From Saccostrea cucullata (lineage: Eukaryota), in contig NW_026940638.1 in the NCBI RefSeq assembly GCF_032062105.1, positions 620,001-684,000 on the forward strand: 64,000 bases of DNA, given 5' to 3'. Below are positions 1 to 64,000 of the stretch, one piece after another (position 1 is the first letter of the stretch; the number at the start of each line of letters is the position of its first letter). The translations under genes and the position numbers were made by a program. The notes under the pieces were generated by a model. It made no database searches and was not told where the DNA came from. It was given only the letters and a program-made list of their open reading frames with translations.

Positions 1-933
1 TTGATGAGTTTATGTATATTTTTGGGGGGGGAGGGGGTTCTATACAAAAGCATAGGCATAGGAGAAATTCGCACTTAAAAAAACCCAAAACAAATTGGTA
101 TATTTTCTTTTTTGGTTAGATGTTACTTTTAGCACCCAAAAACTACCGAGATCAGATTAGACGACATTTGGTCCTTTCCATGATGTATGTTCTAGCTAAA
201 TCCCTCTTACTGTCATGTTCAAGAGTATAATTTAAGACGATGTTAGTAGCACACAATGTAGTAGATTATTGACATGAGGTATTGCTTTGAACACTAAGGC
301 TTTGAACAGGAACTGATATTTACAATGTTGGTATTCCACCTATGGAAGAAATTGGGAAAGGTTGGAATAGCTCTCATAGAGAGAAAAATCAATACAAGTA
401 TAGAAATGTTCAAAAATTTATGGAATCATCGACATGAACAGATAATGTCAGCTGTGTGACTCGGTGATCTAAAATTATATATTATAGGTAATTACATGTG
501 ATAATATTTACAAACATAAAATAGGATAGAATTGAGGAATCCACAAAAAAAAAAATATGAAACATTGTAATTTATCTTGAATATGCTCAAATATGGGCAC
601 ATATAGGTACTAGTTAGCTTACCATAGCTCAAACAGAGCTATTCTAATCAGAGTTAATATTCTATACAGCTGCTTAATGTTTTACATTAATTTATTGACA
701 ACTTCTAAAGAACCATTCAGCCAATTTCAAGCAAAATCTTAAAGTGCTTTTAGATATACAGAGGGACATTTTTCAGTAAAGTAAGATGAAGGTTAGAATG
801 TTTAAAAGTAAACTTGGTTCAGAAATGTTTAAAGATTAGTGAAACTTGCAATATAATCAAGAACAGATAACTGTGCACAGAGTATCACATTACAAAGTAT
901 CACAAAAACATTCATTTGCTTTCAAGATTTTGT

Positions 934-2856
934 TTAAACGTCATGATCTTCAATACGTCCAGCCAAGTCATATCTTTCCACGGCCGAGTCTCGCAGTGCG
1001 GCTATTACTTTCCCCCGATCAAACTGTCCACCATTGTCACTTATCCACTGTACCAAGCACTGGTATATCTGATCCCGTAAACTCCGCGGATAATCCTGCT
1101 CCACCGACATCATGTCGCCATCGGTTACACCTAGAGTCCTCATGAAGAACCGCCATTCCTTACCCAAATTCTTCGTTAAGAAATTGATTTCTTTCATATA
1201 CTCTACAAAAAAAGTTTATTTTTTAAAGGAATAACTTGACAACTTTTGGGAAAATTAAAGGCAAAAGTGTATGCAAAATTGGTTAAATAAAATCACAAAT
1301 ATAAGTCTTTGATGAGCCTGTAGCTCTACTTGTCTGTTCTAATTTGGCAGCACCTGGATTTCAATTCAACAGCAAGAACAGAATTATGAATCTTGATTTA
1401 GTTAACTTGCGTACCAAGTTTTATAATTCAAAACAAGAACATAGAAGGTTCGAGTAATGGTTTTACAGAGGACTGTGCTCTATCAAAATTTTATTTGATG
1501 AATCTTCAAAAATGTTTAAAACATTCTTTTTAAAATATGATTTAGATGAGACCGATCATTATTTTACAGAATTTTGCAACAATATTCAATAAAATCAAAA
1601 ATTGGACCAAAATGGTAAGAGGAGTACCTTTTTCAATGAATTTTGCACTATTACTAAACTACTAGTATGCAGCACTGTTCAATCAATTCAAAACTGTAGG
1701 AAAAGAAGTTTATTGAAAAAAAATTACAGAAAATTCTATCTTTAGCAACCATTGCAACACCACTCATGGAAATCAAAAAGAGGAGGAGTATTGTGAAATT
1801 TGTTTATATGCACTTGACAGCTGGGGAGACGGGACAGTCACCTTACTAATGCACAAGATCTTCTGGCCACTGTCCAGAAGAGCTAAAGACAAGTAAAAAT
1901 TAACTTACTGTCAACATTCACTGTATTACATGCATTTTGATCTGTGAAAATAGAGAAAATAAGTGTTAAATTAAATATGAGAATGATATCAAACAAGAAA
2001 AGGTTCAAATCTGTACATAATCAGATTGCTCATCTAAATATACATATGTAATAAATGAGGAGAAAAATGCAGTGGACAAAACGGGGATTTGAACTGGGGC
2101 CCCTGAATCTCCAGTCAGGAGCTTTATTAACTGAGCTATCTGGCCACTGGCAATCAAATACCTGTCTGGACTGCTGCATTTTTTCTCCCCTCCCATTACA
2201 TTTGGTGGCGTTCCCTGGAAGTGACATACGAGACTGAGAGGCATGCCAGGGATTAGTCTGGACTGGGTCTTTGGAGGGCCAAAGACCTTTAAGGAGGGAT
2301 GAATGTGGTGTCATCAGCCCTCCTTAGATCACCGGTGGCTGGATAGCTCAGTTGGTAGAGCGCCTGACCAAAGATTCAGGGGGCCTAGGTTCAAACCCTG
2401 TTGTCCGCTGCAATTTCTCCTCTCCTGTTACACTAGAAATAGAAATTGACGGTTCAAATAATCAATCTTATATTACATCTTTAACTTACTAGAAGGGCTC
2501 ACTGGATAAGGAGTACGATTCACCATCACTGGTTGTGATGGCTGGCAAACTGTCCGAGGAGGTACGAACTGCTGATCATTTGGAATTCCGTTCTCAAAAT
2601 TGTCAATTATCCTCATCACATCTACACGACCATTACAAGAAGAACGAATAAGATCCTTCAGAAACACTAAATTTGTTGGACCTAGTTTTTCTCGAGTCTC
2701 CAGAATTTCCCACAAATCAGTAGGTCTTTTGACATTTTCTCTTTCTCTTTTCTTGACATCATCTTTACACAAAAACTTGAGCGACTCGAATTCATCAGTT
2801 TTTAGAGATTTATCAAGCTCAAGTAACATTTGTTTATAATCAAAATCAGCAGCCAT
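934..2856 (-). CDS. FADD: Fas-associated death domain protein (DED + death domain), 3 exons, ~222 aa
   Basis: Exons 2856-2490 (MAADFDYKQMLLELDKSL...FESLKFLC, DED), 1941-1909 (33-nt mini-exon NQNACNTVNVD) and 1202-934 (INFLTKNLGKEWRFFMRTLG...QIYQCLVQW...RYDLA, death domain). All junctions are GT-AG; total 669 nt, in frame. Confidence 0.9.
2047..2432. mobile_element. tRNA-derived, LTR/TRIM-like element with an inverted copy, in FADD intron 1
   Basis: A box TAGCTCAGTTGG at 2344-2355 and B box GGTTCAAACC at 2388-2397; inverted copy at 2047-2150; TG...CA termini; PBS-like TGGTGGCG at 2203; purine tract at 2291-2303. Confidence 0.6.
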
Positions 2857-2929
2857 AATGTTTTGTAACAATGTTTTGTCTTTAAAATCCCCTCGTCTTG
2901 TCGATTGTATTTCGTTTTGTCCTTCAGTT

Positions 2930-2939
2930 GGGATTTCCC
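2930..2939. promoter_or_regulatory. NF-kB/Rel consensus site in the FADD-LRPAP1 divergent intergenic region
   Basis: GGGATTTCCC matches GGGRNNYYCC, ~75 bp upstream of the FADD ATG. Confidence 0.45.
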
Positions 2940-3288
2940 TGTTTTGTTCATCATTGCGAACCCGATTTATTTGGGCATAAAATCACTTTAAAAAGGGAAA
3001 ATTGTTCATAAAATAGATCAAGTGAAAAAAAAATTGTTTGTTCTTTTTACAATCAAATGTTTTACTTATAATCTTTATTACCTCCCAAATGCTGTAAAAA
3101 AAAAAGGGGGGGTATTTAAATTCGGGATCGGTATCGTCGTATTATTTTCTACTTTCTGTTTGTTTGAGAAAGTCACGCTCAAGTAGGCCTAAAGGATCAG
3201 CAACTTGTGCCCCGTCGACACTAATGGAGAGATTATAACCAACGTACACGTGTCGTATATAAAAGGCAGTAAAGTTCAGAAAAAAAAA

Positions 3289-6200
3289 ATGTTAAACTTG
3301 ATAAACATAAAGACTGAAAGTTTGTACCTATTGTTTTTACTTTGTGTTTATGTAAGAACATTGGATGGAGAACGACCTTTTAGGACACTCAAAGCGAATC
3401 AGATATGGGAAAAAGCACAGAAGGTTTGTAATGTCTAGCTTTTAAATAAATAACATTTTAAATTGTATTTATTAATAATTCTACTACAGTTATTGCAAAA
3501 ATCAAAGAGATGCCGCGGCCATTATTCTCCAATAAATCGCAAATGTCATCAACAAATTATGGATAATCCTCTTTTTTGACTGCTCTTAGGAGAAAAGGAT
3601 AGAGGTATCTCTTTGATTTTGACACAAATTTATGGGGGAAAAATCTGCTTTGGGTTGGGATTACATCATACTTTTTCTTATCCTTGAGACACAAATGAAA
3701 GAGGATAGCATCCAATTGTGAATTTGTGATGTCATAAGACACTTGTGAGGAATGTCCAAATCTAGCATCTGCATTTCGCTGTATGGAAGTTTAAAATATT
3801 TGCTATTGCAGAATAGAAATAATAACCCCCATCCTTGGAATCCAAGAATATATATCCCTCAGTCTCAAGATTTTGTTTGGAAATATTTAAAAAAAAACTT
3901 GCCCTTTAAGCTCTGTTTTTATTTGCCAACAAAATTTTTTGACTATCAGGGTATATTTTTCAACAATTCCTCCAACATGGGAATTATTTCTTAATTACAA
4001 CAAGGTTGACTCTTAGCATTAACAATGTCAATAATTTTTGATAGGTCAGAAAATGGCTCTAGGTCACCTGAGCCCAAGGGTCTTGTAAAAGTGTCGAGTG
4101 TTCATCCAGATCTTTTTTGCATTTTTCATCTTGATTGTGTCATTTATCAATATTTAACATATACAAATTCTTCTCTAGAACCACTGGGTCAGTTTAAACC
4201 AAACTTGTCACAGAGCAATTTCGGGTGGAGCTATTCACTTCTGTTCAATGAACCACGCCCCTTTCAAAGGGAGCAATGAAAGTAAAATGGTGGCATTGTT
4301 TAAAATCTTCTTCTATATAGAACCACTGGGGCAGAAAACATTCCTACATAGATTCCAGTCAATTTGGTTAAATAATGGCTTATGGGTCTATGTTGTTTCA
4401 AAGATTATGTTGGAAATATCTATAAACAAGAGATGTTTGTAAAACACTTATCCCCCCTCCCCCAAATGATTGGAATTTTTTATAAGTCCAAACAATAAGG
4501 GTTTTTCTAAGTCCAAGGGGCATAACTCTATCCAGTAATGCCTTGATTGTACACCTAAAACAGAACTTGACCTAAAAATTTTCATGATAATTCTGTATAC
4601 TTAATTTCATTTCAATATGTACAACCTCTGCAAAGAAAATGAATGGAAACTGCAAATAATTGGGATTTTTCTAAGTCCAAGGGGCATAACTCTATCCAAA
4701 ATGGTTCAATTGTACCCAAAACAGAAGTTGACCTAGATATTCTTATGATTAATCTGTATACCAAATTATCATTTCAATATGTGCAACCTCTGCTAAGAAA
4801 AAAATTGGAAACTGATGGTGGACTGATGGACACACAGACCGATACATGTACTTAAATCATCCTCATATTATATTATGGATCAATTTAATTCAAGCCAGAT
4901 CAAATCAGAACTCCTATGGTGTTAGGGTTCTGATTTGACCTGTTTTGAATTCAATAGATTCATAATACAATATGGGGATGATTTCAGTATCAGTACACAA
5001 GGAGTGTCCAAGAAAACTGCAGGGTTGTCCCTTAGACCCATGGGGCCTGGAAATTTCTCTACCTATTAGATATAATCTCCCAGATACTCTGGTATTCCCT
5101 TATCACAGGTTGGGGTCAAAATTCAAGAGAATAAAGAAGAAAAAACTTAAAAACTTAATAGGACTGACATGAATTAATTGAGCATTTGGTATCCCGCTAA
5201 CAATATACACATGAAAGAATATAACAGTAGAAGCAAACATGTACGTTTAGCAGATAATATTGATTTTTGATTTTGCTGCAGCAGTAGAATGAAGAATTAA
5301 GCTAGAGCAAACTTATTATTTTTGATTCTTGAAGCTCCATTCAGGACCAAAGTTAGCCGACCTTTATGCAGATTTAAAAATTCAAGACAAAGTAGAAATA
5401 GAACTAAAAAAGTTGAAAGCTGAGGACATGGATAAAGATGGTCTGAAAGAGGCAGAAGTTAGACAGAGATTAATGGGTAAGATTAGAGATGAAGACCGAA
5501 CAAGCATGATTTGTTTTGTGTTCATAGAAATAACAAGAATAGGAAGGCAGCTAGCATTTTTATTTAAAAAGAAATGAAACTTAGATAGTAGATATAACAG
5601 TTTTGTTAAGAAATCTTTAATTTTGCAGATTTTTTGGAGAAGTACGACATGAAAAAAGTAATATCTATACCAAAGCCACAAGATATAAGTAATGAAATAC
5701 CAGAAACATTTGATCATCAACTTCGAGACAAAAAGCTTCAGAAGCTGTGGAAGAAAGCAGAATTTGCCGGATTCTCAGGTACAAAAACATGTATATCATA
5801 GGTAATTAATACCATAAATCTGGAAATTTTTACGTCAATTTTATTTTGCGAATTCGGGTCAAAATGCTGTTGATTAATTTTTATGTTTCAAAATTTTGCA
5901 AATGACCACTGCTTTGTTTTATTTTTAAGAAAAATATTTTTGCGAATGCAATGAACTCGCAAATTTGCTGAAAATTTATCTACAGCAAAAATTTCCAGAT
6001 TTATAGTATACAGTTCACTTTACTTCATATTATGTGTCATTTATGGTAAATAACAAAATTTTACTGTACTGGTACATGTTTTTGTTTTCTGATTTTTATA
6101 CATTGAATCCTGCAGAATTTTTCAGTACCTTCTTTTGTTGTCAATTGTTTATAGGTTAAAAATTTTGTTTCCATGTTACATACTTTTCAGTTTATATTGT

Positions 6201-7767
6201 ATATTTGTGTACGTTTCAGAATCAGAAATGGAGAAACTAAAAGAGGAATTTTTACACCATCAGATGAAGGTGGATGAATATAACTCTCTACAGGAAAATT
6301 TTGACCCCATTGCTGGTATTAAAATGTTTTATGTTATCTTATTTTCCAAGTTGCAGATCTTGTTAAAATGTTATTTGATAATTCATTGTACAAAACAATT
6401 AAAAATGCTCAATGCAGTTTAACCTTCAGTGGTATTTTGAACACTCATGGGCTGAATACCATGTATATGCTGAAATGAGTTGGATGTCTAAACCACTTTT
6501 CCCTTTATGTATTTTACCTACAATGTCTCAAATATTTGTACATGTATCTATTAGTTTTTGCCCAATCAAGTTCAAGAGAACAAGGTGTGACTATACAGTC
6601 AAAGACAAATTATCCTGAAGTAGGTGGGACGAAGAAAAATCTTGAAGATGTCCAAATATTCGAGATTTCAAGGGTAAAGTACCAAAAGAATAAGTAGTTG
6701 AGACTTCCAATTCAGTGTAACATATCCATGGTATTTGAGATATCAGTACTCAAGATACCATAGTTCATCTGTGTTTAATTTGCAAGTTCATGATTGAATC
6801 ATACCCTGTTTAAAGTAACATTTAATTATTGAAGACAAGATTCTGTGACAATAATTCTTTTTTTGCCTATTGCATGTATATGTCGGTCTTTTTCAATTTT
6901 TTTAGATTTTGAGGATAATTTGATTGATGTAGAACAAAATCGGGTGAAGAAAACCAGGAAACTGGAGTTAAAAACAATGTTCAGGGATCTGAAGACAGAT
7001 TACGACAAGCTAGAGTCGATGGCCGCTGGCGTCAATGATCCGGACAAATCGTTCCAGGATCCGAGAGTTTACGAGCTGTGGGCACTCGCCCAGAGAGCTA
7101 AAATGTCACCAAGTGAACTAGAATCCATCAAGGTTTAATCCTTATTTCATATTCCACATTGAAAAAATTCTAATTTGGTTCATTCAGGTGACCACCTGTT
7201 CATAATTAATGCAACACATAATTTCAGATGAGTTTAAATATGTGCATATGAGTGCATAAGATATTTTATCTTGATTTTCTTTTAATTTTTAGACAGAACT
7301 TCAGCATTTTGAACACAGGCTTCAAAAGCATGAGTACTACCAAGATCAGTTAAGAATTTCTGACGAGGCCATAAAAATCAATCACAAAAATGAAGAGGTC
7401 CCCGAGAAGCATGCCAAGCTGGAACAGATGGCCCGGGATTATGGAAGGAAGGTGTGTGTTTATTGTACTAAATGAACCTCCTTGTCAGTTAGGGAAAGAA
7501 GATTTTCATTTCAGCTAATTTTGAATTTCATGGAATGTTTAGTATATATACATGTAGCTGTCTTTCTAGAGCAAACTTATTTTTATGGCTGAATAAAGCA
7601 TGGAATTCATGTTTAAGTAAATTAACTTGAAAACTGAATGAATAAAAAATACAGGAAAAAAATTCCTATCAGACAGATTCTGTTTTTGTTGAATACAGGT
7701 TGAGAAATATCACACAGATCTGAAGTATCGTATTAACAAAGCCTTAAAGCAGCACATAGAACTCTGA
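3289..7767 (+). CDS. LRPAP1: Alpha-2-macroglobulin receptor-associated protein (RAP), 7 exons, ~325 aa
   Basis: Exons 3289-3423, 5335-5476, 5629-5778, 6220-6315, 6906-7132, 7293-7451, 7699-7767 (978 nt, GT-AG). Motifs FRTLKANQIWEKAQK, LKIQDKVE, KLQKLWKKAEFAGFS, DPRVYELWALA, ELQHFEHRLQKH; C-terminal HIEL ER-retrieval-type signal. Confidence 0.92.
4066..4850. repeat. Fragments of satellite-carrying (Helentron/HINE-like) elements in LRPAP1 intron 1
   Basis: tctaggtcacctgagcccaagg terminus and ttcttctctagaaccactggg unit resemble the 34674-36464 element; 4425-4850 has two ~157-bp units (tttttctaagtccaagggg). Confidence 0.55.
5810..6008. mobile_element. Short MITE
   Basis: Inverted termini taccataaatctggaaattttt / aaaaatttccagatttatagta. 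Confidence 0.55.
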
Positions 7768-9027
7768 TGTTAAAGGATATACAAGTATGGCAACAACAAG
7801 GCATTAAAGCAGAACATGGAATCTGATGATAAAGGATCTACATGTAGTCAAAGTTTGGCAGCAGACCTCAAAAATCAGACTGCTCTAGTTACTGAGAGAG
7901 TTATCAGATGGTGAAACAGGAAAAATGGACCACAAGCTTAGAAGTACAGATGAATAAACTGTGTTATTCCAGCAAATTGACAATCCCTCAATGTACAATA
8001 TTTTGTGAATTTAGAAAATTTATACGTCAGAGAGAAAGTTGAAACAATCTTTGTAAGGGAAAATTCTCTTTTGGATTAATGTGACGACACAGATGGTTTA
8101 TGATTCAAAGGAGATAACTTGTTTCAATCATGTGCATTTCATTTATACTCATGTCATTTATTTCATTTCAGTAGATTTTTATATGCAACTTGTGAGGAAA
8201 GAGATATTGTTTTGAAGCATTTTTTTTAATTGAGAAATATGAAATATGTTACGAATCTCATATTTTGAAAATTATGAACAAACATACTAGTAATGTGATT
8301 ATAATATATTTTGGGAAATTGGGTTTTGTGATTTTTTTTATTTTTGAATACAATCTTAAAAAATTTATGTCAGATATATCTATAAATTGTTATTCATTAA
8401 AATTGATAAACCTTTATGTGTGCATTTTTTCTACCTGTAAATGTATGTGGAAAATAAGTGTTTAGTCAACATATCAAAATTACATTTTCCCCAACCAGTT
8501 ATAAAAATTACATTTTCTAAGAAAAGGCTGCATATGAATGGAGCTAACATTCTAGTGATATATACATAGGAGGAAATTCAAATCCAGTCTCAGGTATGCC
8601 ATTTTTTTTATTGGTAAATGGAGGATTTTCTAAGTAACTTGATTTTCCTTTTCTGATTATTAAAAACAATTTCTGAATGAAAAGATTTTTAACAAAGAAC
8701 ATGCTGACAACAGATGCTGGGTGATAGCTAAGCTCACGTCCATCAGGGCCAGATAATCCAAAAGTTCCAAACAATCGAACAAAAAAAAAACCAACTTAAA
8801 ATCAAACCATTCTGAACTTCTCTACAGTTTTATATTTTATTGAAATTGATTGTCTGATAAATGTAATAAATTCATGTTTGAAATGTTATTTTACAAAACA
8901 TTTACATACAGATCAAAGATTTAGGGGAAAACGGAGGATAGGGCAGGCACATAAGGTACTGAGTAAAAATTATCCGTGAGTATTTCTTGATAATACAATG
9001 TGATTGTTTATGTTTTAATGTTTCTTT

Positions 9028-9238
9028 ATACAGTAAAACACACTTTATAACAAAGTGCCAGGGATGGTTATTTTTGCTTCAATGCAAACATAATTCCATA
9101 TTATGTATTGTAATTGCATATGCACCATTAAATATTTGTATATATATCCACTGAATTAAAGCTTTGGGGAAGGAAAATCACTGCGTTGAAAAAGTCATTT
9201 CATTCAAAGTTTGTTCACTATAAGTGTGTTTTACTGTA
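9028..9238. mobile_element. Short MITE (TACAGTA...TACTGTA type)
   Basis: Inverted termini tacagtaaaacacac / gtgtgttttactgta. Confidence 0.55.
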
Positions 9239-9505
9239 ATTTGTACAATGTCATAGTATGATACAATGAATCCTGCATCAGACAACCTACGTGTATAGAT
9301 AAAAATGTGCAGTATTTAAACAATTGTATGCATTAATTTATAAATGCAGTATGATTCAATGGATGTTTATGATAAAAAAAAAATGAAGAAAAAAAATATC
9401 AGTGATGAACACAAGATCTACGATACATATATGCTATAGTTTTTGTTCTAGTTTGGTCACAATGGCTGTTACAATGGATGAGGACAGGCTAGCTCCAGAC
9501 CGTCA

Positions 9506-12500
9506 TCACAACATGGCCTTGCTAGCATTGTCTCCGTTGACCTCTGCTACGACCTTCTGCTGTAATGGCGATGCCTCCTCCTTCTCCTCTATACCGTCCT
9601 GTAGCTCTAATTCTAAGTCTCCACACTGCTTCATCTGGGAGAAAACATTTCAGTTTTATGTGATTTTATGTGATATCATGTTACAAGGTTTGTTTGAACA
9701 TTTCTATGGTTTGGATAAATGTAATGCATGAACACTTTTGAGTAAATACTTTTTTCAGAGATTGAGATGGTATAGTGGTATGGCTTTTATATACTTTTTA
9801 TGCCTACTTGTAGGATGAAACTAAGAGATGTACCTCATCATATCGTACTCCAAATCTTAGAGGTTTCCTGATTTTCTCAGGTAAGAATGGACAGAAGACA
9901 TCAAATATTGGACAGAAAAGCTTAGGGTCCATCTCGCTTGGCTTCTCAAACCCTAGAAATATCATCACTGGTATGTTATCAACAAGCCAAAAATAGAAAT
10001 TCTCGAGATCACTGAGGAATCTTTACTCTGGGTGGATAAATGCTTGTAGTATATACAATGTAGCAATGCATGTGATATTGTCATACTATTATTAATGTCT
10101 TGCAGTGTTTTTTTTTCTCAATTTATATGTAAGTATGTTTTCTGTTGTTCCTTTTTTACCTGTGATTGCACTGACTAGCATTCCGACTGCTATAACCACT
10201 ATCATGGCTGTTGCACTGTACCAGAGGTAAGATAAGGAATAGAATCTGTCCATAACATAACTGAAAAAAAAATAAGTATATATATCACTCTAAGTAAACA
10301 TTACATTTCTAAATGTTAAGTATACAGTCAAACCTTCTTATCTCAAACTAGACGGGACCAAGAAAAAAAGGAAGAAATCAAATGATTTGAGATACTGTAC
10401 ATCACTAAATTTTAGCGACACCTTATTTTCGCGAGATAGTCATTGACTCTTGATAAGCGAGACAAAATTTTCACGAATTGTGGTCATTGCTCTATATAAT
10501 CTTAAGAAATACTATTATACGCGAGAATTAAATTTTCGCGAGCACACTGTCTTGCGTAATTACGCGAAAATAAAGTTCTCGCGAATAAAAAGTGATTTAC
10601 AGTATTCAGATACCATAATCTAGCGATGGAATCTAATTACTACATTGTTAATTTTGTTTAAATGTAGGTTTGTATTGGGTAATTAAATGCTTCATGTAGT
10701 GGACTGTTAGCATTTGTTAATCATGTCAGTGACTGAAGGAAGAACTTGAGACTTTATGACTAGGAAATAATTTTCCTGTTTATAAATCCAGGAATCCCCC
10801 ATCATGTACTTACTATGAATCTTCCTTTACCATGTCTGCAGTGGTTGTGAGGGTGGCATTGACTGTAGAGACAAACAATGAGCTCTGTGTGGTGGTGTTA
10901 AGGTACAGGGAACTGTGGGTTGTCGGGGGAACTTTTGTGGTCAGATTCCAGTTGCAGCCCTCCACAGAGATGGGAGAGAAGGTGGCTACCTTGGGTTTGT
11001 GGATCTGGTACCCTACACTTATCCACAGCATGAAGACAAGGCTTGTCAACATACCAGTCACTGCACCCTGAATCATTTACATAAAAGATATACTGAAAAT
11101 CACTAGTATTCAACTGGGTTTAATTTTATTGAATTCCTGACATGAAGAGACTTAACAATTCATGCCTCCCACCCTCAAAATGTTGAGATTGTTAATGCAT
11201 GCACATGTATTTATTTATAACAAAAATGAGTAGTACTGGGGTAAATTATTTGATGTTAGACATTAATATGGACAGCAGATACATTATATGAGAATGTATG
11301 AAGTTTTGTCTTCTTCATTTCAAAAGTATAAGAAATATACATGTTTAGGGTTTTTGTCAAACAATGAACCAAAGCTATTGTACCATAATACCTTTTCATT
11401 TGCCCATGGAAAGAGCATTCCAAGTGTAAAAACACCCAGCAATGGCCCTCCTATGACTCCAAACAGTGCCAAAGCAGCCTAGAATAAAAACAATTTATGC
11501 TACTGTATTTACCAGAAAATCATTCCTGTCACTGAAGGATTTTTTGCTATTGTTGAGTCATAAGCCATTTTCTTTATAATCAAGTGTTTATTTGTATAAT
11601 TGTATACTGAAACAAAATGAATTTAAGTCATAAAAATGCTTTTATGCCGTAAAATTCAGAGACATTTACAAAAGATGCAGTTTTCTTGCCTGGAGAACTC
11701 CTCCCAACAGAGATGCTACGTAGGTTAATCCTAGACAGATGAAGCCAAAGATGAGGGCTGAAAAGAACACGGGCAGATAAAACAGGTCAGTGCTCTCAAT
11801 AAATATGTCAACAGCATTTCTTCAATTGTACAGAACGTTATCAAATGCAGAACAAAATGTTACCTATAATCTTTGATGCATAGGTGGCGATAACTTCGGA
11901 ATTGATTCGTTTGACACAGAAAACTCGGAGGACATCTTCTAGAAGAACTGCTGCTATAGAGTTGAGTCCAGAGGACAAAGTACTGGAAAATGAAGTTACA
12001 ACATCTTAATCAGTGACAGGTTTAGCAGGTAAGCACAGAATCTTTATAAACAAATATCAAGCAAATATTTTAATTTTAATCACCATAAATTCAGAGAAAA
12101 AAATCTTCATCTAATATTTCTTTGTTAGATAATATTTCAAAATTTTCCTACTCACAATTTATGCACTTCAAATAAACCCATTACTCAATACTGTAGTGTA
12201 AAAGTGTATACATACATGTAATAAACACATGGTATAATCCTACCACCTTTAAAGCTGTTTATGACAAGCAAATTCAAATATTGTGGTTCCCAGCTTTATT
12301 ATCTTAATGGGTGAAATACCATTATTTATGGAATATTACTTCAAAAAAAAAAAAATTCAAATATGAACGCTCTATCATAATTTGTGTCATTCAAAAGTAA
12401 TCAGCAAAGTTTTTTTTTTTTTTTTTGGAAAATTAGGTCAAATATGAATGCCAAGGTCAAGAGGTAAAAAAAGTCATTGCATACTTGGAGAAATCTGTCA

Positions 12501-15500
12501 CAGATAATGCAGATGTCAAAAATGAAAGCCCTATCTCTTCTTAATCAAAAGTTATGATGAAAAATAATTTTTTTGAAAAGTAGGTCGAACTTCAAGGTCA
12601 AGGTAACAGGGTCAAATGTCACAGACATATATATTTAGAAAGGTTTTGTCACAGGTAATATACATAAGTCTTATCATTTGTCTTTCAAAAGTATGATCTA
12701 TTTCAATTAATGTGAAAATTTTTAAAAAGTACATCAATCATTAAGATCAAGGTCATGGAATAATAAAATCATAGCATATTTGGAAAGGTCTTGTCACAAG
12801 TAATGTACAAGTAATGTGAAATATGAAAGTCTTATCCCTTCTTATTCAAAAGTTATGACAAGGTTAAAGTTTTTGATGGACAGACAGACAAATGAGATTT
12901 AATTAATCAAAATCCCCTCACTTTTGCGAAAGCGGTGGACAAAAGGGCAGGACTAAATCGAGTTGTAAGAGTTAAAAAGCAAATAACTTTTGGAGAGGGT
13001 AGGGAGGGGGCACCATACCAAAATATATTACAGGAGGAAAAAATAAATCAAATACATGTAATTAAAAAAATATATATATTCCTCAAAAATCTTATTCCAT
13101 TGTAGAATTATTTTTTTTTTTTCAATATTTACTGAGTTTTTAAATAATAGGGGCGAACTCCATCTATATACGTGCGGTCTTTGCGGAGATTTATTAAACT
13201 ACAGTATTTAATTAAAGGTAGCGTTTGATTACATCCCCCTTTCGAAAATTTATTAAATTTTTTAATTTAGAGTAGTTTTTGATTACATCTCCCCTTTCAA
13301 AACGCTGATCACCAGTTATCAGTGAATACCTTAGAGCACCAGAAAATAGACAGGACACGAATAGACCGGGGATCCCTGGGACATGTCCGAGGACATCCAT
13401 CACAAACAGCGGAAGTAACTGTAGAACAAAAATCTATCAAATTAGTTATAGTCCTTGTGCTTATTGGATTGAGCCAAATATCAGGAAATTAAAATGTTAG
13501 AAACAAATTAAACAGACTCTAATCTCTTGTATATTTACAACACGACACAGTAACTACGCTCCCTAACTTAGAACAAGATTCGAATACAGCAAAACTCGAA
13601 TATAACGAACGCTGATATAGCGAATTTGCGGCAATGAGTTTAAGATAACACACATGTATGTACCGCCAAAATCCTTAGATAAATCCATAACCCAGCCAAT
13701 TAAAATTATCAAAGCTGAAGCAAAAAAAAGTAATTTTCACTACACCGCTTAGGTAGGTATGAGCAAATGTGTCATTTCTTATTTTGCAATCAAGATTCTT
13801 GGATCCGCGCCTATTTACTTGTACATGTAAATCTGTTTCTGCATTAGGCACTGATCAACGAAAGCAGTCCATGCCTATGCTGTAATAAGATACAATGTAG
13901 TGGTAATGAAAACTTTTTTGTAGCGGTTGTGGAAATATAGCTGTAATGTAATGCACCCAATCCCAAGTCTGGTTCAAAAAGACGAAATACTAAGTAGTCA
14001 AATATATTATAAAACAAATGCCTATCACTTGAAAAAAAGCTAAAAGAAATAAAGCTACGGAAAATTGGCTTAATTGATAAGTAAATAAGTAAAAAATAAA
14101 GCAAATGTTTCAGGCACAAAGTAGCATCATCTGATCTTCTGAGATACTTGCCTGGTCAGAAGCCGAGATTAACCCGTAGGTCTTGGGGTCACATGTCTCA
14201 TAGAAGGCGTATATCACTGTACCAATCATAGCACAAATGTACAAAATGATGCACAGTCCGGGCCAATTCAACCAGTAAGCTCTACCGAAAAGGAATACCT
14301 ATTAACTATGCGTATTTACATTTTTTTTGCTGCTAATGCATTGCATCCACTGAATAAATTTTCCTTATTTTCTTAAGAAAATCAAAAAAATGTACAATGA
14401 CGTATATATATATATCAATTAAAAAATATTGAATCTACTTAATCCTACTTTAAATGATTTTTCGAATAGATATAAATTTAAACAATAAAATGTTCTTCTT
14501 TCTTTGTTATTGTTGCAGCTATTGCAGGAAAAAAAATGAATAACCCATTCACGCTGGTTAGGCTTTTTTTTTTAGGAACAACTGTAATTTTAATTCAACT
14601 ACTTATAGCCAAAGAAATCATTTTATTGTTCAAATGTTAAAAAATGCGAGGTCTACATGTATGGTTTAACTCATACATTTGTGCTTTCTTTAAAGTTGAA
14701 CACGTGACTGCGCGCTGAATTTGAGCTTGATTGGCGCCATACACGGAAAGCCACGTGAAGCAACCCCCAACAACACAGGTCCAAAAACTGTGGCGGATCG
14801 CAGGGTCGGGGTCAAAACTGAAACAGTAAATCATACATTCCTGACTCTGATATTTTATGAATAATTCGTTTGATAGTTTTCATAGACTTAAAATGACATT
14901 GAAAATCTTACTCCACAAAGTTGATGCGGCCAGATACCACGGAGCGTTCCCAGGCCTTAGCGAATCCCCCCACCTCTATACTGCCCTGAATTAGCACCGC
15001 TAGTAGTCCTGCCATCATCATACCGACCTGGAAGGTATCGGTCCATAGCACGGCCTTCATCCCGCCCTGTCAACCCATATACAGAGATTCGTGTCAGTTT
15101 TCATTCACTATTTATTAATCATAGCATGATTTTATTGAATTCATAGACTTGACAAGATTTTGTAGAGGAGGAAGTAAACCCCACCGCCTTCCTCTTTAAG
15201 ACCATGTAAATACCGATAGCATTGAAAACGGACGATTTGGTAACATCGTTTGAGGACTGGTCACCGCTTTTTTTTTTTTTTACAATATTGACCCCGACAC
15301 TTTTCACCCCGTCAGCTTTTTATGACTTATTTGTGATTTTATCCATACAACGGATAATTAACATTTTTTGTAAAAATATCTCACGATTTTTTTTTTTTTT
15401 TTGTAATATGACGTATTTGTGTTCTTAAAATAAAATGGCCACCTGTTATTATTTTATATGTATATTGAAATAGTAATTTTTTTTATAGGATAAATGGTAT

Positions 15501-18074
15501 GGACTGCATCACAAATATCATTAAAAATACGTGTAACTATCATGAAACCTCGCCCCTTTCCCTCCTTTCGGTTAATATTTTATCATTCACTACCCATGCC
15601 CTTAAATTACAGTTCAGAATTCTTGCTAGGATTGCCTGTTGAAAATATTTTACCCATTGTAATACCTTCTGTAAAAAAGGTTTTATACTTGTGGAATGGT
15701 TTTGTTTTTACCCCCCCCCCACCCCCTTTTCAGTTTCCTGGTCACCCGTGTTTTGATATTGAAATGTTCAGATTATGACACCTTATTGATAAATGAAGTA
15801 AACAAAAATATGTAGCTTTATCGATATTGTCAATCCAGACCGAATAAATTATATTCAAATGATTTCATAAAATGGCAAGAAAAAGATCCATAAGTAACGT
15901 TTTAGTTGAATATATTAAAGCATCGTTTTAATATACTTACTATAGTTGTGTAGAATATACAGACTAAGCCTACTGCCCATATAGAACCCCATAATGTAAA
16001 ACCAGTCACTGGAAAATAAGTACAAAACGATGTACATTCTAAATGTCAAAGTTATTATGATAAAAAAAACACAGTTTACATCAAACGAGTTAAACTTTTT
16101 AAATTTCACCAAAACTGACCTGCATTCAGGGCTAAAGATGGGGCATAAAGCACAATGGACATGTACAGTGTCTGAAGAAGAAAAAAAATACATCAGTAAC
16201 GCGTTCCTTGAGGAATATTGTACATAAAGTAAATATAGTAAATATATACCTTTCTTACTGTCAGATTGTAAAATTCTCCATTCGTATTAATTTATTATAA
16301 TAAGGACCTAATACAATTATACTATTAACATAAATTATGTACATGTACTAGTTTTTAACCACATTTTAAAGAATGAATAGCGCAATCTTCTTTATGAGAA
16401 AGATGTCGACTCCGATGATGTGATGTTCCACGACCATATAAACATTTCGTACATTGAACTCTTCGACCCTTAACATCTCACTCCATGCTCATTAGGTTTG
16501 CCATTTCCGAAAAGTTAAATCAAACAAAAAGGGACGGTTGTTTACAACTGCTTCCGCCATCAAGTAGCTGTCGTTAATTGCATAGTAGTTACTGTGAGTG
16601 TTTTGGTTAGCTTAAAATTAATGATGATCTGACCAATACAAAAAGATTAGTATACTGAACATATGTCTTCCTGGATTATAAAACTTTGTCAATACCCCCC
16701 CCCCCCCCCAAAAAAAAAAAAACCCATCAAAACGTGAGAGTGAGATACATATTAAGCCTTCTCTTTTTCTATATATTAAGAAAGAGTAAACTAAATTTGT
16801 TGACAGAGTTTGATATCGTTATTTGTCAGTATCTTGTTTAACGTCCCTCTCAAGAATTTTTCAGTTATATGGAGACGCCAGCTGAGGCCTGTTCAGCAGA
16901 GAGAACTGCCGGAGCGCTCACCAAAATTACTATTGGAGGTATAAGGAATTTTGGCGAGCGCTTGCGAACGTTCGCTCTGCTGAACAGGCCTCTGTTTCAT
17001 AGCGTTAAAAATCAAATCGCATCAAAAATTCAAAATATCACAGTTTGGACCATTTCTTTGAGATCTTAAATACACTTTCACCCAAGAATATCAGATTCCT
17101 TGAAACGTCCATGAATATATTAGCAGAGATTACAATCCAAAACGTGACTTCATTTCAGATCTGTAATCTGTGACCTAAATCTACTTAATATATCCTTTTT
17201 TTCTTTTGTAAACAGCGTGCGTTCATTTCGAGCACTCTCTGTTCAAGCCTATAGCTCAGGAGCAGAATTCTTTATTAGCGTGATTGAATGCATTTGAACT
17301 GTTTGGTCGCTGTGTAACTTGACCTAAAAATTGAACAGCAGCTGTGGCAATGCAAACTGTGTTTTGTGGATGAAGGCTTTCATTTGTAAACAACTTACCA
17401 TTTGAGTTACATATATAATGGCACCAATCGTCCTAGAAACCTTCCCGAATCGATGTTCCAAATACTGAAATTATAGTTTGAAAATGATAACCATTAAATA
17501 TCTGTTCCCAAAATTGTGTGATTTCCAGAATAATTGGCTTTTAAATGGGTTGTACATGAGATTTAAGATGGTTGTACATCTTCGATTGCTTTTCTTTACA
17601 GATGGTGGAATATTCTTATAATATATTTTATTATACAAGAGAGCTAGCTCTATTTCATGTATGATTTGCTGTACCTGTAAAATATGCACGCTCAGATTTT
17701 ACCTCGTATGAACTGGTTACGCGAAGTCTGTAAAATACAGGCATATAAACATGGGCTCCTCCAAGAATAACGAAAAAATAGCCCAGACCTATCCACCAGT
17801 AAATCGTGGTGTAGTTGTACATTTCAGCAGGTGTCCCCAGTAGAGTGATAGCGGACATGAAGCTAGCCAGGAGGGACAGGGCCACTGGAATTGGGTTCAT
17901 GTCCCCTCCAGCCAGTAAAAAGTCCTTGGTGTTAGATTTCTGACGGTCTTTGATGGCATAAAATAATCCAATTCCTGCAGAACAAAACAATAATCCTGCA
18001 AAGAGAATATAATCCACAATCTGGAATTCATTTTTCTGTCCGGTCTGAAAACTGTACAGTCGATCTCCCGCCAT
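9506..18074 (-). CDS. SLC5A8: Sodium:solute symporter of the SLC5A5/6/8/12 group (SMCT-like), 15 exons, ~649 aa
   Basis: Exons 18074-17703, 17464-17399, 16171-16120, 16008-15941, 15066-14912, 14817-14677, 14281-14152, 13418-13330, 11982-11864, 11757-11690, 11478-11392, 11067-10814, 10260-10160, 9952-9834, 9634-9506 (1950 nt, phases consistent). Motifs [62 protein letters not shown]. The exact subtype is uncertain. Confidence 0.88.
10393..10604. mobile_element. MITE (TACTGTA...TACAGTA type)
   Basis: Inverted termini tactgtacatcact / agtgatttacagta with repeated ttcgcga motifs. Confidence 0.55.
12330..12945 (-). mobile_element. Helentron/HINE-like element with internal ~150-bp tandem repeats
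   Basis: Reverse copy of the 31816-32778 family: caaggtcaaggt units, gacagacagac microsatellite and terminal cttttgcgaaagcgg hairpin. Confidence 0.65.
16886..16992. mobile_element. ~107-bp palindromic mini-element next to a SINE 3' fragment (16835-16880)
   Basis: 18-bp perfect inverted termini gaggcctgttcagcagag / ctctgctgaacaggcctc, plus internal gagcgctcaccaaaatt / aattttggcgagcgct. Confidence 0.6.
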
Positions 18075-18552
18075 GGTTCACCTTGTTGTGGACTTCTATC
18101 TGTGTCAGCTGCGCGACAATGCCAGCTATTTATGAATGACAAATGAACGTTACTACAACCTCTTTAGATTTATAGTGTGTGTGACTCGTGTGCTCAATAT
18201 TTTGAACTGCTGAAGCAGGCGCCCCAGCGACCTTGATAGACATCTGGAGTGCCATGCACTATATACCTGTTTATTTTTAGATCAAAATTTTGCGGTATAG
18301 CAGATAAATTTTAATTCCACTTTTATCGGCCGCTGCACATTTTATCTGTACAAGTCCGTTGAGACCCGTCTTATCTGTTTAAATAAACTTAAGGATTTTT
18401 CCGCATTGACGCAAGTGCTTTTGTAACTCAACAACATCCTACCAAAGTGGCATACATTGGTGGGTGGTGCATTCTATTTTAAATCGGGATCGATGTTCAC
18501 CTGATATTGTTTATATTGACAATGGTTACATAAAACATTTGGCAATCTTTAT

Positions 18553-18560
18553 TGACGTGG
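18553..18560 (+). promoter_or_regulatory. UPRE/CREB3/XBP1-type TGACGTGG box upstream of ARF-like copy 1
   Basis: The same 8-mer occurs at 20448-20455 (copy 2) and 24321-24328 (copy 3, minus strand), 72-87 bp before each ATG. Confidence 0.5.
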
Positions 18561-18628
18561 AGGAAATTACTATATTAAATAAAGAATCATATAAGCATGT
18601 AAATTACTGGTCATTTATGTGATACGAA

Positions 18629-19267
18629 ATGGGAAATTTGGCTGGTATATTTTGCCGACGTGAACAAATTCGGATTTTTATGTTTGGTTTGGATGCTGCC
18701 GGGAAAACTAGTATTCTTTACTATTACCATCTCGGAGAAGTTGTCACCACCATTCCTACCATGGGAATGAATGTAGAGACAGTGAAGTTTAAGAGTTTTG
18801 ACTTGACAGTATGGGATGTAAGCACTCGTGATAAAATGAGGGTACTCTTGAGGCATTATCTCCCGAACACTCAGGCCGTGGTGTTTGTCGTGGACAGTGT
18901 CGACAGAGACAGAATTCCAGAAGTGAAAGAAGAACTACATAGAATTTTGTCTGAAGATGATCTAAAAGGTGTTCCTATTGCTTTTGCTTTGAACAAGAGA
19001 GATCTTCCCAAATGTTTGACAAAAGAAGAGATAATGATGAAATTAGAGATACAGAAAATCCAGAAAGACAGGCCATGTGAAACTTTTCTGACGACAATCA
19101 GACCTACAGACAAAGTAGAAACGGAGTTCGATAAATTAATGGAATGGATTGTCAATGAAGCAACCAAACGACGAAATGAACTTGCATTAATAAATCCAAA
19201 AGTGGATCGATTTTCTACCTACGTATGGCAACCAATCATGACATTAAGAAATATGATGTTTGAATGA
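18629..19267 (+). CDS. ARF-like small GTPase, copy 1 (212 aa, intronless CDS)
   Basis: Gly2, GLDAAGKT P-loop, TTIPT switch I, WDVSTRDK (canonical WDVGGQDK), FVVDS, NKRD; ~30-aa C-terminal extension. Confidence 0.9.
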
Positions 19268-20519
19268 AGATATTATATAAGTCTATACACTTTTGACAAC
19301 AATTCTGAGAGTTTGAAAAAATTTGGTCTGTAACAATATTCACTAGGAAGTTTGTACTGGAAGAACAAATCAAGCTGGCAATCTTCTGGTAAATTAAATT
19401 GTCTAACTTTTCGTTTAATTCCATACATGGCTTTTTATCTCACATCCAGAATGAATAGATCTAAACCCTCTGTAGATTCAAATTAAATTGTAGAACAGAA
19501 TAAATAATTTAAAATACAGCAAAATTTCATTTTCAGAGTTTATTGTTCAATTATAATTTTTTTTTTTTATAAAAGTAAAACATTTACTAATCTAAGTTCA
19601 TTATTCAAAATTGTTACATGAGATCATTTTGTTGCCTTGATGCGAATACTAATTAGGTTATCTGCAATTTGGATACTGACTTTACTAATACCGATGACTG
19701 GATAAAGTCATTATTTTGAAATAATCGCTCATCTTTGATTCAACTGCTTTCTTTTAATGATATGTTTGAGAAGTAATTACTAGTAATGCATTCTTTACAG
19801 CATTAAGAATTACCAATTAAAAATGACGATATTTCAATTTATCAGCTGTTTTGATTTTATATAGCTTTGTATTTAGATTGATTGTACTCAGTACTACTCA
19901 CCAAACTGCAAAATACATCAAAATGCGTATTTCTGAACAGTTTAAGCTTTTGCGAAAACATTTGAATATGAAAAAAACACTAACTATATTTTATCGAACT
20001 TAACAATTTGTTTATCAAAATGAAAAATATACTTGTAATTATGTTCGCCGCAAAAGGGTTACTATTTACATCTTCGTGATGTTTCTAGTGGTAGTTTTAC
20101 TGAATGACAAATTTTTCTTATACGTTAGTCATCTTCTTCCTATTTTCCAATAAGTTAACTTAAGTAAATCTACATCCGTAAGTATGCATATATTTACATG
20201 TGTACTATTCCATGGTAAGGGCGCTGAAATTAGTGATTAGCTCATTCTCTTTATTATGCTGATCAACTTAATTCCTCGCATTCTTTAAAGGAAGTCATTG
20301 CAATTGAAAAGAAACGTTCAACGTGTGTATGAGTAACTGTGGTCAAACCAAAGAATTTAATAAGGGACAGTCGTCTTTGGCCAAACAAAATTCAGGTCGG
20401 GCTCGATGTTTGTATTTAAATTATTTACATTGACAACATGTAACATATGACGTGGAACTAATACATGCTTGATAATATTTTATTAAATGGATACACCTTA
20501 ATAATAATTTAGGGACAGT

Positions 20520-21143
20520 ATGGGGAATTCGTCAGCCAAGAGACAACCTGTGAGGATTTTGGTATTGGGATTGTACGACTCAGGGAAAACCAGCATTCTA
20601 CACTACTCAAAACTTGGAGAAGTTGTAACAACAACACCTATGATTGGCTTTACTGTCGAAACTTTGATAAACAAGCGGTTAATTTTGACTGGGTGGGATG
20701 TAGGGGGTCGAGATAAAATTCGTCCCTTGTACAGACATTATTATTCAAATAATGACGCCTTGATTTTTGTTGTGGATAGTAGTGATGAAGATGAACTTGA
20801 AAGAGCTAAAGAGGAATTAATGAGACATTTGTCTGAGACCGAGTTGCAGAATATGCCACTAGCCATTGCCTTTCACAAATGGGATAAACATAAGCACATG
20901 ACAATCTCAAAGATGCAAGATGCATTTGGAGTGTCAGGAATCAGGAAAAGTAGACCTTGTGAAGCATTCGCGACGTCAGTGATTTGTGATGATGGAATGG
21001 AACTTAAGCGAATGTTATACTGGGTCTATGAGGTCGTCAGAGAAAGGCAGGACTCCGTCAAACAGACTCAGTCTAATGAGGCTCACTCTCTAGACTTCGT
21101 GGAACGCGCTCTAACGAAATTCAAAACTCTACTATTTAATTAA
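20520..21143 (+). CDS. ARF-like small GTPase, copy 2 (207 aa, divergent paralogue)
   Basis: MGNSS myristoylation consensus, GLYDSGKT, WDVGGRDKIRPLYRHYY, FVVDSSD, G4 altered to HKWD. Confidence 0.88.
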   Translation: MGNSSAKRQPVRILVLGLYDSGKTSILHYSKLGEVVTTTPMIGFTVETLINKRLILTGWDVGGRDKIRPLYRHYYSNNDALIFVVDSSDEDELERAKEELMRHLSETELQNMPLAIAFHKWDKHKHMTISKMQDAFGVSGIRKSRPCEAFATSVICDDGMELKRMLYWVYEVVRERQDSVKQTQSNEAHSLDFVERALTKFKTLLFN

Positions 21144-21925
21144 TTTGTGTAGATATCAGATATTCAGACGCTTGGAGAAAAAGTATTGAGGATAATTCTC
21201 GGATAAATTACAGGGCTCTAACAATTTTTGTGTGTAGTTTTAATCATGATCTTCTAAACACAAAAGGCAGCAACATGGTTTTTGGATGCTGAAAAAACAT
21301 TAATACAGCGTGAAAGTATAAACATTTCATCTAGCTTATATCGAATATACTAAGATATTTTTCAATAATAGAAACAATAGTTAAATATTATGTGAAATAA
21401 AGCAATATACCCAACCTTTCATCAAAAAGTGCGGGTGACAAACATTCACAAAATTAATGGTGTTGATATGTACTTCAAATACTTGTACAAACTACAAAGT
21501 ATATATTTGATAAATGTACAGTAAAAATGAATAATTTTTTTCTCTCTGTTCACTTCAAATTTTTTTCAATAATTATACTTTAATTCACTGCATCAAACTT
21601 AGGTAAATTACACATTAACACTGAAAGAAAAACCTAGTGAATTTAACTAGTGTGCCTCGTAAAACGTTGGTCGTGATTAGTAATCTTTCTGTTTACCGGC
21701 TAAGATTGTAAGTTGTGGAGCGGGAGTCGTATAGATACTTAGATACATAGTGAAAGTTACTTATCAATTCTAGATTTACTAATAGTATCTAGTAAATATA
21801 CCCAATACCTAGTAAAACTATTTTAAGTTAGTGAATTTATGGACATTGAATTTACTAATTTTCGTAGTGATTTTAACTAGTTATTTTTTACATGTTACAA
21901 ATGCTTTTTTCAAGTCAAAGGGGAA

Positions 21926-22106
21926 CCTCACTCCTCCTACACACCTAATCCCACCTCTACAGTTTCCGGGGGCCTGGGTTTATGATCCTCACTCCCCCTA
22001 CACACCTAATCCCACCTCTACAGTTTCCGGGGGCCTGGGTTTATGATCCTCACTCCCCCTACACACCTAATCCCACCTCTACAGTTTCCGGGGCCTGGAT
22101 TTATGA
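21926..22106 (+). repeat. Tandem repeat, 3 x 61 bp
   Basis: cctcactcc...cacctaatcccacctctacagtttccgggggcctgg units start at 21926, 21987 and 22048; a related single copy lies on the minus strand at ~24790-24870. Confidence 0.85.
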
Positions 22107-22329
22107 CAAGTTCACGGATATATGTATTGTTTGTCGATTTTAGATTGGTCTTGTTCTTTATCTTCACCTTTTCTCATTGATTGTGTATGTGACCTATGTG
22201 CTCAATATTTTGAAGTTTTGAAGAAGTCGCCTTAACGAATTTGAAGACAGCTAGAGTAAAATGCACTAAAGCGTAGTTTTTATAAAAATTCTGAGGTAAA
22301 ACAGATAGATTTTGATTTCATCGGCCGTT

Positions 22330-23040
22330 TAATCCCGGTTAAGTCCCTGCAACCGGATACTGCCTGCTGAAGACCGCATGTTAATGTCAGAGATTTTGTT
22401 GCCCACAGAATATCGATGTCTGGCACTGGCCAACACAGTATCACCCGACTTCTCAATAGACAATCGCCCGCGTGGCGCAGTGGTTAGATCGTCTGCTTTA
22501 GAGTCGCGAAGTAAGGAGTTAATCCTTACGTCGCAGGTTCGAATACCACTGTGGGACGTGGAGACCTGCCCTTCGGATGAGACCGTATAAACCGAGGTCG
22601 CGTGTCGCAGTAGGTGCTGGCACGAAAAAGATCCCTCCCAGCTCAATGGCCCTTAGTGCCGGGTAAAGGACAAAATTTGCAGCTCTCCACCGGCAAGTGG
22701 TGGCGTCTCCATATGAGTGAAAATTTTTCGAGAGGGACGTTAAACAATATACAATCAATCAATAGACAATATATTTGGGATGAAATAGAAAGACGGTAAC
22801 GTCGTTTACAGAAGCAGTGTTTGAGATTTAAGCGAAAAAGACCAATATTTGGAACAGCATACCCAAGACATTCTTTTCTTTTAACAATTTGGCGTCATCA
22901 TTCAATGAGATGACGGTGTCAAACATGCGTAAACGCAAATAGTGACCGTGGTATTGTTCGTAAATCGCCTTTCAAGCACCAGAGTCTTTCTAACGTCCTG
23001 TACAGGTGACATTATGAGGTAAATAAAAATCAAATCCAAT
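22330..23040 (+). mobile_element. Tc1/mariner transposase 3' remnant, interrupted by a SINE
   Basis: Encodes degenerate QQDNARPH-like and YIWDEIERR motifs; 22770-23040 is the reverse complement of ~25280-25555. Confidence 0.65.
22465..22759 (+). mobile_element. tRNA-derived V-domain-type SINE
   Basis: Head gtggcgcagtggttag...ggttcgaat, core ggatgagaccgtataaaccgaggtc, (caat)n tail; 11-bp TSD caatagacaat at 22454-22464 and 22760-22770. Confidence 0.85.
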
Positions 23041-23602
23041 TATATATAAACAGTACATTTCTGTATCATGTTACGAAATAGATTGTATTGTGTTTCATTT
23101 CATTTTATTTTATTCAGGTGAAAAAATATCACAGAATGTCATGATTCACATTTTAAAAAATACAGATTAGTCCAGTATATAAAAACCCGCATGTTATCTC
23201 AGCACTATGCTACTAAATAAAGATCTAAGTTGAACATATGATTACCCACAAAAGCCTTTTAAATAGCTTATTTCCAATGGGGTCCTCAAATAACAAATAT
23301 GTTAGTAACAAAAATTACATTACTGTTGGAATTTAGGCAGGGTATTTTCTTAAATATAGCATAATGCTTTGAAAATGACGTTTCCTAATAACTCATTTTA
23401 CCTTAAGAATTATCACAATAATGCTTATAAAATTAAAATAAATAAATAGATTGTATTGTGATTTATATTTTATGAATGATTTATCGAGTCATCCTAAAAG
23501 CAAAGTTAGTGATCATATCATATTGTGTACAACCCCATATTTTTTTCTGCATCAAACCGACAAAGTGATCACAAGTAGTGTCCGAAATAAAAATGTATAT
23601 TG

Positions 23603-24241
23603 TCATTCAAACATCATGCTTTTCATTTTCATTATTGGTTGCCATACGTAGGTAGAAAACCGATCAACTTTTGGATTTGTTAATGAAAGCTCATTTCGTC
23701 GTTTGACAGTATTATTAGTTATCCATTCCATTAATTTATCGAACTCTGTTTCCACTTTGTCTGTGGGTCTGATTGTTGTCAGAAAAGCTTCACAAGGTCT
23801 ATCTTTCTGGATTTTCTTTATCTCTAATTTTTCCATTATCTCTTCTTTTGTCATACAATTGGGAAGATCTCTCTTATTCAAAGCCAGAGCAATAGGAACA
23901 TCTTTCAGTTCATCTTCAGACAAAATTCTATGTAGTTCTTCTTTCACTTCTAAGATTCTGTCACTGTCGACACTGTCGACGACAAACACTAAAGCCTGGG
24001 TGTTCTGGTAATAATGCCTCCAGAGTGGTCTAATTTTATCTCGAGTGCCTACATCCCATACTGTCAAGTCAAGATTTTTAAATTTCACTGTCTCCACATT
24101 AAATCCTATGGTAGGAATAGTTGTGACAACTTCTCCAAGATGGTAATAGTAAAGAATGCTAGTTTTTCCAGCAGCATCCAGACCAAGCATCAAAATCCGC
24201 ACTTTTTCACGTCGGCAAAATATACCAGCCAAATTTCCCAT
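23603..24241 (-). CDS. ARF-like small GTPase, copy 3 (212 aa), inverted paralogue of copy 1
   Basis: [51 protein letters not shown]; closest of the four copies to canonical ARF. Confidence 0.92.
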
Positions 24242-24888
24242 TTTGTTTTACATGAATGACCAGTATATCAGTATATCTCTACATGTTTAAATGCTTCTAT
24301 ATTTAATACTGTCATTTCCTCCACGTCAATAAGGATTGCAACATCGGAAGTAAATATTACAAAGGTAAATTATAAACAATGCGTGTGGACATCGATCCCG
24401 ATGTAAAAACACGATTGAACTATCCACCTTATGTTATACTTCGTTACATGTATTAAACTGTTTCTTAATCTGCCACTTTAAAATTGTTGGGTATCAAAAC
24501 CGCCTGCATAAATGTGGGAACACCCTCAAGTTAATTCAACAGATAAGACGGATCTCAAAAACTTACACATGAAATATGCATCAGCCGATGAATTATCTAT
24601 TTTACCCGCACAGAAATTCTAACTATAAAAAAAGATTAGTGCACGTCACTCTACCAAGTTCTCTAAGGCGGCTGCTATCGAACTTCAAAAAATTGAGCAC
24701 TGTCAAATAAATGAAAAAAGATGAATATAAATAAACATCAATCGAAAATAAAAAAAAAAACAAATCTGTGGACAAAGACATTAGCGCAGACCCCTGGAGT
24801 CACCAGAGGTGAGTCCAGATATTTAAGAGGAGTGAGGATTCTTTTGACTGGCCACACCCGCCATGAACCCCATGTACTGACCAAATAG

Positions 24889-25185
24889 ATAGTCAAATTT
24901 AGTATTTTAACTCCCTCTCGAGAATTTTTCACTCACATGGAGACGCCACCACTTGCCAGTGGAGAGCTGCATATTTTGTCTTATACTCGGCACTGAGGGC
25001 CATTGAGCAGGGAGGGATCTTTTTCGTGCCAGCACCTACTGCGACACGGGAACTCGATTTATATGGTATCATCCGAAGGACCGGTCTCCGTGTCCCACAT
25101 TGGGATTCGAACCTGCGACGTTAGAATCAAATCCTTACTTCGCGACTCTAGAACAGATGCTCTAACCTCTGCGCCACGCGGGCGT
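24889..25185 (-). mobile_element. V-domain-type SINE (reverse orientation)
   Basis: Reverse complement of 22465-22759; possible TSD ccaaatag. Confidence 0.85.
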
Positions 25186-25269
25186 CCAAATAGTATAAAA
25201 TATGTCAACCAAAAACGACCCAATGGAAGATTAAATTGGCTTTCAAGGTCATTATAACGACTATACAAT

Positions 25270-26340
25270 TTAAGAAATGCTGACTTGGATTTTTCATACG
25301 TCATAAAACGACAATGAATTGTAGGACGTTAGAAAGACTGCACAGTGCTTGAAAGGCGATTTTCAAACGATACCGCGTATGACCACTATTTGCGTTCACG
25401 CATGTGTGACATCGGCTTCTCACTGATGATGCTTTTGTTCAATAATGCTTAGAAAGTATTGTTCTATTGATTAATTCTTGGCCTAAATCTCCAACACCAC
25501 TTACTGGCTTCATTAACGACGTTACCGTCTTTCCATTTTATCCCAATGTATTTGTGATATGTCAGGTGTAAGTGATGACCATGGAAAGGTTTGCATCGAT
25601 ATTCTGATGGGCAATCAAGTTTCTGACAACAACGTACGGTCTGGCATTATCCTGTTGCAGGATAATAGGATATTTTTCGTTTCCGTGAGAATAGATTTTT
25701 TCGTCGCTGTAGCCAATCCCTGTCAATTATGTTTCCATTGATGATCTGAAGATGTGTCCTATGGCTTGCGTAATTCCAACCCCTCCAAAAGTGTATTAAG
25801 TGTAGTCAACAGTGCAAGCATCCGAATAAGGCTCCCCATCCCCGCGACTAACCCTCCAGCGACCGTCACAGATATGCAAATTAAATCTCGATTCATCAGT
25901 GAACAAAACATTGGTCCGATCTTGAAAATATGTAACTCTTATGTTTCCGACACCATGCTAATCCTGCAGTTCGATGACGTTGAAGCAATGTTGGATGCAT
26001 CGCAGGACGTCTACTGATTTTAAATCCACTTAAGCGAATACGTAAAGTGCTTGCAATTATGCGCCTAAAACCCGGGATACTAGGAACAGTCAATGTAGCC
26101 GTCGTCTGAAAACGATTTCATAGAAGACCTAGCCTATAGTTATCAATTAATCGTGGCAAACCAACGTCACCAGGAGAATGTTCTGATGTCGATCCAAAAT
26201 GTTAGACTGTCACTGATTCTTATCAGTAAAAAGAGATTTTTGAACAAACTCGGTTATTTTGGCACGCACTCTTTGACACGAACACTATGGTTGAGATACA
26301 ACGGTTACATAAAAAAGAACATGCTTTCCACGAAAAGTAA
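25270..26340 (-). mobile_element. Degenerate Tc1-family transposon
   Basis: Minus-strand frames give HPTLLQRHRTAGLAWCRKH, VLFTDESRF and QDNARP motifs with stops and frameshifts. Confidence 0.75.
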
Positions 26341-26588
26341 ATAGAATGGGAAATCCTAATCGCCGGCGTGGCGCAGTGGTAAGAGCATCTGCTCTAGAGT
26401 CCGGAGTAAGGAGTATGTCCTAAAGTTGCGGGTTCGAATCAAACTTTTGGATGTGGAGACTGGTCCTTCGGATGATACCGCATAAACGAGGTTTCTTGTC
26501 ACAGTAGGAACTGACACAAAAGTTCCCTCTCTCTTAAAATAGTCCTGAGTGCCGAGTATAGGACAAAATTTGCAGATCTCGGCAAATG

Positions 26589-28485
26589 TCAGTTCCATCT
26601 AACCCTCCTAATATTACACCAGCAATCGAAGATCTAGACGTAGACTGGGGACCACCTACTAAAGTGGAAATAATAATAGCCTTAATACAGATGAGGAATA
26701 GCAAGTCAGGAGGGCCTGATAATATACCGGCCGAGGCACTTAAAGCTGATTTTCACAACTCAGCCGACATACTCCACCCACTTTTTCTGAAAATATGGGA
26801 GGTACGTAGAAACAATTCCAGAAGAATGGAAAGAAGGATACCTCATCAAACTTAAAAAAAAAAGAGACCTCAGCAATTATGCCAACTATAGAGGAATAGC
26901 ACTGTTTGATGTTCCAGGGAAGGTATTTAATAGGGTCATACTAAAAGAATGAAAAAAGAAGTGGATGATAAACTACATGATCAACAAGCCAAATTTCGTA
27001 AAAATAGATCTTGGACGGATCAAATAGCAACGTTGCGCATTATCATCGAGCAATGTACTGAGTGAAACTCCTCCCTTTATGTAGTCTTCATAGATTACGA
27101 GAAAGCCTTTAACGGTGTTGACTGGGAGACAATATGGAAACTTCTGGGGCCTTATGGAGTTCCTTGTAAACTTGTAAATATCATCCGCAACTCTTATGAA
27201 CACCTGATATGCAGGGTCATACACGGAGGACAAATATCGGAATTATTAGAAGTAAAAACAGGAGTTGTCAGGGATTACTATTCTCATAGTCATTCTTTCT
27301 GTATCTTCTTGCAATTGACTAGATAATGAAATCATCAAGAGACAAAGGGAGAAATGGATTACAGTGGTCACCATGGTCACAGTTAGATGATCAAGACTTC
27401 GTGGATGACCTGGCACTCCTATCACATACCCAGGCAAAAATGCAGAAGAAAATTACAACAGTGGCAGAAACATCAGCACAGATAGGACTTAATATCAATA
27501 TTGCAAAAACAAAGATCCTAAGCACAATCACATGCTTAAACATAGCACGAAAGGATTTTGATCGTATGTTGTTTAACGTCCCTCTCGAGAATTTTCACTC
27601 ATACTGAGACGCCTATACTTGCCGGTGGAGAGCTGCAATTTTTTTGTCCTATACTCGGCACTTAGGGCCATTGAGCAGGGAGGGATCTTTTTCGTGCCAG
27701 CACCTACTGCGGCACGGGACCTCGGTTTATACGGTCTAATCCAAAGGAACGGTCTCCATGTCCCACAGTAGGATTTGAATCCATGACGTAAGGATCAACT
27801 CCTTACTTCGCGACTCTAGATCAGACGCACTAACCACTGCGCAATGCGGGAGACTTAGCATGAAAGGAAATAGAGGAAGTAGAATATTTCACCTACTTTG
27901 GCAGTATAGTGGACCAACAAGGAGAAACTGAAGCCGACATAAGAGCAAGAATAGGAAAGACCACAGTAGCAATCCTGCAACTTGGAAACATCTGGAAGAC
28001 CAAAGGAATTACAACACGCACCGAAGTTAGGCTTTTTAACAACAATGTTAAGACTGTACTCTTCTATGGTTCTGAGACATGGAGGATGACCGTAACCAAA
28101 AACAGACATGATCCAGACATTTATCAACTCTTGTCTGAGACGCATCCTCCAGATTAGATAGCCAAACAAAACCAGTAACATCAATTTGTGGCGGGGAACA
28201 AACCAAGCCCCTAAAGAAGAAGAATTAATGCAGAGAAAAAGGATGTGTATAAGGCATACTTTACGCAAGGTCCACAATAACATCACAAGGCAAGCCCTAT
28301 CCTGGAACCCCCAAGGAAAACGTAGGCCAAAGAACATCTTGCGGAGAGATTTGGAAGCAAATGTCAAAAGAATGGGCAAGAATTGTAAGAGGTAGAATGC
28401 ATTGGTCTGGATAGAGGGGCCTGGTGGAATCTTGTCAGCGTACTATGCCCCAAACGAGGTAGCTGGCATAACAAAACAAACAAAA
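26589..28485 (+). mobile_element. 5'-truncated RTE-clade non-LTR retrotransposon (pseudogenised RT)
   Basis: GPDNIPAEALKA, NYRGIAL, FIDYEKAF, DFVDDLALLSHT, VLFYGSETW and ALSWNPQGKRRP motifs; (caaa)n tail; TSD tcggcaaatg/tcgacaaatg. Confidence 0.88.
27556..27854 (-). mobile_element. V-domain-type SINE inserted inside the RTE
   Basis: Reverse copy flanked by TSD tagcacgaaagga/tagcatgaaagga. Confidence 0.85.
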
Positions 28486-29129
28486 TCGACAAATGGTGGC
28501 GCCTCTATATGAGTGAAGATTTCATGAGACGGACGTTAAACAAAATACAAACATGTAAATCCTGACCCACCCACCCCAATGAAACTAGCCAAGATTAAAA
28601 TTACAACAAAAGTATTCTCTACATGAAAACATGCACAGCAATGTATAAATTGTGGATCTAGTGTTCTTTAAAAGGATTTATATTCCAATGTTACATGTAT
28701 TGGCTTTTTTGGCATATTGTACTGCGGCACTCTAGCCTCACCGTGGATTTTCACATGTGTAATCAAAACTACGTGGAAATCTTAACACATTCATTTTATT
28801 TCTAGTGGTCCTGCCTGCTGTTTTTAGGACAAAATAATCCCTTGTAGAAGAACTCAAGGGTGGAAAAAGCCATGCAATATAATGCCAAGATTGCACCTGA
28901 GATGCTAAGAAGATAAGAAATAAAGAAAGGAAGGTAATGGTGCAGAAAGCGGACTGGAAAATGATAAATTACTAGTAGTGGGCATGAAAGCAAAAGTAAG
29001 GAGGGTTTGGAAACGAGAGAGAGAGAGAGAGAGACGTGGAATACCCGCAGTCAAGGCAAATATTCAGAAAAGGAAATAAATGATGAACTGAGAAAAGCCA
29101 GAACATAGGAAATTGTAGGAAAAGGTGCA

Positions 29130-29290
29130 GATGGCTAGGTGTCTTCCCATGCATCATAAACCTAGGATTTTTACAGTTCTTCGCCAAAACTACAGCTACC
29201 ACAATCACTCTCTAAGAAAAATTCAAGGTGGCTTATTATAAAGCCAATCATGTTCTCACCTTGGGGGACTCAAAAGAGGAGAATATTCAA
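29130..29290 (+). mobile_element. Hero-like (R2-group) non-LTR remnant, fragment 1
   Basis: Degenerate WLGV...KLQLP...FKVA...LTLGDSK motif. Confidence 0.5.
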
Positions 29291-31815
29291 AGATAAAAAA
29301 AAAAAAAAAGTAAAAATTGAAAATTTTCTCAGTCACTGCTTACTCCCATCCCCAAGTTCCTAGCAAGGAGTTGAAACGACGGATGGATGGGCCTGCCTGA
29401 TTACGTTCTGATTATTGTAGGTGTCATTGCTTCTGACATCAAGGCGAGGCTTGAGGACAACAAGGAAAGACTGGTGACACTGGAAAGACCATTCACGGTA
29501 CAAAAGAGGTGATGAGGACCATGAACCTTAATCACAGCTACCACAGTTATAAGCAACCTAGAAAAAATAAATCTTCCTGGAGGATAGGAGGTTGAAAGGC
29601 TCAATACAGATTTATGACGACAACAACCAGGCTTCTACAAAGGACTCTGAATGGCAAAGAGGTTGACGAAACTTGATGTCACTGTTGAAAGAATTGCAAA
29701 ATTACATGAGGCTTGCGAATGCACCAAACATAGGCAGGGTGTCGACCTGAGGTCATTCGGCAGCAGTGCACAGTTCTGTATTCCAGCTGGCGAGACACAA
29801 GCAGTTTATATTTAGGAGATACACCGCAGATCTGAGGACTTTTATATAGCTGAACATACACAGAAAGAGATCACACCTCTGATGAAGGAGGAAAACAGTC
29901 ACGTTTAGATAAGTGTGCATGACAGCAAGGATCAATTGGCTTACAATGAATGACAATGAGAATTCGATCCACCTTGGTGATAGTCTGAACGCCTTCCTAG
30001 ACATGGCACTGCTAGAGAGCTTAGAACAACAGGCAAAAGCCCTTCCAGAAATTGTGTTTGCATCGGTAAGTGAAAGTTCTGGTATTGAGGACGTAAGGTA
30101 ACAGAAGAAAACATCACCAAACCCAACCAAAAAGAGAAGTTACATTGATAAGGCAAAGAGCTTGGGGTCTTGAAGACAAAAAATATTCGTAAAAGCCAAT
30201 ACAGCTGAGAGAAAAGGTCTATACCAACTTTAGAAAACCTCGCGAACACATTTTAATTCCTTCTAGAATAAAGAAAAAAGAATGAAAAGGTGGTTGTTCA
30301 CCACTTTTCATAAAAAAATAAAAGGGTTGATTGTCCGTTTTGTTTGTATGTTGTAAATTATTTTTGGCTTTTATATAATTTTGCTGGTTACTGGATAATC
30401 TAATAAACTCCCGGGATCGTTCTGCGCTTTTCGCATGTGAGAGGTTTTAGGAACAAGGTAAACAATTCTCTAATTCCCTGGTTCTGACCAGACAAAGTTA
30501 ATCAGGTTATCAATGTCCCAGTTTGCATCTATTCTCTCTAGGATTTATTCACTCTTTTCCTGCATGTACATATCGCATTACAGATTATGGGGAGTGGCGG
30601 AAAACTGCAGCAAAAACTGAACAGCTTTCAAAAAGACCTATTTCGATTCACTTATATGAGTAGTAGCTTAAGATTAGGAAAATTCCGGACGTTTGAGGGC
30701 CAGCAAGGAGGAAATGGATGAGCCAACTGAGACAATATTCTAGAATAGAGATAGTATAACGAGCCCCTGTAACGTTAGACTGAAGTGAACCATCTATTGG
30801 AAAATAGTCTCAGATAAGGAAGGAAAGAAAAACTACACCAGTTCGAGGTCCTAAGAAGTTCCATACAAAGATCGGTATCCAAAGTATTTGTGACGTCTTT
30901 GAATGGGATGTGGAGAAAAAGGGAACGCCCTGCCGGGTAGTTGGAAAACAGTATAGGGTGTGATGATTCAGGCAAAATTAATCAGACTCGCTTCTAAGTT
31001 GGGGGAAAAATCATTGCAATTTTTGCAAAAACATTAACATCGTATATGACCAGACAATTTATTGCAGAAAATAGGTATTCCCGGTATTTCCTGTATGCTT
31101 AAACCATACAAGAGCAATAACACAGCTGAAAAGAAGACTAGAATTAACCAAAAAGACTTATGTCTGTACGGTGGGACATCGCAAATGCATACGGCTCTAT
31201 AGCTCTGTACATGTACCACACTCGCTTTTTATGAAGGCACTACAGCACATCATATACATGTACCTGCATGATAAGATCCATCAAGAGCTTCATGTAATTT
31301 GATGTCATCTAACTGAGGACAATTTACAACAGAGTGGCAGAGGTTGGAACGAGGAATTATGAATAATGTAGGGAATCTTTCCAGCCCACAGTGTATCAAT
31401 GTAAATATGTAATGGAACTTTTTAACACGACACCAAGATGTAAGTGTGGAAATGGACATCGATAATACATTAAACGAATTATACATGAAGTCTCATTTAA
31501 TTCATTTTTACCTTCAACTTACTTCAATGAACAATTGGATCTTCATCTCATTCGCTTATATATAGATGCAACATTATTACGAATCCAAACTGTTCTTGCG
31601 GATATAAGGATAGTCATCGTTTTTCTTTTGTGTGTAGAAAATATCTAAAGTTAGACGTTTAATGTTGAACTCTTTACTTGTAGTCAAAAATGTAAAAATG
31701 TTAAATGTACATACTCTACTTTTGGGGAGATGAATCATTATCTTTGCAAGAAAAGGAAAGAGTATTTGTTATTGTTCAAAAATTTATTCAGGATACTGGT
31801 CGTTTCAATTAACAA

Positions 31816-32778
31816 TTATTGTCCCCCGCTTTCGCGAAAGCGAGGGGACATTAAATCTCATTCGTCTGTCCGTCCGTCCGTCTGTCTGTCCGTCAGTCTG
31901 TCCGTCCGTCACAAAAACTTGAACCTTGCCCATAACTTTTGATTTAGTGGAGCTATGACTTTCATATTTCATGTGTATATTCCTTGTCACAAGACCTTTC
32001 TTTGGGTACCACCAAATTTGTCCTTTTGACCTTGACCTTGGAGTTTGATCCATTTTTACACAAAAATTCCAAACTTTTACTCAGGTTATGACTTTTGAAT
32101 GGTCGATATTAAGACTTTCATATTTCACATATATATACTTTGTAGCAAGACCTTTTATTGGATACCAACAACATTGACCTTTTGACCTTGACCTTGGTGA
32201 TTTCCGAACTTATCAAAAAACTTTAACCTTGACCATAACTTTTGAATGGTAAGGGCTAGGGCTTTCCTATTTCATATATATAATTCTTGTGAGAAGACCT
32301 TTCTTTGAATACCAAAAACTTTGCCCCTTAGACCTGGACCTTGGAGTTTGCCCTACTTTTCAAAAACTTTGACCTTGGTCACAACATTTGAACAGTAGAT
32401 ACCAGGACTTTCATCTTTCACATATGTATTCCTTGTGGCAAGACCTTTCATTTGATACCAACAACCTTGACTTTTTTACCTTGACCTTGGAGATTTTTTG
32501 TACTTATGAGAAAACTTTAACCTTGACCATAACTTTTGAATGGTAAGGGCTAGGGCTTTTATACTTCACATATGTAATTCTTTTGAGAAGACTTTTCATT
32601 GGATACCAAAAACTTTAACAATTTTGACCCCTTGACCTTGGAGTTCAGTGATAATATTCTAAGTAGATGACATATGATAGGGCGTTCATATTAGACACAA
32701 AATGTCATTAAAAAATGACATCTCACCCAAAAAGACACCGAAAGCGGGGGGACCACAATTCTTTGAATTTGCTTGTTT
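31816..32778 (+). mobile_element. Helentron/HINE-like element with ~150-bp tandem array
   Basis: 5' hairpin cgctttcgcgaaagcg, (gtcc/gtct)n microsatellite, ttgaccttgaccttgg units, 3' end ccgaaagcgggg...gaatttgcttgtt. Confidence 0.75.
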
Positions 32779-33414
32779 GTATTTACTACCTCTTTTGAAA
32801 CTATTTTTTATGGTTGTTGTCGTCATTATAATAAACATAATATTAATTGATATTTTTGGCAATACTAGCTATTGTTTTCATGTATATTATTGTAAAACAT
32901 TGTAAATAGTGTATGGCTTCTGAAATTTTATGTATGGGAGAAGCCTATCTAAGTTTTTGGAACTTGTGTCCAATCCTTGTTGTCAATAAAATATGTTCAA
33001 AACAAAACATCTCATTCGCACAAAACTGAATTGTGTTTCCTTGAAATTTTTGAATAAAATATTTGAAGAAAATAAAGCAAGTCCATACTTAGATTCTTTT
33101 ATCACAGAATACAAGACTTAAATTTGCAAACAAGTGATAGATGCTGTGAAAATAAATAACATTCTTAATAATAAACGAGTTCAGTTTTGCATTCCACCAT
33201 ATATCAAGCTGAAGCATACACCCTGCATTTTACAGATACAGATTTTCAATGACAAAAAACCCTACAGTGCCCAGATATTGAAAATCTTACACAAATCCAT
33301 TTCAGTATTCTTACTTTTCTTTTTTATTTCAACTTCAGTCCCTTTAAGAACATTATTACTGTTGATGTTAATATAGGTTAAATGAAGACTTAATTACAAT
33401 CTTTGTATAATGTC

Positions 33415-34400
33415 CTAAAACCAGGCTAGTTTTCACCCTAGGAGACTCAAAAGATGAGTAGATTTGAAGAGAAAGAAGAGAATTAAAAACTAGAAGGAAA
33501 TTGTCAATCCAGAAATGCAGTCCAGCATGCAAAAAAAACAGACTTAAAAATACAGATAGAATGAGCACAATAGTATAGGTGAAGCAGGGACATGGAACCA
33601 AACGTAGAGTTGGAGACTAACAATGCAGAAAAAACAAAAAAAAAACATGGAGTGGTCCAGGCTAAGATTTAGAAAATGGAATAAGAAATGAGAAAAAACC
33701 TAAGTAACGGAAAAGTGAGGACAAGGCACATATACCCCCGGTATAATGTAGGCAACAACAGAAATAAAGTTAAAATGGGGAGAAATTAGGCGGATGGAGC
33801 CATACCGCATTTGTTCCTTCTAATATATGTCTATAACCTACTCCCTTCACCAACAAAACTGCACTTTTGAAGACTTGAAGAAAACATAAACTGCGAGACA
33901 AAGGCGAAGACAGACACTCTAGAACATATTTTATCATCTTGCAATGTTGCTTTAACACAAGGCAGATCATACAGCAGGTAACGCGAACTAGTACTGAGAG
34001 AGCTAGCAGACAATCTAGAAAAGAACAGAAAAGGGGACGGAACAGATGAACAATTCATCAATTCTTTAAAAGAAGGTGAAACACCAAGAGTTGCCCAATA
34101 CCCTAATCGAGAATCCTATCAGCTTCAATGGAGATGTAGGTGGAACTTGGTCGAAAACTGATATTACCAAACAACATACAGACAAACCTGTTTCAAACAT
34201 ATTGCTTTGGTCTTATTACAGTATGAAAGTCATAACAGATGAGTTAATTGTATTTTGGGAAGAGAGGTATGATAAGGCCTACCAGAGAAAGAAAACGTTT
34301 CAAGATCTGGCAGATGAAGTATGCAGGATTCGAAACGACCAATGACGGGTAGACCTGGCTGGCGACGTATGTGGATCCAGAGTAAACCATCTTGATTTTT
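33415..34400 (+). mobile_element. Hero-like non-LTR remnant, C-terminal zinc knuckle/REL endonuclease region
   Basis: Degenerate RLVFTLGDSKD, MEPYRI..VYNLLPSP, TLEHILSSCNVALTQGR, LRELAD and ILLWS...ELIVFWEERYDKAYQRK motifs. Confidence 0.7.
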
Positions 34401-34673
34401 TAGGTATCATATTATCATGGATTTTCCCCCTACACATTCCTTTGTGAAATGTTGACCCTGCGCCACAGAGGTCATGACTTGCAACCTTCATGAAGATGCT
34501 AAATTAGATCTGAAAGGCTGGTATATCGACCCTGTTAAATTTAAAGAGATTAGAATTGAATTTTCTTCTGCTTATTGTCACTCAACCAGTCAATGCCACT
34601 ATCTCTAACCCTGTTGTCAAAATTTGAACACACTTCATATGGTCTGAGATGCTTGCATGTTATGGACCTGCAG

Positions 34674-34719
<46 letters not shown>

Positions 34720-34793
34720 CATTTTGTCCGTCGTCCGTCCGTCTGTCTGTCTGTCTGTCTGTCCGTCTGTCTGTCCGTCTGTAAACTTTTCAC

Positions 34794-34830
<37 letters not shown>

Positions 34831-36431
34831 GATCAAACTTGGTACAAAGCATCCTTGGGTGAAGGGGAATTTAAATTGTTAAAATAAAGGGCCAAGCTCC
34901 CTCACAAGGGGAGATAATCAAGAAAAGACAAAAATAGGGTGGGGTCATTAAAAAATCTTCTTCTCAAGAACCACTGGGCCAGAAAAGCTGAAACTTACGT
35001 TGAAACATTCTGGGGTAGTGTAAATTCTAAATTGTTCAAATCATGACCCCCGGGGGAAGGACGGGGCCACAATGGAGAATCAAAGTTTTACATAGAAATA
35101 TATAGGAAAAATCTTTGAAAATCTTTTTCTCCAGAACCACTGGGCCAGAAAAGCTGATACTTATGTGGAAGCATCCTGGTTTAGTGTAGATTCTAAATTG
35201 TTCAAATCATGACCCCCGGGGGAAGGGCGGGGCCACAATGGGGAATCAAAGTTTTACATAGAAATATATAGGAAAAATCTTTGAAAATCTTCTTCTCAAG
35301 AACCACTGAGCCAGAAAAGCTGAAACTTATGTGGAAGCATCCTGGGGTAGTGTAGATTCTGAATTGTTCAAATCATGACCCCCGGGGGAAGGGCGGGGCC
35401 ACAATGGGGAATCAAGTTTTTACATAGAAATATATAGGAAAAATCTTTGAAAATCTTCTTCTCAGGAACCACTGGGCCAGAAAAGCTGAAACTTATGTGG
35501 AAGCATCATGGTATAGTATAGATTCTAAATTGTTCAAATCATGATCCCCGGGGGAAGGGCGGGACCACAATGGGGAATCAAAATTTTACATAGAAATATA
35601 TAGGAAAAATCTTTGAAAATCTTCTTCTCAAGAACCACTGGGCCAGAAAAGCTGAAACTTATGTGGAAGCATCCTGGTATAGTGTAGATTCTAAATTGTT
35701 CAAATCATGATCCCCGGGGGAAGGGCGGGGCCACAGTGGGGAATCAAAATTTCACATAGAAATATATAGGAAAAATCTTTGAAAATCTTCTTCTCCAGAA
35801 CCACTGGGCCAGAAAAGCTGAAACTTATGTGGAAGCATCCTGGGGTAGTGTAGATTCTGAATTGTTCAAATCATGACCCCCAGGGGAAGGGCGGGGCCAC
35901 AATGGGGAATCAAATTTTTACATAGAAATAAATAGGAAAAATCTTTGAAAATCTTCTCCAGAACCACTGGGCCAGAAAAGCTGAAACTTATGTGGAAGCA
36001 TCCTGGGGTAGTGTAGATTCTAAATTGTTCAAATCATGACCCCCGGGGGAAGGGCGGGGCCACAATGGAGAATCAAAGTTTTACATAGAAATATATAGGA
36101 AAAATCTTTGAAAATCTTCTTCTCCAGAACCACTGGGCCAGAAAAGCTTAAACTTATGTGGAAGCATCCTGGTATAGTGCAGATTCTAAATTGTTCAAAT
36201 CATGACCCCCGGGGGGAAGGGCAGGGCCACAATGGGGAATCAAAGTTTTACATAGAAATATATAGCAAAAATCTTTGAAAATCTTCTTCTCAAGAACCAA
36301 TGGGCACATGGAAGGATCCTGGGGTAGTGTAGATTTCAAAATGTCTACATTATGATAAGTGGGGTAGGTTGGGGATGCATTATGTATTACAAGGGGCGAA
36401 TCTGGTAAAGAACAGAATGGTCAAAGCTTCA

Positions 36432-36464
<33 letters not shown>
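34674..36464 (+). mobile_element. Pearl/CvA-like (Helentron-associated) element carrying ~8 x ~167-bp satellite monomers
   Basis: Termini ttttagctcacctgagccgaaggctcaagtgagc and aggtgagcgatgtggcccatgggcctcttgtt; (gtct)n; repeating agaaccactgggccagaaaagctg from ~34960 to ~36300. Confidence 0.85.
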
Positions 36465-36466
<2 letters not shown>

Positions 36467-36663
36467 AGATTTAAAAATATTTCATTGAATCAAATATAAA
36501 ATCAGAGACATATGATATTATATGTCTCTGACAAAACCTTGACCACCTATATATAACTGTTCCATAGACCAAGTATTTTTACATCGGACTCGATGTTCAT
36601 GTGAGATTGTTTATTTTCTCTGGTTAAGCCATTTAAGGAATACGCTATTCCTGTAAGCCATAA

Positions 36664-37634
36664 ATGGGGAATTTGGCTGGTATATTTTGCCGACGTAAAA
36701 AAGTGAGGGTTTTGATGTTTGGCTTGGATGCTGCCGGAAAAACAAGCATTCTATTCCATTACCATTTCGGAGAAATTGTCACAACAATTCCTACCATAGG
36801 ATTTACTGTGGAGACATTGAAATTCAAGAATCTAGACGTGGCAGTTTGGGATCAGCAGTGGCGGATTTAAGGGGGGGCGCACCCGGCGCGCGCCCCCCCT
36901 AAAATTGTCAAAGTTAGCGTAAATCAAATATGTCTACTTGGTAGACCTCATTTTTACCCTTCAAAATCTCTAGAATCCAGTTTGGGCCCCCACCAGGGCT
37001 TTGGTAGACCTCATTTTAACCCTTCAAAATCTCTAGAATCCAGGAGCTTCCGGGGGCTTCGCCCCCTGGGCCCCCACCAGGGCTTGGCCCTGGACCCACT
37101 GGGGGCCTCAAGGCGGCCCCCAGACCCCTTGCCTATTTTGGCGCCCCCCCTAACTCAAGATCCTGGATCCGCGCCTGGGATGTAGGTACAAGGGATAAAA
37201 TGAGGCCGCTCTTGAGGCATTACTACCCAAAGACTAATGCTTTTGTGCTTGTTGTAGACTGTATCAACAGAAATAAAATTACAGATGCAAAAGAGGAACT
37301 ACATAGACTTGCGCCTTCAGAAGTTGAAGTGAATGGTGTTCCTATTGCTGTCGCTTTGAATATGAGAGATTTTCCCGATAGTATGTCAAAAGATGAGATA
37401 ATGGAAGAACTAGAAATTGAGACCATTCAGAAAGATAGGCCTTGTGAAGCTTTTCTGACGACAATCAGACCCACTGACGAAGTGGAAACGGAGTTCGATA
37501 AATTAATGGAATGGATTGTCAAGGAAACAGCCAAACAACAAAATGAACCTGCATTAAGAAATCCTAAAGAAGATCGTTTCTCTGCATACATATGGCAACC
37601 GATTATGAAGATGAAAAGCTTTATGTTTGATTGA
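36664..37634 (+). pseudogene. ARF-like small GTPase, copy 4, disrupted by a MITE
   Basis: 36664-36852 joined to 37182-37634 restores a 213-aa ORF (WD|VGTRDKMRPLL); the insertion adds an in-frame TAA at 36868-36870; G4 motif is NMRD. Confidence 0.85.
36856..37177. mobile_element. GC-rich hAT-like MITE (322 bp)
   Basis: Imperfect TIRs cagtggcggattt / ggatccgcgcctg; degenerate TSD ggatcag/ggatgtag; internal ~43-bp direct repeat. Confidence 0.75.
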
Positions 37635-37691
37635 TGACAGTAGTCAATTCATTGGTCGTGTCCTGTACATGTGCAATACTATAGTTTTGGA

Positions 37692-49800: not shown

Positions 49801-52800
49801 TCTCCATTCGTCAAAGTCAAGCTTGTCATCACCGTTGATGTCAGCGTGTTTAAGTGTCTCGTGAATGTCCTGGATCTTGTCACGCTTCAGGTTCAGTTTG
49901 TCAACCATCTTCTGGTATCCCTGAAAAGCAAACAAAAATCGTAAACACATGGTGCTAATTTCTAAAACTAGACTAAACCAATTGAAAAGCATTCAGTCAC
50001 ATGAAAGAGTGGCTGAACTTACTCTCTTGAAGTAGTCTGTCATCTCAAACTCATTCTTCTGGTTGGCCATGTCTCCTTTGACTTCAGAGTATGTGTCGTT
50101 GATGATGGCCAAGAACATGTTGATCAGCACGAAGAAGACGAAGAAGACAAACAACATGAAGAAGATGGGTCCCAGATATCTGTTCGCAGCCTCCAGCTGG
50201 TGAAAGTCAAAGTCTCCCAGAATGATACGGAACAGGGTGAAGCTACAAATATACCATGTACATGTATTTCAATTACATTATGATGTAACATTCATATGCA
50301 TTGAAATATGGATAAAATTTGAACAGCTTACAAGGAGTTGGGGAAGTTGCTGAAGTCCTTGACTTGAGTACCAAATAACAGGTACCCCAGCTGTGTGAAA
50401 GCCAAGAAAATGATGAAGAACATCACAGCGAAACCAAGTAAATCCTTTGCGCAACGGCCGAGAGTAGAGGAAAGCTGAGTCATTGTCTTGTTGAAACTGA
50501 TGTACTTGAAGATCTGTCAAAAACAAAATTTCTGTTTATAAAGGGGTTGATTACATTTAGAATTTTTTGAAATCTTGTCAAGTTTTGTATACCCCAGTAT
50601 TTGAACACTGTATTAATCTAAACAAAATTGCCTACCTTCACCCAGGCAAAGAAGACAGCTATAGCAATAGCATTGTCAAATCTTGTTTGCCAGTAACTCA
50701 AGAACTCAAAGTCAGCATACTGGTCGGGGTGACTGATGAGTTCACTCAGCTTGTTGTCCACTTCAACCGTCCGATAAATATCAAACGCAATACAGAGTAA
50801 GGCGATGATGATGACAGTCAGATCCAGGATATTCCACAGACTCTTAAAGTAGGACAGCTTGTGTTTCTTGATCTACAAGACATTTCAAAAACATGTTATG
50901 TTGTATAAACACACTTTACTAAGCCTAGCCAATAACACAAATGTTTGAAGAAAAAAACTTTACCTCAAGGGCTTCCTCAACGATGTAATAAACAATGAAG
51001 AGGGTAAAGATGAATTCACAAGCCATGATGAAATAGTCCTTGATGGTTACGTATCGGATCAGTTTCACTGTACGGAAATCCCAGGATGGAATAGCTCCAC
51101 CTGTTGCTGGGAACTCCACGATCAGTCGAATGGCACAGAACAGATTGATGTTGGCATTGTACACAGTGAAATCCACAAACACAACTCTAGTCCCTCGAGT
51201 TATCCACAGTTTATTAAACAAATAAGTTATTACTTCAAGGGATTCATTCTTTGTTTTTCCAAGATTCTGAACATATCCAGCTCCACTGTAGGTTGCTATG
51301 GTTGCCTCGTGACTGCTTCCATCAAGTTCATCCTCTGTCTTGTATGTGAATCTGAAGAACATTATATTACAATAACAGCTCACGACATCAAGCATACATG
51401 TACTTTCGGCTTGAAAACATTTTAGTCTAAAATATTCAATTCATTCACAAACTATACATATAATGTAGAGAAGCAATACCAAACCTGTAGTTATTGAAAT
51501 TTGAAACCATATTCCAGAGTAAATCTCTGTTAAGAATATACTAATATGATATACTTCTACTCACGCAGTGTAATTGTCTGGGTTTACAACTGAGGTTTTG
51601 TCTTCCAGGTTTGAAGAGTAGGAGTCATAACATTCACGGATGACATCTTTAAAGTTCTCATGGACCACACAGGAATTGGAGCTGACTTTAAGCTGCCTCA
51701 GTCTGGGGAGTCCCAGCAGCTTGTTCTCATAGTAGATGTATCCTTGTTCTGATTGAGGAAGAGGCTGGTTGTTGTACCAAGTCTCCCAGTGCAGGCCTTT
51801 CACCAAAGGGCCTCGAGCAAACTAACATTAAACACTGGTGCATTTAGCAGAGTACTATAAATTTAACTCCTTTTACCAGAAAAGGGAAAAGTGTGAGGTA
51901 CAATTTTTTTAATGCCAAAATGTTAACAAAATGAACTCAATAGTTTTTTTTTATTTACAGGATTTAAATAATAATAATCTTACTTTCCAGAAGTCATCCA
52001 CATTTGTAATTGTCCTAAAGGTACCGCCAGTCTCGTGTGTTGTATCCAGGAACAGGTCACTCATGACCTTAGTGTAGTAATACATAGTGGTAGAGGTCAT
52101 TCCAAAGGTCACTGAAATTATCATTTTTTTCTGTATAATCTGTTTATTTCAGTTTCATTTACATACCCCGGTACTTGAATATTACTTCATTAAAATCAAA
52201 TCAATTTGCTGGATAAATATTTTGCATACATAAGATTTATCTCTGAGATTTTTTGCCCTTTGAATCAGCTGTTCTATAAGCTCAGCCTTTTCTTTTCTTT
52301 TTTTCTTTGTTTTTTTCAAGTCTCAAATAACCTTTAATTGGACTTATGCTTATCTTCAACTTTATTGTGGTGCAATGGAATAAAATACTGACTGCTTCCA
52401 GATTAAAACATTACATGCAAAAGATTAATCAATACTTTCAGAGATCAACAGCCTTAAACATGATTAGAATACAGAATATTCCAAAATCGATAGCTATAAA
52501 GCTCATCCAAAGCAATAAAGAGAAAAAGTTAGGAATCAATATTTCATCTGTATTGATAACGATGGTGTTTTGGAGCACACTTGATGAAATATGTATAATC
52601 TTGTCTTCAGGTATGAAAAATCAATACCATACGAAAATACTTTCCAACACTGAGGTCTTTCAGGAAATCAATATGTGGTTTTTACATGGATTTTCAATGG
52701 TATATATGATACACCATTTTTTCACTAAATTTCAAAATTTATGAAATATAATTATTTATTTGTATTTTTCCCACTTACCAACACAGAGGATGATAAGAAA

Positions 52801-54437
52801 CACCAGATATATGATGAGTTCCCTCAGTGTGGTCTTCACGTGAAGTTCCCTGTTGCCTTTGGTCTCCTCTGTCTGTCTGGTGGCCCACAGAGCTACAAAA
52901 CAAAATGTAATTATAAAAACCAGGATTTATTTCGCTTTACTTGTATAAATGTATAATTTTGAAAAATCTAAAAGGAAAATATTCAACTAATTTTATTTCT
53001 ATTAATGTCTATTAAGATCATACACAAAAATTTTTGACAATTCTTTTTGCTTACTGAATGGTTCAGACAATGGGAGTATCTGTGAGCAACTATTTGGCTA
53101 GTGATACAAATCTTTGTTCAATACACTTGAATATCAAAATTTGATATCTATTCAGATTTTAAAACCTCAATCTGGTAAAGTATACTTGATTTATTAACAT
53201 CTGTTCATGCTCATGGTGCCAAGATTTTGATTAGATTACATCTTGAAAAATTAGCAATGGGTAAGTTACTTTGTAAGAAATGTTGTTTATGACCTTAAAA
53301 CAAGTATTGTTACTTATATGGTGTATAATATTAATGTCACATAAATCATGTATTTAAAAACCTTTCACAAGAATCTACATGTTAATTCAATAATTGATCT
53401 CTTGAACCTTCATATTTTAAGTTCAAAAATTTTTTTAGTAATATTTTTTTTAATTTAATCACATTATGTAAAAAACTGTATTCCTGTATATGGGTCTAGG
53501 TTGTACACATGTGTCTACAATTCTATTGTCCTCTTTAGGTCCTAAAAAATAATTTTTTCCTAAAAAAAAATTATCAAGCAAAATCATCTTCTTTTTCCTA
53601 AGTCCAAAGTCAGACTTAATTAGTTGGAACACAATTAAATTTTTTCCCTCTGTTTAATATTTAAATTTAGTGAAAAAATCAATAATTTTCTTTTATTCCA
53701 CATAGTTGACACTGCGAGACTTTGGTCCAAAATCCTATACTAAGTAAACTTGAACAAACAAAATTTAAATGCCCGATCTGAGGCTTAGTATTTAATCAAT
53801 TCAGAAAGTGGGACAAGGAATGAATACACATGATAGGCACAAAAACATAGATAAAAGAAACATTCCGTACTCAATTACAGAAACTAGATCTATAAAAAAA
53901 TTGAACTGAAACATTGAACAAGAAAGAAGATTATCTTATTTCCATTTCATTTTTAATACTAAGTGTAATTTATTGCTTCAAATAAGACAAAAGTAAAAAG
54001 GTACATCTCTCATATAAAAAAAAAATAATCGAAAACAAAAACATCAATTAAAATTTTAATTTATCCTTTTTGGTTACTGTTAAAACATTTCTAAATCAAA
54101 ACCCTAGAACATTTTTACATATAATTTTGGTTACTTGGAAATAACTATAAAAGTTAAATGCATTATTAATTACATGTAAAGAAGGTAACTTACATCTGAC
54201 ACCCTTCCTGAATTTGGTGAAGCATCCCTGCTTCTCCTCAGGTTTGGTGGTAGCCACCTGGTCATTTTTCCCCTTGTCGCGATCCATGTAAATGTCGTTT
54301 TCCATAGCCACTGGTAAATCTGGATCGTCTCTTGGCCCAAACTCAAACTGATTGTCCGGTCTACCGTAACCAGAATCCATGTCTTCCCAAGCCGTGCGTG
54401 ACTGTGCGCTCATAGGCCGATTGTCCCGCGAGGCCAT
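46801..54437 (-). CDS. PKD2: Polycystin-2 (TRPP) channel, 13 exons, ~858 aa
   Basis: Exons 54437-54194, 52892-52779, 52111-51984, 51821-51565, 51351-50964, 50872-50636, 50513-50332, 50242-50023, 49920-49787, 49681-49564, 48988-48650, 48350-48168, 46833-46801 (2577 nt). Motifs [59 protein letters not shown]-hands and coiled coil [17 protein letters not shown]. The last mini-exon is less certain. Confidence 0.95.
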
Positions 54438-56245
54438 GTTTAAAGTCTTGGGATAATCACAAGAAAGACCCCTTCACTGAACTCTTTTGACTGTTAGATA
54501 AGACCTATAGAAATGTAACCTGGAATGAGTAGATATTAAAGGGTTAAAACTGGCTTGATAAACAACAATTCTTCAATAATACAACACCTGTTTCTTTTCG
54601 AAATGATACCTATACATGACAGTAGATCTACAGCGACATGTTCATGACATGGTTCTGACATTTTGTTCAATGAACCACGGTGATCATCAAATATTGCCTT
54701 TATATCAATGATCAGTTCAATGATCAATGAATACACATTTAGAACACGATGGAATAATTAAACTTACTCATATGATAAGATCGACTGCTGTAGCATTCTG
54801 AATGAGTATTTCGTTTATAAATACAATGAAAACTGTTTTTTGTTTGAGAAATGTTGATGATGCTATCAGGAACGATCACTCTGCTTTGATTATGTCAAAT
54901 ATTTTCGATAGATGGCGCTTCACTTTTGACTAACTTGCTCTGCAGTGTATTCGTATGGTTAATGGAATCAAATAAAAAGACGCGTTGAAAAGTTAAATGT
55001 ACTAAAAACCTACTAAATAGAAGGACAAGGAACAAAAATGAATAAAAACCAGCAAATGAGTATTTCAAATTAAATACATATTTACATATTTTACAAATAC
55101 ATATTTTAGGATTTTGTGTAAAGCATATAGCTTTTTATAAACAATTTAACTTTCAAGTAAAATCATGTAATATGATAATGGCGTGTAAAAAATAAAGAAA
55201 AAATGTCATGTTCCAGATATTTTGAATTCAAATAGTATAATACTCCGTTCTTATGTATTATCAATATCAAATACAACTTAAACTATAACCTTTCGTATTT
55301 GTCATGATAGATATATATATATATATATGAAATTGCAAAAACAAAATTCAAAAAAAAGTAAGGCCTTACCTACTCTGAAATGTGCGGTACTGATGTTGCG
55401 CGAAAGTGGGTACGTAATAGGTCTTTATACGGCGATCGACCCGCTACCAAGGTAATGGTCCAGGATCGATATTGGCGTCAGCAGAAAATAACAATAAGTA
55501 GAGCTGCTGAAACAAAACTTCTCTAAACCTGCCCCATCAATTATTCATTCCCATCGATTTTCACGATTATATATGGAATAATTGTTAGCACTACCTGTGG
55601 TACCAAATTTTAAGCATAGGTAAAATCAATAGGCTTGATTGATTTTGCCAAGATCGTGTACATTTTATACACTCCGAAGAACTCTTTTATCAATAATAAC
55701 TGTTTCTAAAATGTTAAAGGCAAAGACAATCGATGACACATAGTTTTGCTTCTAAACACAGTGTAAAATTTAACAATTTGTTCATCTTGATAAGATGTTG
55801 GGAGAGATATGCTGCATCAACTGTGACAAGCGGCATTTAAATATAATAATTGTTCTTGATTAACCCTTATACTTCTACACATTAAAGTCATATTCCATTA
55901 GTAAGCATGTATATACTTAAAAATAGGGGGGGGGTACTTTCCCTTCTTTCAACCTAAAATTAGAAAAAAACATAGTATGTAAGAATTACAAACAAGAATA
56001 ATATACCATCCTACCCCCCCCCCCCCTTTAATGCTTTATTATCTTGGCATATTTTTATTAAGTTATTCATTTTTTCCTTGGGAGGATTTAGGAATTAAAA
56101 TACCCATGTATATGTATTTTCTTGATATTAACCTTTTTTGTTTATAGAGCTTTCCAAGTAACCTTACGTAAAATTATTAACAGGGTCATTTTATATAAAT
56201 AAAATTAGACTTGTATTTTCTATTGTATTGAAGCGTATATAGCAG

Positions 56246-56796
56246 TAGCTGCAGATCTGTAGCGTTAAGGATTTATATACATGTATTTGTCTTTGACCAT
56301 AACGCTACAGATCCTGTAGTGCAAAAAAGGTGCAATTTACGGCGCAATATTTTTTGCGCTCTTTTAGGGAGAATTTCTCCACTTTCTAGCTTTGGTCAAT
56401 CAACTAACTTTCACTCCCTAATTCTAGACACATTCTGTAGCCAATATGTATAGTTTATCCACCACCCAACCATTTATAGTTGTCTCTACAGGCAATAAAC
56501 TCGCTGGATATGAATTTTCAGTAATCTAACAAATAATTTTAATCACGCGAGTTTATCACTTGTAGAGACGACTATAAAGGGTTGGGAGATGGATAAAATA
56601 TAGATTAATTAAATAATGTGTCTAGAATTAGGGGTTGAAAGGTAGTTGATTGAACGATGCTGGAAAGTGGAGAAATTCTCCCCAAAAGAGCGCAAAAATA
56701 TTGCGCCGTAAACTGCACCTTTTTTGCACTACGGGATCTGTAGCGTTATGGTCAAAGACAAATATATAAAACCATAACGCTACAGATCTGCAGCTA
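56246..56796. mobile_element. Foldback (Mutator-like) MITE, 551 bp
   Basis: Near-complete palindrome tagctgcagatctgtagcgtta ... taacgctacagatctgcagcta; 9-bp TSD atatagcag at 56237-56245 and 56797-56805. Confidence 0.88.
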
Positions 56797-57989
56797 ATAT
56801 AGCAGAGGAGCAAAAGTAGAAGTCCAATTTTAATGAAATTGTAATAGTTCATAAAAGGGCCAAATTTATATCAAGTGAAATTTTTCATTCTAGCATTTAA
56901 ATTTGCTAATAAAACATTATTTCAATCTGATTAAAATCCCATTTCTTAATTATTGTGTATCATCTCAAGTGTCGCTATAACTTCGTTCTGTAAAAAGAGG
57001 GCGGAGTTTGTCAGGCTGTTTTAATTTTATTTTTAGTTCAAAAAGCTGTCATTTATACTAGTACCACACTCTTATACTCTTCAATGTAAAACGGGAAAGA
57101 TAAACATTTCATAATGATAACTCTTTCATTGAAAGTTTCAATAAATTGTGTACAAGATATCAATTATTTTGTCAAATGCTAAAAAAGAAAAAAATGGGGG
57201 ATAATGTCCACATATGTCGTAAAATTTAAACTATCTTTAAACTCTTCGAGTATTGAAAAAGCGGATGCAATAAAGTGTTAAAGAATCAATTCAATTCCTT
57301 TTTTCCTTGTATCAACAGATACATCAGATTGAAAGTTTCAATAAACTAAAGAATACGAGTTTGTAAATTTTGTGGTCCGTGTGATAAAAAAAGAGTTTCA
57401 TTTTATTTTGAAATTTTCATTTAGTTTGAATTGAAAATGAAGTATATATATTATATGTATATACAGTAAGCTTTTACAAGTGGTTTTATCTGTACAAAGT
57501 CTGGTATTTTGAAAATTAATTGTATACTAGTATAAGCTCCTTAGTGTGGACAATACAAAAGAACTTGATAACCTACTGACATATGTGTAGATCGAGCTGT
57601 AAAATGAAGAATCACATCGAGAGTTGATGATATATTTTATATTATGTGAATTGTGATCATTTTGTATCTATCAACTAGGATTATTTTGTATTATACAGCA
57701 TCGATGGAGGGAGGGGGTGTTATCTTTTCCCCGAATATTATTGAAAATGATCATTGAAAGGTTACCCCCCCTTTTTTTTTTGTTGCAATGCAGTCAACAA
57801 GGTAGTATGGTAAATTGAACCCAACCCAAACCCAACCACACATGCACACCCTTCCACCCCGTAAAATGATTTTCGCGTTTGGATTTTGTTTCTTGCTTTT
57901 CAAACTTTTTCCCTAGAAAATTTTATTTTTACCCCCCCCCCCCCCCCCCCCCGTAATAAACGATTCCACGTCCGTGTATAATACACTGT

Positions 57990-58542
57990 ATTAAATGTGA
58001 AGATTTAATCAACTGTTCAAGCTCCACCCTACCCCTCAGTTGTCATGTTTTGAACAAAACTGAATCTAAACTATATGAGGATGTTTCCATATTCATTTGA
58101 CTTATCATTGCTTTGCTATTTTTGAGAGCATAATTTCCCCTACATATTCCTTTTTTAAACTTCCACCCCCCATTGTCGGCCCACTCTACCTCCGGGGTCA
58201 TGATTTTAAAAAAAATTTCAAACTACATTATGTTATGAAGGTTTCACCTAAGTTTCAACTTTTATGGCCAATAAAATTGTTCTTCAGATGAAGATTTATG
58301 CAAAAATGTCTACTCTTTTTTTAATTATCTCCTCTTGAAAAGGGAACGTGGCCTTTCATTTGAACAAATTTAAATCCTCTGCAATTAAGGATGGTCTTTC
58401 GCAAGTTTGATTGAAATTAGCCCAGTGGTTCTTAAGAAGAAATAAAAAAATGTAAAAAATTTACAGACGAACGGACAGACGGACGCCAGACAAAAAGTGA
58501 ACAGAAAAGCTCACTTTCGCTCTCAGCTCAGGTGAGCTAAAA
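57990..58542 (-). mobile_element. Pearl/CvA-like satellite element (reverse, degenerate)
   Basis: Ends with gacggacagacggacg...aaaagctcactt...ctcaggtgagctaaaa. Confidence 0.7.
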
Positions 58543-59128
58543 CGTATGAAGGAGGATGACACTGAACTAAGTGCAAATGACTCGGTTAAGATACATGAAT
58601 CATCAGATTCACGTCTTTTACGATGAATGAATTATATCTAATAATATATCTACTTAAGAGAGGAAATGTGCTACTTGACTAAAGCTGTGACCGAATCCAC
58701 ACAAAGGAGACCATCGGTACATCCTTACCTAGATAAATGTATATAAGCAGAACTCAGTTTGATCACGAAATGCAGACTTGCCTAGATCAAGTATATATAC
58801 ACAACTCAGTTTGATCAGGAAATGCAAATTTAAGGCAAATACTATACACTGAAAATAGTAAGATAAGCTACTTTTGATGCATTGACTTCACAAATTAATC
58901 TACATTTACCTACAGTATATCTTCAAATTTAATTATTATAGTTAATCGTATTAGGGAAAAATTACTAAATCTAAAACAACAGATACCCGAGTGACTAAAA
59001 AAACATAGTAAGGGATACTAAATATTTAACGATCAGCATCATCATAATAACAGAAATACTACACATAATGATGAATATACTGTATATAATGTGAGAAGTA
59101 CATATTAATATATTGTTGTGTTTACTGC

Positions 59129-59202
59129 ATATAATGTTAGAACTACCGCATATGATGTTAGAACTACCGCATATAATGATAGAACTACCGCATATAATGT
59201 TA
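59129..59202 (+). repeat. Minisatellite, ~3.5 x 21 bp
   Basis: atataatgttagaactaccgc repeated. Confidence 0.8.
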
Positions 59203-60054
59203 AAAGCACTTCATAATAAGGCCTATGCATATTCCAACTGAAAATTGATCTAAAAAATGCAGGTATTTATTCAGACATTCAGACAATTTTAATGCTTTTT
59301 CATCGTTCCGACAATGATTGGTTTTATACAAATTCTATGTCTAACTGCAGATTTATCCGTAGCTCGCTGGCCTCAATGATCAGATATCCAGTCTGCCAAT
59401 ATATTTTTTTCCGGAGAGCTACAGTTCTGTAGCTATATCAATGTTCTAGGTCTTCTATTCTTTTCAATTACTATATTATATATTATGTAAAAAGCTTGTT
59501 TATCTGAGTCGGGCTGGAGTCAAGGAAATCTTATTTCTCTAAAACTGTATTTTTTTTCCTTTTATAGAGTACAAATGTCAACTTTTATAAGACCCTTTCT
59601 AAGACTTCCAAAAACCTTGAATCTTATAAAGATGAATAAAACGAAAATATTTCATTTTCAAGCTTCATTTTGATGCATTTCAAATTAAATTTTAATTTTG
59701 GAGTTATCCTTCCTGGCTGAGGATCGGATATCCTACAGTGCCCAGTATATGTAGTGCCAAATTGAAAACGTTGCAATTGATGATCGAATACTCGGTATTT
59801 TTCTAACCTATTACCATAAAATAAACTATTGGTACTGTGAGCACTGAGCTCACTAAATGATAACCCCTGCCTCCCATATGATTATATAATGTCCATGTTT
59901 TTGCACTGGGAGAGCTGAAGTAAGTGTCAATCAAAAAGTAAAATAGATTGTGCACAATGGCATTATGCAATAAAGAATTTGTAAAAGTCTTATCAAATGT
60001 TATTCAGTGGTATAAAAGGAGACGCGGATAAGAGATTGCTACCCTTCAATATTA

Positions 60055-61185
60055 TAGAAACAAGATGTGTTTGTGAAACACTGATATACCCCCGTCTGGC
60101 AACATAGCGAAGATTAAACTTTTCTTAAATGCAAATTTAACATTATTGGTACCCAAAGCAGGGTATTCTCTCTGGAAATACAATTGTGAAATATAACAGT
60201 AGGCCAAGGTTAAAGTTTTTTTTCCAAGTTCAAGGTCAAAGGGTCAAAGTTCTTGGTATCCAATGAATGGTCTTCTCACAAATATTATATATGTGAAGTA
60301 TGAGAGCACTAGCCCTTAGCATTCAAAAGGTATGGTCAAGGTTAAAGTTTTTCATAAGTACGGAAATCTCCAAGGTCAAATGGTCTAGGTTCTTGGTATC
60401 CAATGGAAGGTTTTGTCACAATGAATACATATGAGAAGTATGGAAGCCCTAGACCTTACCGTTCGAAAGTTACGACCAAGGTTATAAATTTTAAAAAGTA
60501 GGTCAAACTTCAAGGTCAGAAGGGACAAAGATCTTGATACCAATTCAAAGGACAGGAATAACATATGCGAAGTTTGAAAGCACTAGCCCTTACCGTTCAA
60601 AAACCCTGGCCAAGGTTAAAGTTTTTTCATAAGTATGGAAATCTCCATGGTCAAAGTCAAATGGTCAAGGCTGTTGGTATACAACGAAAGATCTTTCCAC
60701 AAAGAATACATATATGAAGTATAAAAGTCCTGGTATCTACTGTTCAAGAGATATGGCTGAAGTAAAAGTTTGGAATTTTTGTGTAAAAGTGGGTCAAACT
60801 CCAAGGTCAAGGTCAAATTTGATGGTGCCAAAAACGAAGGTCTTGTCACAAGTAGTGCATATGTGAAATATGAAAGTCATAACTTCTCTAAATCAAAAGT
60901 TATGGGCAATGTTAACGTTTTTGTGGACAAACAGACAGACAGACTGGCGGACACAACAGAAACTATATACCCAGAAATTTCGTTTACGGGGGCATAAAAA
61001 TGGCATTGTCAATGTTTTGCTATATGAAATCCGAGATACATGTATTTTTTTTTCAACCAAAAAGAGTTGCAGATAAGAGATGGGTATTCCAAAGCGTAAC
61101 AGACGGACGGACGGACTGACAGTTATACATACATAATTGTTATCACTGTATACCCTCCCACTTTTCAAGCGGGGGGTATAAAAAA
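60055..61185 (-). mobile_element. Helentron/HINE-like satellite element (reverse)
   Basis: caaggtcaaag units, acagacagac microsatellite, terminus aaacaagatgtgtttgtgaaac. Confidence 0.7.
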
Positions 61186-61823
61186 AAGCCTTACAGGTAC
61201 TTTAAAGCTTTTATATCCGTGCACGCACAATTTTAGCATCTATAACTTCTGTGTAATATCAGTAAAAGATTTAATTAATTAACCTCTACGTAACTCAAAA
61301 TCACCATGCATTAATCAACGGAAACGCTGTCCTATAAATGTTACTATAGATCGTCTTTTGTTCTATTTCTAAATATTTTATTTTCCTCTTTATATCCCAC
61401 AATGAAATCTGGCACGCAAATATTTGCTGTGATTCTGAGACAAAAGACCTCTTTTACGAGTTTACGCATAAATAATGAGATCAGTGAAAACAAACAAATC
61501 TAATTGAAGTTTTCCTGGATATGGTAATTAATGTACAATACAAAGTTCAGCCAAAATCATTTGGAAAGTATAACTTCATTTTTGATAGACGTTGAATCAG
61601 AGAAGGTGGACCTTTGACCAAATACGGATAGCGATCCTCTCTACTTCCCATTGTTAATAAAGTTTGTATCACATGACGGCATCAACACTTTTCCGAGTGT
61701 GTATATAATCTCCTTGAGCTCGTTGTGAAAAGTGCCAAACTTTCTGAACTGAGTACATATTGTATCCCGCTGCATTGCTCCTTTTGCTCTCCAATCATTA
61801 ACAATTCCTGCCAATCCTGGGAA

Positions 61824-63962
61824 ATGAAAATCATTTTGTTTTTTAATGTAACGTTGTTTTATTGTGTTCTAAGCGATTTGGATCCGAAGAATTTTCCTGA
61901 CAGTTTTCAGATTCCCGAACAGGCGTACTGTATGGACACCTACCGATGTGGAGGGAACCACACCCTCCCGGAGAACTGTCGGTGTGACATTGACTGTCCC
62001 GTGTACGGGGATTGTTGTCCTGGAGAAGTGACCGACAAACCGGAAGAAACCAAAGTGATTCCTAACTTTACGTGTGAATATTGGGAGGATGTCGATTCTG
62101 AGAACTTTATATGGATTGTCAATTCGTGTCCCCGTGGTGCTGATACAGAACTAAAAAACAAGTGTGAAAATGGAAACGGAAGTGATGTTTTTGAACGTAT
62201 TCCAGTCAGTGGGCTAAACTCAGGATTTTTATATAAAAACATGTATTGCGCTTTGTGTAATGTAGATAATTATGTAATGTGGAACCCTGGAATTCAATGT
62301 AAATGGAAGTATACTTTGCCAGAAAATTTTAAAGTTTCATCATTATTGAACGATACCAATTGCCGTGTAACTTATTCTCCACCAATGGGAAACTTAACGC
62401 AGAGGACTTGTTTTCCTATCACAACGGCGGTGAGTTGCCAAAATGACTCTCTGATGACGTCATGTAAATCCGGAAATTATGCACCGGTATTCGGATTTAA
62501 AATAGCCTATCGAAATACCGATTGTGCAAGATGTCAAAATTTTCCTGAACTAAACCTTACATGTAACTTTAAGTCTTCACAACTGATTCCAAGTATAACA
62601 AAGCGAAAAATTTACAACTTCAGCTACAGAGTTCTATTTGATTTGACCAGTGGATGGGAGTTGTCGGAAACGCGATTCAGATCATCGGTACAGAACAAGA
62701 GTACAAACCCGCTACCCTCAACCTGCGACAGAAACCATTTGCTCGATCCATTTACCGGCCAGTGTTACAAAATTGTGTGCAAACCTCCATTTATTTATCA
62801 AAACGGTAAATGTTTATTGGAAGAGGAATTTACAAGTGACCCGAACATCACCTCATGCATTTCTAGACTTTTTCGTCAGAATGAGTTTAAAAAGGTTAAT
62901 TCTACTTCAATTTTTGTTTTTTCTTTGCGTAGAACGATCACTGACTTTACTTTGGAGGAAAATGAAACGGTTGCCTACGTTTGTATAAATGAAAGCAAAA
63001 TTGATGATCCATGGATCAACACAAGACTGACAACCGATTTTTCAAACGAAGAGAGCTTTTTGTCTTTTATTGGTGGAATTTTGTCTATATCGTGCCTGTT
63101 TGTATGTCTTATTGTTTACTTCTGTTCCTCAAAGTTACACAATGTACCTGGTAAAAATCTCATGTGTCTAATGGCTTCCTTGCTCGTGGCTCAGCTGTTA
63201 TTTCTACTGGCGCCATTTGTCTTTGAGGTAAAAAACCAAAGTTTATGCGAGGCCCTTTCAATTTTTACACACTTCTTCTTCCTTGCAGCCTTTTTCTGGA
63301 TGAATGTAATGTCTTTCGACATATTTTTCACTTTTTCTAAAGGTTTTATAAATTCGGGTGAAAGAGGGAGTACCTCAAAGCGTTTCCGCTTCTATTCCCT
63401 CTATGCGTGGTTAGGTACGTTGATTCTGGTAGGGACTGCAGCCTTGGTTAATTATACTTCGGATTCAAGCTTCAGACCTGCGTATGGCAGAGGTTTTTGT
63501 TGGATTTCAAACAGCCGAGGTCTGCTTGTTTTCTTCTTGGTTCCCATTGCAATTCTGTTGCTTTCAAACATCGTTTTCTTCACCGTGTCTGCTATAAGCA
63601 TTCACACTTCATCTAAAAAGACATCACGAGTTCTACAGAAAAAAGATGCTTGTAATTTATTTATTTATATAAAGCTTTCGGTTGTGATGGGGTTAACCTG
63701 GTGTTTTGGATTTCTTGCATCAGTAACAAACCACGTGGTCATGTGGTATTTGTTTATTTTCTTTAACACTTTACAAGGCTTCTTTATTGCAGTGTTCTTT
63801 GTGTGTACAAAAAAGGTATTTCGAATCGTACGAGATGGCGCCACTTCTTTTTATTCCAGCACCAGGTCCTTTACTCTGACAAAATCTATGAATTCTAAGA
63901 CAGATAGTGAAGAGAACCGGAACCTTGCGTTCCGGAAGTACAAAGCTCGAGAGTTCACCTGA
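61824..63962 (+). CDS. Intronless family-B (adhesion/Methuselah-like) GPCR with somatomedin-B-like Cys-rich ectodomain, ~712 aa
   Basis: Signal peptide MKIILFFNVTLFYCVLS; CRCDIDCPVYGDCC; YKNMYCALCN and YRNTDCARCQ repeats; 7TM motifs LHNVPGKNL, HFFFLAAFFWMNVMSFD, CWI, GLTW, NTLQGFFI. Confidence 0.9.
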   Translation: MKIILFFNVTLFYCVLSDLDPKNFPDSFQIPEQAYCMDTYRCGGNHTLPENCRCDIDCPVYGDCCPGEVTDKPEETKVIPNFTCEYWEDVDSENFIWIVNSCPRGADTELKNKCENGNGSDVFERIPVSGLNSGFLYKNMYCALCNVDNYVMWNPGIQCKWKYTLPENFKVSSLLNDTNCRVTYSPPMGNLTQRTCFPITTAVSCQNDSLMTSCKSGNYAPVFGFKIAYRNTDCARCQNFPELNLTCNFKSSQLIPSITKRKIYNFSYRVLFDLTSGWELSETRFRSSVQNKSTNPLPSTCDRNHLLDPFTGQCYKIVCKPPFIYQNGKCLLEEEFTSDPNITSCISRLFRQNEFKKVNSTSIFVFSLRRTITDFTLEENETVAYVCINESKIDDPWINTRLTTDFSNEESFLSFIGGILSISCLFVCLIVYFCSSKLHNVPGKNLMCLMASLLVAQLLFLLAPFVFEVKNQSLCEALSIFTHFFFLAAFFWMNVMSFDIFFTFSKGFINSGERGSTSKRFRFYSLYAWLGTLILVGTAALVNYTSDSSFRPAYGRGFCWISNSRGLLVFFLVPIAILLLSNIVFFTVSAISIHTSSKKTSRVLQKKDACNLFIYIKLSVVMGLTWCFGFLASVTNHVVMWYLFIFFNTLQGFFIAVFFVCTKKVFRIVRDGATSFYSSTRSFTLTKSMNSKTDSEENRNLAFRKYKAREFT

Positions 63963-64000
63963 TGGAATCACTTCCTGGAAGAAGTGATGCTAGTGATTAA

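Follow-up and report, generated by a model that had tools for sequence, protein, structure and literature searches.

In Saccostrea cucullata a 64-kb window (the whole stretch of DNA that was analysed) contains a cluster of ARF-like GTPase genes, which very probably belong to the Arl20 family. All of them encode an arginine instead of the catalytic glutamine in switch II, and by its distribution among relatives this arginine is an ancestral hallmark of Arl20, not an oyster invention. Arl20 had been delimited as a Holozoa-wide family by Vargová et al. (2021, Genome Biol Evol; PMC8358228), and it seems reasonable to regard it as an ARF1-derived family of small GTPases. As read here, it has three hallmarks, i.e., the arginine in place of the catalytic switch-II glutamine (D-V-G-G-R-D-K), an N-terminal Gly2 as a putative site of myristoylation, and a C-terminal extension of about 40 residues that ends in a short, presumably helical, hydrophobic/basic segment.

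Organization of the cluster

The cluster consists of three intact genes and one gene that is interrupted by a transposon (Table 1). A previous sequence-only reading had described four intronless ARF-like genes. This was correct for copies 1–3, which are single-exon genes whose ORFs align colinearly to both the genome and the RNA contigs, while the fourth gene is split by a transposon, and the break is not an intron. Copies 1, 2, and 3 matched the Pfam family Arf (PF00025) with E-values from 1e-41 to 1e-58. Directly upstream of the Arl20 genes of S. echinata, M. angulata and C. virginica the opposite strand carries a gene for a sodium:solute symporter (SSF), and the SSF-Arl20 synteny is conserved across Saccostrea, Magallana, and Crassostrea. 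It is likely that the intronless Arl20 genes of oysters fall into two old paralogue types (A and B), which are arranged in tandem beside this transporter gene. In the present genome type A has probably been duplicated, copy 3 being the conserved gene and copy 1 a relaxed duplicate, and copy 4 can plausibly be seen as a member of an older type-A branch that is now broken by the transposon.

Table 1. Positions of the Arl20 genes and of adjacent features in the window.
Feature	Position	Strand	Basis
SSF (sodium:solute symporter) gene, first coding exon	17655..18074	-	Pfam SSF PF00474
Copy 1, type-A Arl20 paralogue, 212 aa, intact	18629..19267	+	ORF; Pfam Arf PF00025
Copy 2, type-B Arl20 paralogue, 207 aa, intact	20520..21143	+	ORF; Pfam Arf PF00025
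Copy 3, type-A Arl20, best-preserved, 212 aa, intact	23603..24241	-	ORF; Pfam Arf PF00025
Copy 4, 5' piece, Met1 to ...VAVWD	36664..36852	+	Pfam Arf, E 6.5e-18
MITE-like insertion splitting copy 4	36853..37181	.	Repeat copies elsewhere in the genome
Copy 4, 3' piece, VGTRDK... to stop	37182..37634	+	Frame continues copy 4

The ORFs were re-read, and it was verified that an arginine is present at the position of ARF1 Gln71 in all four copies, with the codons that had been reported, namely CGT at 18827-29 (copy 1), CGA at 20709-11 (copy 2, motif WDVGGRDK), CGA at 24041-43 on the minus strand (copy 3, WDVGTRDK), and AGG at 37191-93 (copy 4, WDVGTRDK). The retention of Gly2, the P-loop and switch I, the G5 motifs TTI/TSV of the cluster copies, and the G4 motif HKWD of copy 2 were also confirmed. 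In copy 2 the P-loop reads GLYDSGKT and the C-terminal end KFKTLLFN; the G4 motif of copy 3 is NKRD. The other ARF-like exons found in this genome all encode a glutamine, with the exception of one with a lysine (WDMGGK), which is probably TRIM23-like. No Arg-bearing ARF exon was found in this genome outside of the cluster. The best explanation, which is held with some confidence, is that the window harbors the entire Arl20 complement of this oyster genome.

Family membership and age of the arginine

When 60 ARF-family proteins were placed in a maximum likelihood tree, the Arg-bearing rows all fell into one clade (support 99/92), and Arf1, Arf4, Arf6, and Arl19-like proteins lay outside of it. 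The clade comprises the oyster genes as well as proteins from rotifer, clam, scallop, and pearl oyster, and the arginine is conserved in these other bivalves. Within the clade the oyster sequences (100/97) were sister to a scallop gene without introns, and each of the two types, A and B, was oyster-wide. When the analysis was confined to the G-domain columns and the Arg column was removed, a single Arg clade was not rejected (AU p 0.54), in a tree that was poorly resolved. The Arl20 anchors of the tree were rotifer and bivalve proteins returned from databases that match printed sequences, not the set of PMC8358228 itself; the rotifer members of the clade match Arl20a/b of A. vaga as printed in the supplement of that study.

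The arginine is considerably older than the oysters. It is present in the Arl20 sequences of eight of the nine species shown in PMC8358228, Ciona having a glycine, and the supplement includes Arg-bearing proteins of Capsaspora, the choanoflagellate Salpingoeca, sponge, annelid, limpet, hemichordate, and amphioxus. The proposal of a lineage-specific oyster or mollusc subfamily was not supported, because the arginine already occurs in Arl20 from Capsaspora to amphioxus. The main text of PMC8358228 does not mention the substitution, and searches in it for glutamine, catalytic, and hydrolysis gave no hits. In its species table Arl20 is absent from vertebrates (humans included), Drosophila, and C. 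elegans.

In an alignment of 38 Arl20 proteins Arg67 was one of 16 invariant columns (38/38). G20, G25, K26, D63, K123, and D125 were likewise invariant, T27 was nearly so, and the same was true for M1 and G2. Five synonymous codons were used for the arginine in 14 coding sequences, in agreement with the earlier observation that the amino acid is constant while the codon varies, and this supports the view that the arginine has been held by selection through synonymous codon changes. As it is invariant in 38 relatives, while the other ARF-like exons of this genome encode Gln or Lys, its presence is far beyond chance.

The family was defined in PMC8358228 by three shared intron positions, for which the intronless oyster genes offer no counterpart to compare. 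The authors of that study filed the single-exon genes Arl20a/b of A. vaga as Arl20. The Arl20 genes of Pinctada and scallop likewise consist of one exon, and two introns interrupt the coding sequence of the Mercenaria gene. An alignment of the tails revealed that the oyster proteins have C-terminal extensions of about 30–50 residues in addition to Gly2. They thus have the ARF1-like G domain, Gly2, the arginine, and the extension with a hydrophobic/basic end in common with Arl20, but they differ in being intronless, in the tandem A/B arrangement, in their long branches, and in lacking the DxxG glycine, the G5 alanine, and the canonical NKQD. At the DxxG glycine position T, G, S, F, L, or N is found in oysters, the G5 alanine is absent from their Arl20 proteins, and G4 is NKRD or HKWD, the asparagine being gone in type B. 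As far as the compared sequences indicate, the loss of the DxxG glycine, the erosion of G4 and G5, and the tandem A/B arrangement are oyster-specific. The subfamily had already been described insofar as Arl20 was named in 2021 (PMC8358228), but the DxxG, G4/G5 and A/B features of the oyster genes are distinct.

Two other assignments were rejected. True Arf proteins (Arf1/Arf4/Arf6) do not fit with Arg instead of Gln, G4 motifs NKRD/HKWD, the lost G5 alanine, and a length of 207–212 aa including a tail. A class of nucleotide-free pseudoGTPases does not fit with invariant key residues of the P-loop and G4, copy 4 alone being devoid of K123.

Possible roles of the switch-II arginine

The best sequence matches in the PDB were ARF1 (about 190 bits), ARF6 (about 179), and ARL1 (about 152). 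An AF2 model of the G domain of copy 3 (pLDDT >90 for residues 80–180) had an rmsd of 2.1–2.5 Å to the GTP forms of ARF1/ARF6 versus 3.8–4.6 Å to the GDP forms, a superposition that weakly favors the GTP form for copy 3. Confidence in the modelled tail helix (residues 192–210) was low (pLDDT about 50), and the helix was only marginally amphipathic. ARF1/ARF6 and the oyster proteins have the same fold (TM about 0.9) and a near-identical switch I and interswitch, and the N-terminus has the same length as that of ARF6 (HsaArf6 sequence). In contrast, ARF1/ARF6 have the catalytic Gln71/Gln67, NKQD and CAT motifs, and about 180 aa without a C-terminal tail, and they are ArfGAP substrates.

As judged from the invariant residues Gly/Lys of the P-loop, Thr of switch I, Asp of DxxG, and Lys/Asp of G4, the binding of guanine nucleotides is predicted to be retained. 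Canonical ArfGAP-assisted hydrolysis by the proteins of the cluster is unlikely, because the catalytic glutamine is missing. The preferred reading, which is put forward tentatively and with slightly less than even confidence, is that the proteins are GAP-insensitive and that the arginine is placed on the γ-phosphate. Arl20 proteins would still bind guanine nucleotide, and the arginine side chain would touch the γ-phosphate, keep switch II in the GTP form, and fill the spot where an ArfGAP would set its arginine finger beside the glutamine. The outcome would be a long-lived, ArfGAP-insensitive 'on' state, which might be governed by expression, loading, or the C-terminal helix and not by the canonical GAP cycle. 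The analogy with R1398 of LRRK2 (see below) speaks for this mechanism. The strict invariance of the arginine, although any residue would kill hydrolysis, argues for a positive role of this residue. In oysters, the loss of the DxxG glycine, the G5 alanine, and the type-B G4 asparagine could mean that nucleotide binding or switching is weakened, not locked.

An alternative that is less likely, yet the strongest competitor, is that the proteins are hydrolysis-dead, constitutively GTP-bound ARFs, in which the arginine merely removes the glutamine, and expression and turnover set the activity. This had been the main interpretation of the sequence-only reading. The glutamine needed for ArfGAP-assisted hydrolysis is missing in every copy, and the tolerated loss of the DxxG glycine and the G5 alanine in oysters would be expected if the catalytic cycle were irrelevant. 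RAS Q61R is strongly impaired in hydrolysis, and like Rnd and RhoH, which have also lost the catalytic glutamine, it is GAP-resistant and GTP-bound. However, RAS Q61R is a somatic mutant, and Rnd/RhoH belong to the Rho family, carry a replacement other than arginine, and have more than one change. The site should drift if it only had to lose its glutamine, but the arginine is invariant from Capsaspora to oysters while flanking residues vary, and the arginine at the equivalent site of LRRK2 is compatible with hydrolysis or even promotes it. Further ARF-family members without the catalytic glutamine are Arl13 and Sar1 (His). These and the ARF domain of TRIM23/ARD1 resemble Arl20 in that the catalytic glutamine is replaced and the control of hydrolysis is non-standard. 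TRIM23/ARD1, Arl13, and Sar1 differ from Arl20 in their replacements (Lys, Gly, His), belong to other architectures and clades, and have no Arl20 tail.

The intrinsic GTPase activity of ARF-type G domains is almost nil, which speaks against a rather unlikely third possibility, namely that Arl20 proteins are self-sufficient slow GTPases, in which the arginine would both take part in catalysis and sense the γ-phosphate, as has been suggested for R1398 of LRRK2, and which would cycle without ArfGAP. R1398 is found at the Ras Q61 position in the motif DFAGR (PMC2851569), right after the DxxG glycine, and is matched by DxxGR of Arl20, in which the arginine is strictly conserved. In a 2026 preprint R1398 was modelled and assayed as a residue that senses the γ-phosphate and in addition assists hydrolysis, and the data suggest that it contributes to kcat and to the stabilization of the GTP state (PMC13345514). 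However, the γ-phosphate contact is a model (PMC13345514), and an older study found that R1398L raised LRRK2 hydrolysis. LRRK2 differs from Arl20 in being a multidomain kinase of the Roco family with dimer/monomer cycling.

Selection and decay of the individual copies

Copies 1, 3, and 4 were scored at columns that were conserved to at least 90% (46–47 per copy). Copy 3 departs from the consensus at only 1 of 46 columns, and its dN/dS was 0.14 versus S. echinata and 0.10 versus O. edulis. Orthologues of copy 2 occupy the equivalent position in S. echinata (85% identity) and M. angulata, and the dN/dS of copy 2 was 0.16–0.19 (versus S. echinata). The values of 0.10–0.19 are well below 1 and indicate purifying selection on copies 3 and 2. 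RNA-library contigs were colinear over copy 2 (20372–21387) and copy 3 (23261–24303) and include UTRs, while no RNA-library contigs were found for the unique intergenic DNA of the window. The contigs are assemblies that derive from a related species or strain and have about 95% identity to the window, and they carry information on neither strand nor level. Pfam matches, orthologues, and RNA contigs corroborated that the genes encode real ARF-derived GTPases, which are conserved and at least partly expressed.

Copy 1 departs from the consensus at 6 of 47 columns, including I45M, F47M, and P72V in its own numbering (I54M, F56M, and P81V by A3 alignment column). Its dN/dS of 0.26–0.40 (versus copy 3 and S. 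echinata A) indicates that the constraint is relaxed, and it was covered by one short RNA contig only, with 93% identity. Copy 4 is, according to its sequence, broken and decaying. It is disrupted by a high-copy repeat of about 326 bp, a short non-coding MITE-like element with the core 36856-37177 (CAGTGGCGGAT...GGATCCGCGCCTG) and a duplicated target (TGGGAT). More than 2300 first-look candidate copies with about 90% identity exist in this genome; the scoring of 40 candidates yielded 54 matches with 80–94% identity, and three other copies have clean 5-bp target-site duplications. An intron as the cause of the break was ruled out, as the insert is a high-copy repeat and no in-frame GT..AG pair is present at its borders. 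Without the insert the frame is open over 213 aa. However, the G4 motif is NMRD, and the family-invariant G4 lysine is gone; this K136M change (A3 alignment column; K123 in copy-3 numbering) is one of 8 departures in 46 conserved columns. The dN/dS was 0.36 versus the S. echinata orthologue, which itself lacks Gly2.

These differences bear on the possibility that the genes are decaying retrocopies or duplicates without a function of their own, which is improbable for the cluster as a whole and applies to copy 4, perhaps to copy 1, only. The absence of introns from all copies, the split of copy 4 with its lost G4 lysine and the missing Gly2 of its orthologue, the relaxed dN/dS and six conserved-site changes of copy 1, and the fact that both genes were read as frameshifted in one C. 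virginica assembly are in accordance with decay. In contrast, copies 3 and 2 are open, have a low dN/dS, are covered by RNA-library contigs, and have syntenic orthologues in three or more oyster genera. In addition, no intron-bearing parent Arl20 gene was found elsewhere in this genome, and the Arl20 genes of Pinctada, scallop, and A. vaga are single-exon as well. A classification as processed pseudogenes does not agree with the dN/dS and the syntenic orthologues of copies 3 and 2, and it fits copy 4 in part.

Very improbable is a role as decoys for host GEFs/GAPs or for bacterial toxins or effectors that depend on ARF (cholera-toxin-like, Vibrio MCF-like), an idea of the sequence-only reading that found no support here. 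Oysters cohabit with Vibrio, and their Arl20 proteins remain ARF1-like in switch I, the interswitch, and most of switch II. ARF bound to cholera toxin A1, to V. vulnificus MCF, or to Salmonella SopF was among the structural neighbors of the model, which shows the ARF fold only. However, no sign of positive selection was seen, dN/dS being well below 1, and both the arginine and the tail are older than animals, as they occur in Arl20 of Capsaspora and of a choanoflagellate, and are thus not an oyster counter-measure.

The results have consequences for the annotation, as the oyster genes are labelled 'ADP-ribosylation factor' or 'uncharacterized' and could be renamed Arl20-like, and copy 4 deserves a flag as a transposon-disrupted gene. 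Arl20 has been known from a single phylogenomic paper, and the invariant arginine is now shown to be a family-wide signature. The LRRK2 arginine was called unique among classical Ras-like GTPases (PMC13345514), and Arl20 is a natural counter-example to LRRK2 as the sole Ras-like GTPase with an arginine at this position. The arginine is kept even where the adjacent DxxG glycine is lost, which leads to the testable hypothesis of a GAP-independent ARF-type switch. It is tempting to speculate, by analogy and with low confidence, that in Arl20 an entire ancient family relies on a switch-II arginine to read or attack the γ-phosphate without a GAP, a mechanism that is currently put forward as unique to LRRK2, and that oysters dispense with the DxxG glycine, so that the arginine alone would couple the nucleotide state to switch II. 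If this were true, DxxGR chemistry could be studied in the 210-residue Arl20 proteins as a simple model provided by nature, and they would represent a new kind of ARF regulatory cycle.

Four Arf-domain genes and an inserted repeat

The window (GC content about 0.34) contains four neighbouring Arf-domain genes, and copies 1–3 matched the Pfam Arf family with E values from 8e-41 to 5e-58. The sequence-only reading had claimed that all four carry an arginine at the position of the catalytic glutamine (ARF1 Gln71), and reading of the copies verified this exactly, including the motifs and codons. Its further statements also agreed with the sequence: Gly2, the P-loop and the switch-I Thr are all kept, the G4 motif of copy 2 is HKWD, and the G5 region of the cluster reads TTI or TSV.

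Arf-domain genes and further features of the window
Feature	Position	Strand	Evidence	Switch-II Arg codon
Copy 1, intact single-exon ORF	18629-19267	+	ORF reading; Pfam Arf PF00025	CGT, 18827
Copy 2, intact single-exon ORF	20520-21143	+	ORF reading; Pfam Arf PF00025	CGA, 20709
Copy 3, intact single-exon ORF	23603-24241	-	ORF reading; Pfam Arf PF00025	CGA, 24041-24043 (minus)
Copy 4, split in two pieces	36664-36852 and 37182-37634			AGG, 37191
Reverse-transcriptase fragment	41518-42009	-	RVT_1
Exon with polycystin domain	50925-51395	-
745-aa single-exon ORF, resembling an adhesion GPCR	61725-63962	+	secretin-family 7TM domain

Copy 4 is interrupted by an insert of about 326 bp, which is a repeat element. 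More than 2300 first-look candidate copies were detected in the 1.17-Gb genome, and 40 scored candidates yielded 54 matches with identities of 80–94%. Three other copies of the repeat start with CAGTGGCGGAT, end with GGATCCGCGCCTG and have clean target duplications of 5 bp; at copy 4 the duplicated target is TGGGAT. An intron was ruled out, because the inserted sequence recurs in many copies, comes with a duplicated target and offers no in-frame GT..AG pair. The element at 36856-37177 and the genomic loci L032-L034 belong to a MITE-like family whose members span about 320–345 bp and contain a direct repeat of some 85 bp.

After removal of the insert copy 4 has an open frame of 213 aa, indicating that the disruption is recent. 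Its G4 motif is NMRD, so that the family-invariant lysine is gone, and 8 of 46 highly conserved columns are changed in this copy. The orthologue of copy 4 in Saccostrea echinata is devoid of Gly2 and has a deletion in strand 1. Taken together, these losses and defects indicate that this branch is decaying in both species.

Assignment to the Arl20 family

Homologues were sought by comparing a profile with 1.8 billion representatives and, in addition, by a word-based search. Together these retrieved ARFs of 215–232 aa with the motif WDVGGRDK and a C-terminal tail. Their sources were bdelloid rotifers, two clams (Mercenaria and Mactra), the scallop Ylistrum and the pearl oyster Pinctada. The rotifer proteins plainly match A. 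vaga Arl20a/b of Vargová et al. (2021, PMC8358228), who named Arl20, a holozoan clade derived from ARF1, and based its definition on three intron positions together with a focused phylogeny. Their species table contains no Arl20 for human, Takifugu, Drosophila, Daphnia and C. elegans. In their supplement the Arl20 sequences of amphioxus, Amphimedon, Adineta, Lottia, Capitella, Saccoglossus, Capsaspora and Salpingoeca have Arg at the Gln position, and Ciona, with Gly, is the sole exception shown. The rotifer and the published holozoan sequences thus rule out that the Arg is a novelty of oysters or molluscs. The words glutamine, Q71, catalytic and hydrolysis are absent from the main text of that study (PMC8358228). 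A literature search for "Arl20" returned only this study and its preprint, and a search for an oyster ARF expansion yielded nothing relevant. The family has been described already, and it appears that its Arg signature has not been discussed before. The observation of the sequence-only reading was confirmed and its interpretation supported in part, but not its view of a lineage-specific subfamily, as the Arg is found across the published holozoan Arl20: the window genes add divergent new members to a family that is known but has yet to be characterised.

The sequence-only reading had also proposed a phylogeny, which was calculated with IQ-TREE (LG+C20) from 60 rows, the published Arl20, Arl19 and TRIM23 sequences of PMC8358228 not being among them. 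A single clade (99/92) took in 43 of the 44 Arg-bearing rows, and the remaining one, protein P0356, joined just outside (87/67). The Arf1, Arf4, Arf6, Arl19-like, Arl4-like and Arl6-like rows were placed outside this clade, ruling out that the genes are recent retrocopies of oyster Arf1 or Arf6. Within the clade the rotifers formed one group, Pinctada, heterodont clams and metagenomic rows a second (99/93), and the scallop and all oysters a third (98/89). The oysters formed a monophyletic lineage (100/97) with two branches, type B (100/96), including copy 2, and type A (99/99), including copies 1, 3 and 4. A tree from the G-domain columns only, with the Arg column removed, had less resolution; constraining it to one Arg clade gave a slightly better result than the free search and was not rejected (AU p 0.54). 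The Amphimedon protein P0314 was dropped as an Arl20 anchor, because it carries Gln and is a tandem ARF1 model.

Within the genome, the Mercenaria Arl20 matched the four window copies best. The other ARF-like exons that were found all carry Gln, apart from a TRIM23-like one with Lys, and a search across the genome for a further Arl20-like or Arg-bearing locus revealed none, indicating that the cluster is the whole Arl20 complement of the oyster. The exon with Lys at the catalytic Gln site (L018, G000:C1037:297651-297851) reads WDMGGKPSIRKLWKHYY and probably belongs to the ARF domain of a TRIM23-like gene. At G000:C20141:50900-82200 (L010-L013, L017, L020), six or more multi-exon ARF-like genes are arranged in tandem; their exons read ...VETVSPVKGVSFTVWDVGGQ..., matching Arl19 sequences printed in PMC8358228, which suggests that Arl19 has expanded in the oyster. 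The second half of a fused S. echinata model (P0325) reads WDLGGRDR, and this Arl19-like copy thus also has an Arg. Single-exon genes also occur in Pinctada, the scallop and A. vaga (Arl20a and Arl20b, out of four), while the Mercenaria gene has two introns; the intronless state is not special to oysters.

Close relatives of the window genes were found in other oysters, namely S. echinata (88% identity to copy 3), Ostrea edulis (73%), and Crassostrea virginica, Magallana gigas and M. angulata (about 64%). The oyster homologues carry only the labels "ADP-ribosylation factor(-like)" or "uncharacterized". In S. echinata, M. angulata, C. virginica and the window, the Arl20 genes adjoin a gene for a sodium:solute symporter that runs on the opposite strand. 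Both paralogue types were found in each of the three oyster genera used for the synteny comparison. Type A proteins have about 211–212 aa and a tail ending in ...WQP.MKMK.MMF, type B proteins about 207–208 aa, the P-loop GLY.SGK, the G4 motif HKWD and a tail ending in ...K.K.LL. In one C. virginica assembly (L038, GCA_053477285.1) the type A and type B genes both read frameshifted or truncated, unlike the RefSeq proteins of the same cluster (P0121, P0122), which are intact; either indels of the assembly or null alleles that segregate could account for this. Two proteins of the oyster type A clade from Logan contigs, P0164 and P0135, are highly degenerate, with 8–15 changes at conserved columns. 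Switch I is scrambled in both, and the Trp of the WD motif is replaced by Leu in P0164 and kept in P0135; both retain the Arg and the C-terminal ...LMKMK..F tail.

Conservation and transcripts of the oyster genes

In an alignment of 38 Arl20 proteins Arg67 (copy 3 numbering) is one of 16 invariant columns, which include the P-loop Gly/Lys, the DxxG Asp and the G4 Lys and Asp. The Arg is encoded by CGT, CGA, CGG, AGG and AGA in 14 coding sequences. The DxxG glycine, the residue before the Arg, is Gly in 21 of 22 other Arl20 and T, G, S, F, L or N in oysters. The G5 alanine, also present in 21 of the 22, is replaced in oysters with an insertion of two residues, and NKQD has become NKRD or HKWD.

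Pairwise dN/dS values were 0.14 for copy 3 versus S. echinata A, 0.10 for copy 3 versus O. edulis, 0.16–0.19 for copy 2 versus S. echinata B, 0.26–0.40 for copy 1 versus copy 3 or S. echinata A, and 0.36 for copy 4 versus its S. echinata orthologue. At columns conserved to at least 90%, copy 3 deviated at 1 of 46, copy 1 at 6 of 47, and copy 2 at 6 of 49, three of them common to its orthologue.

Contigs from four runs of one organism, three of them metatranscriptomic RNA-Seq libraries and the fourth RNA by guess only, were placed on 18450-24400. Colinear contigs of about 95% identity covered copy 3 with its flanks (23261-24303) and copy 2 with its flanks (20372-21387); copy 1 had a single short contig (93% identity), and the unique intergenic stretches of this region were not covered. 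Among the differences listed, beyond which there are 100 more, none affected the Arg codons at 20709-20711 and 24041-24043. The contigs are consistent with transcription of copies 3 and 2 without splicing in a closely related organism, although they do not carry strand or level and could include contaminating DNA. Between copies 2 and 3, a stretch at 22430-22827, which overlaps an ORF at 22329-22646 (minus strand), had a summed depth of about 4,000–87,000 with many joints and loose ends, and looks like an abundantly transcribed interspersed repeat.

A possible role of the arginine

An AlphaFold2 model was calculated on the 38-row alignment (mean pLDDT 76.7, above 90 over residues 80–180, low at switch I). 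It differed by 2.0–2.5 Å from the GTP forms of ARF1, ARF6 and ARL1 and by 3.8–4.6 Å from GDP forms, a weak hint that the predicted fold is nearer to the GTP state. The pLDDT of the tail helix (192–210) was about 50, and its hydrophobic moment was barely above that of shuffles (0.02–0.24), so that an amphipathic anchor stays an inference.

Because the nucleotide-binding residues are kept, the window Arl20 proteins are likely to bind GTP. Catalysis by ArfGAPs requires a Gln beside the arginine finger of the GAP, and an Arg in its place should block it. An Arg that did no more than abolish hydrolysis would leave the site free to drift, but it is invariant over the whole holozoan range, which argues that it has a positive role. 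LRRK2, with R1398 in its DFAGR motif, is the one precedent that has been studied well (PMC2851569). A 2026 preprint modelled R1398 on the γ-phosphate and reported a less stable GTP state and a lower kcat for R1398H and R1398A (PMC13345514). The same preprint called this Arg unique to LRRK2 among classical Ras-like GTPases, which is contradicted by the family-wide Arg of Arl20. Based on the invariance of the Arg, the absence of Gln and the LRRK2 precedent, we favour a reading in which the Arl20 Arg would sit on the γ-phosphate and lead to a long-lived, GAP-insensitive GTP state, perhaps with slow intrinsic hydrolysis. As judged from the loss of the DxxG glycine, the classical flipping of switch II may be even less important in oysters. 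The interest of these genes lies in the family-wide Arg signature together with the glycine loss in oysters, and not in a lineage-specific invention.
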